Translations under genes and position numbers: made by a program
Notes under the pieces: generated by a model
Databases searched by the model: none
The model's input: only the letters and a program-made list of their open reading frames with translations
Told to the model about the DNA's origin: nothing
Assembly: GCA_051439505.1 (NCBI GenBank)
Contig: JBFRWI010000092.1
Span: 1-54,246, forward strand
Direction of reading: 5' to 3'
DNA: 54,246 nt
Source of the DNA: Hormoscilla sp.
GTDB lineage: Bacteria > Cyanobacteriota > Cyanobacteriia > Cyanobacteriales > Desertifilaceae
Part shown: positions 1-54,246 of the stretch, piece by piece
Numbering within the stretch: position 1 is the stretch's first letter
Layout of the letters: the number at the start of each line of letters is the position of its first letter

Positions 1-365
1 GCTTCTTCTGCTCGATTATTAAAATTTTTCCCAAATGACCCTACTTGAGACTTAAATTCCATAGCTGCAACCAGAACTTGCTCATCTATTATGAGAATAT
101 CCCATTTTTTTTCAGGACGAAAGTACCCAGGTAATTCCAGTGCTTTTGAATGAAAGATACAGTCTTCTGATATCCCCTTTTCTCGCGCAATTATTACCGT
201 AAGTTCCTCAAAAGCCGCCATTTGTTTACCACCAGTGACAGATGCTCTACCAAGGGATTGAGCATCACTCTTACTGCTTGCCTTTTGTTCTTGGTTTCTG
301 CGCGTATCCCAAAAATATTTTACGGCGTCTTCAATAAGTTTGTCGAGATTGTCTAGTACAGTCAT
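1..365 (-). CDS. XhoI/PaeR7I-family type II restriction endonuclease (3' end outside window)
   Basis: Not in the ORF track. Hand translation from the ATG at 365 gives MTVLDNLDKLIEDAVKYFWDTRRNQ...VTGGKQM...LPGYFRPEKKWDILI...EFKSQVGSFGKNFNNRAEEA, which carries the XhoI-family signature motifs. The start overlaps the MTase stop (ATGA). Confidence 0.85.
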   Translation of the reverse strand, partial: MTVLDNLDKLIEDAVKYFWDTRRNQEQKASSKSDAQSLGRASVTGGKQMAAFEELTVIIAREKGISEDCIFHSKALELPGYFRPEKKWDILIIDEQVLVAAMEFKSQVGSFGKNFNNRAEE

Positions 366-1663
366 TTTGTTAATAAAACCATATCTTCAAAGTAAATCTT
401 TCCTTTCTTGTATTGGTTAGATTTTGTATTCACATGTGCCATGTGACCGCGAATAATTTCTCGATTGACAATTTCACTCTTGACTCCTAAATTATTACCC
501 ATCTCTACGTAAATATCACCAAGCTTGATTTCATGCTCCTTAAAATAGGAAGATTGAACCACTATAATGGCTCGTGCATTATGCTTCAAGACTCTGATAA
601 TTTCTCTTAGAGACAATTCAATATCTCGGAAATACTGAAGCATATTAGGTAGGTAGTAGGAGGTCGCGGCTTTACTCCCATGTTTCTGTACGTTTTCTAG
701 CAACTGTAAACAAGTTTTACCCCAGGTGGAATTAATTTTGATAGATTTGTCTACGATCACAGGAGCCCCAATAGTGTTTTCCCTGATTTTTCTCAAAGTT
801 TGAGGGTCGAACATAATCAGAAGTTCCGGTCTCGTTGACATGGCGTAATCAATTCGCGTTAAATATGGAGGAGATGTTATCACTGCATCGATCGCATCGT
901 CTGGAAGGCAAAGATTGCGAGAGTCTGCTAAAAGTGGTAAATGCAAGATGGGATCTGTTATAGTAATCGAAGATAAATCTAAATCCCGAATCATCGAACG
1001 GGCAACTCTCTTAAATTCCGAGATAAGATCTGTTTCCCTTACCTCGGGTTTTTCCGATTGAGTTTTCACCCAAGTTGGGTTAGAACCACCTTTGTATCCA
1101 GCCAAATTACGGGCGGTTATAAATAATGCTGCTTTGAAAAATGCCTGAAAAGGATTGAGTTGAATTTTATCGGTGACAATCATTTTTAAGATTGCTCGCG
1201 ATAAGTGAGGTTCGGGATACTCTTGTGAATGAACGATCGCATATAACTTCCGAATCCCCCAGGAGAGGCTTGCAGACATAAAATCTCTCAGGGGGTCTGG
1301 GGTGGGGATTGAAATATCAAGGCTTTTACAGGTAATCTTTTGGGATAGTTCTGCTAGTAAATGTTTTTGGCCGAGCAAATAACCGCTCTTAGCATAGGCA
1401 AATACATTCATTACAGGATTGATTTCACATCCCAGGGTTGCTATTTCCCACCCCTGAGCAACCAGTCCTGTCGTGCCGCTGCCATTCCAAGGATCCAGCA
1501 GTAGAGGAGAGGAAGTAGAGTTAAGCTTTAGATAGGCGATCGCCGATGAAACAAAGGCTTCACTATAGCCAGCATAATAGGGATGCCAAGCATGTACCCC
1601 CATTCGTTCTTTGGGGCTGCGTTTAGCACTGGCCAAGGTGGGAAAAAGAGAAGTTTGCAGCAT
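362..1663 (-). CDS. Amino-DNA methyltransferase, probably N4-cytosine, alpha motif order
   Basis: N-terminal HxWHPYYAGYS; motif I LLDPWNGSGTT precedes catalytic ITSPPY. Translationally coupled to the REase. The start is uncertain because the ORF is open to 1717. Confidence 0.85.
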   Translation of the reverse strand: MLQTSLFPTLASAKRSPKERMGVHAWHPYYAGYSEAFVSSAIAYLKLNSTSSPLLLDPWNGSGTTGLVAQGWEIATLGCEINPVMNVFAYAKSGYLLGQKHLLAELSQKITCKSLDISIPTPDPLRDFMSASLSWGIRKLYAIVHSQEYPEPHLSRAILKMIVTDKIQLNPFQAFFKAALFITARNLAGYKGGSNPTWVKTQSEKPEVRETDLISEFKRVARSMIRDLDLSSITITDPILHLPLLADSRNLCLPDDAIDAVITSPPYLTRIDYAMSTRPELLIMFDPQTLRKIRENTIGAPVIVDKSIKINSTWGKTCLQLLENVQKHGSKAATSYYLPNMLQYFRDIELSLREIIRVLKHNARAIIVVQSSYFKEHEIKLGDIYVEMGNNLGVKSEIVNREIIRGHMAHVNTKSNQYKKGKIYFEDMVLLTK

Positions 1664-1726
1664 TGTCGGGTGTGGTCTTGCACCAGTTGGCATGTAAAAA
1701 GTTCGGGGGGATCCCACGAGAGGGGT

Positions 1727-1793
1727 CAGAAACCGGGTTTCTTAATTAAATTGTCGCTTTGGCGCCAGATTTTGTCGCAGAAACCCGGTTTCT
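1727..1793. repeat. AGAAACC(C)GG(G)TTTCT palindrome doublet (dispersed family)
   Basis: Other doublets at about 8967, 21302, 28269, 29416, 32215, 47759 and 51752. Confidence 0.8.
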
Positions 1794-1822
1794 TGTCAGT
1801 TTACTGGCGGACCGAGTGCTTG

Positions 1823-3013
1823 TCAGCTGCGATCGCCTGTCGGCGATCGCAGCAAAAAGCCAGCGGTTAGGGCCACAAAAGCAGCAGCATAAAAAACCCA
1901 TTCTATTGTGCCCAGTTCCAGGACGGGTCCCAGCAAAACCGGAGAGATGAACTGACCCAAAAAACCCGCTCCCGTGCCCGCAGCTAAAACGCTCGATCGC
2001 AGTTCTTTGGGAGAGCAGTCAGCTAAACTATTATAGAGAGTAGGCAGAGCAATGCCAAAGCCCGCGCCAAAGCTAATCGCAGCAACTAAGATCCAGTGGA
2101 GTTGATGCAAGAAAGGAATGCTGACCAAAGTCATCGCCATCAGCAGCAAACCAACCCCGATCGCCTTTTTGGGCCCCAAACGCGAAGCCAACTGTCTGGC
2201 ACCAAAAGCAGAGATAAAAGCAGCCCCCAGGGCGCGGGATGCTAACACCATCCCATTCATCAAAGCCCCCAATTCCAGGGTTTGCTTGAGATAAATGGGA
2301 GCATAGATGACCACAGCATACATGGCTACAGAAGTTAAAGCCACACTCAGCAATAGCCGCCAGGTTTGGGGATGTTTCAAGACTTGCAGCAGTTGCTGAT
2401 TGCTCTGGGTTTGGGACTTGTCAGAAGGCTGCCGCACGATATTATTATGAGTAGGGAAAACCGCGATCGCTAACAGAGCGAGGGGCAATGCTAAACCATA
2501 GAGTAAAAAAGCCATTCGCCAATTACTGGCTCCCACCCAGCCCCCCAGGGCCGGAAACAGGATCCCCGTAATGGTCAGGGTACTGGTAGCATAGCCCAGG
2601 ACCCGCGATCGGGCCTCACCTTCATACATCCGCCCCAGCAACCCCAGACTCGCCGCCGCCAGACCCCCGCTGGCCGCCCCCAACAGGGCCCGCGTCGCCA
2701 GCAGTGGCTCAAAACTATCTATCCAGGCCCCGGCCATGCCAAAGATAGCATATAATACCAGGGAAGGCACCAGCACTCGCACTGGACCAATCCGGTCTGC
2801 TAAAATACCTAGGGGGGGGCTGAACAGGGCGATGGTCAAGCAATGTATACTGACCAAATTGCCAGCTACCGCAGGATCGAACTGGAGTTGTCCGATGACA
2901 TCCGGTAACACCGGGGCCACCACACCCCCCGCCATCGTGGTCAGGGAACCAGCCACCAGCAGCACTGGCAGTCGCAAGCGGGTGGACCAAAAACTTTTGT
3001 GCAAAGTCAGCAT
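1823..3013 (-). CDS. MFS transporter
   Basis: About 12 hydrophobic segments; motif A GILADRIGPVRV. Confidence 0.9.
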   Translation of the reverse strand: MLTLHKSFWSTRLRLPVLLVAGSLTTMAGGVVAPVLPDVIGQLQFDPAVAGNLVSIHCLTIALFSPPLGILADRIGPVRVLVPSLVLYAIFGMAGAWIDSFEPLLATRALLGAASGGLAAASLGLLGRMYEGEARSRVLGYATSTLTITGILFPALGGWVGASNWRMAFLLYGLALPLALLAIAVFPTHNNIVRQPSDKSQTQSNQQLLQVLKHPQTWRLLLSVALTSVAMYAVVIYAPIYLKQTLELGALMNGMVLASRALGAAFISAFGARQLASRLGPKKAIGVGLLLMAMTLVSIPFLHQLHWILVAAISFGAGFGIALPTLYNSLADCSPKELRSSVLAAGTGAGFLGQFISPVLLGPVLELGTIEWVFYAAAFVALTAGFLLRSPTGDRS

Positions 3014-3179
3014 TATACCTAATAACTATCAGAACAATTAATCTGTAAACTTAAATTTAGATGATGGCATCAATGGCATTAAGTTTCATATATACCCTCA
3101 CTTCATTGGGCAACTGACAAGATCTGAGGTAAGATCCGACCTTGAACCCATAGATAATTAATATTCAGGAGAATTTGGG

Positions 3180-4262
3180 ATGGAACTGGCTACAACCCTG
3201 AAAAGCCAGACGATCGGCAATCACGTGCGCGAAGTTGGCATCAACCCCAATTACTGGTATCCCGTAGCTTGGGTACACCAGTTAAAACCAGGTCAGGTGA
3301 TGCCAGTGGTGGTTTGGCAACAGCCGATCGCCCTCTACCGGGACAGCAACGGCGGACTCCACGCCCTAGAGGATGCTTGTCCCCACAAAGGGGTCGCCCT
3401 CCATAAAGGTCAAGTGTCGAGCGAAGGAAACCTCTTGTGTCCCTATCACGGGTGGGAATTGAACGGGGAAGGCCAATGCGTCAACATCCCCTACCTACCC
3501 AAAGACCAAAAATTGCCCTGCGCCCAAGCCCGCAGCTATCCAGTTCGGGAAAAATATAACATCATCTGGATTTTTCCGGGCGATCGCGCCCTTTCTGAAA
3601 CGGTGGATCTGCCGCCAGTGCCAGAGTCGGAGGACCCCAACTGGTTGATGGTGGAAATTCCGGCCCACTTTCAAGCCCATTTTTCCATCTGCAACGAAAA
3701 TACGATGGATGTCTTCCACGGGTTTTTACACAAAAACTTAAATGGCTGGTTCGACCCGGTGCTGATCGACTTGAAACAATCAGACGGACGAGTCCGCGCT
3801 GACTATAAGGTATCCTATCAAGGTTGGTTGACTAAATTTATCGGCATCAGCTCTACGGGATCTGGGATCACCACCCGTACCGTCAGCATTGACTACCAGT
3901 ACCCTCACTATCACACAACTCTGGGGAAGGTGTCCTCCCTGTACCTGATGCGACTGCCCGTGGGGCCTGCGGAAACCAGGTCTTTTTCCCTGATGTTTCT
4001 GCAGTTGCGCCTGCCCAAATGGCTGCTAGGACCGGTCAAACCCCTAGTATCTAAGCTAGTCTGGCGCTTCTTGTTCAGGCCATTTCTCCACCAAGATATC
4101 CAGATGATCGAAAGCGAACAGCGTACCTATCTGGCTAACAAGAGGCGGCGCTATGTGGAAATTAACCCAGCCATTATCGCCCTCCAGCGGGTGATTGTCC
4201 GACAGTACGAACAATATATGCAACAATCATCTGTGACCGGAAACGGCACTGGTGACTTGTGA
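3180..4262 (+). CDS. Rieske [2Fe-2S] non-heme iron oxygenase (VanA/KshA-like alpha subunit)
   Basis: Rieske ligands CPHKG...CPYHGW; mononuclear iron motif ENTMDVFHGFLH plus a distal D (HQDIQMIE). Confidence 0.92.
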   Translation: MELATTLKSQTIGNHVREVGINPNYWYPVAWVHQLKPGQVMPVVVWQQPIALYRDSNGGLHALEDACPHKGVALHKGQVSSEGNLLCPYHGWELNGEGQCVNIPYLPKDQKLPCAQARSYPVREKYNIIWIFPGDRALSETVDLPPVPESEDPNWLMVEIPAHFQAHFSICNENTMDVFHGFLHKNLNGWFDPVLIDLKQSDGRVRADYKVSYQGWLTKFIGISSTGSGITTRTVSIDYQYPHYHTTLGKVSSLYLMRLPVGPAETRSFSLMFLQLRLPKWLLGPVKPLVSKLVWRFLFRPFLHQDIQMIESEQRTYLANKRRRYVEINPAIIALQRVIVRQYEQYMQQSSVTGNGTGDL

Positions 4263-4298
4263 AACGGGAATGGTGAGGAGCAGTAGAGGAGTAAATTT

Positions 4299-5588
4299 GT
4301 GCAAGTTGTTAAAGAGTATGTTCAGCAGCTTCGGAACGTCGGGCTTTATCCCGATAAGTATATTTGTCATGGCAAGCAGGGGAATATAGTTGATCTCGAA
4401 GATCCCGAGACAGGCACGCGGCGCCGCGTTCTCACCTTCTGCACAAACGATGTCTTGGGTTTAGTTCAGGAAGAGGCAGTCAAGCAAGCGGCCATAGATG
4501 CCATTCTCCAATATGGCACTTCCAATAGTTCTACCTCGGTGTTGAGCGGTCGCATCGACCTGCACAGACAGTTGGAGGAGGAAATATCGGCTTTCAAGCA
4601 TCTGCCCCACACGCAGCTATTCTTAAATGCCTGGATGGCAATGCAAGCCTTGATGGATGCTTTCTGTCACTTGGCGATGCCGGTTCCCGGTTTTCAACAT
4701 ACCCGCGAGACGTTAATACTTACCGATGTACTCAACCACGGTTGTATCGTATCGGCGGTGGTGAATGCGAACACCCGTTCGGGCAAGGTGTTCGGTCACT
4801 CTCCGGAGGTGCGGGTGAAACCCTACCGTCACTGCGATGTGCAGGATCTGGCCCGCAAACTCCGCCGCTATGTCAAACGGGGCGATCGGGTAATGGTGAT
4901 TTCCGATGCGGTGTTTTCAATGGACGGGGATATCGCCCCCTTACCGGAAATGCTAGATGTAATGGAAAATTATCCGGGCAGCGTCCTGGTGATGGATGAG
5001 GCCCATGCTAGCGGGGCGATCGGGCCTACGGGTAGAGGGATTTACGAACATTTTGGCATCTTACCTCAAGATGCGATCGCCCGGGATGTGGTGCCGATCA
5101 TCATGACCACCTTCTCTAAGTTTGCCGCCTCAGCGGGGGCCGCAATTAGTTCTGACCTGCCCGAACTGATCGATCTGCTGGATGTCTCGCCTACTTCCAT
5201 CGGCACCATTTCTCTGCCTGCGCCGACTACCGCCGCTGCTTTAGAGAGTATCCGTCAAGTGCGTCAGTTTCCGAGTCGGGTAAAAACTCTCCAGGAAAAT
5301 ACGCGCTACTTGCGATCGCGCCTGCTAGAAGCTAATTTCCACCCTATTGGCGAAACCAACGTCATTCCCGTACTGATGCCAGCAGAACTCGATCCGAAAG
5401 AATTTGGCAGACAAATGCTGGAAAAGCACGGAATTTGGATTTCTCCCATCTGGTTTATTGCCAAACCCCGCCTGCGCATTACTGCTAATGCCCTCCATAC
5501 TCGCGAGGATATAGATTGTCTGATCGAGGCCATGATCGCAGTGCGAGATGCTATAATTACACCCAAAACCATGATTTCTGCTGGCTAA
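4299..5588 (+). CDS. PLP-dependent alpha-oxoamine synthase (serine palmitoyltransferase/BioF/KBL fold)
   Basis: Motifs FCTNDVLGL, LNHGCI, SDAVFSMDGD, DEAHASG, TTFSK (PLP lysine) and PRLRIT. GTG start preceded by GAGGAG. Confidence 0.9.
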   Translation: MQVVKEYVQQLRNVGLYPDKYICHGKQGNIVDLEDPETGTRRRVLTFCTNDVLGLVQEEAVKQAAIDAILQYGTSNSSTSVLSGRIDLHRQLEEEISAFKHLPHTQLFLNAWMAMQALMDAFCHLAMPVPGFQHTRETLILTDVLNHGCIVSAVVNANTRSGKVFGHSPEVRVKPYRHCDVQDLARKLRRYVKRGDRVMVISDAVFSMDGDIAPLPEMLDVMENYPGSVLVMDEAHASGAIGPTGRGIYEHFGILPQDAIARDVVPIIMTTFSKFAASAGAAISSDLPELIDLLDVSPTSIGTISLPAPTTAAALESIRQVRQFPSRVKTLQENTRYLRSRLLEANFHPIGETNVIPVLMPAELDPKEFGRQMLEKHGIWISPIWFIAKPRLRITANALHTREDIDCLIEAMIAVRDAIITPKTMISAG

Positions 5589-5615
5589 TTGTCAATAACC
5601 AATAGCTAATAGCAA

Positions 5616-6743
5616 ATGACTGACTTCACTATCCAAGCGGTTACTACCCCAGCAGACCGGGAATTATTTCTGGATGTGCCAGTTCGGGTATATAAAAACG
5701 ATCCGAACTGGGTGCCGCCCCTGCGCAGTGCGATCGCCAAGCAGCTTTCTGAGACAAACCCATTCTTTGAGTACGGTCAACTGCAACAATTTATTGCCCT
5801 CTCGGGAGGGCAACCCCTAGGGCGGATAGTCGCTGCTATTAATCTTCGACTAATAGAACGGGAAGGCAAGCAAGTAGGTCTGTTTGGTTTTTTTGAATGC
5901 GTGGAAGATTTCAATATTGCCTCGGCCCTGTTAGAAACAGCTGGCCAATGGTTGCGCGATCGGGGGATGCGGGTGGCCCGGGGCCCGATCGACCTGTCAA
6001 CCCACAACAATTGTTTATTCTTGGTGGATGGGTTTGAATCTCCACCAACGATGATGATGCCTTACAACCCGCCTTACTATCCAGAATATCTGGTCAGAGA
6101 TGGGTGGCAAAAAGCCAAGGATGCCTATGCCTATGACTTTGATGTGGCCAAACCTCTAGACCCCAAATTTGAAAAGGGCTATCGCATTGCTTGTCAGTCG
6201 GGCATTACTTTCCGCCCCATCCGCACCAAAGGTGAAGGTTTTCAGCAAGACTGCCGCAGTCTATATCATCTGTTTACCACATGCTTTGCCCCGAATTGGA
6301 GTTCGACCCCGCGCACAGAGGCAGAGTTTCTGGAAGAAGCGCAGGATCTGCAAGAGATAGTGGATCCAGATCTCTTTCCGGTGGCGGAAGATAAGGGGAA
6401 AATGATCGGCTTTTGGATGGGGCTACCAGACTACAACATCGCCCTCAAACATGTCAATGGGAAGCTAAACTGGCTGGGCATATTAAAATTTCTCTGGTAT
6501 CGTCGTCAGATCGACCAAGCAAGAGTGCCTGCCATGTCTTCCCTACCAGAATATCGCCGGAAAATGGTGCCCCTGGCTTTAATTTATCTGGGGATGCAAG
6601 GGGGCAGCAAAAAGGGGAAACCTTACAAGAGGGCAGAATTATCCTGGATCTTAGAAGATAACATGGCCTCCCGCAAGCTGATCGAAGCATCAGGTGGGAA
6701 AATCTATAAAACCTATCGCATCTACGAAAAGGATTTATCGTAA
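5616..6743 (+). CDS. YghO-like tandem GNAT protein, resembling bacterial ceramide synthase bCerS
   Basis: Motifs DPNWVPPL, GRIVAAIN, GLFGFFE, RGPIDLS, MMPYNPPYY, LPDYN, ELSWILEDN and YKTYRIYEK are typical of this family. Confidence 0.8.
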   Translation: MTDFTIQAVTTPADRELFLDVPVRVYKNDPNWVPPLRSAIAKQLSETNPFFEYGQLQQFIALSGGQPLGRIVAAINLRLIEREGKQVGLFGFFECVEDFNIASALLETAGQWLRDRGMRVARGPIDLSTHNNCLFLVDGFESPPTMMMPYNPPYYPEYLVRDGWQKAKDAYAYDFDVAKPLDPKFEKGYRIACQSGITFRPIRTKGEGFQQDCRSLYHLFTTCFAPNWSSTPRTEAEFLEEAQDLQEIVDPDLFPVAEDKGKMIGFWMGLPDYNIALKHVNGKLNWLGILKFLWYRRQIDQARVPAMSSLPEYRRKMVPLALIYLGMQGGSKKGKPYKRAELSWILEDNMASRKLIEASGGKIYKTYRIYEKDLS

Positions 6744-6790
6744 TACAGGTTGAAACCAGTTAGTTAGCTGGAGATCGGAGTATCTGAAAA

Positions 6791-6948
6791 TGGCGTTGCA
6801 CAACGACGGGATGATAATAGAGCCACAAAAGCTTGTCATCGGAGGAAATCAATAGCTTATAATGAATTGTGACGACAAATAAAGCCAACAACTAACAACT
6901 GACAACTAACAACTAACAACTGACAACTATCATCCCCTGTGCAACTGA
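6791..6948. mobile_element. MITE-like element, copy 1 (contains AACTAAC/AACTGAC heptamers)
   Basis: Left end GGCGTTGCACAACGACGGGATGATA and right end TATCATCCCCTGTGCAAC form imperfect terminal inverted repeats. The same ends occur at 8008-8171 and 16966-17160. Confidence 0.6.
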
Positions 6949-6951
6949 AAA

Positions 6952-6987
6952 TAACTACGAACTACGAACTACGAACTACGAACTACT
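6952..6987 (+). repeat. Heptamer tandem repeat (AACTACG)x5, STRR-like
   Basis: Directly visible immediately before the ATG at 6989. Confidence 0.9.
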
Positions 6988-6988
6988 T

Positions 6989-7981
6989 ATGAAGGTACTG
7001 GTGACTGGAGCAAATGGATTTACTGGCTCTCACTTGGTGAAAGAGTTAGCTGCACGGGGTGATGAAGTAATAGGTTTGGTCCGCCAAACTAGCAATTTAC
7101 AGCGCCTCAGCGCGTGCCTGCAAGGTTGTCAAGTACAATTAGTTTACGGAGATATCACTGACAGAAAAGTACTAGAAGATGCGATCGCCTCTGTAGACTG
7201 GGTGTTTCATACGGCAGCATATGTAGAATTAGGGTTGGTTAATGCTGCCCAAATGGAAAAGGTAAATGTGGAGGGCACCCGCACGGTGTTAGAAGTGGCC
7301 AAAGCTGCTGGGGTGCAAAAGCTGGTTTATTGTAGCACGATCGGGGTCTTTGGGGACACGCAAGGAGAGGTGGTAAATGAAACTTTTATCAGGAAGCAGA
7401 AGGACTTTGCTTCAGCATACGATCGCACGAAATATCTAGCGCAACAGTTAGTGGATGAATTTGCCCAGCAGGGGTTGCCAGTAGTAAGCTTGTTACCATC
7501 GGGAATTATGGGTGGAGATGACCCCCATTTTGGTCCCGTAATTGCCCAATTTATGCAAGGAAAGTTAAAACTGTGGGCGGGGGGCGATCGCATCACGGGG
7601 ATAGTCCATGTTGACGATTTAGTCAAGGCCACTATCTTGGCAGCAGAAGGAGGAAAACAGGGAGAACATTATATAATTTCGGCTGGGGACTTGACAACCA
7701 GAGAAATGTTTGAGATCCTAAGTAAGGAGACGGGGATAAAAGTACCGGGGGAAGCTCCTAAACCGATAGTCAGATTGTTAGGAAATGTATTAGATCCCAT
7801 AGGAAGGCTGTTATCATGGCAGCCACCCCTGAGTCGGGAGCGAGTACATTATATATATGACAGGTGCGTGCGAGTGTCGGCGAGTAAAGCGCGTCAGGAA
7901 TTGGGTTGGCAACCCCGTTCGGTAGAAGAAACCCTGCGGGATATTGTCAAAGAGATGAAAGAAGCAGGAGATAGTATATAA
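6989..7981 (+). CDS. Extended SDR, NAD(P)-dependent epimerase/dehydratase/reductase (DFR/HpnA-like)
   Basis: Rossmann motif TGANGFTG, FHTAA, NVEGT and catalytic YDRTK. Confidence 0.92.
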   Translation: MKVLVTGANGFTGSHLVKELAARGDEVIGLVRQTSNLQRLSACLQGCQVQLVYGDITDRKVLEDAIASVDWVFHTAAYVELGLVNAAQMEKVNVEGTRTVLEVAKAAGVQKLVYCSTIGVFGDTQGEVVNETFIRKQKDFASAYDRTKYLAQQLVDEFAQQGLPVVSLLPSGIMGGDDPHFGPVIAQFMQGKLKLWAGGDRITGIVHVDDLVKATILAAEGGKQGEHYIISAGDLTTREMFEILSKETGIKVPGEAPKPIVRLLGNVLDPIGRLLSWQPPLSRERVHYIYDRCVRVSASKARQELGWQPRSVEETLRDIVKEMKEAGDSI

Positions 7982-8007
7982 TAATATTGCTATAAGATTC
8001 TTGTTTC

Positions 8008-8171
8008 GGCGTTGCACAACGACGGGATGATGAGGGCTGCTAATTGCTTATACGAAGTGCGCGACGCAGGAGCGCTATTGTCAATGGTTAATTGAGAACG
8101 TCATTTGTAGTAATGAATAGATAGCTTTACTCTTTTCAATTAGCAATTATCATCCCAAAAATGTGCAACTG
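8008..8171. mobile_element. MITE-like element, copy 2
   Basis: Ends are GGCGTTGCACAACGACGGGATGAT and ATCATCCCAAAAATGTGCAAC; the interior differs from copy 1. Confidence 0.6.
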
Positions 8172-8222
8172 TTTCTATAGCTGGACAGTGCGAAGTTCTC
8201 CAGTATTCACTAAGCCAGGAGA

Positions 8223-8879
8223 GTGCTGATGGATAGAGCAGTATTTTACAATGATGTTCGCAATGACTTGTTTGATGGAAAATTGAGTCAAAAGCAGGTC
8301 GATGGCATGGAAACAATCCTGAACTTTTGGGAAGATCCACCGGTGGAACCTGTTGATGAGTTTAAGGTCAACTGGGATATCCGTAGCATCGGATGGTTGG
8401 CCTACATGTTGGCGACAACCTACCACGAGACCGCATTTACAATGCAACCTATCGCCGAGTATGGAACTGTTGCATACTTCACAGACCTCTACGAAAATCG
8501 AGCTGACCTGGGCAACGATCGAGAGGGAGACGGTGCTAAGTTTCGGGGTCGGGGCTATGTTCAGATTACTGGACGTCGTAACTATACTAAAATGACGCCG
8601 ATCGTCCGTGAATTTTACCCCGACAGCCCTGATTTCACTGAACATCCAGAGGCAGTGATGGACGATAGATATGCAGCAGTCATCATGTTCTATGGCATGT
8701 TCTTGGGCATATTCACCGGTAAGGCTTTGAAAAACTACATCGGCGATCCAGAAAAAGGACAAATTGTTGATTACTACCATGCCAGAAAAATCATCAATGG
8801 TTTGGACCAGGCTGAAAAAATAGAGGGCTATGCCAAGAAATTCGGACAGGCTTTACACGACGCTGGGGCTGTTGTGTAG
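8223..8879 (+). CDS. Glycoside hydrolase family 19 (chitinase/endolysin-like)
   Basis: Motifs AYMLATTYHET (catalytic E), MQPIAEYG, FRGRGYVQITGRRNY and ARKIING. Confidence 0.88.
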   Translation: MLMDRAVFYNDVRNDLFDGKLSQKQVDGMETILNFWEDPPVEPVDEFKVNWDIRSIGWLAYMLATTYHETAFTMQPIAEYGTVAYFTDLYENRADLGNDREGDGAKFRGRGYVQITGRRNYTKMTPIVREFYPDSPDFTEHPEAVMDDRYAAVIMFYGMFLGIFTGKALKNYIGDPEKGQIVDYYHARKIINGLDQAEKIEGYAKKFGQALHDAGAVV

Positions 8880-9025
8880 AACAGGTATCGCGATCCTAGG
8901 GAGGAGATAGGTTTTATTTCCTCATAAGTGGGGCACTCAAACCTAATCCTTCACTGTCCCGTTATCAGAAACCCGGTAACTCCTGAGAAACCGGGTTTCT
9001 GGGTTAGAGAAAGATGCAATATAGT

Positions 9026-9784
9026 TTACGAACCTTCGGGTTTGAGGATACCATCTTCCAGGTAAGCAACCCGATCGGCCACATCAATAATCCTGGGGTC
9101 GTGGGTTACCATCAAGACAGTGCAACCTTGTTCCTTGGCCAGTTGACGCAATAACTCAATCACGTTATGTCCGCTGTGGGAGTCCAAAGCAGCAGTAGGT
9201 TCGTCGGCCATGATTAACTGAGGACTGCCAGCTAAAGAACGGGCGATCGCGACCCGTTGTTTCTGTCCTCCAGAGAGATCCCGAGGGCGGGACTTAACCT
9301 TATCTTTTAGCCCCACCGCTGCCAACAAATCCCGTGCTTGATGTCTGGCGGTTCTGCCGCGAATGCCTTTAAGATTGAGAGCAAGTTCGATATTTTCACC
9401 CGCAGTCAGGGCCGGAAACAAGTTAAACCCCTGAAAAATAAAGCCAATGTTTTGCAGGCGGAAGCGGGACAGCTTAGTGCGAGACAATAGGGTAATCTCT
9501 TGTCCTAATAGATAAATTTTGCCAGCCGTAGGCGTCAGCAGTCCAGCTAAAATTGAGAGTAAAGTAGTTTTCCCCGAACCAGATGGTCCCATCAACAGTT
9601 GGATACTGCCCTTGGGGATATGCAGATCGATGCCCTTCAGGGCCTGAAAGCGGGCAGCACCCGCACCGAACACCATCTCTATGCCAGTAGCAGAGATAGT
9701 AGATGGGTGACTGTCAGCGAGATCGATAGTAGTAGCACCCCCCATGTGGATTTGCGAAAACCCAGCAATTTGAGTATTACTCAT
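9026..9784 (-). CDS. ABC transporter ATP-binding protein (DevA/LolD-like)
   Basis: Walker A GPSGSGKT, signature LSGGQKQRVAIAR, Walker B region ADEPT and VTHD. Confidence 0.95.
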   Translation of the reverse strand: MSNTQIAGFSQIHMGGATTIDLADSHPSTISATGIEMVFGAGAARFQALKGIDLHIPKGSIQLLMGPSGSGKTTLLSILAGLLTPTAGKIYLLGQEITLLSRTKLSRFRLQNIGFIFQGFNLFPALTAGENIELALNLKGIRGRTARHQARDLLAAVGLKDKVKSRPRDLSGGQKQRVAIARSLAGSPQLIMADEPTAALDSHSGHNVIELLRQLAKEQGCTVLMVTHDPRIIDVADRVAYLEDGILKPEGS

Positions 9785-9862
9785 AAGTCTAATAAAGTCA
9801 ATAATTGTACGTGGTTAATTGCGATTGCGCTGCGCGCACAGGCTACGCTACGCGAACGAGTT

Positions 9863-11110
9863 TTAGGCTTTGAAGACGATCGCCGGATCGACGCGAGTCA
9901 CTTTTTGAATGGCGAAGAAGGCCGAACCGACACACATCAGCACAGTAATTCCCAAAACTCCGGCAGCAGATAGGGGCGTGATTAAAATCATAATTCCCTG
10001 AGTTGTCAAGGCCCAAGATGCTAACCCCAAGCAAAGTCCCATACTGGGAATATATCCGAGAACTGCCATCCACAGGGCTTGCTCGATAATAACACTGTAA
10101 ATTACCCAGTCAGACGCCCCCATTGCTTTGAGCGTTCCAAACTCTTTGAGATGATCGGATACAGAAGAGTAGAGGATCTGACCGACAACTACCATACCCA
10201 CAAGCACGCCCACTGCCGCACCCAAACCGAGAATAAATCCAATGCCGCTGCGCTGCTGCCAGTAGTCCCGGGTCTGGTTAGCCATTTCCGCACGAGTATA
10301 GGCCCGGGTATCTGGCAAGGCCGCTTCTAACCGCCGTTTGAGTGCCTGTAGATCCTCCCCCGGTTTGGCCCGAATTAACACGTAGACGATCGGGTCTGTT
10401 AAGTTTAAGGGTTTGGGAGGAGAAACTGTTGATGTAGAGGTAGTTTCTTCCTTCTCGTAAGTAGTGACGCATTTAATATCCCCCTCGGGTAGCAACTTGC
10501 AGTTCAGCTTAGAAGTGACTCCAGCATTGAGATAGGCGTTGGCGCTTTTCAAGGAGGTAAACACGAAGGGACTCGATACGATCGACTGAGTTTCTTTTGT
10601 TAAGCCTACCAACCGCACTGGCAAGGAGCCAATTTCTGCCCGATCGCCCACACCTCGGACGTGCAGAGAATCTAAATTACTTTCATCGACGATCGCGGTG
10701 TAAGGTTCTTTCAGGGCCTGCAAGCTTCTGGGAGTAACATTGCCAGGTAAAAACAATTGCCCCCCTGGGTTGAAACCGAATACCTTCACAGGAGTCAGTT
10801 CCGCCCCCGGAACATTCCATTGAGCTATTCCCCTCATCAAGGGTTCCGCCCGCGAGACCCCTTGCACCTGTCGTGCCAGTAAAGAGTACTCTAACAGCAG
10901 GGGTTTTGTCAATTCTAAATGCAACATTTCCTCCGAGGCTACCCAGATGTCTGCTGGGGAATTTTCGATCAACTGCACTGTCGAACGAGTAAACCCCTTG
11001 AGGATGCCCGTCTGTATCGTCACCAGACTGACGGCAAACATAATCCCTGCCTGGGCTACGAGGAAGCGGGGAATGTCTTCCAATAGGTTCTTGCGGGCGA
11101 TCGATGCCAT
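9863..11110 (-). CDS. ABC transporter permease, FtsX/MacB-like (DevC-like)
   Basis: One N-terminal TM, a large periplasmic domain, then three C-terminal TMs with LKEFGTLKAMGAS and VTRVDPAIVF. Confidence 0.92.
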   Translation of the reverse strand: MASIARKNLLEDIPRFLVAQAGIMFAVSLVTIQTGILKGFTRSTVQLIENSPADIWVASEEMLHLELTKPLLLEYSLLARQVQGVSRAEPLMRGIAQWNVPGAELTPVKVFGFNPGGQLFLPGNVTPRSLQALKEPYTAIVDESNLDSLHVRGVGDRAEIGSLPVRLVGLTKETQSIVSSPFVFTSLKSANAYLNAGVTSKLNCKLLPEGDIKCVTTYEKEETTSTSTVSPPKPLNLTDPIVYVLIRAKPGEDLQALKRRLEAALPDTRAYTRAEMANQTRDYWQQRSGIGFILGLGAAVGVLVGMVVVGQILYSSVSDHLKEFGTLKAMGASDWVIYSVIIEQALWMAVLGYIPSMGLCLGLASWALTTQGIMILITPLSAAGVLGITVLMCVGSAFFAIQKVTRVDPAIVFKA

Positions 11111-11287
11111 AAAAAATAACCTATCTACACAACTTCTCTACAATTCTACATATCTTAACATCAGCTCTGAATAATTGCTTATTGACAATTTACCCTCCTA
11201 ATTGATAATTATTGCCCGCTCCGAAGTAATGGATTAATTGCTCGCACAATTCCCCATTTTCAATTCCCAATTTTCAATTCCCAATTT

Positions 11288-11599
11288 TCAACAATTAGGA
11301 TCGATGATGATGTCTGGGCAGTTCGGGTATTTGAGGATGAAGTGGTTGGCCCCAATATTGATTTGGGCGATCTGGGATATTTGCTGAGATAACCCGGCCC
11401 TCACTTCTGGGTTAGGACAGTGAATTATCAGGTTTTCGGTATCCGTCATCCATTCTAGCTTGCAGAGTTGGGTGAGTGGAATTTCTGCTTTGATTTGCCT
11501 GAGTCCTTCACTCAGTTGCTTGAACTTCTGTAACCATTGGGACTCTTGCAATTCTTTCTCTAGTTTACTCCTCAGTGGGTTCTGTTCTTCTTGGTTCAT
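11288..11599 (-). CDS. Hypothetical protein
   Basis: 103-aa ATG ORF with AAGGA upstream and plausible composition. Confidence 0.65.
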   Translation of the reverse strand: MNQEEQNPLRSKLEKELQESQWLQKFKQLSEGLRQIKAEIPLTQLCKLEWMTDTENLIIHCPNPEVRAGLSQQISQIAQINIGANHFILKYPNCPDIIIDPNC

Positions 11600-11691
11600 C
11601 GGATCCTTAAATAAATCTAATGTTTGCTGGTGATGATTTTCATCATAGCATAAATTGGAATTAAATGAGCGAGCGAATTAAAAATTAAGAC

Positions 11692-12120
11692 ATGAACAAG
11701 TTAGCTTTGACATTTGCAGTCACCCTGGCATTAACTGCTGCACCAGCTCAAGCAGGGTTTGAGATTGCCAAGCACAATCAAAATCTGAGTAAGAGTATAC
11801 AGTGTATTGATGCGATGGGTTTTGAACTCATCGCCGACAATGTTTTTGCGGCCTTGAACCCACAAGTAGGCCGTCGGCAAATTCGTCCCGAGGAGATATA
11901 CTATGCAGCACAATGGCAGACAATCAGAAATGCTCTAGAGCCAAATGGTTGCCTGTTAGTGGAAAGTTTTTATCAGGATCCCCTTGTTGCCGAAAACTTG
12001 GCAGACAGAGTTTTTTATGCCTTGCATCCGGAATTAAACTGGCGCAAAATCAGACCTCATGAAGTGCAATATGCCCGGGAATGGAGCATCATCAGAAATG
12101 CGTTAAATATGAGGAGGTAG
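11692..12120 (+). CDS. Secreted hypothetical protein with two ~35-aa internal repeats
   Basis: Signal peptide ending AQA. Repeats are ADNVFAALNPQVGRRQIRPEEIYYAAQWQTIRNAL and ADRVFYALHPELNWRKIRPHEVQYAREWSIIRNAL. Confidence 0.75.
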   Translation: MNKLALTFAVTLALTAAPAQAGFEIAKHNQNLSKSIQCIDAMGFELIADNVFAALNPQVGRRQIRPEEIYYAAQWQTIRNALEPNGCLLVESFYQDPLVAENLADRVFYALHPELNWRKIRPHEVQYAREWSIIRNALNMRR

Positions 12121-12180
12121 CGATTTTTCTCGTTCCCTGACTTATGGGAACGAGAAAATTCTCTACATTATAAATTGATA

Positions 12181-13119
12181 TTACAGCATCCGCCACAGTT
12201 GGGCGATCGCCTGTTTCCGGTCCCGACGAGTAAGGGCGATCGCCGCCCGTGTTAGCATATAGGGCATAGCAAATAGTATGCCCAAATATGTCCGCCAGGC
12301 ACTGTAGGAAAATAGCGATCTCGATAGAGGAGATACGCCCCAAAAGCGATTCACCGAACAGACCATTTCATTTCCCAAAGCCGTCACTTCATGCCACCAA
12401 CCGGCAGGAATAAAGAGGGTTTCCCCTTGATGCAATATTACTTCCTGCTTGTATTGTAGCGCTTCTTTTAACTTCGGAAAAGCTTGCATATCTGGCTTTT
12501 CTGGGTACACCTGACTAAACCAAGCACGCAACTTTAAGCCGTGGCGCAAATGCACGGAAACAGGAAAGGGATAAAGATTAGCTGTCTGGGAACTGGGGAA
12601 CAGCACCACTTTTTTGGCACCATGCAGTTGCATTAATGTCCCATCCAGGGTATCGTAATGTAAGGCTTCCACGTGACCTCCCGGTCCCGCCCACATATTT
12701 AAGTCGCTAGCGGGTTTCTCTAAACCCAACTTCTCGGCGATCTTTATTCGAGATGCTTTTTCCTCCAAAGATGTATCTTTTAGGGAACATTTAGCTAAGT
12801 AAATGTCCTGTTCGTGGGCTGTCTGGTTGCGCAACATTTCTGCATAGGTAGTAAAAGGCAAACTTTTCGTGGACACCCCACTGCCAATGTTTTCCCATTG
12901 GCGTTTGTCCAATTTGTACCTCTGATTTCCGTACCACCGGGACAGAAACTCCCACTCACCCAACTCTTGGCAAAGATAGTCCAAACTCCAGTCTTCGCAG
13001 TCCGCCAGTAATCCTTTAATCACTACCGGGTTGCCCGGTTTTTGATATTCTCTCACAAATCTTTCGGGCGTGAGTTCTGATATCTCCTCCCTACAGATAG
13101 GATTTGTTACTTTATTCAT
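12181..13119 (-). CDS. JmjC/cupin-like Fe(II)/2-oxoglutarate hydroxylase
   Basis: Motifs PVVIKG, LHYD (HxD), GAKKVVLF and GETLFIPAGWWHEV. The ATG at 13119 has GGGAGG upstream; the ORF is open to 13149. Confidence 0.9.
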   Translation of the reverse strand: MNKVTNPICREEISELTPERFVREYQKPGNPVVIKGLLADCEDWSLDYLCQELGEWEFLSRWYGNQRYKLDKRQWENIGSGVSTKSLPFTTYAEMLRNQTAHEQDIYLAKCSLKDTSLEEKASRIKIAEKLGLEKPASDLNMWAGPGGHVEALHYDTLDGTLMQLHGAKKVVLFPSSQTANLYPFPVSVHLRHGLKLRAWFSQVYPEKPDMQAFPKLKEALQYKQEVILHQGETLFIPAGWWHEVTALGNEMVCSVNRFWGVSPLSRSLFSYSAWRTYLGILFAMPYMLTRAAIALTRRDRKQAIAQLWRML

Positions 13120-13212
13120 TGTAGATGTCTTCCTCCCGTTAGCCCACATTAATCCGATCGCCCGCCAGGCAGCAGGGGGTGTCCCACCCCCTGCTAATAA
13201 CAGATGATATCA

Positions 13213-14898
13213 TTAGTTGACATCATCTGGCAGCCTCATTTCCTTTTCTACGACCAACCCCTCCAAAAAATTACGGTCTTCGCTGATATGGGCAAATTTA
13301 AGTTGAGAATCAGGTATTCCCCGCGCTAACTGGCGCTGACGCAAAATGTCAAAACTTCCCTTTTCTAGCAGGCGCAGGCGCGGCGGCGGGATGTCACTTT
13401 GCCGCGAAATTGCATAGTGGGTGTTGTTTTCCCCTAACAGGCGATCGCACTTTGCCAGTAATGCTTGAGGGTCCGACAGGGTATCGCCGTCAGCGAGTTC
13501 GATATTAATCAGATAGCGGGCGGGAAAGTCCCGTTCCGAGAGGGTAATACAGAAGTCCTCCAAATTGAGGTGAAACTCCTCTTGCAGGGCATGAAGTACC
13601 CGAGTAACGTGATGTTCGTTAGTTTTCTCCGTGGTACTGGACATTTGTCCCCCTTGGCGATGGCGAAATGTAATCAAGGGTGCTTGCTGATAAAATCCTA
13701 CTACCTCGATGACATCGCCAATGTCGTAGCGATAAAATCCACTGTAGGTAGTTGTCAGGATGCGATACCTTTGTCCTACCTGCACTTCCCTCGCTAGTAA
13801 AGTTTGCGGATGTTCTACTCCCCATTGGTCCTCGGGAACGAATTCAAAAAAGCCACTCTCGATCGCCAAAATGCTACCATCGGTATTCACGTCCGGGTAG
13901 ATGCTAAACATTCCTTCCGCCGAGGAGAAGACAACTCCGAAAATTGCCGTATCCCCAAAATACTCGGGAAACCGCTGAAAGTAAAAATCAGAAGTTCCCC
14001 CCCTCGCCGTTGCTACCACCGCCAGATTGGGCCATGCTAATTTAGGAGTTAGCTTTCCGTGGGATTGTAAAATTTCCTGGAGTTCCCGGGCCCTCCCTGG
14101 GTTGGCAGTCCACTGGCGTTCCAGTTGCGATCGCAGTTCTGGTTCCATCTCCAACCAGGGGGCGATCGACCCCTGGGCGATATCGGCAATTAAACTTTCG
14201 GCATACTGACTCAAATAGTTGCAGGTCCGCAGAATCAACATGGGAAAATTCGCGATCGTGCCCCCCATATCCGGGTTAACCAAGGCAAACAACAGGGCCA
14301 CATAATGGCGAGTCAGACTATCACTTAACTTGACAGTTTCGTAGGGGTGGGCAAAGAATTGGGAAAACAGACGCTTATCCAGACGTAGAACTCCGGCGCT
14401 GGATGGCCCATAATCGATTCCCCCAGGAGTACGTCCCCATTGTTGTACTGAGTTAGTTACTAGCAGTTTACCAAACTTCTGCCCCCGTTTTGCCAATCCC
14501 TCTGCTAAAAATCCCATGCTGACTAGACTTGCATCCCGGACTATGCTTTGGGATTTCTTCGTAGTGGGAATCAGTTTTTGCTTACCCGTTGACCCGCTAG
14601 TCAGAGTCATGTATACTACTTTTTGGGAAGTCAGGATATGCTTTTCTCCCTGGGCAATCTTTTCCAGGTACGGTTCGTAGCTGCTGTAGGGCCGGATGGG
14701 GATGCGATCGCGAAACTGGTCTATAGTCTTCACTTCAGACAACCGGTCAACGCGACCCAATTCAGTATCTTGATGGGCCCGTAATAGGTTAAAGAGAAAC
14801 TTTTCCTGAACCGCCTGCACCTGAAGAGTTTTGGCGACAAACCTCTCCTTACTATACCTTGCTATCTTTGTCAATAACGGCAGCAATAAATTTGTCAT
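13213..14898 (-). CDS. GH3-family acyl acid amido synthetase (ANL superfamily)
   Basis: Motifs TSGSTGKQKLIP, FSSAEG, FFEFVP, GFYRYDIGDVI and SQLKF. Confidence 0.92.
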   Translation of the reverse strand: MTNLLLPLLTKIARYSKERFVAKTLQVQAVQEKFLFNLLRAHQDTELGRVDRLSEVKTIDQFRDRIPIRPYSSYEPYLEKIAQGEKHILTSQKVVYMTLTSGSTGKQKLIPTTKKSQSIVRDASLVSMGFLAEGLAKRGQKFGKLLVTNSVQQWGRTPGGIDYGPSSAGVLRLDKRLFSQFFAHPYETVKLSDSLTRHYVALLFALVNPDMGGTIANFPMLILRTCNYLSQYAESLIADIAQGSIAPWLEMEPELRSQLERQWTANPGRARELQEILQSHGKLTPKLAWPNLAVVATARGGTSDFYFQRFPEYFGDTAIFGVVFSSAEGMFSIYPDVNTDGSILAIESGFFEFVPEDQWGVEHPQTLLAREVQVGQRYRILTTTYSGFYRYDIGDVIEVVGFYQQAPLITFRHRQGGQMSSTTEKTNEHHVTRVLHALQEEFHLNLEDFCITLSERDFPARYLINIELADGDTLSDPQALLAKCDRLLGENNTHYAISRQSDIPPPRLRLLEKGSFDILRQRQLARGIPDSQLKFAHISEDRNFLEGLVVEKEMRLPDDVN

Positions 14899-15028
14899 TC
14901 AATCTCCGGGGTTAGTCAAATATCCGATCTGTAACCCACCAACATATCTGATTCTGGTGTCAATGTCAAGAGAAAAAGGCTTAATCAAAAATTAACCAAA
15001 AAAAAATCAGACTTGGGAAGGATAATGC

Positions 15029-15057
15029 TTGACAGTTACGATCAAGGGAGTTAAAGT
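15029..15057 (+). promoter_or_regulatory. Putative sigma70-type promoter
   Basis: TTGACA-17 nt-TAAAGT. Confidence 0.5.
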
Positions 15058-15287
15058 GGGAGAGAGCCTGTAAAGTCCGAGGATATCGGTCTTATCCCAA
15101 TAGGGAAGCCCGATGGTGATGCGTCAAAATCAGATGTCAGAATGGCATCATTAGATGAGGCATTGGGAATTGATGCCAATCAGAAACCACCAGGAGCGAA
15201 GTTGACGGGAAACAGCCACCGGTGCTGCTGTGCTGATGACGTCAGATGCTTCTGAGACTGATCGGGCGGAACGAGTAGATTGAAGAT

Positions 15288-16574
15288 ATGGAATTGAAAA
15301 AAGCAATGGAACGAAAAAGGAAAATCCTTCAGCTAGTATCGATGTGTTTGGGTGCTGTCTTAGCCCTGTCGATGATATTGTTACCTGCAAATGCAGCCTT
15401 CGCACAGGGCATGCAGGCTGGGTCTCAAAAATGTCAGGAACTTGAGCGAAGCTTACCAGGTGGGATCAAAGAATATTGGAAGCAAAAGTGTGGGCTTGAT
15501 GTTATTTATAAGGCTCCAGACTGTGAGTTTCTTCCGCAAGAATTCCCAAAATTCAAGGAATATTTGGATAAGAATTGCTTACCAGTGGATATGGAAGCTC
15601 GGGCTCAAGCATGTGAGGAGCTTGCTCAAACCCTCCCACCATCGGTCAAGAACAATTTGAATTACCTTTGTGGGCCTGATGCTGCTTATGAGGGTAAAAA
15701 GTGTGAGAATGCTAAGAACTTATACGAAGATAAATTCCCAGGCGTCACGGAATATATCGAGTATAAATGTGAGGAGCTTGGCTTCCCAATGGATATGGAA
15801 GCTCGGGCTCAAGCATGTGAGGAGCTTGCTCAAACCCCTTCATCATATTTCCAGGAAGATTTACGACATGTCAAGGGAAAGTTGAATTACTACTGTGGGC
15901 CTGATGCTCTATATGAAGGTAAATACTGTGAGTCCGAGAAAAAAGACTACAAATGGCAATTCCCAGACGTCATGAAATATATCGAGTATAAATGTGAGGA
16001 GCTTGGCTTCCCAATGGATATGGAAGCTCGGGCTCAAGCATGTGAGGAGCTTGCTCAAACCCCTTCATCATATTTCAAGGAAGATTTACAATATGTCAAG
16101 GGAGAGTTGAATTACTACTGTGGACCTGATGCTCCAACGCGGGGTCTATCCTGTGAGGATGTTACGCAATACTACGAAGGTAAATTCCCAGGCGTCACGA
16201 AATATATCCAGTATAACTGTGGGGAGCTTGAGGAGGAGCTTGAGCCAATATTCCCAAGCGAACAGCAAAAGACAACCAAATCACCCGAAATCAAATCAGG
16301 AGAAATCAAAAATGGGGATTCTTGCAAGGGGGAAGTGAGCGAGGATCATGGCGGAAATTACACGGGTACGTGGCGGATAGTCGAAAAGGGAGGCTGCGGT
16401 CAAAAAGAAAATGGGGTGAAAATATGCGATCGGAAAAAAGGGAATGGCAATGTAGGTCCCGTTGATGTTGGAGAAGGAGACTGTTGCTACGCGAAGTGGA
16501 TTGGCGGACAGTCATACATTGGCTCGATATTTTACGACGAAGCATCTCAAACATTTGGATGTGATTCTTACTAG
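15288..16574 (+). CDS. Secreted cysteine-rich protein with ~70-aa tandem repeats
   Basis: Signal peptide ending AFA. DNA-level repeats begin at 15591, 15795 and 16020 (MEARAQACEELAQT...CGPDA...C...KCEEL), followed by a Cys-rich C-terminal domain. Confidence 0.85.
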   Translation: MELKKAMERKRKILQLVSMCLGAVLALSMILLPANAAFAQGMQAGSQKCQELERSLPGGIKEYWKQKCGLDVIYKAPDCEFLPQEFPKFKEYLDKNCLPVDMEARAQACEELAQTLPPSVKNNLNYLCGPDAAYEGKKCENAKNLYEDKFPGVTEYIEYKCEELGFPMDMEARAQACEELAQTPSSYFQEDLRHVKGKLNYYCGPDALYEGKYCESEKKDYKWQFPDVMKYIEYKCEELGFPMDMEARAQACEELAQTPSSYFKEDLQYVKGELNYYCGPDAPTRGLSCEDVTQYYEGKFPGVTKYIQYNCGELEEELEPIFPSEQQKTTKSPEIKSGEIKNGDSCKGEVSEDHGGNYTGTWRIVEKGGCGQKENGVKICDRKKGNGNVGPVDVGEGDCCYAKWIGGQSYIGSIFYDEASQTFGCDSY

Positions 16575-16592
16575 GGAGTCCAAAGGCGCTAG

Positions 16593-16835
16593 CTAATTGA
16601 GATCCCAGAGACTGATAAATGCGATCGCCTCCCGGTTGGGTTTCGGAAAGAAACCCAACCGACTTTTGTTTATATGGAGCGTAAGCTGCAGTGCAGCTGT
16701 AGTGCATGGAAATTGCATAGGGCGATCCTCTATCGCTTCCATTGCATCTCCCGATCGCAAGCATTCTTGCACTGCTGTCGCTGTTTGATAATGAGAGTTA
16801 ACTGCTAACCAGTCCCAATCTTTTTCTCTTGGCAT
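16593..16835 (-). pseudogene. Truncated DUF29-like gene (N-terminal ~36 codons)
   Basis: Strong RBS AGGAGG. DWDWLAVNSHYQTATAVQECLRSGDAMEAIE resembles DUF29 N-termini, after which the frame runs into unrelated repeat sequence. Confidence 0.55.
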
Positions 16836-16965
16836 TATTACCTCCTATTTTACCCCTCTGGCCCGGGGCACGGCGCTAGTTACATTTTTCTCTTAACCGC
16901 TACCTTTTCGTGCCCCTACGGGCGATCGCAGATATTTTTGGGCACTTATTTTGGTTGCATAATTT

Positions 16966-17160
16966 GGCGTTGCACATTTTGGGGATGATAGCAGTCAATG
17001 GTTGCAAATTGCCGTTCCCAGGCGGGAGCCAGGGAACGAGGAAAATTGAATAAGAGTTATTTGTCTATTTATGGGCAGTCATAACTATTTCAATTGACCA
17101 TTCGCAATTTTCAATTTGCAAGCCATCACATCCCGTATCATCCCGTCGAAGTGCAACGCC
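16966..17160. mobile_element. MITE-like element, copy 3 (inverted relative to copies 1-2)
   Basis: Ends are GGCGTTGCACATTTTTGGGGATGATA and TATCATCCCGTCGAAGTGCAACGCC. Confidence 0.6.
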
Positions 17161-17202
17161 CACAAATTTTTTCGCGACCAGGGTAGCCCTAGTCGCTAAG
17201 TA

Positions 17203-17802
17203 TCAAAAATCACCACTGTAGCGTTCCTCTGCCCAAGGCTCTCCCCGCCGGTGATAACCGTTGCGTTCCCAGAAACCCAATGTCTCTTTTCGGTGAAACT
17301 CCAAACCATTAATCCATTTGGCACTTTTCCAGGCGTAGAGGTGGGGAACCACTAACCGCATGGGACCGCCGCGATCTGGGGGTAGGGGTTCTCCAAACAG
17401 GGTGTGGGCGAAGAAGTTTTCCTCCCGCAGCAAGTCCTCTAGGGAAATGTTAGTGGTGTAACCACCGTAGCAATGTTCCATGACGTGGGCTGCTTGGGGG
17501 TCAATTTCGACATGCTTCATGAAGTCAACTACCTTCACTCCCGTCCATTGCACGTCGAGTTTGGACCAGCGAGTCACGCAGTGGAAGTCAGCAGTAAACT
17601 GGTTTTGCGGCATGGCCATCAAGTCAGACCAGCAGAAGGTTGCTTCTTTCGCTAGCCCCCAGACCCGCAACTGCCATCTGTCGGTGCTGACTTGGGGGGT
17701 CTCGCCGTAGGTTAACACGGGAAAACCCTTGGCTAGGTATTGACCCGGAGGCACGCGAGCGATCTGTTGAGCTTCTGGTTTACGGAAAAATTTCGGGGGC
17801 AT
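17203..17802 (-). CDS. Sulfite oxidase-like molybdopterin oxidoreductase (YuiH-like)
   Basis: Motifs RVPPGQY, DFHCVTRWS, GGPMRLVVPHLYAWKSAKW and GFWERNGYH. Confidence 0.93.
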   Translation of the reverse strand: MPPKFFRKPEAQQIARVPPGQYLAKGFPVLTYGETPQVSTDRWQLRVWGLAKEATFCWSDLMAMPQNQFTADFHCVTRWSKLDVQWTGVKVVDFMKHVEIDPQAAHVMEHCYGGYTTNISLEDLLREENFFAHTLFGEPLPPDRGGPMRLVVPHLYAWKSAKWINGLEFHRKETLGFWERNGYHRRGEPWAEERYSGDF

Positions 17803-17823
17803 AATTCATCCTAGATGGAATTC

Positions 17824-17997
17824 CTAGTCTTCTTCTTCTTCCTCTTCAAATGGTGGATAGACAAAGTTAGAACGTCGAGTCAGAACCGACTTGCCCAGAC
17901 TGAGAGCTTTTTGCGCTTGGAACTCCGCTTTCCGCTTCCAGACTGCTTTGCGCTGATTTCGCTTGGTTTTCGATGTTTTCTTTTTCGGGACTGCCAT
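17824..17997 (-). CDS. rpmF: 50S ribosomal protein L32
   Basis: [24 protein letters not shown]...ALSLGKS. Confidence 0.97.
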
Positions 17998-18238
17998 AAC
18001 CGTACAGGCTCGCAATTGTTGACAACCTTTCTATTATAAGCCATTGCCGAGCAGCCGACCTGGCTGTTTTTTATACTACACGTAAGTTATATACTACACC
18101 GGTAAGAGAAAAAGTGGGATGGCTTCGTGGAAAAGCAAGAGCTGCAAGTTGTATGATTAGCCTATAGAATTGATCGGCAGGGCGTTGCACCCGATGGTGT
18201 CGTTGTGCAACGCTCTCGGCAGTTTAGAGGAATGGGTG

Positions 18239-20044
18239 ATGGGGAAAACTTTTATCGTTGCAACTGGAATAAATCAGTATCAGATATTCCAACCTTTGAA
18301 CTATGCACAGCACGATGCTCAGGCCCTATGGGATTTTGGCGTATACCAAGCAGGTTTGTCTCCGGGCCAGTGCGTGCTGTTGACGGATACCTCGGGCCCG
18401 ATCGAGGGCCGCTCGACCTATCCCAGCCGGGAAACCATAGAAGGATGGATAGATTTAATCTGCGGTTCTGGAGAATTAGGAGGAGTGCCAGTAACGGCAG
18501 ATGACCAGCTGTGGTGGTTCTTTAGTGGCTATGGGGTGAGTTATGAAAGCAGCGACTACCTAATGCCGATCGAAGGAGACCCAGATGCTACCGAAGGCAC
18601 AGGAATATCCATGCGATCGCTCTTTACCAGGTTGAAGCAAATACCCACCAGCAATATTTTAGTCATGCTGGATATCAACCGGGCGACCAGCACTCAATCG
18701 GGCAGTCTGTTAGGAAGTCAGACCTCGCAATTGGCCCGAGAGATGGAAATTCCGACTTTGCTCTCTTGTCAACCGGGTCAGTTTTGCCAGGAAACCTCAG
18801 ACCTGCGACATGGTTTGTTTGCAGCGGCGCTTCTGGAAGGTTTGCGTTCGGGTCAATGTAACACCCTGGCCCGGTTGGAAGAATATCTGGGGCGTCGCCT
18901 ACAGGAGTTAAGCGACCACCATATGCGACCGTGCCAGCAACCGTTAATGGTGGTGGCCCCTCCAGAAAAAATCGATCGGGCAATTTTGCCTCTGGATAGC
19001 CCCACAACCACGACGCCGTTAACCACGACGCCGTCGGAAAGTACAATTCGTCAGCCAGCAATATCAAAGACTCCTAATGAGAGCAAACCCGTGCCAGAAG
19101 AACCAGAACTACAAGAAATGCAAAACGATGATGCCCAGTTCTGGCGTCAGTTGATTCTTACCAGTGCGGGTTTAGCCATAATTTTAATCGCGGGTGTGTT
19201 TTTCAGAAATAAGGACTTTTTGCTATCGACTCCTGAGGGTGATGGTGTTTCTGAGAGTCCGCAACAGGTCGAGTCACCATCAGAAGCACCCTTGCAAGTG
19301 GTTGAACCTCCGGCAGAATCAGTAAAACCTCCCGAACAACCCGCAGAACCCTTGGAACAACCCGCAGAACCCCCGGCTTTTCAACCTCCCATTCAGCCAG
19401 CGAAACCAGTTCCTTCGACAGTGAAACCGGCGGCAACGGAGCAAGTAAATCGGGATATATTGGGTAAGGCGAGAACTGCGATCGGCTTAAACCAAGCTTC
19501 TAAGTATAGTAGCGCGATCGATATGGCCCGGGAAATTGAACCCGGGGAACCCTTATACGCAGAAGCGCGGCAGGATATTGAATTCTGGAGTCGGGCAATT
19601 CTGGATATCGCTGTGGGACGATCGAAGATGGGCAAGTTTGGCGAGGCGATCGCGGCGGCGAAATTGGTCCCCTCTGATAGCGATAGCTACTCGGAAGCAG
19701 AAGATGCGATCGCATTGTGGACTGTGCAAGCTCAACAGCAGCAAACTAACCAAGTGATTTTGGACCGGGCCCAAGAGTTAATTGTGGCAGACCAGGCATC
19801 TTCTTACAATCAGGCGATCGACCTGGCCCGATCGGTTCCTCGGGGTCAGCCTAATTATTTTGCTGCTCAAAAGCTGATCGAGCAATGGAGCAATGATATC
19901 TTAAAAGTTGCTCAACAGCGGGCAGAGAAGAACTCCTTTGGGCCAGCGATCGCAGCGGCATCTTTGGTGCCCGAAGATACTAAGGCATACGCGCAGGCCC
20001 AGGAGGCGATCGCTACTTGGCAGGAAAGCTTGAAGCAGGAGTAA
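18239..20044 (+). CDS. Caspase-family (C14, orthocaspase-like) membrane protein with substituted catalytic dyad
   Basis: GINQY, LNYAQHDA, FFSGYG (H to Y), MLDINR (C to N), HGLFAAALLEGL, then a TM, a Pro-rich linker and helical repeats. Confidence 0.88.
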   Translation: MGKTFIVATGINQYQIFQPLNYAQHDAQALWDFGVYQAGLSPGQCVLLTDTSGPIEGRSTYPSRETIEGWIDLICGSGELGGVPVTADDQLWWFFSGYGVSYESSDYLMPIEGDPDATEGTGISMRSLFTRLKQIPTSNILVMLDINRATSTQSGSLLGSQTSQLAREMEIPTLLSCQPGQFCQETSDLRHGLFAAALLEGLRSGQCNTLARLEEYLGRRLQELSDHHMRPCQQPLMVVAPPEKIDRAILPLDSPTTTTPLTTTPSESTIRQPAISKTPNESKPVPEEPELQEMQNDDAQFWRQLILTSAGLAIILIAGVFFRNKDFLLSTPEGDGVSESPQQVESPSEAPLQVVEPPAESVKPPEQPAEPLEQPAEPPAFQPPIQPAKPVPSTVKPAATEQVNRDILGKARTAIGLNQASKYSSAIDMAREIEPGEPLYAEARQDIEFWSRAILDIAVGRSKMGKFGEAIAAAKLVPSDSDSYSEAEDAIALWTVQAQQQQTNQVILDRAQELIVADQASSYNQAIDLARSVPRGQPNYFAAQKLIEQWSNDILKVAQQRAEKNSFGPAIAAASLVPEDTKAYAQAQEAIATWQESLKQE

Positions 20045-20123
20045 AGGGCTAATGGCGTTCCCTGGCGGTCTCCAGGGAACGAGGTTAGACTATAAACCGA
20101 GAAGTTTAGGAGGTTGCATTACC

Positions 20124-21029
20124 ATGAAAGAAGATAGCCAAAATTTATGGTTTAGAGAAACCTTTCAACTGAAAGGATCTGTGATACCTAGGATTGGGAT
20201 CCGAGTAGGGATTTGCACATTGTTTGCTTTGATAATTACGGTGCTGCATAATAATTTGGAATTTTCTTTTTCTCAGCCCCTTTTCGGTAACTTAGTTCCC
20301 AGTGTGGTCCTAGGGCTTTTACTGGTTTTCCGCACCAATACAGCATACGATCGCTTTTGGGACGGGCGCAAACTGTGGGGCATTATGGCCATTTCAGTAC
20401 GTAACTTATCTCGGCAAATTTGGGTATCCGTTCCGGAAAAAAACCCTCAAGATACCGCAGAAAAAATGGCTCACTTGCGACTGCTGCCAGCATTTGCTAC
20501 GGGATGCAAATTATTTTTGCGCGGGTAAAATGTCAACAGTGAAATAGAGGCCGTAACATCCAAAGCACAGTATATGGAACTGGAAACGGCGTTGGTCCTA
20601 CCTCTGAAAATTGCCAAATGGATGGGAGATTATTTTACTTCCCTGTACGAGGCGGGTTACATTAATCAAATTCAGTTTGCTGAGTATAACAGATTGCTAG
20701 ACAGACTCATAGATGCTTTTAGTAACTGTCAGCGAATTTATACTACCCCTCTGCCCTTGGCCTATTCGATCCACTTGAAACATTTGTTGCTAATTTATTG
20801 CTTGGCCTTACCGTTCCAAATGGTGGAACAATTGGGGTGGTGGAATGCCCCCGTCGTTGGTTTGATTAGCTTTGCATTATTGGGAATTGAAGAAATTGGC
20901 CTGGAAATTGAAGATCCTTTTGGTTACGACCCTAACGATCTGCCTTTAGATAAATTTTGCCGCTCCATGAGGAATGAAGTTGAAGAATTGATCGCCTCGG
21001 GTTCGAGGTTAAAATCGGAATCAATCTGA
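20124..21029 (+). pseudogene. Bestrophin-family (YneE) channel with in-frame stop
   Basis: LLVFRTNTAYDRFWDGRKLWG and EIEDPFGYDPNDLPLD lie in the same frame, separated by TAA at 20526-20528 (LRG*N). Confidence 0.85.
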
Positions 21030-21072
21030 AACTACCAACCCGTCCCAATACTTTTCGGTTAAGCATATAGGT

Positions 21073-21239
21073 TGTCATTGCGAGGGGGGGGGTACGTAGC
21101 GATTAACTTATGCTCAATTGAGTTAACCCCCCCCCCGAAGCAATCTCCTCGCCCAGTATAAGTCGGTGAGATTGCTTTGGGGGGGATTATTTCGGAGGCT
21201 AACAAATAGTTAGTTGGGAAGACCCCCCCTCGCAATGAC
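21073..21239. repeat. REPIN-like inverted repeat doublet
   Basis: Arms GTCATTGCGAGGGGGGG and CCCCCCCTCGCAATGAC, with an inner pair AAGCAATCTC / GAGATTGCTT. Confidence 0.7.
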
Positions 21240-21418
21240 AGGTTGTATCCCTTGAAGTATTGCAACCTGTCCCATGCATGGGGCGATCGCCTGGGGGCTT
21301 CCAAACCGGGTGTCTTTGCTAAATATCGGTGCTTTGTGCGATCGATTGTTGCCCCAAACCCGGTTTCTTGCTTGTGAGTAATGCTCGGACTCTCGTACCC
21401 GGTTGATGGACTCTTGAC

Positions 21419-22252
21419 CTACAATCGATCGGGATCGATGCTCAATTCCTGCAAACGCGCCGCCAATTGTTCGGCTCGTTGCCGCTCAATTTGGGCTTGC
21501 CGTTCCGCTAGCTCTCGGGCAAGCCGCTCTTGCTCTAGCTGTTGTTCTGCTAGCTCTCGGGCAAGCCGTTCTTGCTCTAGCTGTTGTTCTGCTAGCCGGT
21601 GTCGCCCTTGCCAATCAAATTTTATCTGATGTTCGCCTTGCCTGGGAACTCCGGGACTGGAATATCGATTGCCCAGTCGATCGTACCAATACAACCATTC
21701 CCGGGTAACACCGTGAAAAGTTCCTATCTCTGCACCTATTCCCAAGCCTATTTCCGGCATCCAGAGTGGGTTTTCATTTTGTAATTCATATTTTCCTCGT
21801 GCGTTGAGACGGTAAAGAGCTAATTTGCGTTTGCCTTTCCGCCTAGGAGCGTAAATTACATAGTACATTACTCCGTATTCGGCATATAGTCTTTTTTTCT
21901 GCTTATATTCCCCTGTTGGGGTTATCGATACTACTTCTAATGCGAAAGCAGGTATCACTCCATCTTCTTCCCAGGTGACGTAGCTCAATCGCAGGTTTTT
22001 GTCTTTGATTCGCGGCACTCCCAGTGATAAAAATCCGTGGGGCGCGATCGCACTTTCGTCGGGGTCGTAGTACCACCCCATTCTTACTCCAAAAAACCAA
22101 TCATCGCGGTCCTCCCAAATGTAGGCAAGAAGTTCTCTTAATAGATTAAGAATCACAACTTGAACTTCGCTATCAGCTGGCCGATCGTCTTCGTATGGCA
22201 ATTCTTCCATCGTGGGAAGATGCTTACGGTTTGTGTAATCTATTTTTCGCAT
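21419..22252 (-). CDS. Uma2-family PD-(D/E)XK-like protein with coiled-coil tail
   Basis: Motifs LPTMEELP, LRLSYVTWEE, ALEVVS, GVMYYVIY, REWLYWYD and AEQLAARLQELSIDPD. The usual PD is PH in this copy. Confidence 0.9.
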   Translation of the reverse strand: MRKIDYTNRKHLPTMEELPYEDDRPADSEVQVVILNLLRELLAYIWEDRDDWFFGVRMGWYYDPDESAIAPHGFLSLGVPRIKDKNLRLSYVTWEEDGVIPAFALEVVSITPTGEYKQKKRLYAEYGVMYYVIYAPRRKGKRKLALYRLNARGKYELQNENPLWMPEIGLGIGAEIGTFHGVTREWLYWYDRLGNRYSSPGVPRQGEHQIKFDWQGRHRLAEQQLEQERLARELAEQQLEQERLARELAERQAQIERQRAEQLAARLQELSIDPDRL

Positions 22253-22390
22253 GTTATTGGCAGGGTTTTTGACATTAGTATTGACACTGGTGTGATTTTA
22301 CCAACCTAACATAAGCGATCGCTTTTCGGCAACAATTATTGACACAAAATTATGATAACTTTGGGGTAGCTGAACCCCAAAGTTACACTT

Positions 22391-23186
22391 TTAATTCAAT
22401 CGATCGGGATCGATGCCCAATTCCTGCAAACGCGCCGCCAATTGTTCGGCTCGTTGCCGCTCAATTTGGGCTTGCTGTTCCGCTTGCTCTCGCTGTTGTT
22501 CTGCTAGCTCTCGGGCAAGGCGTTCTTGCTCTCGTTCGAGTTCGGCTTCCTCTCGTCGGAGTTGGGCTTCTCGCTCGCCCTCCTCGGGAGTAGAATATCG
22601 GTTGCCAAATCGATCGTACCAATACAACCATTCCCGGGTAACCCCCCCCAAAAGTTCCTATCTCTGTACCTATTCCCAAGCCTATTTCCGGCATCCAGAG
22701 TGGGTTGTCATTTTGCAACTCATATTCTCCTCCTGCGTTGAGACGGTAAAGAGTCAATTTTGGCTTGCGTACCCGCCGAGGAGCGTAAATTACATAGTAC
22801 AACACTCCGTATTGGGCGTATTTCCTTTTTTTCTTCTTATACTCGCCTCCTGGGGTTTTCGATACTATCTCTAATGCTAAAGAAGGAACCACTCCGTTTT
22901 CTTCCCAGGTGACGTAGCTCAATCGCAGATTTTTATCCTTGATTCGCTCTACTCCCAGACACAAAAATCCATCTGGCGCGATCGCACTTTCTTCGGGATC
23001 GTAGTACCACCCCATATCCATTCCAAAAAACCAATCGTTGCGGTCACCCCAAATGTAGAGAAGAATTAACTTTAATAAGTGGGCTATTGTATCTTGGATT
23101 TCACTTTCCACTGGCTTATCGTCTTTGTACGGCAACTCTTCCATCGTGGGAAGACGCTTTCTGGTTTGGTAATCTAATGCTAGCAT
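22391..23186 (-). pseudogene. Uma2-family paralog with +1 frameshift in a G8 run
   Basis: ORFs 22461-23186 and 22391-22651 join if one base is removed from the C8 run at 22642-22649 (GTFGGVTREWLYW). The joined protein is colinear with the adjacent paralog. Confidence 0.85.
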
Positions 23187-23223
23187 GTTCTTGGCAGGTT
23201 TTTGACCTCAATTGATGTCTCAT

Positions 23224-23280
23224 GGCCCGCCGGGGGTTCAAACCCCCGGCTAATAGCTAAAGTCGGTTAAAACCGACTGA
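23224..23280. repeat. REP-like palindrome pair (GCCGGGGGTTCAAACCCCCGGC and AGTCGGTTAAAACCGACT)
   Basis: Other copies at about 27988-28012 (partial), 29495-29552 and 31906-31963. Confidence 0.75.
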
Positions 23281-23759
23281 AAGCCTTATAGAGAAAGTTG
23301 GCAACCAGACGCTGGTTATTGCGACAGATGTAAGGTGTAAGATTTAATTATTTTAACATAGGCGATCGCTCTTTGGCAACATCTGCCGATCGACAGCGCG
23401 ATCGGGGGATGAATTGTATCGCTGTTGCATCTGGAATGCCCCATGCTGGAACTGAATCGGGATATATGCCAAGCCAGCAAGAAGTCGTATAATAAGTGAG
23501 AGCCATGGAGATGGGTGACTACCGGCACCCCTCAGACGAGCCGCCAGTATTTCTGGCTTGTTTCATTCATGACTCGCTATTTACTACTCTGGATATATGT
23601 CAGAAATAGGATATTATCGGGAATCTAATTGGGAACGCTGCTGTCTTGGGATGCGATCGCCCGTGGTAAAGTTACGGAAACTGACGCTGGCACCATCATA
23701 GGCGGACAGCAACCCCAGAGTTGCGGGATCTATCTGGGAGCAAAAAAAGTAAGATCGTG

Positions 23760-24614
23760 ATGAAGGACTACCGTTATTTGGTTGTTGCTGTTATAACTTG
23801 CTTGGCCATTATGATGACCGGCGGGGTGACAGCCCAAATTCAACCTCTACTCGATCCTGTGCCAGCCGCTGGTATAGGATCGAGTCCTGGAGATGGGGTC
23901 ACTACCGGCAGTGTTCGACTGCCTGGGTCGAAGCTCAAACTGGGAGTTAAGAATGGGGGCTTAGGCTATCCATTGCCAGAGTACTACCCAATTAGTTCCG
24001 GCTTTGGTGAGCGGTTCCATCCCATCGAGAAAACGCGGAAGTTTCACTATGGCATAGATATCGCGGCCCCCCACGGAACTCCCGTTTTGGCGGCAGGGCA
24101 TGGTTTAATTGTATATAGTGGCTGGGATCGCGGATATGGCTATTCGGTGCTATTGCAGCACGAGTATCCGACCTGGCAAACTTTCTATGCTCATCTTTCT
24201 AAAATTTATGTTAACAGTGGAGATTGGGTAGAGCAGGGTGATACAATAGGCGATGTTGGCTCGACAGGTTACTCGACAGGCCCTCATCTGCATTACGAGA
24301 TTCTGGTGCCCAATGGCAGAAATTGGAAAGCAGTCGATCCCGAGAAGCGTTTAGGTACACCGGGTGCGCCGCCGCCTCCACCACCACGCAGAAGATTGTA
24401 TCGTCGGTGGAACTGGGGGGGCTGGTTCCCCCAAGGAGAACAAGAAGACGATCGGGAGACACAGCAGGTATTCAGAATTAATGAATTCCAGTTTCCCCAG
24501 CGCATTCCCGAACCCTGGGACATTATATCGCCAGAGGGTTCGGAGGTTCCTGAAGAAGGAGGCGATCGGGAGACGCCTTCGAGAATGGAAATAAACGAAA
24601 TCCCGTTTGACTAG
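23760..24614 (+). CDS. M23-family metallopeptidase
   Basis: N-terminal signal/TM; ISSGFGERFHPI, HYGIDIAA, YAHL and STGPHLHYE. Confidence 0.92.
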   Translation: MKDYRYLVVAVITCLAIMMTGGVTAQIQPLLDPVPAAGIGSSPGDGVTTGSVRLPGSKLKLGVKNGGLGYPLPEYYPISSGFGERFHPIEKTRKFHYGIDIAAPHGTPVLAAGHGLIVYSGWDRGYGYSVLLQHEYPTWQTFYAHLSKIYVNSGDWVEQGDTIGDVGSTGYSTGPHLHYEILVPNGRNWKAVDPEKRLGTPGAPPPPPPRRRLYRRWNWGGWFPQGEQEDDRETQQVFRINEFQFPQRIPEPWDIISPEGSEVPEEGGDRETPSRMEINEIPFD

Positions 24615-24684
24615 CGCCCAAACCCAACCGTTGTGGTAAAATCAATATGCGCTAGGCTTAGATAAATCCAAAGGAGATGCATCT

Positions 24685-25284
24685 ATGAAAAAAGCAGCGA
24701 AAAAGTCAGCAATTGCTTCAATTGCTTCCGCACTCGCCGCAGCTTTGACGGTGATGGTAGGTGTAGCGGTGGAAGGCATGGGCCCTAAGACAGCTCAAGC
24801 CCAAACAACAAACCCAACAACAAAAGTACGCTTTTATTGTTACGACGGCGGCTCGGATCCAGAAACTCTAGTAAGCACCCCAGAGGGTATTAATGGGATT
24901 ATTAAATGGAGAACGGACTTCTTTGGTCCAGAATATCCCCCCTTGGAACGCTGTCGGCAAGTTTCTGGAAGATTTCAACGATTTCAAGAAGAACGTCGTT
25001 GGGAGTACATAACACATGGGTTGCTCAACAACTACCCAGTAATCTGCTTAGTGGAGTATCGTGGTCAGGATTGCTCGGATGATTCGTTGCTATTAACGCT
25101 CAGACCAAAGGATGACCCCAAGGAAATTATGGACAAACTATTCGATATTCGCAATTACGGCTCGCCTCCATTCTACCACACTGGAGAGGAAGTTGTTTAC
25201 GAGCAAAATGACCGAACCTACATCCACATTGATGAACTGATCAGCAGAAAAAGGCGGGAGTTGCTCAGAAGGGATAATCCCTAA
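24685..25284 (+). CDS. COP23-domain protein
   Basis: Signal peptide; RFYC, IIKW, YPPLERCRQVSGRFQ, NNYPVIC and LLLTL. Confidence 0.85.
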   Translation: MKKAAKKSAIASIASALAAALTVMVGVAVEGMGPKTAQAQTTNPTTKVRFYCYDGGSDPETLVSTPEGINGIIKWRTDFFGPEYPPLERCRQVSGRFQRFQEERRWEYITHGLLNNYPVICLVEYRGQDCSDDSLLLTLRPKDDPKEIMDKLFDIRNYGSPPFYHTGEEVVYEQNDRTYIHIDELISRKRRELLRRDNP

Positions 25285-25450
25285 GCTGGACAATTGTGAA
25301 CTATTAACAGTTGATGCATGTAAATAGCTCGCGCAGGCGGTCCCCGATCGTCAGCCGAAGGGCCGGACGATGTGCTCTCCTCTCCGGGATGCGCTGGGTT
25401 CAAGCGGCGAGGCCGAGTAACTGGGATTGCATAAGAAAAGGGGAGATAAA

Positions 25451-26935
25451 ATGAAGAAAAAGTCGCTATCGTTAATGCTAGTTGGGTGCGTTTTAGCAGG
25501 ACTGCCATTAGCTATTGTAACTAAACAAGGAGTTTGGTCATGGCAAAAACCTCAAAAGGATCTCGGATTAGATGTTCCAGGGATTAGTGAGACACAACCT
25601 ATGGAGCGACGATCGTTACCCTATGAGGAACTCTATAAAAGAACTCGTGAAATAACAGTCCAAGTTAGAAGCGGAGACGGAAGGGAACAGTTAGGTTCGG
25701 GAATAATTATTGCTTTTCAAGATAATCGCTATACGGTATTGACAAATGAGCATGTTGTGAAAAATTCGCAATCATATAGCATTAGGACATACGCTGGCGA
25801 AGAATATCAGGCTAGACGCACGAGAAATCATAATCTATTTGGGAGAAATGATTTAGCCATCTTGGAATTTAACCCCAGAGGAAGAAAAAAATATCTGCGA
25901 GCAAGTATTGGTACTTTAAATGAAGTAGCGCCGGAAAAAGATTATGTTTTTGCAGCCGGGTATCCTGCGATCGCAGATCCTAATGATGATGGAGGATTTG
26001 TATTCTATCGTGGCCGAGTATTATTTAGACTACCTAGACCATTGAAAGACGGGTATCAGGTAGGACTTTCTAATGATTTTGAAAAAGGAATGAGTGGAGG
26101 TCCTTTAGTAAACAGCAAGGGTGAGGTTGTTGGTATTAATGGTAAGCATAGACCTTTGTGGGGAGGACTAGGAAGAGGTTGCGCACCATATGAATACGAG
26201 GATGGTACTCCAGCTTGTGACGATATGAAAGTAGAACCCAGTAGCTGGACAATTCCTATTGAGACGTATACACATTTAGCAGGACTACCAAGAGAGGGAG
26301 AACGGACACCAAGAGGCCCAGTAACTCAGGACCTAGTAACTCAGGACCTAGTAACTCAGGATCCAGTAACTCAGGACCTAGTAACTCAGGATCGAGAAGT
26401 TACGGGTAGAACCGAACAAATTCAACAAGATTATTTTAAATTGGCTAGTGATGCCGAGATCCTAGCTACACAAAAATGGAAAGAGGCAAACCTGCTAGAT
26501 GATTGGAGGGAAGTAGAGAAGAGCTGGCAAAAAGTGATCGATATTCTAAACGAGGTGCCAAGGCATCACTATAGGTATGAAGACGCTAAAACAAAAATAG
26601 CGGAATTTAGCGGGATTTTAAATCATGCTAAGGATATGGTAAGTAGAAGTAGCTATCAGCCTTCACAACCGCAACCAGATCCTTACTGGGCAGCACTCCG
26701 AGAAGGGGGAACAGCATCGGAAATGCTGCATAAAAAACAAAGAGAGGGTACACCTCTATCCCTGCAAGATTGGGAAGATATAGCTGTTCGCTGGCAGAAT
26801 GCTATTTTTTTTCTAAGACAGGTGTCAGATAACCATCCTCGATATGAAGAAGTTACGTATGAAAAATTTCCCGAATATCAGAGAAAACTTGCTCGGGTAC
26901 AGTCACAGGTATCAAAAGCTCGGGAAAATAGATAA
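25451..26935 (+). CDS. Trypsin-like serine protease with C-terminal helical repeats
   Basis: GSGIII, LTNEHVV, NDLAIL and GMSGGPL give an intact catalytic triad. Confidence 0.9.
   Translation: MKKKSLSLMLVGCVLAGLPLAIVTKQGVWSWQKPQKDLGLDVPGISETQPMERRSLPYEELYKRTREITVQVRSGDGREQLGSGIIIAFQDNRYTVLTNEHVVKNSQSYSIRTYAGEEYQARRTRNHNLFGRNDLAILEFNPRGRKKYLRASIGTLNEVAPEKDYVFAAGYPAIADPNDDGGFVFYRGRVLFRLPRPLKDGYQVGLSNDFEKGMSGGPLVNSKGEVVGINGKHRPLWGGLGRGCAPYEYEDGTPACDDMKVEPSSWTIPIETYTHLAGLPREGERTPRGPVTQDLVTQDLVTQDPVTQDLVTQDREVTGRTEQIQQDYFKLASDAEILATQKWKEANLLDDWREVEKSWQKVIDILNEVPRHHYRYEDAKTKIAEFSGILNHAKDMVSRSSYQPSQPQPDPYWAALREGGTASEMLHKKQREGTPLSLQDWEDIAVRWQNAIFFLRQVSDNHPRYEEVTYEKFPEYQRKLARVQSQVSKARENR
26321..26392 (+). 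repeat. 15-bp intragenic tandem repeat x5 (VTQDL/VTQDP)
   Basis: GTAACTCAGGA occurs at 26321, 26336, 26351, 26366 and 26381. Confidence 0.95.
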
Positions 26936-26974
26936 AGTGATTGAGCGTATTAATAGCTTTGAGGATTAAAGTAA

Positions 26975-27763
26975 ATGAATTTGTTTAGCAAAAAAGCGAC
27001 AATATTGATCGGTGCAGCAGTTATATATTTTCAGTCCCAGATAGCTGCTGGGAAAATGCCAGAAGCTGCTGCACAGCTATCGGAAAACCCGGCATCACCT
27101 CTAGTGGCGACTAGGGAAAATGAAGTGATGGAGGTGGCAAAGAAAATCACAGTTCATATTAAAAGATACAGTTTAAGTCCTCAAGCAGTTTTTGCCGGTT
27201 CGGGAGTAATTATTGCTCGCTCAAATAAAACTTATTATGTTCTGACAGCCAAGCATGTCGTGGAGCTAAAGGATTTATATGAGGTAATAACCACCGAGGG
27301 AAAGCGTCATAAAGTGGAATATAGCAAGATTACTAAAGTTGCTGGAACTTTGGACTTAGCGGTGTTACGATTTACCAGCAACAGTGACGATGAATATGAG
27401 ATTGCCAGGGTGGGCGACTCCGATCGATTGTCTCCTAACACTCCCGTTTACCTCTCGGGTTGGACGAAATCACAACAAAAATATAAGTTTACATCGGGAG
27501 AAATCACGGAACGTGGAAATGATGATATAAATCAACAAGAACGACCACGACTAGCAAGAGAAGGTTATAGTTTGATTTATAGCAACAACGCTGAGAATGG
27601 CATGAGCGGCGGACCTTTACTTAACAAAGATGGGTGCTTGATTGGAACTCACGGAATTCGTCGAGTAATTCAAGGATGGGGTGAAAACAGATATCTGGGG
27701 ATTCCCATAAACAATTTTGTCAATAACCTTCCACAAACGATGAGCTTACAAAGGTGTCAATAA
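26975..27763 (+). CDS. Trypsin-like serine protease
   Basis: GSGVII, LTAKHVV, LDLAVL and GMSGGPLL. Confidence 0.9.
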   Translation: MNLFSKKATILIGAAVIYFQSQIAAGKMPEAAAQLSENPASPLVATRENEVMEVAKKITVHIKRYSLSPQAVFAGSGVIIARSNKTYYVLTAKHVVELKDLYEVITTEGKRHKVEYSKITKVAGTLDLAVLRFTSNSDDEYEIARVGDSDRLSPNTPVYLSGWTKSQQKYKFTSGEITERGNDDINQQERPRLAREGYSLIYSNNAENGMSGGPLLNKDGCLIGTHGIRRVIQGWGENRYLGIPINNFVNNLPQTMSLQRCQ

Positions 27764-27834
27764 CCCATGGGATAGTGGTGTAATGTATAGCAAGCATAGA
27801 TAAAGCCATGGGAACATCTAAATGAAAGCTCTTC

Positions 27835-27920
27835 GTAGATTGGGTTGACATTAGGAAACCCAACCTGTTCGACATTAACAGCAGCTATCAGTTGGGTTTC
27901 GTGCCTCAACCCAACCTACG
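27835..27920. repeat. GTAG-type REP doublet (REPIN-like)
   Basis: GTAGATTGGGTTGACATTAGGAAACCCAAC and GTTGGGTTTCGTGCCTCAACCCAACCTAC; a single copy also occurs at about 31765-31793. Confidence 0.75.
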
Positions 27921-28109
27921 ACATAGACAATGTTTTTAGTCTGTTTTCAAGCGACTTTAGCCTCGTTACCTGGCTCCTGCCTGGTAAGCGGGGGTTTGAA
28001 CCCCCGGCGGGCTAACAACGAAGCGAAAGAGTTGAAACTTTGATTTATATTGGTATTACACGACATTTTCCTAACAGTTTCCCGCCCAAAGATAGAGCAC
28101 AAAAAATAA

Positions 28110-28235
28110 AATTTGACAAATTCGCATTTTTCGACTAGGATGAAAGCTATGGGTGGAAAACAGTGCCTATAGGCAGCCAACCACCGGTGAAACCATCCCC
28201 CAGACAGCAAAATAACTGTGAGTCCGTATTTGTCA
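28110..28235 (+). repeat. Diverged duplicate of the promoter/leader of the radical SAM gene (29574-29700)
   Basis: AATTTGACAAATTCGCATTTT...ATGGGTGGAAAACAGTGCCTATAGGCAG...CCACCGGTGAA...GTCCGTATTTG is present at both loci. Confidence 0.85.
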
Positions 28236-28550
28236 ATGGGTTCGGGGGGCGATCACATTCCGGTTGCTGAAACCGGGTTATTGGTGCATTATCTCGGTCA
28301 GGATGCCAAAATTATCACAGAAACCCGGTTTCTTGCTTGGGGCGCGATCGCATGTATGGGCCGATCGCCTGTGTTAACCGTTCGGGGGGCGATCGCGTGG
28401 GGTCGGGACACGGCGCAAGCTTATTGACATGCTGGGAACCGATAATCTGTTGATGCCGTGTCCCTACAAAACCTTTACGATCGCATTATGGGCCGATCGC
28501 ATGTATTATAATTACAATGGAAGAGAAATGTCGGAAATAGGGGAGAGAAG

Positions 28551-28928
28551 ATGACATCAGAAATTCGCGAACAAGAGGTAATCATTCGGACCGAACGGGG
28601 ACTGACGATCGCGGGCACGCGGATCACCATATACGATGTGATGGATTATCTGAAGGCGGAGTATCCACGCAAGTACATTCGCGATTGTTTTGACTTTACA
28701 GACGAGCAAACTGATGCAATTATTTCTTACATTGAAACCAATCGAGAAGCAGTAGAAGCAGAGTATCAAGAAATTTTGCGTCAAGCAGAAGAGATACGAC
28801 GATACTGGGAGGAATATAATCGGGAGCGTTTTGCTCGGATTGCTGCGGCACCTCCCCGTCCTGGGTCAGAAGCTCTTCGACTCAAGATTATGGAACGGAG
28901 AAGACAGCGGGAAGCAAATAAAAAATGA
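28551..28928 (+). CDS. DUF433-domain putative antitoxin
   Basis: IIRTERGLTIAGTRITIYDVMDYL and AIISYIETNREAVEAEY. Confidence 0.85.
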   Translation: MTSEIREQEVIIRTERGLTIAGTRITIYDVMDYLKAEYPRKYIRDCFDFTDEQTDAIISYIETNREAVEAEYQEILRQAEEIRRYWEEYNRERFARIAAAPPRPGSEALRLKIMERRRQREANKK

Positions 28929-29047
28929 TTGTTCTGGTTGACTACAATTTGAATAATGAAGCGATTATACTTTCTGGAATTATTAGACATTCAAACAATA
29001 TCAGTAGGGGCACGGCATCAGTCAATCAGTGGGCACAACCCGCATGA
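28925..29047 (+). pseudogene. Truncated PIN-like (DUF5615-type) toxin remnant
   Basis: ATGA overlap with DUF433. MIVLVDYNLNNEAIILSGI resembles the N-terminus of the usual partner toxin, then the frame runs into a GTAGGGGCACGGC repeat. Confidence 0.6.
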
Positions 29048-29679
29048 TTGATATTGCCGTGCCCCGGATGGATATTCGCGATCGGGTATTCGGGTGCGAT
29101 CGCATGTGTTAACCGTTCGGGGGGCGATCGGGTGGGGTCGGGACACGGCGCAAGCTTATTGATATGCTGGGAACCGATAATCTGCTGATGCCGTGTCCCT
29201 ACAAAACATTCGCGATCGCATTATGGGGTGCGATCGCCTGTGTTGACCGTTCGGAGGGCGATCGGGTGGGGTCGGGACACGGCGCAAGCTTATTGATATG
29301 CTGGGAACCGATAATCTATTGATGCCGTGTCCCTACAAAACCTTCGCGATCGGGTTTGGGGCGATCGCCTGTGGGTTGCGATCGGTGCGTTCGGGGCGCG
29401 ATCGCGTGGGTGCTCAGAAACCGGGTTTCTTTGTAAAATATGGGGTCAGGATGCCAAAATTATCGCAGAAACCCGGTTTCTTGCTGCCATGTTTTTAGTC
29501 GGTTTCAACCGACTTTAGCTATTAGCCGGGGGTTTGAACCCCCGGCGGGCTAACAACGAAGCGAAAGAATTAAATTTGACAAATTCGCATTTTTAGACGA
29601 GGATGAAACCTATGGGTGGAAAACAGTGCCTATAGGCAGGCAACCACCGGTGAATCCATCCCCATCCCAGAAAATAACC

Positions 29680-31284
29680 GTGAACAAGTCCGTATTTGCC
29701 CAGGAACGTCTTACCTTTACCCCGGCCACCCCGGACCCTGATGCCATACCCGTAATCTACGCTTTCCCCAACGAGTACAGCGTGGGCATCACCAGTCTGG
29801 GATATCAGGCCATCTGGGCAATGTTGGCAATGCGCCCCGACCTACAAGTAGCCCGTCTATTCACCGATGCTAGGGAACCATTGCCCTCGGCACCGGAATT
29901 AGTCGGCTTCTCCCTCTCCTGGGAATTGGACTATGCTCATATTCTCAGTTTGCTGGAATTCCTGGATATTCCCCGGCGTGCTGCCCGACGGGGCGATCGC
30001 CATCCCTTGGTCTTCGGTGGGGGACCGGTGTTAACCGCTAATCCCGAACCCTTTGCCGATTTCTTTGATATCATCTTGCTGGGAGATGGGGAAAACCTGC
30101 TTCCCAATTTTATCGATGCTTACAAGCAAGTCCGCTTTTCTGACCGACTCTCTCAGTTGCACCAGCTAGCAAAGGTTCCAGGGGTCTATGTTCCCAGTTT
30201 ATATGAGGTAGTTTACCAGGATGTTCGGGGCCCGATCGCATCTATAACTCCGGTCAGCAAAGAGGTTCCCGCCCAGGTGGAAAAGCAGACTTACCGAGGC
30301 AATACCCTCTTGGCATCAACGGTAGTAACGGCAAAAGCAGCTTGGGAAAACATCTATATGGTAGAAGTGGTGCGAAGCTGTCCGGAAATGTGCCGCTTTT
30401 GCCTGGCCAGTTACCTCACCCTGCCCTTCCGGACCGCAAGTATAGCAGGAAACCTGATGCCCGCGATCGCGAAAGGATTAGCAGTCACGAACCGACTGGG
30501 TTTACTGGGACCATCTGTCACCCAGCATCCCGAATTTTCCGACTTACTAGACTATCTCAGTCAGCCCGAATACGATAACCTGAGATTGAGTATTGCCTCA
30601 GTCCGGACCAATACCGTAACCGAGAAGTTAGCCCAAACCCTAGCAAAGCGCCAGACAAGTTCCATAACTATAGCAGTAGAAACAGGTTCGGCAAGACTGC
30701 GGGAAATCATCAACAAAAAACTCCAGCAATCAGAAATACTCCAAGCGGCGGTCAATGCCAAAGCCGGAGGATTAAAAGGGATGAAACTTTATGGCATGGT
30801 AGGGATACCGGGGGAGGAACCCGCAGATCTAGAAGCAACCATAGAAATGATGCGGCAGATCAAAAAATCCGCGCCAGGGTTGCGCTTAACCCTGGGATGC
30901 AGTACCTTTGTTCCCAAGGCCCACACCCCCTTTCAATGGTTGGGAGTAAACAAACTAGCCAAAAAACGACTGCAATTATTACAGAAAGAAATGGGACGCC
31001 TGTCCATTGAGTTCCGTCCCGAGAGTTATAATTGGTCTGTCATCCAGGCCCTCATGGCCAGGGGCGATCGGCGTCTGTCCCATCTGCTAGAATTAACCAG
31101 AGAATATGGTGATTCCCTGGGGGCGTACCGCCGGGCCTTCAAGGAATTGCGAGGCCAACTGCCAGATTTAGAATACTACGTCCACGATCATTGGGATTTA
31201 GCACAGATCTTACCCTGGCATCACCTGCAAGGACCGCTACCCCTAGCAACATTACAGAAACATCTAACTAATGCTACAATTTGA
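29680..31284 (+). CDS. B12-binding-domain radical SAM protein
   Basis: AFPNEYSVGITSLG, GGPVLTANPEP, CPEMCRFC (CxxxCxxC) and FVPKAHTPFQW. GTG start assumed; the ORF is open from 29626. Confidence 0.92.
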   Translation: MNKSVFAQERLTFTPATPDPDAIPVIYAFPNEYSVGITSLGYQAIWAMLAMRPDLQVARLFTDAREPLPSAPELVGFSLSWELDYAHILSLLEFLDIPRRAARRGDRHPLVFGGGPVLTANPEPFADFFDIILLGDGENLLPNFIDAYKQVRFSDRLSQLHQLAKVPGVYVPSLYEVVYQDVRGPIASITPVSKEVPAQVEKQTYRGNTLLASTVVTAKAAWENIYMVEVVRSCPEMCRFCLASYLTLPFRTASIAGNLMPAIAKGLAVTNRLGLLGPSVTQHPEFSDLLDYLSQPEYDNLRLSIASVRTNTVTEKLAQTLAKRQTSSITIAVETGSARLREIINKKLQQSEILQAAVNAKAGGLKGMKLYGMVGIPGEEPADLEATIEMMRQIKKSAPGLRLTLGCSTFVPKAHTPFQWLGVNKLAKKRLQLLQKEMGRLSIEFRPESYNWSVIQALMARGDRRLSHLLELTREYGDSLGAYRRAFKELRGQLPDLEYYVHDHWDLAQILPWHHLQGPLPLATLQKHLTNATI

Positions 31285-31717
31285 ACGTTCAACTTTAATT
31301 AATGCCCCCGTCGAAGTAGTGTGGAACTTTCACGAGAGATCCGATATCCTGGAAATTCTCACGCCCCCCTGGCAACCGGTGCAAGTCATCCGCCGGGAAG
31401 GAGGACTACAAATAAACGCTATTTCCGAATTTAGAATATTCATCGGACCATTTCCCGTACAATGGATAGCCCGCCATACTGAATGCCAGCAGTATCGGAT
31501 ATTTACCGACGAACAGATTGCTGGACCGATGCAGTCCTGGGTGCATCAACATCAATTTACCACAGAGAATGGCAAAACTCGGTTAACAGATACAATTAAA
31601 TTCGAGATGCCAGGAGGATGGTTAGTAGAATTGCTCTTGGGTTGGTGGGTAAAAGCCAGATTATCAGATATGTTTCGCTATCGCCACGAAGTCACCCAAA
31701 GAGAATGTGAATTGTGA
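31271..31717 (+). CDS. SRPBCC family protein
   Basis: INAPVEVVWNFH, LTPPW, FTDEQIAGP, WVHQHQF and MFRYRH. Confidence 0.9.
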   Translation: MLQFERSTLINAPVEVVWNFHERSDILEILTPPWQPVQVIRREGGLQINAISEFRIFIGPFPVQWIARHTECQQYRIFTDEQIAGPMQSWVHQHQFTTENGKTRLTDTIKFEMPGGWLVELLLGWWVKARLSDMFRYRHEVTQRECEL

Positions 31718-32014
31718 ATTGTGAATTTAAAATGGAGAAGGTAGAATTGCTAAAATAATAGTCTGTAGGTTGGGTTGAGGCACGAAACCCAACAACCAAC
31801 AACTTGAGTTTGGCGTTGCACTCTCTGGTAAAAGTATGATGTTCGCCCATTATGGGTAATAGGATTTTGTCAAAACAATGCTACAATTCCTTCAGACATA
31901 ATTTATTAGTCGGTTTTAACCGACTTCAGCTATTAGCCGGGGGTTTGAACCCCCGGCGGACTAACAGGGAAGTGAGATAAATTTCGCGCCAGGAGTATAG
32001 TAACATTAACTAAG

Positions 32015-32203
32015 ATGGAAAATACAGCTAAATATATCTGTGCCTATTGCGGCGAAGCAAATTACACCTTTATAGATATTAGTGCTGGTGGACAACAATC
32101 CTATATAGAAGATTGTCAAGTGTGCTGTCATCCAAATCAGTTGTACGTGCGCGTGGACGAAGCAACCCTAGAGATTGAAATTGATACGGAATATGTAGAA
32201 TGA
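32015..32203 (+). CDS. CPXCG-motif cysteine-rich small protein
   Basis: CAYCGE...YIEDCQVCCHPN. Confidence 0.88.
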   Translation: MENTAKYICAYCGEANYTFIDISAGGQQSYIEDCQVCCHPNQLYVRVDEATLEIEIDTEYVE

Positions 32204-32270
32204 AATCAAAATTAAGAAACCCGGTTTTTTGGCAAGACCGGGTTTCTGGGTAAAAAAGTGAGATGAGAAA

Positions 32271-32942
32271 TTATTGCCCAGAGGCCGGGGCCCCCTGCAT
32301 ATTTTCATCTCCAGGTAAGGGAGGACGGAATGCGAGATATCCGGCAGCACCCAGGATCGGAACTAAAGCTACTGCCCAGAAAATGCGAGCATCCTTTAAG
32401 CCCCGACGCGCCATGTCATCGCCCAGAAGCAATGGGAACAGTAACCACAGCAAGCAAAAATCCCAACTCATGACGTGGATAAAACGGCTAGTTTGCCATT
32501 GTTGCACGAAATCTCCCCAATTTCCAGCGATAATACCGTAAACTAAGAGAACCAGGGCCCCCAAAAAGGCGATCGCCCCCGTGAGGCGACTATCGGCCAG
32601 GTTTACGACCAAGTTCTTTTCTCCAGTAAACTGTGAGTGAGGTTGGCGCCAGGCCAGATAGGGCAATAAAGCAAATGCCCCCAGGGCGAAGGAGGCCAAA
32701 GCGAAGGGCCATGCAGGCAACTTCTGTCCCCGGCCATCAACCAGCAGTACGCAGCCGTAAATTAACGGCCAAATGCCCATCAGATTGAACAAAGCTATAA
32801 TGAGGGGGTTAATCCCCGCCCATTTGCCACTTGACAGATTGACAATCAGCTGTATAGTATCGGGATGAGAGTCCGGTGCCAGCAGAAAAGCATAGCTGAC
32901 GAAGGCCGCCCAGAGGCATAGCAATCCGATTTTTCCGATCAT
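32271..32942 (-). CDS. Conserved membrane protein (DUF2834-like)
   Basis: Multi-TM; LFNLMGIWP, ALLPYLAWR, SRFIHVMSWDF and DDMARRG. Confidence 0.8.
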   Translation of the reverse strand: MIGKIGLLCLWAAFVSYAFLLAPDSHPDTIQLIVNLSSGKWAGINPLIIALFNLMGIWPLIYGCVLLVDGRGQKLPAWPFALASFALGAFALLPYLAWRQPHSQFTGEKNLVVNLADSRLTGAIAFLGALVLLVYGIIAGNWGDFVQQWQTSRFIHVMSWDFCLLWLLFPLLLGDDMARRGLKDARIFWAVALVPILGAAGYLAFRPPLPGDENMQGAPASGQ

Positions 32943-33069
32943 TTGATAGATGAGTGAGGTAAGGACAATAGATTAAGATTAAATTATTATATATGTAGAT
33001 TGTTGTGAAGTAGTGTTGAGGAGCTATAGACGGTATGAGGGTGGAAAAGTATTATAGGAGCGATCGGAC

Positions 33070-34995
33070 ATGAACAACTCACCTGCGAAAACTGGAGTTT
33101 TATTAATTGTAGATGACGACATTGCCAACTTACAAGTCCTATCCAAATTTTTGAAGGAGGCGGGATTTCAAGTCAGGGTAGCACGGAACGGGGATCAGGC
33201 GATCGAGACAGTAAAATACGAACAGCCAGATCTGATATTATTAGATGTGATGATGCCGGGAATGGACGGATTTGAAGTCTGCCAGCGGCTAAAAACCGAT
33301 CCGTCAACCCAGGACATTCCGATAATTTTCATGACGGCCCTGGACGAGTCAATAGATAAAGTCAAAGGTCTGAATATGGGGGCAGTCGATTACATCACTA
33401 AGCCATTCCAGCAACAGGAAGTGTTAGCGCGCATCAAAATTCATACTAAAATCTATTGGTTGACTAAAAAACTTGAAAAGAAAAATCAACTGCTGCAACA
33501 GGAAATAGAGTCGAGAAAAAAGGCAGAAAATGCCAACGAAGCGAAAAGCCAATTCCTGGCGCAAATGAGTCACGAACTGCGTACTCCTCTAAATATCATC
33601 CTCGGGTTTGCCCAAGTAATGAACCGCGATCGCTCTCTAGGTAAAGAGCAGCAGGAGAACCTGGAAGTGATTACTAGCAGTGGCGAGCATTTGCTAGAGT
33701 TGATTGAAGATATTTTGTCAATGTCGAAAATCGATTCAGGCAGGATGACTCTTAACATCAATAGCTTCGACCTGCATTATCTATTAGACTCTCTGGAAGA
33801 AATGTTTCAAATTTCATCTGCAGCTAAAGGTTTGCAGCTCATTTTCGATCGCGAAGAATATCTGCCCCAATACATAGAAACAGATGAAGGTAAATTGCGG
33901 CAAGTGTTGATCGACCTGCTGGACAATGCGATTAAATTTACCGAAGCAGGCCGGGTAATATTACGGGTAAAAGTTGAAGGAAAAATGCTCATGTATACGG
34001 GCATGAGAAAGATGGCGATCGCCTTTGAAGTCGAAGATACGGGGCCCGGAGTCTCCCCAGATCAAATTGAAGAATTATTTCAGCCATTTGTGCAAAAAAT
34101 GAACGTAGAATTTCAATCAGGTACGGGTTTGGGATTGGCCATTAGCAGAGAATATGTCCGCCTGATGGGAGGATCTCTTACGGCGAGTAATGTCATAAAA
34201 AATCGGGGAGCAGTTTTTAAGTTTTATATCCAGGCGCATCTGGCATCCGAGTCTGCGATCGAGTATCAGCAGCAGTTGAGGCGAGTGATTGGTATGGCCC
34301 CAGAACAACCAGGATATCGCATCTTGGTGGCTGAGGATAAATGGGAAAACCGTCAATTGCTCGTCAAGTTGTTTTCCTCAGTAGGCTTGGAAGTCCGGTC
34401 GGCTGAAAATGGTAGAGAAGCTGTCGATCTGTGGTCGGAGTTTGCACCCCATTTGATTTGGATGGATATGCAGATGCCAGTCATGAATGGGTATGAGGCG
34501 ACCAAGGAGATTAAATCCCAACTAAAAGGTCAGGCCACTGTGATTATTGCCATGACTGCTCAGAATTTCTCGGACGATCGGGCAACGGTCCTGGATGCTG
34601 GTTGCGACGACTTCATACAAAAGCCCTTCCAGGAAGGAACGCTGTTTAAAAAGATGGCTCAACATTTAGGTGTAAATTATATCTATGAAGAGAAAGTTCC
34701 CAGCACCTCATCCCAGACTGCTCCGGAATTGACTTCGGACGATCTGAGGGTGATGCCTGCCGAGTGGATAGCCCAGCTAGATCGGGCGGCACTGGAATTG
34801 GATGACGAGATGCTTTTCCGGCTAATGGAGCAAATTCCCGAATCAAATGCTTCTCTGGTTAATGGTCTCAAGGACTTAGTGCAAAACTTTCGGTTTGACA
34901 CGATCATTGATTTAGCCGAACAAGCTATTGCCAGCGATCGGGAAGCAGGAAGTGCAGGGGAAGAAAATCGGCTTGACAAAGAAAAAGATTTATAA
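33070..34995 (+). CDS. Hybrid sensor histidine kinase (REC-HisKA-HATPase-REC)
   Basis: LLDVMMPGMDG, SHELRTPL, NAIKFT, DTGPG, GTGLGL and WMDMQMP. Confidence 0.95.
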   Translation: MNNSPAKTGVLLIVDDDIANLQVLSKFLKEAGFQVRVARNGDQAIETVKYEQPDLILLDVMMPGMDGFEVCQRLKTDPSTQDIPIIFMTALDESIDKVKGLNMGAVDYITKPFQQQEVLARIKIHTKIYWLTKKLEKKNQLLQQEIESRKKAENANEAKSQFLAQMSHELRTPLNIILGFAQVMNRDRSLGKEQQENLEVITSSGEHLLELIEDILSMSKIDSGRMTLNINSFDLHYLLDSLEEMFQISSAAKGLQLIFDREEYLPQYIETDEGKLRQVLIDLLDNAIKFTEAGRVILRVKVEGKMLMYTGMRKMAIAFEVEDTGPGVSPDQIEELFQPFVQKMNVEFQSGTGLGLAISREYVRLMGGSLTASNVIKNRGAVFKFYIQAHLASESAIEYQQQLRRVIGMAPEQPGYRILVAEDKWENRQLLVKLFSSVGLEVRSAENGREAVDLWSEFAPHLIWMDMQMPVMNGYEATKEIKSQLKGQATVIIAMTAQNFSDDRATVLDAGCDDFIQKPFQEGTLFKKMAQHLGVNYIYEEKVPSTSSQTAPELTSDDLRVMPAEWIAQLDRAALELDDEMLFRLMEQIPESNASLVNGLKDLVQNFRFDTIIDLAEQAIASDREAGSAGEENRLDKEKDL

Positions 34996-35039
34996 GAGAG
35001 TGTAATAGTTAAGGGTTCAGGAGAGTAAAAAATACGACA

Positions 35040-35375
35040 ATGGATGTCCAGAGTGTAAAATATGGGATAGTCATGGTAACGGCGGGTTCCCGTTCAGAGG
35101 CAGAGGCGATCGCGTCGGGTCTAGTAGAGGCGAAACTAGCGGCCTGTGTCAGCATCACTCCCATTCACTCCATCTACAGCTGGGAAGGTAAAATAGAATC
35201 GGGAGAGGAATGGCAACTGACGATCAAAACCGACTTAGGTCAATTTGCGGCCCTAGAATCCCAAGTCAGACAGCTGCATTCCGACGAAGTCCCCGAAATC
35301 ATTGCCCTGCCCCTAGCAACCGGTTCTCAACCATACTTGGAGTGGATATCGGCAAATGTGGTCGATCGCAATTAG
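35040..35375 (+). CDS. cutA: Divalent-cation tolerance protein CutA
   Basis: LVEAKLAACV, SIYSWEGKI and HSDEVPEIIALP. Confidence 0.93.
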   Translation: MDVQSVKYGIVMVTAGSRSEAEAIASGLVEAKLAACVSITPIHSIYSWEGKIESGEEWQLTIKTDLGQFAALESQVRQLHSDEVPEIIALPLATGSQPYLEWISANVVDRN

Positions 35376-35475
35376 CTTGCAGAAATAGCAATGCAAGGCT
35401 ACCGCATGTCCCTATCTGATCCGATCGGGCTTAAGGACTTTCTCAATGCAATAATTTTGAATTTACCAATTGCTT

Positions 35476-36963
35476 ATGGCTTCTTTAACAACAGACCATG
35501 CCCCATCTACTAATCTCCCCTATGACCGTCAAGGTTGGAGTAGAGGCTACGAATCTCAGCGCCATGAATATGATTATTGGATAGATGAGGTAGAAGGGCA
35601 AATTCCGCCAGAGTTGCACGGAACCTTGTTCCGGAATGGACCGGGCCTGCTGGATATCAACGGTCAAAGGATCGCCCATCCCTTTGATGGAGACGGGATG
35701 GTAAGCGCGATCGGGTTCCGTGACGGACGGGCCCATTACCGCAACCGCTTCGTCCGGACAGAAGGGTTCCAAGCAGAACAGAAAGCGGGAAAAATCCTCT
35801 ATCGGGGGGTTTTTGGCACCCAAAAGCCCGGCGGTTGGCTGGCCAATGCCTTTGACATCAAAGGTAAAAATATTGCCAACACCAATATCATCTACTGGGG
35901 CGGGAAACTGCTGGCACTGTGGGAAGGCGGAAAACCCCATCGTTTAGACCCCCACAGCCTAGAGACCCTGGGGATAGAGGATTTAGATGGTATCTTACAA
36001 AAGGGTGATGCCTTTGCCGCCCATCCCCGGATAGACCCCACTGGCAACAATGGCCAACCTTGTCTGGTAAATTTTGCCATTACGCCTCATGGTCTTTCCA
36101 GCACCATTAGCATCTTTGAATTAGACCTGGCGGGAAAACTCCTGCGGCGTCACAACCATAGCATCGGCGGCTTCGCGTTTATCCACGACTTTGCCATTAC
36201 CCCCAACTACTATATATTTTGCCAAAATGCTGTTAACTTCAATCCCCTGCCATTCCTATTGGGAATGCGTGGTGCTGGTGAATGTATAGAATTTCAGCCC
36301 CAGCAACCTGCTAAGATTATTGTCATTCCGAGGAATGGATCGGAACCAGTACAAATTTACGAAACCCAATCAGGTTTTATCTTTCACCATGCCAATGCCT
36401 TTGAAGAAGGGGACACAATTACAATAGATTCTATTTGCTACGAATCTCTGACTCAAGTAGAACTAGGTACAGATTTTCGGGAAGTAGATTTTGACGCCTT
36501 AGCACCGGGTCAATTGTGGCGCTTTGAGCTGAACCGGAACAGCCAAACAGTGCAGCGTCAATTGTTAGAAAGTCGCGGTTGTGAGTTTCCCTTTGTGCAT
36601 CCCCAACGAGTGGGACGGCCTTACCGCTATCTGTTTATCGGTGCTGCTCATCAGGCTAGCGGAAATGCGCCCCTGCAAGCTATACTCAAGATTGACTGGA
36701 TGTCAGGGGAACGGCAACTCTGGAGTGCTGCACCCCAAGGCTTTATGAGCGAACCGATTTTTGTGCCTCGTCCTGGTGCTGCCTCCGAAGATGATGGCTG
36801 GGCGATCGCTCTGGTGTATGATAGTGAGCATCACCGCTCTGACGTGGTGATAATGGATGCCCGTGACTTGAACAAAGGACCAGTGGCTCTGCTACACTTA
36901 AAGCATCATATTCCCTATGGGTTGCACGGTAGCTTTACTTCGGAGTGGTTCGGTCCGCAATGA
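35476..36963 (+). CDS. Carotenoid cleavage oxygenase (apocarotenoid oxygenase-like)
   Basis: LFRNGPG, HPFDGDGM, AAHP, FIHDF, FHHANA, SEPIFVP and PYGLHGSF, providing four His iron ligands. Confidence 0.93.
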   Translation: MASLTTDHAPSTNLPYDRQGWSRGYESQRHEYDYWIDEVEGQIPPELHGTLFRNGPGLLDINGQRIAHPFDGDGMVSAIGFRDGRAHYRNRFVRTEGFQAEQKAGKILYRGVFGTQKPGGWLANAFDIKGKNIANTNIIYWGGKLLALWEGGKPHRLDPHSLETLGIEDLDGILQKGDAFAAHPRIDPTGNNGQPCLVNFAITPHGLSSTISIFELDLAGKLLRRHNHSIGGFAFIHDFAITPNYYIFCQNAVNFNPLPFLLGMRGAGECIEFQPQQPAKIIVIPRNGSEPVQIYETQSGFIFHHANAFEEGDTITIDSICYESLTQVELGTDFREVDFDALAPGQLWRFELNRNSQTVQRQLLESRGCEFPFVHPQRVGRPYRYLFIGAAHQASGNAPLQAILKIDWMSGERQLWSAAPQGFMSEPIFVPRPGAASEDDGWAIALVYDSEHHRSDVVIMDARDLNKGPVALLHLKHHIPYGLHGSFTSEWFGPQ

Positions 36964-37009
36964 AATCGGCACTGGGCCATGATAGTAGATTAGCCATTAG
37001 CGATTAACC

Positions 37010-37954
37010 ATGAAATTCAGCATAGTTATCTCCACCTATAACCGCTTATCTTTATTGCGACGGGCTATTGACTCAGCCTTGTCCCAGACTGTACCCTGCG
37101 AGGTAGTTGTAGCCGATGACTGTTCTACGGATGGGACGGAAGCTTACGTCCGCAGTTTGGACCCGCCCATCATCTACCACCGCAACTCTGTTAACAGCGG
37201 TCATGCTGCTACGGTCAATGCTGGAGTACAAGCATCTGCTGGAGACTGGATCAAATTCGTCGATGATGATGACTATCTGGCCCCCAATTGTATCGAGGAG
37301 TTTGCTTGGGCGATCGCCCTCCATCCGGAAGCAGTAATTGCCTCTTGCCAAGCGGCGCAAGTGGACATTAATGAAGTCGAACTGAGTCGAACGCGCCAAA
37401 CTGGACCAGGACGCGCTTTCTCTATTCAGCAGGAAGACATTCATTATGGAATGCTGCTAGAATTAGTTCCCTTTGGCACCCCCATTCAGGTTGCTTGTCA
37501 GCGGGATGCCTTTTTGAAATCTGGAGGTTGGGACTCCAGTCTAGATGCCAACTGCGACGATATCGACTCCTGGATTAAAATTGCCCAGTTCGGCGATGCC
37601 GTTTTTCTGAATCAATGCCTTGCCTACCGCACAGTTTGGCCTGGGGCTTATAACCAAAAGTTTTCTTTGCAAAAGCGTGTAGAGACAAATATCTTGATCA
37701 AGGAAAAAATCCACGCCTTAGTTAATGAAAAGCACCGGAAATATATTCCCGAGATGCCAGATATCCGAGATTATCTCCAGCTACATTGGAGTATTGTAGC
37801 CGTCAAGCAAAAGCAGTTAAAAAATGCTCTGCAAATGGCATTTCCGTCGGCATTTTCGCCAAATGCTTGGAGGCTATTCATAGCTGCGGCAAGATCTCGT
37901 AAGCAGCAAGGGGGAAACGATCGTCTGCCTAAACAGGAGTTGATTAGTTGTTAG
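37010..37954 (+). CDS. Glycosyltransferase family 2
   Basis: SIVISTYNR, VADDCSTDGT and FVDDDD. Confidence 0.92.
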   Translation: MKFSIVISTYNRLSLLRRAIDSALSQTVPCEVVVADDCSTDGTEAYVRSLDPPIIYHRNSVNSGHAATVNAGVQASAGDWIKFVDDDDYLAPNCIEEFAWAIALHPEAVIASCQAAQVDINEVELSRTRQTGPGRAFSIQQEDIHYGMLLELVPFGTPIQVACQRDAFLKSGGWDSSLDANCDDIDSWIKIAQFGDAVFLNQCLAYRTVWPGAYNQKFSLQKRVETNILIKEKIHALVNEKHRKYIPEMPDIRDYLQLHWSIVAVKQKQLKNALQMAFPSAFSPNAWRLFIAAARSRKQQGGNDRLPKQELISC

Positions 37955-37961
37955 TTTTTTA

Positions 37962-38462
37962 TCAATAGATGATTAAATGTTTATCTGTGGAGGATGAGGC
38001 AGTTTGAGGGGTAGCTGCTTTAGTTCCGTTTGACAGCTTGCCACCAAAACTGCCTTCACCGTTGAGGGTTGCCAATTCCAGAACTTTCGCTGCTGCATTA
38101 ATTTTGTCTGCTGTCGAAGCGTTGGGGTCGTCAATTACAGTTTCGAGTACTTCCATCGCTTTAATGGCTAGATTGTACAATCGTTCCCGCAGTGCGTTAT
38201 CGTTATCTTTGAGGATGTTATTAACAGCGGCAACAAACTCGGGCTGTTGTCTCCAGCGAGCAATTGTCAGTTCTGATAGCCTCATCTTCTTGGCTATTTC
38301 TCGTGCCGTGTGCCCGGTGGCTAGCAACTCAGCCACTTGCTGTTGAATTTCTGACATTGGCATTACCTTGACAGCGTTTTCGCCGTTGTCAGGGTTTGGG
38401 GAAACATTGGCAGTAATATCGCCGTTGTCAAGGTTTGCTGACATGGTCTCGTTGCTAGTCAT
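37962..38462 (-). CDS. Helix-turn-helix protein (phage small-terminase/phBC6A51-like)
   Basis: AELLATGHTAREIAKKMRLSELTIARWRQQPEF followed by AMEVLETVID and KINAAAKVLE. Confidence 0.65.
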   Translation of the reverse strand: MTSNETMSANLDNGDITANVSPNPDNGENAVKVMPMSEIQQQVAELLATGHTAREIAKKMRLSELTIARWRQQPEFVAAVNNILKDNDNALRERLYNLAIKAMEVLETVIDDPNASTADKINAAAKVLELATLNGEGSFGGKLSNGTKAATPQTASSSTDKHLIIY

Positions 38463-38800
38463 GGGTTTACCAGGGTTGGTCCTGCATATGGCGATCGCCC
38501 GATCGCTGCTGCTATACTATAACTACTCAAACTACTTCTGTTATTTCGCTCATCCCAGGTCGAATCCGGTCATAATCAAATTATTCTGCCCATACCGCAC
38601 CACTCAACCGGAGATTTTTCTTAATATTACTTTATATGTTTGACACAGCGAGCAACATATGTTATAATTACCGATTAACATGGGCAAGACTCCGGTGCCG
38701 ATAGGAAGTGTGCGACGGAGCGCTAGGGACCGCGCCGCAGGATCGCCCTTTGGCCAATGTCGCCGTCGCACAACAGTATATCTCATTCAACCCACTAGGG

Positions 38801-39844
38801 CTAGAGATGCAGTTTAGCCTCTAGGGGCAAGTGATCTGAACCTGTTGTCGGTAGAACCTGGGAGTATTCAGAAGCCCAATGGTGAGAATGCCAAATATAG
38901 TCAATTCTGAAAAGAGGATAATTCAATTTGCTGTTTGAGTCTTTGAGGAGATAACCCAGTTCCCAACCTTGAGGCCAGGTAAACCCAAAACCGAATCCCG
39001 ATTCTCGGAAGGAATCTTTGAGGACGGTTTGCAAATTATGATAATCTTGCGATTGGTCTGTCATGTTGAAGTCCCCAGCAACAATTACAGGATGAATTTC
39101 TTTATGAAGGCGCTGGATTAAATCTTGAATTTCTGCCGATCGCTCTGCATACTCGTATCTGGGCATTTTTAGGAATGGCAAAACTTGATGGTAACGAATC
39201 CAAGGAGAGATCGTTGAGATATTATAAACAACTATATCGTGCTGGTGCCAGCGGAGAACGGCCCGTTGCTGCCGTTCTCGATGACCCGCTAAATGGATAG
39301 TTTCGTAAAAGCGGAAGGGATATTTACTGATCGTGGCGGCCCAAGGTCCGCGTATTTGATAGGGGTAGGATGCTTTTAACTTCGGCAATGCTTCTTGATA
39401 ATGAGTCCCGGTAGTTTCTTGCAAACATACCAGGTCGGGATTTTGTGCGAGTACGAGGTTAACTAATGATTCTGGGGTGGTCTTGTTCCAACTATTGTTG
39501 AAGGATAAAACCTTCAGGGACTCAGAACCGCTATTGGTAACTGGTTCGGGAGACCAGTAAGTCACATGTAACCAACCGATCAGCCAAAGGCAAGCTAGAG
39601 ATGATAAAATGAAAAACCATCTCTTTTTGATTATCAAGAAGGCGATCGCCGGTAGTAGAAAGATCGGCAAGAGCAGCAAAGGGACAAATAGCCCCAGAAA
39701 GGCGACAAGGGACAGTCGGTCCCAAAAGATGAATCTGAGCAGGCAATAGCCAATAATTAATCCCGAGTAGCTGTAGGCCAAGAGTGCGATCGCCCGCCGG
39801 AGCGATCGGCAAATATTGCGCTTAACCATGGGGAGATAGTTCAT
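38801..39844 (-). CDS. Endonuclease/exonuclease/phosphatase family membrane protein
   Basis: Three N-terminal TMs; VLSFN, LQE, AGDFN, RIDYIW and GSDHLP. Confidence 0.92.
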   Translation of the reverse strand: MNYLPMVKRNICRSLRRAIALLAYSYSGLIIGYCLLRFIFWDRLSLVAFLGLFVPLLLLPIFLLPAIAFLIIKKRWFFILSSLACLWLIGWLHVTYWSPEPVTNSGSESLKVLSFNNSWNKTTPESLVNLVLAQNPDLVCLQETTGTHYQEALPKLKASYPYQIRGPWAATISKYPFRFYETIHLAGHRERQQRAVLRWHQHDIVVYNISTISPWIRYHQVLPFLKMPRYEYAERSAEIQDLIQRLHKEIHPVIVAGDFNMTDQSQDYHNLQTVLKDSFRESGFGFGFTWPQGWELGYLLKDSNSKLNYPLFRIDYIWHSHHWASEYSQVLPTTGSDHLPLEAKLHL

Positions 39845-39917
39845 GGCGATGGCAGATCTGAAGTTGCATGTATAGGTATGGGGAGTTCGACACTGTCACG
39901 ATCGAATAGGTTCCTGG

Positions 39918-41225
39918 TCACAGTCTCTCCGCCAAATACTGCCGATACAACTCGCAACTGACTTGAGCGCAATTTTCTTGCAGTTTCACTAAACCCAAAC
40001 TCTTTAACTTAAAGGTAATGTCTTGCTCTAATAATACACAGCCTTGGGCCCGGGCTACTTCAAGAAAAGCTGCCGCTAGAGGTGGATATTTTTGCAGTTC
40101 CCATAAATATCTGTGCAAGTGCTGACAGAATATTCCCGTATCCGTGGCGGCGGTTTTTCTCAACTGCTCAAATGTTACCTCCCCCCGCGCTAGATGATAT
40201 AAACTTAAATGTACCAGATAGGGATGACCGCCCAATAGCTGCATGAGCTGCTGAAGAAGCAACCGATCGATCGCCAGTCCGTGACGCCGTGCTAACTTTT
40301 GCACTTGCTCTGGGGTAAGATAGGGTAATTCTATCTCCCGTCCGACCTGAAATAGGGATTGATTGATATTGAGATTAGAGTAAGCTTCTGTCGAGTAGAC
40401 TATGACAAGTCGCAGTTTTTCCCAATGGTGACTATTCTTTGTGCCATATCCCGCTTCTTCCTGCCAGGAGAGCAACAGATGAAAAAAATCCACGGCATTT
40501 TGGTCGTAGGCTAACAATAACTCTACTCGATCTAAGGCTATGACTACAGGCTTGTCTATTTGAGAGAGTACGTGCTTTAATAGGTAAGTCGTACACCAGC
40601 TTTTGCTGCCATAGATCTGGCGATCGATATCTGAGGATGCTGGTTGCAGTTCCAGCTTGTAGGTAATGTTGAAAATCAACCACTTGAGAAATTTATCCAG
40701 GTCTGCTAAAATCTGCCTTTCTGCCTGCTTGAGGCTGAAGGAGACTGTGAGATAACCCTGACTTCTAGCGCGATCGAGTATTCTCAGCATCAGAGATGTT
40801 TTCCCCATTTCTCTCGGTCCTTTGATACTGACGATCGCTGCTTTCTTAGCAATTTCACTGTAGCATCCAAGTCCCCTTGGTTCTCTATCTATATAATAAG
40901 CAGAATCTAGGGGCAACAGACCTCCTGGTAATTCTAAATCTGGGGTTATCTTTATGGGTGGTGGGAGTCGCGCTTGCAGGAGATCGGCGATGTTCTTTTT
41001 ATTCACTTTCTCTCCCAATGCTTGGGAAAACAGCTTCCATAGTTCCGGGGCAATAGTTTGCTTGATATATCTGGGAGAATAGCTCGATGCGGCGGCTATT
41101 TGCTCGTAGGTGTTGTTAGCCAAACCGCCGCGCAACACTGCTTTTTGTATCGGACTGAGTTCTTTACTCGTACTAGCTTTGACTAATTCTTCGGCAAAAG
41201 CTAAGGTTTTTTCTATGTCTTTCAT
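39918..41225 (-). CDS. AAA-like (AAA_35) ATPase with N-terminal HTH
   Basis: TYEQIA...APELWKLFSQALGEKVNKKN, YIDRE, GPREMGKTSL, GGHPYLV and CELYRQY. Confidence 0.88.
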   Translation of the reverse strand: MKDIEKTLAFAEELVKASTSKELSPIQKAVLRGGLANNTYEQIAAASSYSPRYIKQTIAPELWKLFSQALGEKVNKKNIADLLQARLPPPIKITPDLELPGGLLPLDSAYYIDREPRGLGCYSEIAKKAAIVSIKGPREMGKTSLMLRILDRARSQGYLTVSFSLKQAERQILADLDKFLKWLIFNITYKLELQPASSDIDRQIYGSKSWCTTYLLKHVLSQIDKPVVIALDRVELLLAYDQNAVDFFHLLLSWQEEAGYGTKNSHHWEKLRLVIVYSTEAYSNLNINQSLFQVGREIELPYLTPEQVQKLARRHGLAIDRLLLQQLMQLLGGHPYLVHLSLYHLARGEVTFEQLRKTAATDTGIFCQHLHRYLWELQKYPPLAAAFLEVARAQGCVLLEQDITFKLKSLGLVKLQENCAQVSCELYRQYLAERL

Positions 41226-41314
41226 CGGTGCGGCTTTGCAAGTCGGCGAGCGACCGGACTCGCTAACTATACCACAGTCTACACCGCAACACAAAGGGGG
41301 TTACACCCCCTACC

Positions 41315-41974
41315 CTACTTTTCCCGATCGCCTCTATGCTTGTGCTTTTGTTTGCGTTTGAGAGCTGAACCTGCGCCCAAAGCACCTAAAGTCACCAGAC
41401 CTAAGACTGAACCCGGTTCGGGAAGAGATGTATAGGTGAAGTTATCCATGACGAATTGCGTACCATTTCCTTCTAGACCATCTGCCTGCATCCCGCCAAA
41501 GGATGTAAATTTTAAGTAATCAATATGCTCGAAATTAAACTCGAACCAGGTAGGTTCATCGGTATCTACAACAACTGTTTGCGAATATTTTAGCTCCCCA
41601 TCCAAAAGTCCTTCTACCTTAATATTGAGACCGTCATTCCAAGCCGCCGTCAAATATACTCCCTTAAAATCCATGAGATATCTGCTATTACTCCCGACTT
41701 GTACCCACGGAGTGTACGCGACATAATCTCCCGAGACCGTACCGTTATCATAACCACTTCCGGGTTCCTTTGACCCTTTGGTAACGTGAATATTATACCA
41801 ATTCAGCCGACGATATCCATCAGGGATTACCCCATAGTGATTTGTGGTAATGTCTTCAAACGTTAACACTCTCGAACCGTCTGGGTTAACAATAATTGCT
41901 GCGGCTGGCCGAGCTGTGGCTGCACCCAATGCTATAGCCATAGTCCCGATCCCGATCGTGGTGATTTTTTTCAT
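41315..41974 (-). CDS. PEP-CTERM sorting-domain surface protein
   Basis: Signal peptide; LTFED, YLTAAWNDGL and MDNFTY; C-terminal LPEPGSVLGL-TM-KRKQK. Confidence 0.9.
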   Translation of the reverse strand: MKKITTIGIGTMAIALGAATARPAAAIIVNPDGSRVLTFEDITTNHYGVIPDGYRRLNWYNIHVTKGSKEPGSGYDNGTVSGDYVAYTPWVQVGSNSRYLMDFKGVYLTAAWNDGLNIKVEGLLDGELKYSQTVVVDTDEPTWFEFNFEHIDYLKFTSFGGMQADGLEGNGTQFVMDNFTYTSLPEPGSVLGLVTLGALGAGSALKRKQKHKHRGDREK

Positions 41975-42351
41975 GATAGTAGATGCACGCATTCCTCTGA
42001 GTATATTTATCAGCTTTAATTGCTGACAATGCTTTAATCATAGCAACCAAAGCATGGGAAGGTAAATACATAAAGTTCATATAATCTGGGCAGCGTCGAA
42101 GGGTCAACTTTACAGAATCTTCATCTAATTTCGAGGCTACTTTACAGAATATTTAAAATTCTGGCGTAACTTGACTATTTCTCTACCTTTGGGACTCTGC
42201 CGGGGCGAAAATGCACAGAATCGGCGATATGTCAATACATAAAGTTCGTTACTTGGGGAAAATCCGTATTTATGCGGGCGATCGACATGTAACGATACCA
42301 AACTGGCCAGACCACACCCAAGGACGAAACGACAATTTTTTCAGATATCCC

Positions 42352-42381
42352 TTGACACTTGTGGTACAGATGTAGTACAAA
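42352..42381 (+). promoter_or_regulatory. Putative rtcB promoter with overlapping direct-repeat operator
   Basis: TTGACA at 42352; TGTGGTACA at 42360 and TGTAGTACA at 42371, an 11-bp period. Confidence 0.45.
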
Positions 42382-42465
42382 GAGAACAGTGGCTATGGGG
42401 CGAGGGCTCACGCTGCCCTCATACCACAGGATAGTCTAGCTGTGTCAAGCCAAAAGGGAAAGATT

Positions 42466-43647
42466 ATGCCCTACGAACAAATGAAACTGTCTGCGCCCAA
42501 ACCGGTGCTTTCTTGGGCCAATCACGAACTCGCTGCCGCTGAAATGCAAATGGCTAAGAATGTGGCATCCCTGCCTTTTGTATTTAAGCATGTCGCTCTC
42601 ATGCCTGATGTTCACTTGGGTAAGGGGGCTTTGGTAGGTTCTGTCATTGCCACTAAAGAGGCGATCGTCCCTGCTGCTGTGGGCGTGGATATTGGTTGCG
42701 GGATGGCAGCAGTCAAAACTCCTTATCAGGCAGAAAAACTGGAAGGCAAACTCAAACAGATCCGTCGGGATATTGAAGCTGCCATTCCTGTGGGCTTTAA
42801 TGAAAACAAGGAGATCGAAACTGCTGTTAGTAACTGGCAGGGATGGCGTGACTTTAAGGAACTGCATCCGGGCGTGCAACGCTTGGATGGTAAGGCAATT
42901 AAACAGCTGGGTTCCCTAGGTGGGGGCAATCATTTTATTGAGGTTTGTCTGGATGCCGAAGACACTGTCTGGTTGATGTTGCACTCGGGTTCCCGTCATA
43001 TCGGCAATCAGTTGGCTCAAAACCATATTAATACTGCCAAGAATTTGGCCAAGCTGGCAGCAGAAAAGTTGCCCGATCGGGACTTAGCCTACTTTGTCGC
43101 CCAGACTCCTGAGTTTGATGCTTACTGGCGGGATCTGCAATGGGCGCAAAGTTATGCCCGTTTCAACCGGGATGTGATGATGGCGAGACTGAAGCGCATT
43201 ATCGAAAAGCATCTGGCGGGCGGGAAGCAGTTTAAGCCCTTATTGCAGGTAAATTGCCATCACAATTACTCGGAAAAAGAGGTGCATTTCGGCGAGGAAG
43301 TCTACGTGACGCGCAAGGGCGCTGTGAGGGCCCGGGAGGATGATTATGGCATTATTCCCGGGTCCATGGGGGCGAAATCTTTCATCGTCAAGGGTAAAGG
43401 AAATGCCGCCAGCTATTGTTCCTGTTCTCACGGGGCGGGACGCTTGATGTCTCGCAGCAAGGCGAAGAAGCAATTTTCGCTCGAGGATCTGATGCAGCAA
43501 ACTGCTGGGGTTGAATGTCGGAAGGATAATGGCATTTTGGATGAAATTCCCGGCGCTTATAAGCCGATCGATGAAGTGATGCAAAATCAATCGGATCTGG
43601 TGGAAGTTGTGGCCACCCTAAAGCAGGTTGTCTGCGTTAAGGGGTAA
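42466..43647 (+). CDS. rtcB: RtcB-family RNA ligase
   Basis: MPDVHLG, VGVDIGCGM, GGGNHFIE, LHSGSR, HHNY, PGSMG, SCSHGAGR, DEIPGAYK and VKG. Confidence 0.96.
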   Translation: MPYEQMKLSAPKPVLSWANHELAAAEMQMAKNVASLPFVFKHVALMPDVHLGKGALVGSVIATKEAIVPAAVGVDIGCGMAAVKTPYQAEKLEGKLKQIRRDIEAAIPVGFNENKEIETAVSNWQGWRDFKELHPGVQRLDGKAIKQLGSLGGGNHFIEVCLDAEDTVWLMLHSGSRHIGNQLAQNHINTAKNLAKLAAEKLPDRDLAYFVAQTPEFDAYWRDLQWAQSYARFNRDVMMARLKRIIEKHLAGGKQFKPLLQVNCHHNYSEKEVHFGEEVYVTRKGAVRAREDDYGIIPGSMGAKSFIVKGKGNAASYCSCSHGAGRLMSRSKAKKQFSLEDLMQQTAGVECRKDNGILDEIPGAYKPIDEVMQNQSDLVEVVATLKQVVCVKG

Positions 43648-43671
43648 ATTCGCTTTCGCTCGGGTCATTTT

Positions 43672-43692
43672 TCCCCAGGTTTTAACCTGGGG
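43672..43692. terminator. Hairpin between convergent genes
   Basis: CCCCAGGTT-TT-AACCTGGGG, preceded by a T run. Confidence 0.5.
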
Positions 43693-43750
43693 CAACAGGG
43701 ATTAAGTCGGCTGCATCTATCTGGTCTGATGCCGACAAACCTCCGACAAA

Positions 43751-44137
43751 TTAACGCTTCTTAATGTTACGAGCCATATTGCGGAACATATCCATGCTAT
43801 CGTCAGCGGGACCGCCATCGGTGGAGGTTGACTCGCTAGTCTCAGAGGAGGTAGTCTCAGAGTCGGGCGCAACTTGCTGGTCAACTGTAGCTTGGGACTC
43901 TATAGCAGGGGCTACTTCCTCCTGTGAAGTATCCTTAACTGCCGGGGAGGTAGTATCCAACACCTTGTTCCCAGAAGAACTGTCCCGCACTGGTTGAGTA
44001 TTTTTCTTCAAAGTCTTGGCATCGTCGGGATCCAGGTAGAAAGCTTTCGTGCTCTCCTTTGGGGCCATATCGGCTGGATCGTCGGGCTCGTCAACATACT
44101 TGGTCTTCAAGTTAAACATATTTGAAAGGAATCCCAT
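43751..44137 (-). CDS. Conserved cyanobacterial low-complexity hypothetical protein
   Basis: AFYLDPDDAKT and C-terminal DDSMDMFRNMARNIKK. Confidence 0.75.
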   Translation of the reverse strand: MGFLSNMFNLKTKYVDEPDDPADMAPKESTKAFYLDPDDAKTLKKNTQPVRDSSSGNKVLDTTSPAVKDTSQEEVAPAIESQATVDQQVAPDSETTSSETSESTSTDGGPADDSMDMFRNMARNIKKR

Positions 44138-44259
44138 ATCAATTTTTCCTCCCGTTTACTGTTGTTGTCACTATTCCATCTGAAATATTATCAAACAATA
44201 TCCCAGTTAGGTTATTATACAAAAGAACCTTAGCTATAGCCCAGGAAGGAAAGAAAAGC

Positions 44260-44730
44260 ATGACAATCAAAGGACCGATCGTGCGGAAAATAATTGCTGC
44301 CATCATTGCTAGTATGGGACTTTGGGCCTTGCCAGTTCGAGCACAAACTGATGCCCAGGTGGCGGCCCTGGTAGAGGCGTTCCGACTGGCAGCACCAGAT
44401 ACGGGCACGGAAAATGATGGACTCTATAGTGACTGGCAAATCAAGCCGGAAAATATTATCAGCTGGTCCCGGTTCTGCCGACAACCGACGACACCAGCAG
44501 AGTTTGAAGCTTCTCCCGATCGGGCAAGGGCAATTATGACCTGCGTTGTCAAAGACTTGCTGAAAGAAGAATACGCCGCTAGCGGTAACAACATGGAAGA
44601 GGCCGTGCGGCGATCGGCTTCCTGGTGGATGACTGGTGACTCGAATCGCTACAACAGCGATCGCACAACTGGCGAATATGCCGATCTAGTGTTCGATTTT
44701 TACTCTTCACAGCAACAACAGCAGCGTTAA
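44260..44730 (+). CDS. Secreted hypothetical protein
   Basis: Signal peptide; QVAALVEAFRLAAP, DGLYSDWQIKPENI and AVRRSASWWMTG. Confidence 0.75.
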   Translation: MTIKGPIVRKIIAAIIASMGLWALPVRAQTDAQVAALVEAFRLAAPDTGTENDGLYSDWQIKPENIISWSRFCRQPTTPAEFEASPDRARAIMTCVVKDLLKEEYAASGNNMEEAVRRSASWWMTGDSNRYNSDRTTGEYADLVFDFYSSQQQQQR

Positions 44731-44747
44731 ATCACACCCCAAGAGTG

Positions 44748-45800
44748 CTACGATCTCCGAAACCAAGAGGAGAGGGAACGGGCTGTCCGGAGGATGGGGG
44801 ACCTATCTTGTATCCCTTTAATGTTTTTAGTCGTTGAACTCCTTGAAGACCAAGGTCTAGAAGTCATGCACTTAGCCAGACTTTCTAGATGGGGTTCCAA
44901 GTCTAGGACCCGGAGGATTTCGGAAGCTGTTTGGTAACGTTCCCGCACCGAGGTTTCGAGCATTTTGTTCAAAATTTTGGCGAAGTAATCGCTTACCGAT
45001 ACCCGATCGCGCCAAGCAATAGTGCCTGTTTTAGCATCGCCGGAGAATTTCATCGGTGCCTTACCCGTCAATAGATACAAACAAGTCATGCCCAATGCAT
45101 AGATGTCACTTCCATAAACCGGTCGCAAGGACAGCTGTTCTGGCGGGGCAAATCCCATCGTACCAATGAAATGAGTCGTTGTTGTCGCTGCTGTGGTCGG
45201 ATCGCCGCTGATGCTACTCTGGGTAATTTGCTCCTTAACTGCGCCAAAGTCAATCAACACTAGCTTGCCATCAACCCGACGCCGGATGATGTTCGGCGGC
45301 TTAATATCTCTATGAATCACGCCCTGGGAGTGAACGAACTCCAACAAGGGCAGAATTTCGTGCAGGAACTTTTTGACCGACTCTTCCGAGAAAGGACCGT
45401 GACGTTTGACTTCCTGGGTGAGAGTATGACCCTGAATATAGTCCTGAACCAAATAAAACTCACCATCGAGTTCAAAGTAGTCTCGCAACTGAGGAATTTG
45501 ACCGTGGGCCCCCAGCTTGGCCAGGGTTTTTGCCTCTCGCTTGAAGCACTTACGGGATCGTTTTAAGGCCGCTTCGTTCCTGACTTTGGGACAAAGTTGC
45601 TTGATCACGCACCAAGGTTGCCCCGGCAAGGCCATATTCCTGGCCAGAAAAGTAACGCCAAAGCCGCCTCTGCCCAGCTGCCGCTTAATCATGTAGCGAT
45701 CGCCAAAGAGATCTTGACTACCACAGAGCCGATCCAGTTGAGTCACCGAAGACATGTCTGCATGAAAAGAAAGCAGATTGGAAACTTGATTGCTTTGCAT
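44748..45800 (-). CDS. Hanks-type Ser/Thr protein kinase
   Basis: LGRGGFG, CVIKQL, HRDIKPPN, LIDFGAVK, GFAPPEQ and SDIYALG. Confidence 0.95.
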   Translation of the reverse strand: MQSNQVSNLLSFHADMSSVTQLDRLCGSQDLFGDRYMIKRQLGRGGFGVTFLARNMALPGQPWCVIKQLCPKVRNEAALKRSRKCFKREAKTLAKLGAHGQIPQLRDYFELDGEFYLVQDYIQGHTLTQEVKRHGPFSEESVKKFLHEILPLLEFVHSQGVIHRDIKPPNIIRRRVDGKLVLIDFGAVKEQITQSSISGDPTTAATTTTHFIGTMGFAPPEQLSLRPVYGSDIYALGMTCLYLLTGKAPMKFSGDAKTGTIAWRDRVSVSDYFAKILNKMLETSVRERYQTASEILRVLDLEPHLESLAKCMTSRPWSSRSSTTKNIKGIQDRSPILRTARSLSSWFRRS

Positions 45801-45942
45801 CGATTTTGTGTTAATGCACCGATTATTGTTTCATCCTGGCGTCACGACTAGGCGTTTTCCAGGTCTGTCTTCCCTAATTATACGGTATTTTTCTCCAATT
45901 GTGACAATAATGAGCAATCTTCTGTCCATCTCACCCAACTGC

Positions 45943-46533
45943 TTACCAGGCATCGGTGGCCTCGTATCCTAATTCTAGGAACATCTGTCGCAGCAGCGGC
46001 ATACTCAGACCGATTACATTTGTGTGACAGCCTACTAGCTTTTCTACAAACAGTCCCCCTTTCCCATCGATGGCGAAGCCTCCCGCACAATTGAGCGGTT
46101 CCCCAGTGGCTACGTAGGCGGCGATCGCCCGCTCGCTGATTTGAGCAAAATGGACTTCAGTTACTTGACTTTTCACTATGTTGGTGTTTTTTGTTACATC
46201 TATTAAGGCATGACCGGTGTATAGGAGACCATGACGACCGCTCATGATTTGCCAGCGGGCGATCGCCTGGGCGGGGTTGGCAGGTTTGCCGTAAATCTGA
46301 CCGTTGACGACGAAAACCGAATCGCACCCCAGCACCAGGGCATCTGGAAACCGAGGGGCGATCGTCTGAGCTTTGCGCAGGGCCAGAGTTTGCACCAGTG
46401 CGACTGGATCCTTTAGCTGCACTTGAGACTCATCAAAATTACTCGGACAAACGAAAGGAGAAAACCCGGCATTTTGCAGCAAGCGCTTGCGGGCAGGTGA
46501 AGCAGAGGCGAGGACAAGTTGAGGAATGTTCAT
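45943..46533 (-). CDS. maf: Maf-family nucleoside triphosphate pyrophosphatase
   Basis: [28 protein letters not shown] and NVIGL. Confidence 0.93.
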
Positions 46534-46648
46534 TGCTAATTGCTAATTGCTAATTGCTAATTGCTAATTGCTAATTGCTAATTGCTAATTGACAAATGAC
46601 AGACAGGCGGAACTGACAACTGACAACTGACAACTAACAACTAACAAC
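46532..46648. repeat. STRR heptamer arrays (ATTGCTA)x8 and (AACTGAC/AACTAAC)x5
   Basis: Directly visible between maf and psbP. Confidence 0.92.
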
Positions 46649-46659
46649 TCTCTACAAAC

Positions 46660-47202
46660 CTAATAAACTCTGAAGGATTTAACAACTTGTTCAAATATCG
46701 ACTTTTCCTTCTGCCAGCGTCTTTCTGTCGAAGAGAGGTTGAAGCTGTAGAGTTTGCCGTGACTGATGGCGAGACTGGCGAAATCGTGCCGGGGCTGCTG
46801 GTTTGAGAGCGTGACTGCGTACTCTAGCAGATAGTATATTTTATCCTCCTTACGCAGTTCTTCAGCATTGAGTAATTCTGCTTGGCGACCGGAATCTGGA
46901 GGGGAGAGCGCATTTTTCGACAACCTGTATCCCACATCTGTGGGGGTTCCCAGATCCGTCAGGGTTTTGCCTTCGCCCACCGAACTAATCACCACCGACA
47001 GATTCTCACTGTACTCGATCAAATCCCGAAACACCACATCAGGGCCATCTTTGGCCTCCACGGGCACCCAACCATTGGGATAGAGAAACTGATAACCGTC
47101 GGTGCTATCCACATAGCTTTGCAGTCCCGCACCAGTTGAGACACAACCGGTTATACTCAAGCTGAATAGCAGGATAACTATTGCCGCAATTCGTTTCCAC
47201 AT
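46660..47202 (-). CDS. psbP: Photosystem II extrinsic lipoprotein CyanoP
   Basis: Lipobox ITGC; DGYQFLYPNGW, DVVFRDLIE, ENLSVVIS and YYLLEYAV. Confidence 0.93.
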   Translation of the reverse strand: MWKRIAAIVILLFSLSITGCVSTGAGLQSYVDSTDGYQFLYPNGWVPVEAKDGPDVVFRDLIEYSENLSVVISSVGEGKTLTDLGTPTDVGYRLSKNALSPPDSGRQAELLNAEELRKEDKIYYLLEYAVTLSNQQPRHDFASLAISHGKLYSFNLSSTERRWQKEKSIFEQVVKSFRVY

Positions 47203-47409
47203 CTATATTCTCCCTCCTTAACTTTCATTCGGTGTTGTGTCAGGACCGGTAGTCCCAGTCCGCCAGACGTGATTTCATTGTCTCATCTTGTCGTCCCCCT
47301 GGAAATTCGATCTTGCTCTCAAGCCCTTGCTGGTAACAATGCTATTTGCTTACTTTTTGATGTTTTCTTAGAAATTAGTCGTGCTGAATTAGCCATGCCC
47401 GATGCGTAA

Positions 47410-47726
47410 TTGGCCATTCTCGGATATAAAGAACGTAACAAGCTGTATATTAGAGGCAAGGAGTTTCAGCTATGAAAGTAATTGATGTTTCCTGTGAATC
47501 AACTGAACTGCGTACTATATTGGCAGAAGCAAGGGAGAAAAATATAATTTTGCGAACTGAAGACGGTTTAGCGTTCACGATCGCTGAGATTGATGAGTTT
47601 GATGTAGAAATTGCATTAACTCGCCAAAACTCTGAACTAATGTAATTTCTAGAGCAACGGGCACGGAGTACGAAAACTGTTTCAGCAGCAGAAGCACGTA
47701 AGAGGTTGGGTTTGGTTGATGAGTAG
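47410..47726 (+). pseudogene. Decayed toxin-antitoxin pair: RelE/ParE-like toxin C-terminal remnant and antitoxin with internal stop
   Basis: Hand translation gives ILGYKERNKLYIRGKEFQL* overlapping (ATGA at 47472) MKVIDVS...LAEAREKNIILRTEDG...EIALTRQNSELM*FLEQRAR...AEARKRLGL, with TAA at 47643. Confidence 0.7.
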
Positions 47727-48059
47727 AGTCCAAACCCCTGCGTATTCACGCCATACCCAGAAACCCGGTTTTGCCGGAATTACCGGGTTTCTTAATTCAC
47801 TAAGGGACTCGCGCCGAAATAGAGTACCAGTTATACAGTATAAGTAGTTGTGCAAAATTATTTTTAGATTTATGCTCAGGGGCGATCGCACAGGAAAATT
47901 ATGGTTCTCCAGCCCTATCCCATAAGGCTTTCAGGGATTTAAATTCTCCTAAATTGACCGCCCGAGCGAAAATATTATAGCATTTTTCATAAAGATGAGG
48001 TACAGCAGGGAGCATAAAGCAGGGAGCATGGTTGATTTAGACTTAACTTGCATTTGTCT

Positions 48060-48540
48060 GAGTTCTACAAATGTTGATTTCTGCCAGTTATACGTTGATT
48101 TCTGCCAGTTATACGTTTAGTTAAACCAAACAAACGCTAATCTCTGCCATTTCTACGTTGATTTCTGCCATTTCTACGTTTAGTTCTGCCAGTTATACGT
48201 TTAGTTAAACCAAACAAACGCTAATCTCTGCCATTTCTACGTTGATTTCTGCCATTTTTACGTTAAATTCGGTCAGTTCTACGTTAAGTTTGGCCATTTC
48301 TACGTTAAATTCGGTCAGTTCTACGTTAAGTTTGGCCAGCTTGACGTTGAGTTTGGCCATTTCTACGTTAATTTTGGCCAGTTCTACGTTAAGTTTGGCC
48401 CGTTCTACGTTAAATTCGGTCAGTTCTACGTTAATTTTGGCCAGTTCTACGTTGAGTTTGGCCAGTTCTACGTTAAATTCGGTCAGTTTGACGTTGAGTT
48501 TGGCCAGTTCTACGTTGATTTCGGCCAAACCAACGTTTGT
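48060..48540. repeat. Degenerate 21-bp tandem array (~22 units)
   Basis: Consensus is about ACGTTRARTTTGGCCAGTTCT. The minus strand reads as heptads NVELAKL/NVELTEF. Confidence 0.92.
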
Positions 48541-48646
48541 AGGAGCTGCACTGCATGGTACATTATTAAACCGCAAGTCCCTAACCCCTGCATCATCAAT
48601 CTATGATAGAAGAGAATATCGGCGAAGTCAAGATTAGAGTTTAACA

Positions 48647-48760
48647 ATGAGCACCAGAACTATCAAGCAACTGCCGATTCCGCCGCACTTTGATAGCGCC
48701 TTGGTGGGGGAAGTCTGGCGAGTCCCCTATCAGCAGAGGGCCGCAGAAGCTAGGGACTCG
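48647..48760 (+). pseudogene. N-terminal fragment of a cyanobacterial isochorismatase/nicotinamidase-like gene
   Basis: LPIPPHFD...[16 protein letters not shown] is recognised from memory of the family. It is cut off by a GGTGGGCGGTGCCCACCCTAC REP-like hairpin. Confidence 0.55.
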
Positions 48761-48839
48761 GTGGATGGTGGGCGGTGCCCACCCTACGAAATATCCCAAT
48801 TGTTATCGGGGCTATTTTCCATTCTCCATTCTCGATTCG

Positions 48840-49088
48840 CTATTCGCAATTAACAATTTGCATTTCCTGTAACGTTTGCCAACCAGGTTGCCAGATCGAT
48901 CGATCTTTAAGCTGTTGAGCATTCAACCAGAAACGCACGGAGGGGTCGCAGGAAGCCACCATTTCTGCGAACACCCATTTCCCTTCATTTTTACGATTAA
49001 CTACCTGAAAATGTCGCCAACCCCAAGTTGTTTGCCGAGCAGTCCATTTAGAACCAACTAGGTGAGGAAACTTTTGTTTTTTAGGCAT
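48840..49088 (-). CDS. TIGR02450-family Trp-rich protein
   Basis: [15 protein letters not shown] and [11 protein letters not shown]. Confidence 0.88.
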
Positions 49089-49108
49089 CGCTATCCACTT
49101 AGCTAAGA

Positions 49109-49693
49109 CTACTTTTTGCGGCGGGCCATGAGTTTTGCCGCCAGCACTCCACCGATAAAGCCAAATAGATGACCTTCCCAGGATATTCCCACCTGTCCCG
49201 GCAAGACGCCAGCAATCAGACTACCATAGAAGAAAGCCACAACTACCGAGAAAAAGATGGCGGTAAAGCTGCGTTCAAAATAGCCCCGTAGCAGCAGAAA
49301 ACCCAGATAACCGAAGATCACCCCACTGGCACCAATGTGAAGTCCCGGGGCACCAAATAGCCAGACTCCCAACCCACTCACTATCGCTGTGATCACGGTA
49401 ACGATCAAAAAATCGCTAGTTTCTTGCAGCATAATAAACCAGCCCAGTGTCAGAAAAGGGATAGTATTAGCGATGAGGTGAGGAAAATTTCCGTGGAGAA
49501 AAGGCCCAAACAGAATACCCCGCAGTCCCGTCGGGTTACGGGGTATAATCCCGTAAATATCCAGTCCTCTACTCCCCGAGAAAAAAAGCTGGTCGATAAT
49601 TTCTACGATCCAGAAAATCGCCACTAAGCTACCGAGGATGGCAACTTGGGTTTTGAGTTCGCTGGCGATCGAGTTAGTTTCTTCATTGCTCAT
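49109..49693 (-). CDS. Rhomboid intramembrane serine protease
   Basis: PFLHGNFPHLIAN, HIGASG and SWEGHLFG. Confidence 0.94.
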   Translation of the reverse strand: MSNEETNSIASELKTQVAILGSLVAIFWIVEIIDQLFFSGSRGLDIYGIIPRNPTGLRGILFGPFLHGNFPHLIANTIPFLTLGWFIMLQETSDFLIVTVITAIVSGLGVWLFGAPGLHIGASGVIFGYLGFLLLRGYFERSFTAIFFSVVVAFFYGSLIAGVLPGQVGISWEGHLFGFIGGVLAAKLMARRKK

Positions 49694-49757
49694 TGATCTA
49701 TCTCATGCACGTAAGCATGGTATATTTCTAGGTTAAATCTATTTTAAGATCCCAGTA

Positions 49758-51524
49758 TCAGATCTGGGCTGCATGTTTCGAGAAATAAGCCTCAAATATT
49801 TTTTGCGTGATCGGGAGAGCGCCAACGCTGCCATAACCGCCATTTTCCACCACCACAGCGATGGCGATTTCCGGGTCGCTGACCGGTCCATAGGCAACAA
49901 ACACGGCATGATCGGTTTGTCCGACCACTTCCGCAGTCCCGGTTTTACCAGCGGTGGGGGGAATAGTACCATCATTCAACCTGCGTCCCGTGCCATATTC
50001 TACCACAGCCATCAGGCCCTCACGAATCGTTGCCAAAGTTTCCCGAGCCATACCCGTAGGTTCCGGTTCAGTAGCGATTGTATGAGTTTGAGCAGTCAAC
50101 AGATGGGGTTTGACTCGCCAACCGCCATTAGCGATACTGGCCACCATCACTGCTAACTCCAAGGGTGAAGCCAAAACCAGTCCCTGACCGATTGACATAC
50201 TGACAGTATCCCCTAGATACCAAGGTTCGCCATAAATTTTTTCTTTGCGATCGGGTGTCGGGACAGAACCCGGACGTCCGCCTTGTAACCCTAAAAGCTG
50301 GAGATCTGTTGTGCCAATGCCCAGGCGACTGGCCCAATGAGAAATCTGTTCTGGCCCAGTTGACATCCCTACCTGATAAAAAAAGGTATTGCTACTAAAG
50401 GCAAAAGCATCGCGAAAACCGATCGCGCCATAACCGCCGCTATGTTCGTGGAAGCGAATGCCGCCAACAGTGATATAGTCAGAAGTCCAGAGAGTAGAAT
50501 ATGGGGAAAACTTGCCCGACTCCATAGCTGCAACAGCAGTAACAATCTTAAACGTACTGCCCGGAGGATAGCCGTTTATTGCGCGATTCAAAAATGGCTG
50601 TTCGGGACTCTGGAGATGCTGCCAGTCCGCTGATCTCATCCTGCCCGTGAACATATTCGGGTCAAAACTCGGTCCCGAAGCGATCGCCAAAACTTCTCCA
50701 GTTTTTACATTTAGGGCTACTACCCCACCACGCTTTCCCTTCAGGGCTGTTTGGGCAACGGTTTGCAAGTCCAAGTCCAGAGTCAACTGCACGGAATTTC
50801 CCGGGGTAGGAAGACGAATTCCTAACTCGCCAAATTCCTTACCTCTGGCATTTACCTCCAATATCCGTTTGCCCCAGACACCTTGCAGGCGATCGTTCGC
50901 TAATTTTTCTACTCCCATTCTACCAACCATTGCGCCCATTGGGTATTCCCGATGAGCTTTTAGTTCTGCCAAGCTAGCTTCGCCAATATATCCTAGAACG
51001 TGACTGGCAACGTCGTGAGGATAGTAGCGGATAGATTCTGCACGCATTTCCACCCCCGGAAAACCGATCTCCGACAGGGCCAAGTAACCCTCCTCTCCGA
51101 TATCCGGATGGATCCGCACGGGCAGGGGCGAGTTATAACCTGCCCCTGCCAATTTTGCCAGAATCTCATCGGCAGGCAGATCCAGTATCGGACTCAATTG
51201 GATCGCTTTCACTTGCCATTGTGCTCGGGTATATTCCTGAGGCCACAAATATACTGCCCGAGACAAACGATGAGTAGCTAATATTCTCCCTTCCCGATCG
51301 AGTATATCACCCCGTTGCGGAGCAATTGGCACTTGGCGGATGCGATTAACTTCTGCTCTGCTACGGTAATACGCGCCTTGAATTAACTGCAACTGGGCCA
51401 GACGGAAACCAAAAGCCCCCATCAAATATGTGATCGATAGCATTAACAGCAATGCCCTCGGCGATCGCTCTTTCATCAGATTAGCAAAGCGGTTGGGCGC
51501 CAATAATGAAATTACTCTCTCCAT
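49758..51524 (-). CDS. mrdA: Penicillin-binding protein 2
   Basis: RGDILDR, RYYP, LTLDLDLQ, PGSTFK (SxxK), SSN and GKTGTAE. The start is uncertain. Confidence 0.92.
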   Translation of the reverse strand: MERVISLLAPNRFANLMKERSPRALLLMLSITYLMGAFGFRLAQLQLIQGAYYRSRAEVNRIRQVPIAPQRGDILDREGRILATHRLSRAVYLWPQEYTRAQWQVKAIQLSPILDLPADEILAKLAGAGYNSPLPVRIHPDIGEEGYLALSEIGFPGVEMRAESIRYYPHDVASHVLGYIGEASLAELKAHREYPMGAMVGRMGVEKLANDRLQGVWGKRILEVNARGKEFGELGIRLPTPGNSVQLTLDLDLQTVAQTALKGKRGGVVALNVKTGEVLAIASGPSFDPNMFTGRMRSADWQHLQSPEQPFLNRAINGYPPGSTFKIVTAVAAMESGKFSPYSTLWTSDYITVGGIRFHEHSGGYGAIGFRDAFAFSSNTFFYQVGMSTGPEQISHWASRLGIGTTDLQLLGLQGGRPGSVPTPDRKEKIYGEPWYLGDTVSMSIGQGLVLASPLELAVMVASIANGGWRVKPHLLTAQTHTIATEPEPTGMARETLATIREGLMAVVEYGTGRRLNDGTIPPTAGKTGTAEVVGQTDHAVFVAYGPVSDPEIAIAVVVENGGYGSVGALPITQKIFEAYFSKHAAQI

Positions 51525-51924
51525 GTTAAATATCGGGATTTTTAATTTTTCCCTTTCCAAATCTATTTTTCTTTACTCTTTGAGTCTTTCTGCTTCCGGA
51601 ATGTTCCCAGAACAGCAGTAATTATTATTAACTACTCTGCTTTCCGTAATAAGAGTTAATAATTTTGTATCTTTAATCTATTTAATTAGATTGTGCCAAT
51701 TAATTTGGCAACCAAACAGTTAACAGCGGCAGCCCGATCGCCAATAATTAAAAAACCCGGTTTTCTGCTCATACCGGGTTTTTGGGTTACTTTTTAATTT
51801 TGAGCGGGCGATCGCCACTCCCCAGACCCCGCCTCACAATATTCACTGAGGCATAAAGTATTATATAGTACAACACAAATAAGTATATAAGTGGCGCTCC
51901 GATCGTATCATTAGTTATAATAAA

Positions 51925-51942
51925 GTTACAAATGTTAACAAA
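51925..51942 (+). promoter_or_regulatory. HLR1-like (RpaB) site upstream of flv3
   Basis: GTTACAAA-TG-TTAACAAA has one mismatch to (G/T)TTACA(T/A)(T/A)-N2-(G/T)TTACA(T/A)(T/A). Confidence 0.55.
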
Positions 51943-52055
51943 ATGCCATAATTAGAGAAACGGGTGACGAGCGCTCGGGCGATCGCAGGGAAAAGGAACC
52001 TCACGCCCTCGGAAGATCGCCGGTCATCAGTCAGCAAGATAAACGGGAGAAGACT

Positions 52056-53804
52056 ATGATCGCCTTGGCGGAAAGAACGGCAACAAAAGAAACAACGAAG
52101 AAGCGCCTGACGATAGAAACGACGGTGGAGATCGCGGCAGAGACGACAGCGATACGATCGCTGGACTGGGACCGCGATCGGTTCGACATTGAGTTTGGGC
52201 TGCAAAACGGCACTACCTACAACTCGTACTTGATCCGGGGCGAGAAGGTAGCCCTAGTTGATACGTCTCATGCCAAGTTTCGGCAAATGTATTTAGACAC
52301 CCTCACGGGTATCATCGACCCGGCCCAGATTGATTACCTGATTATCAGCCACACGGAACCAGACCACAGCGGTTTGGTAAAAGATGTGCTGGAACTGGCT
52401 CCCCAGGCGACGGTAGTCGGGGCCAAAGTGGCCATTCAGTTTCTGGAAAATTTGATTCATACCCCATTTAAGAGTCAAATTGTCAAGAACGGAAACAAGC
52501 TGGATTTGGGTAACGGTCACGAGCTGGAATTCGTGTCTGCTCCCAATTTGCACTGGCCGGACACCATCTTTACCTACGATGCCAAAACCCAAATGCTCTT
52601 TACCTGCGATGCTTTTGGCATGCATTACTGTTCTGACAGCACCTACGACGAGGACTTGAGTGCGATCGAACCAGATTACCGATTTTATTATGAGTGCTTG
52701 ATGGCTCCTAATGCCCGATCGGTCCTGAGTGCGATGAAGCGGATGAAGGCACTGCCAGAAATAACTACCATTGCTACGGGCCACGGACCCCTGCTGCGTT
52801 ATAATTTGGTGGAACTCACCGGTCGTTACGAGCAGTGGAGCAAGGAACAAACTAAGGCCGAGAAGACTGTAGCTGTATTTTATGTCTCGGATTACGGCTA
52901 TAGCGATCGCCTCTCTCAAGCGATCGCCCATGGCATCACCAAGACTGGCATTGCTGTAGAAATGCTAGACCTGCGATCGGCAGATATCCAAGAAGTCCGG
53001 GAACTGACGGAGATGGCAGCAGGGCTTGTCATTGGTGCGCCGCCAGTATCGGGTGAGGTTGGGGCGGAAGCTGAGGCGGCAATCAATACCATCTTAGCAG
53101 CGGCTTCCAAGAAGCAAACCGTGGGTTTATTTGAGACAGGCGGTGGCGATGATTTATCTGTCTATCCCCTGCGGAACCAGTTCAAAGAACAGGGGCTCAA
53201 AGAAGCATTTCCCAGTATTCTGATCAAGGAAACTCCCACAGATGGGACTTACAAACTCTGTGAAGAAGCGGGGACAGATATGGGACAATGGCTGGGTCTC
53301 AAGAAGGCTATTAAACAGATGAAGTCCCTCGATAGCGACTTGGATAAAGCCTTGGGACGCCTCAGCGGTGGTTTGTACATTATTACGGCCCAGAAGGGTG
53401 AAGTCAACAGCGCCATGCTAGCCTCTTGGGTAACCCAGGCCAGTTTTGAGCCCTTGGGGTTGACTATTGCTGTTGCCAAAGACCGGGCGATCGAAGCTTT
53501 GATGCAAGTGGGGGATAGCTTCGTGCTCAACGTGCTAGCTGAGGATAACTATCAAGCATTGATGAAGCACTTTTTGAAACGTTTTCCCCCAGGGGCCGAT
53601 CGCTTTGCCGGGGTAAAAACCCAACCTGCCAAAAATGGCAGTCCCATTCTATCAGATGCACTGGCCTATCTAGAATGCGAAGTGGTGAGTCGGATGGAAT
53701 TGACCGACCATCACATTGTATATTCCCAGGTAGAGTTAGGTCGGGTCTCCAACCCCGATGCCCTGTCAGCAGTTCACCATCGTAAGGTGGGCAATCATTA
53801 CTAG
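52056..53804 (+). CDS. flv3: Flavodiiron protein (class C, Flv3 type)
   Basis: RSLDWDRDRFDIEFGLQNGTTYNSY, HTEPDHSG and HWPD, followed by flavodoxin and flavin-reductase domains ending HHRKVGNHY. Confidence 0.9.
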   Translation: MIALAERTATKETTKKRLTIETTVEIAAETTAIRSLDWDRDRFDIEFGLQNGTTYNSYLIRGEKVALVDTSHAKFRQMYLDTLTGIIDPAQIDYLIISHTEPDHSGLVKDVLELAPQATVVGAKVAIQFLENLIHTPFKSQIVKNGNKLDLGNGHELEFVSAPNLHWPDTIFTYDAKTQMLFTCDAFGMHYCSDSTYDEDLSAIEPDYRFYYECLMAPNARSVLSAMKRMKALPEITTIATGHGPLLRYNLVELTGRYEQWSKEQTKAEKTVAVFYVSDYGYSDRLSQAIAHGITKTGIAVEMLDLRSADIQEVRELTEMAAGLVIGAPPVSGEVGAEAEAAINTILAAASKKQTVGLFETGGGDDLSVYPLRNQFKEQGLKEAFPSILIKETPTDGTYKLCEEAGTDMGQWLGLKKAIKQMKSLDSDLDKALGRLSGGLYIITAQKGEVNSAMLASWVTQASFEPLGLTIAVAKDRAIEALMQVGDSFVLNVLAEDNYQALMKHFLKRFPPGADRFAGVKTQPAKNGSPILSDALAYLECEVVSRMELTDHHIVYSQVELGRVSNPDALSAVHHRKVGNHY

Positions 53805-53813
53805 AATACCCCC

Positions 53814-54246
53814 GTTCGTAGTAAGACACACTTTACGGCTTCCGGGTTCGTAGTAAGACACACTTTACGGCTTCCGGGTTCCATCACCACCAACAGGCGA
53901 TCGCACCCATCACCAAAAACAAACGATCGGGATATCTGTAGGGGCACGGCATCGACAAATCACAACCATCACCGACAAGATTTATATCGCCGTGCCCCGG
54001 CCCCACCCGAATATTACCGCCGATCGCATTCACCACCAACGGGCGATCACATCCATATTGATCGCATCCACCACCAATGGGCGATCACACCCATCACCAA
54101 AAACAAACGATCGGGATATCTGTAGGGGCACGGCATCAACTTGCATCACAACCATCACCGACAAGATTTATATCGCCGTGCCCCGGCCCCACCCGAATAT
54201 TACCGCCGATCGCACCCATCACCAAAAACAAACGATCGCCCATATC
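53814..54246. repeat. Composite repeat region: 32-bp direct repeat x2 and ~185-bp units with GTAGGGGCACGGC...GCCGTGCCCC hairpins
   Basis: GTTCGTAGTAAGACACACTTTACGGCTTCCGG occurs twice and CCCATCACCAAAAACAAACGATCG three times. Confidence 0.85.

Follow-up and report, generated by a model that had tools for sequence, protein, structure and literature searches.

What do the genes at positions 1823-14898 of a contig from the cyanobacterium Hormoscilla sp. (GCA_051439505.1, JBFRWI010000092.1; here C92) make, and do they serve one pathway? The window, meaning the whole stretch of DNA analysed, is 54,246 nt long, and all named genes are intact ORFs within the above interval, with their families confirmed by Pfam and NCBIfam. 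As a preliminary description of this DNA had stated, a Rieske non-heme iron oxygenase (3180..4262, plus strand; PF00355) heads an operon containing a triad of an alpha-oxoamine synthase that depends on PLP (AOS; 4299..5588, plus; PF00155), a GNAT acyltransferase (5616..6743, plus) and an extended SDR (6989..7981, plus), while an MFS transporter gene (1823..3013, minus; PF07690, E 6e-64) is divergent from the Rieske gene. On the minus strand, a GH3 acyl-acid amido synthetase containing all three domains (13213..14898; PF03321, PF23571 and PF23572) is followed 63 bp downstream by a JmjC/Cupin_8 Fe(II)/2-oxoglutarate oxygenase (12181..13149; PF13621, E 8e-39), and further on by a MacB/FtsX-type permease without an adaptor gene (9863..11110; PF12704 and PF02687) and a LolD/MacB/DevA-like ABC ATPase (9026..9784).

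The strands of this convergent block are as first described, but the block is interrupted: 1.07 kb with two unrelated ORFs, of 103 aa (11288..11599, minus) and 142 aa (11692..12120, plus), separates the JmjC gene from the permease gene. Neither ORF has a Pfam, NCBIfam or PHROG match; the shorter one precedes the permease gene in three loci of the same genus. A GH19/endolysin-like gene (8223..8879, plus; PHROG 181, E 2e-29) lies between the SDR and ABC ATPase genes. With these passengers in between, the GH3-JmjC pair sits 6-10 kb downstream of the AOS gene. Sequence motifs are complete in the Rieske (CxH...CxxH), JmjC (HxD...H) and SDR (GxxGxxG and YxxxK) proteins, and the ABC ATPase has an intact Walker A and LSGG.

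The genes recur as one cyanobacterial cluster

Co-occurrence was counted in 200 genomes across the phylum (16 AOS-positive, 184 AOS-negative) and in 40 relatives (18 AOS-positive, 22 AOS-negative); kin among the genomes are not independent. A GH3 orthologue was present in 14/16 AOS-positive but 0/184 AOS-negative genomes of the phylum sample, and in 14/18 versus 0/22 relatives. Three of the four AOS-positive relatives without a detected GH3 are 97-100% complete. JmjC was found in 5/16 versus 0/184 and 8/18 versus 0/22 genomes, respectively, and the Rieske orthologue in 14/18 versus 0/22 relatives. The presence or absence of AOS and GNAT agreed in 40/40 relatives (GNAT in 18/18 and 0/22). Among the genomes examined, GH3, JmjC, Rieske and a dimetal-oxygenase-like gene were confined to AOS-positive ones, also where the modules are scattered on complete chromosomes (G014, G023 and G028). 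Two near-complete or complete genomes (G014 and G023) retain GH3 but not this Rieske, and three others (G026, G039 and G040) retain the Rieske but not GH3, so their coupling is not obligatory.

The genes are also close together. Within 10 kb of AOS in 80 loci, we found Rieske in 67, MFS in 44, GH3 in 30, SDR in 26, the ABC ATPase in 16, the permease in 13 and JmjC in 12, with counts of 12-67 for the eight named genes besides AOS, whereas the GH19/endolysin-like gene occurred in one locus and the 103-aa and 142-aa ORFs in none. Loci L058 (Nostocales) and L114 (Coleofasciculus) each contain the full set of nine named genes in about 12 kb. The nine genes form one conserved cyanobacterial cluster, whose recurrence exceeds chance. 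The original view of a single cluster, free of NRPS and PKS, that makes an oxidised amino-lipid was to be refuted if GH3 and JmjC neither co-occurred nor co-localised with the triad in other genomes; they do both, which supports that view. Co-occurrence indicates shared function and is not proof of a single product. That an AOS operon stands by chance beside unrelated GH3, JmjC and ABC genes, as their distance, the passengers and the ABC pairs of AOS-negative genomes might suggest, has next to no probability given the compact loci L058 and L114 and a GH3 and JmjC never seen without AOS; it is refuted for these two genes and still partly true for the ABC pair.

The ABC pair is adjacent in 13/80 loci and mostly stands alone, and its permease occurs in 17/18 AOS-positive but also in 5/22 AOS-negative relatives. 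Its membership, claimed in the preliminary description, is therefore loose and weakly supported. The pair had also been called DevC/DevA-like, and it does resemble the DevBCA glycolipid exporters in combining a MacB/FtsX-type permease with a LolD/DevA-like ATPase. However, both proteins miss their cut-offs (ATPase against DevA, 261.6 bits, cut-off 295.8; permease against DevC, 156.6 bits, cut-off 290.35), and no DevB homologue was present in 12 fetched stretches around permease orthologues. Both DevB genes of the Hormoscilla genome are on contigs other than C92.

The triad resembles the bacterial ceramide pathway

Judging by sequence comparison, the AOS-GNAT-SDR triad shares homology with the ceramide pathway of bacteria, in the order Spt-bCerS-CerR. 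The GNAT is a YghO/bCerS-family N-acyltransferase, homologous along its full length to YghO of E. coli BL21 (30% identity over 378 aa, E 8e-59), and it was the sole genome match for 6/6 YghO-family references. The BL21 gene yghO, ECD_02850, is listed as homologous to the N-acyltransferase that Caulobacter requires for dihydroceramide (PMC9386255). The SDR, a candidate ketone reductase in the CerR position, was the top genome match for 4/4 SDRs of Spt-type loci, at 23-31% identity only; its best curated model was HpnA, below cut-off. The SDR gene remains with AOS-GNAT where the Rieske gene moves or disappears. The same three-gene order also occurs in two plasmid loci, of Rubrobacter and Streptomyces.

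Like the ceramide genes of Caulobacter and of BL21 (yghO-aasR-epi-acpR-spt), the triad genes are clustered and co-inherited. Unlike them, the AOS lies outside the Spt clade, its active-site loops are remodelled, and the cluster lacks a dedicated ACP and acyl-ACP synthetase. Genes for LptF/G or phosphotransferases are found in the loci of other YghO relatives, whereas LptF/G and head-group transferases are missing from the recurrent neighbours here: among families recurring in at least 3/80 loci, none could be recognised as a glycosyltransferase, kinase or CDP-alcohol transferase, as judged from the leading sequence of each, with 12 families Pfam-scanned. The cluster adds GH3, Rieske, JmjC and MFS genes; a fatty-acid hydroxylase, Mpo1 and the dimetal-oxygenase-like gene are further additions in relatives.

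A proposed pathway to an amino acid-capped lipid

We propose, with a roughly even chance of being right, that the cluster makes an oxidised ceramide-like amide lipid, whose carboxylate is capped with an amino acid before probable export. From the observed gene content, order, homologies and co-inheritance, we infer the following steps. The AOS would condense a small amino acid, probably alanine or glycine rather than serine, with a fatty acyl thioester, probably a housekeeping acyl-ACP, to an alpha-aminoketone. The GNAT would then N-acylate this product and the SDR reduce its ketone. Next, the Rieske enzyme would hydroxylate or shorten the chains and create a carboxylate, with JmjC, an OlsC/LpxO-like hydroxylase, the fatty-acid hydroxylase, Mpo1 and the dimetal oxygenase as optional partners. 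GH3 would adenylate the carboxylate and link it to an amino acid, giving a head group without phosphorus or sugar. Finally, the MFS transporter, perhaps with the adaptor-less ABC pair, may export the product from the cytoplasmic membrane. Condensation, N-acylation and reduction are likely, and are better supported than the order of oxidation and capping.

The closest curated model to the Rieske protein is the sterol methyl oxidase SdmA (NF052579), and SdmB, its partner in sterol C4-demethylation, is second best for the SDR, although both scores (227 and 154 bits) are far under the cut-offs of 600. This likeness suggests methyl-to-carboxylate chemistry on a lipophilic substrate. Further lipid-tailoring families among recurrent AOS neighbours include PF04116, Mpo1-like PF06127 and OlsC/LpxO-like PF05118. 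The fatty-acid hydroxylase, Mpo1 and the dimetal-oxygenase-like gene are usual cluster members in relatives that lie outside our window; the preliminary description had missed these three as well as the triad's ceramide-pathway homology. Amidohydrolase-related dinuclear oxygenases (ARO) have an N-terminal D-x-H and a C-terminal D-x-P-H-x-D/E motif (PMC13154177). The dimetal-oxygenase-like ORFs have DADAH and DYGHWD in 19/20 cases, in which the metal ligands are present and the proline is replaced by glycine. Their top single-sequence PDB match is DitZ, but ACMSD decarboxylase came first in a profile search.

GH3 and alternative products

The GH3 family is best known for plant hormone conjugation. 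The cluster GH3 matches plant GH3 structures over its full length (E 6e-38) and has three intact nucleotide motifs (TSGSTGKQK, FSSAE and GFYRYDIGD). The only curated bacterial GH3 model matched was OlsH (NF052613), at 91.9 bits against a cut-off of 620. OlsH uses free fatty acid and ornithine (PMC12493201). As in the OlsH/OlsI ornithine-lipid pathway of Singulisphaera with its OlsC/OlsE hydroxylases, a bacterial GH3 with intact motifs is here accompanied by OlsC-like and fatty-acid-hydroxylase families. The cluster GH3 differs in its low OlsH score and in occurring strictly together with an AOS-GNAT pair.

The locus might therefore encode two linked products: a ceramide-like lipid from the triad, and separate N-acyl amino acids made by an OlsH-like GH3 from free fatty acids, with later modification by the fatty-acid hydroxylase and the OlsC-like, JmjC, Mpo1 and dimetal enzymes. 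Where clusters are broken up (G014, G016, G019 and G027), GH3 and the hydroxylase-Mpo1-dimetal module often remain together, GH3 is present in each of the 11 relatives that carry the dimetal gene, and four genomes have two to three GH3 copies. Against this, GH3 without AOS was found in 0/22 and 0/184 genomes, while an independent pathway would not need AOS. Moreover, no OlsI/OlsA-type O-acyltransferase or alpha/beta-hydrolase was recognisable among recurrent neighbours in the 80 loci. We consider two products unlikely, if worth weighing.

It is less probable still that the cluster makes a small diffusible signal or allelochemical, CAI-1-like with a short or medium acyl chain, which GH3 conjugates and the oxygenases turn over (compare plant jasmonate). 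The linkage of a drug-efflux-type MFS in 44/80 loci, the patchy distribution (16/200 genomes), the many oxygenases, the GH3 expansions and the absence of LptF/G-type genes among recurrent neighbours would fit a signal. However, the CqsA-type model was the fourth-lowest of 12 AOS-type matches (92 bits versus a cut-off of 428), the core recurrent families include no recognisable sensor or regulator, and long-chain bases are the substrates of YghO/bCerS relatives (PMC11087976, PMC9386255).

GH3 had also been suggested as the acyl-activating step, with no ACP, acyl-CoA ligase or DevB-like adaptor in the window. Genome-wide searches indeed place no ACP, AMP-binding enzyme or DevB on C92, and the 80 AOS loci contain no ACP homologue and only weak AMP-binding matches, in five loci. 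Nevertheless, GH3 is very unlikely to activate a fatty acid for AOS, because GH3 went undetected in some AOS-positive genomes (4/18 and 2/16) and because AOS requires a thioester, whereas GH3 does form an acyl-adenylate but passes it to an amine (PMC12493201, PMC13692747; in line with the general biochemistry of both families). Characterised GH3 products are amides, not thioesters (PMC12493201, and as is usual for the family). Elsewhere, the Hormoscilla genome encodes one ACP that exceeds its cut-off, as well as 15 AMP-binding domains. More likely, as in our proposed pathway, GH3 joins an amino acid to a carboxylate. Amino-acid supply genes adjoin GH3 in five loci: cysteate synthase (L070 and G017), a racemase (L099 and L115) and a weak ThrC-like match (G014).

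The AOS represents a separate subfamily

The AOS has the hallmarks of its family, namely the PLP lysine, stacking His, Asp/His pair and carboxylate-binding Arg; His147, Asp233, His236, Lys274 and Arg393 are invariant in 64 aligned sequences, and its structure model is confident (pLDDT 92.6). It scores below every BioF, Kbl, HemA, CqsA and Spt cut-off of NCBIfam (Spt models: 172.5/640, 156/500 and 110.6/670 bits, score/cut-off). It forms a separate long branch outside four Spt-type references (FastTree, SH-like support only), and the same genome has a separate BioF-like paralogue on contig C2. On this basis the AOS is assigned to its own subfamily, predicted to be neither an Spt nor a cysteate enzyme. 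At the selectivity position (V79 in ThAOS, Ser in Spt), 78 orthologues have Cys (53), Thr (24) or Ala (1). Thr is the ALAS residue, and ThAOS V79T is active with alanine only (PMC11906848). The commonest residue is Cys and ThAOS V79C is inactive (PMC11906848), so our amino-acid assignment is weak.

The combination of an SDR with an AOS whose amino-acid pocket is remodelled also recalls CapA/CapB (CFAT, SulA)/CapC of sulfonolipid (capnine) synthesis. One cluster (L070) contains a true cysteate synthase (441 bits, cut-off 325), another lies directly upstream of GH3 (G017), and a further copy elsewhere in the Hormoscilla genome. That the AOS is a cysteate fatty-acyltransferase is nevertheless highly improbable. 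Cysteate synthase exceeds its cut-off in just 2/41 genomes, which are 2/19 AOS-positive ones, and the Hormoscilla copy stands among NAD-salvage genes. The trans-subunit lysine of CFAT/SulA is Lys280/281 (PMC13692747), whereas residue 304, equated with CFAT Lys280 by motif position rather than direct alignment to CFAT, is one of Ile, Cys or Val in each of the 78 orthologues.

Implications for cyanobacterial lipids

According to PMC8895605, neither a genetic basis nor an enzyme for sphingolipids had been reported in cyanobacteria, and that paper's own candidate turned out to be BioF; we found no cyanobacterial sphingolipid-type pathway in the literature searched. New here is that GH3, oxygenase and export genes are tied to an AOS-GNAT-SDR core, the product of which is likely an undescribed ceramide-like lipid. 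The cluster also brings to light an AOS subfamily that is uncharacterised, a clade of bacterial GH3 seen solely alongside AOS, and up to six oxygenase families on one NRPS/PKS-free scaffold. Tentatively, and on the unlikely side, about 1/12 of sampled cyanobacteria may make a new sphingolipid-like class, with a non-serine (1-deoxy-type) backbone from the new AOS subfamily, a methyl group oxidised to a carboxylate, and a GH3-attached amino acid replacing the sugar or phosphate head group. The cluster is a concrete and widespread candidate genetic route to sphingolipid-type lipids in cyanobacteria, directly testable in named strains; Spirulina subsalsa, Heteroscytonema crispum, Nostoc minutum and Aetokthonos hydrillicola carry it. 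A phosphorus-free amide lipid could be useful as a biomarker, or could account for how membranes are adapted in mat, soil-crust and sponge-associated cyanobacteria.

Gene content of the window

All nine genes named in the preliminary description were intact and correctly positioned, as judged from ORF and family-model checks. An MFS gene on the reverse strand is followed by Rieske, alpha-oxoamine synthase (AOS), GNAT-family N-acyltransferase and SDR genes on the forward strand, and then by ABC ATPase, MacB/FtsX permease, JmjC and GH3 genes on the reverse strand. Three extra ORFs lie within the cluster span: a GH19/endolysin-like passenger (window positions 8223-8879), which has paralogues on three other contigs of the genome, and two ORFs without a known family. 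The AOS was 90-93% identical to those of same-genus genomes, and records with an organism name in this range belong to Hormoscilla. DNA-run contigs near-identical to the window covered all 30 bins of positions 1-19900, although the run is not independent and may come from the source sample. A genome-wide search likewise placed no ACP, AMP-binding enzyme or DevB gene on the window's contig; elsewhere the genome has 15 AMP-binding domains, two DevB genes and a single ACP scoring above cut-off.

Promoter and terminator scans yielded no informative signal. Matching contigs from two RNA runs came from roughly 93%-identical relatives, and one of 2855 nt comprised Rieske, AOS and the start of GNAT. 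Since the second run also covers silent flanks, the RNA data show nothing on cluster expression. The gap between GNAT and SDR (6887-6988) is filled by 7-base and then 6-7-base tandem repeats (ACAACTA/ACAACTG, then ACTACGA), which we take to resemble cyanobacterial STRR-type repeats. Overlapping low-complexity ORFs of a repeated 7-residue unit (AKLNVEL-like) at 48205-48637 are probably tandem-repeat DNA and not a gene.

Co-inheritance and layout of the cluster

We compared 40 related genomes, of which 18 carried an AOS orthologue (73-93% identity) and 22 did not. GNAT was present in 18/18 AOS-positive relatives, GH3 and Rieske (E below 1e-140) each in 14 and JmjC in eight, whereas none of the four occurred in the 22 AOS-negative genomes. 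With one genome per family and the source organism's own family excluded, GH3 was found in 10/14 AOS-positive versus 0/13 AOS-negative genomes; the corresponding JmjC counts (4/14 versus 0/13) were not significant. Among 200 cyanobacterial genomes with completeness of at least 90%, AOS was present in 16, and every genome with GH3 (14) or JmjC (five) was among those 16. The co-occurrence analysis proposed in the preliminary description thus found GH3 and JmjC confined to AOS-positive genomes in both samples. Formal p-values overstate this co-occurrence because six of the 16 genomes are shared with the 40 relatives, 82/200 belong to one AOS-negative family and kin are not independent. Correlations between AOS and partner distances (Mantel p 0.001 for GH3, 0.069 for JmjC) were calculated without a housekeeping control and are therefore not counted as evidence.

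Of 198 AOS loci, the best 80 were examined for synteny; flanks reached up to 10 kb, and many were truncated. Near AOS we found Rieske in 67 of these 80 loci, MFS in 44, GNAT in 40, GH3 in 30, SDR in 26, ABC ATPase in 16, permease in 13 and JmjC in 12, while the three passenger ORFs were found in 1, 0 and 0. The 40 long-flank loci gave 34 for Rieske, 26 for MFS, 24 for GNAT, 20 for GH3, 18 for SDR, nine for permease and five for JmjC. All nine named genes occurred together in two loci, L058 and L114. The usual layout begins with a PF04909 dimetal-oxygenase-like gene, an Mpo1-like gene and a fatty-acid hydroxylase gene (leftward), then GH3 with or without JmjC or an AspH-type gene, followed by MFS, Rieske-AOS-GNAT-SDR and ABC. 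The window is a rearranged version of this layout. In three complete genomes (G014, G023 and G028) the cluster is broken up, with most pieces retained at separate sites.

GH3, JmjC, Rieske, MFS and ABC genes had been proposed to form one NRPS/PKS-free cluster for an amino-lipid or signal molecule. A shared cluster is supported for the first four, which recur with the core; the ABC pair is loosely tied to it, its permease being present in 17/18 AOS-positive but also in 5/22 AOS-negative relatives. MFS is the better-linked transporter. A DevBCA-type exporter was not borne out, as the ABC pair scores under the DevA/DevC cut-offs and lacks a DevB partner. No DevB was found around ABC orthologues in 12 stretches (five AOS-negative and seven AOS-positive genomes), and one was found in only 1/80 AOS loci (best 80 of 198). 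The pair appears to resemble adaptor-less LolCDE-type extractors and may be a general transporter often parked at the cluster.

Additional members outside the window

The best 80 of 198 loci also contained a fatty-acid hydroxylase (PF04116; 36 loci), an Mpo1-like dioxygenase (PF06127; 22), the PF04909 gene (22) and an OlsC/LpxO-like hydroxylase (10); protein clustering gave 32, 21, 19 and 10, respectively. The fatty-acid hydroxylase was present in 17/18 AOS-positive relatives, as a split gene in one and interrupted by an internal stop in another, with a more distant match in 1/22 negatives, and PF04909 in 11/18 versus 0/22. The PF04909 motifs DADAH and DYGHWD match the dinuclear-oxygenase metal ligands given in PMC13154177, except for a Pro to Gly change. 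We rejected this protein as an amide hydrolase undoing GH3, since its motifs better fit dimetal oxygenases. In the window's genome, PF04909 begins at the edge of contig C88, and the assembly has neither the hydroxylase nor the Mpo1 gene. Their absence probably reflects an assembly gap, because in the two matching runs of greatest depth contigs cover the two genes, taken from the locus of a relative, about as deeply as adjoining genes.

Downstream of SDR, same-genus loci carry a variable block that is not in the window (L021:762-7629, L022:12091-17311, L024:697-8452, L023:4026-8592). Its Pfam content includes a double methyltransferase, the aspartate decarboxylase PanD, a ureidoglycolate-lyase-like protein and TauD/GBBH oxygenases, and inspection added asparagine-synthase-like and PhyH-like ORFs. 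The block looks like a separate betaine/osmolyte-type module inserted into the cluster. A B12 radical-SAM gene joins the cluster in 6/80 loci (L060, L062, L063, L065, L067, L114) and a fatty-acid desaturase in 4/80 (L063, L083, L091, L100), both among the best 80 of 198; homologues of both occur elsewhere in the window's genome. One cluster (L054) lies in a record labelled Tatlockia (Legionellaceae), with a GH3 that nests among Chroococcidiopsis-type cyanobacteria, and is probably a mis-binned contig.

Relationship of the core to the ceramide pathway

The bacterial ceramide scheme comprises Spt, bCerS and CerR, as outlined in PMC11087976. The GNAT matched E. coli BL21 YghO over its full length (30%, E 8e-59), and YghO is listed in PMC9386255 as the homologue of the Caulobacter N-acyltransferase required for dihydroceramide. 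Two actinobacterial plasmid loci share the AOS-GNAT-SDR order. The SDR was the top match in the window's genome for 4/4 SDRs taken from Spt-type loci, with low identity. A sequence search found no solved structural relative of the GNAT, and an ESM Atlas search returned nothing beyond the family itself.

The AOS retains its catalytic residues but passes no curated family model; among proteins of known structure, Sphingobacterium Spt is the closest to it in sequence (E 2e-39). In a FastTree phylogeny, it formed a long branch with representatives P0121, P0122, P0124, P0125, P0126 and P0129, away from the reference sequences for Spt, BioF, Kbl and HemA. This tree of 103 rows used 88/150 representatives, excluding fragments and long fusion proteins, and may be subject to long-branch effects. 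Five of these (P0122, P0124, P0125, P0126, P0129) are distant members (35-49% identity), with at least one originating in a Pseudomonadota MAG. All four subfamily loci among the matches listed in a metagenome scan looked cyanobacterial.

The substrate loops are remodelled, with Spt GSR replaced by S-[C/T]-S and the FTAS loop by GT[I/C/V]S. According to PMC11906848, the first of these sites, the [C/T] position, controls amino-acid choice; Thr there pairs with Gly (ALAS) or Ala (ThAOS V79T), and ThAOS V79C is inactive. Serine is thus doubtful as the AOS substrate. The cysteate synthase in L070 prompted a sulfonolipid reading, which we discarded at the level of the entire family because the trans-subunit Lys (PMC13692747) is missing and cysteate synthase is rare. 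Such genes were present in only 2/41 genomes; the window's genome has one on contig C72 (L166:9442-10761; 524 bits, above the TIGR03844 cut-off), among duplicated NAD-salvage genes and near a methyltransferase. The cluster works like a ceramide pathway, with a predicted product, but falls outside the Spt-defined one.

GH3 and its likely substrates

GH3 has intact nucleotide motifs and aligned over its full length with plant GH3 structures. Its suggested role as the acyl-activating step is unlikely. Characterised GH3s, including bacterial OlsH (PMC12493201), join acids to amino acids as amides and not thioesters. Some AOS genomes also do without GH3, which rules it out as an obligatory acyl activator. 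Acyl-ACP would be the likelier acyl donor to AOS.

As no AOS-negative genome in either sample had the GH3 orthologue, we favour a scheme in which an oxygenase would make a carboxylate on the AOS/GNAT product and GH3 would then act on that acid. The Rieske protein could be that oxygenase. Its closest curated model is SdmA, which oxidises a sterol methyl group by methyl-to-carboxylate chemistry. Against this role, GH3 persists in G014 and G023 where this Rieske is absent, though both genomes retain the hydroxylase-Mpo1-dimetal module.

Amino-acid supply genes adjoin GH3 in five loci (L070:1585-2937, L155, L099:3313-4017, L115, L156). Cysteate synthase occurs there in two lineages and an Asp/Glu/cysteate-type racemase in two related loci; the remaining gene encodes a ThrC-like PLP enzyme. 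Cluster-type GH3 is present in 2-3 copies in four genomes: G051, G173 (three copies), G113 (two in tandem, L266) and G054 (two). Together, the supply genes and multiple copies fit variable amino-acid conjugation. A second, distant GH3 in the window's genome (contig C36:2550-5426; 511 aa, 28% identity) is unrelated to the cluster and closes what looks like a run of three genes, the other two being ORFs of 245 and 204 aa.

Standing relative to the literature

According to PMC8895605, no genetic basis for cyanobacterial sphingolipids has been reported. That paper considers the 'Spt' of N. punctiforme (Npun_R3567, 394 aa) to be BioF; by length and annotation it probably corresponds to a 395-aa BioF-like paralogue on contig C2 and not to this AOS. 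The second Moorea producens AOS named in that paper has 571 aa versus 425-437 aa here, so the cerebroside it describes is not creditable to this cluster. Searches on bCerS in cyanobacteria, GH3/Rieske/cyanobacteria and cyanobacterial ceramide lipidomics found no description of the cluster in the papers and listings covered; Stankeviciute 2022 or the supplement of PMC11334938 may list cyanobacterial genomes. The cluster is real and widespread and apparently undescribed so far. It adds a GH3 ligase and several oxygenases to a core resembling the ceramide pathway, with a product that we infer, and the supply genes beside GH3 are the best leads to its amine substrate.
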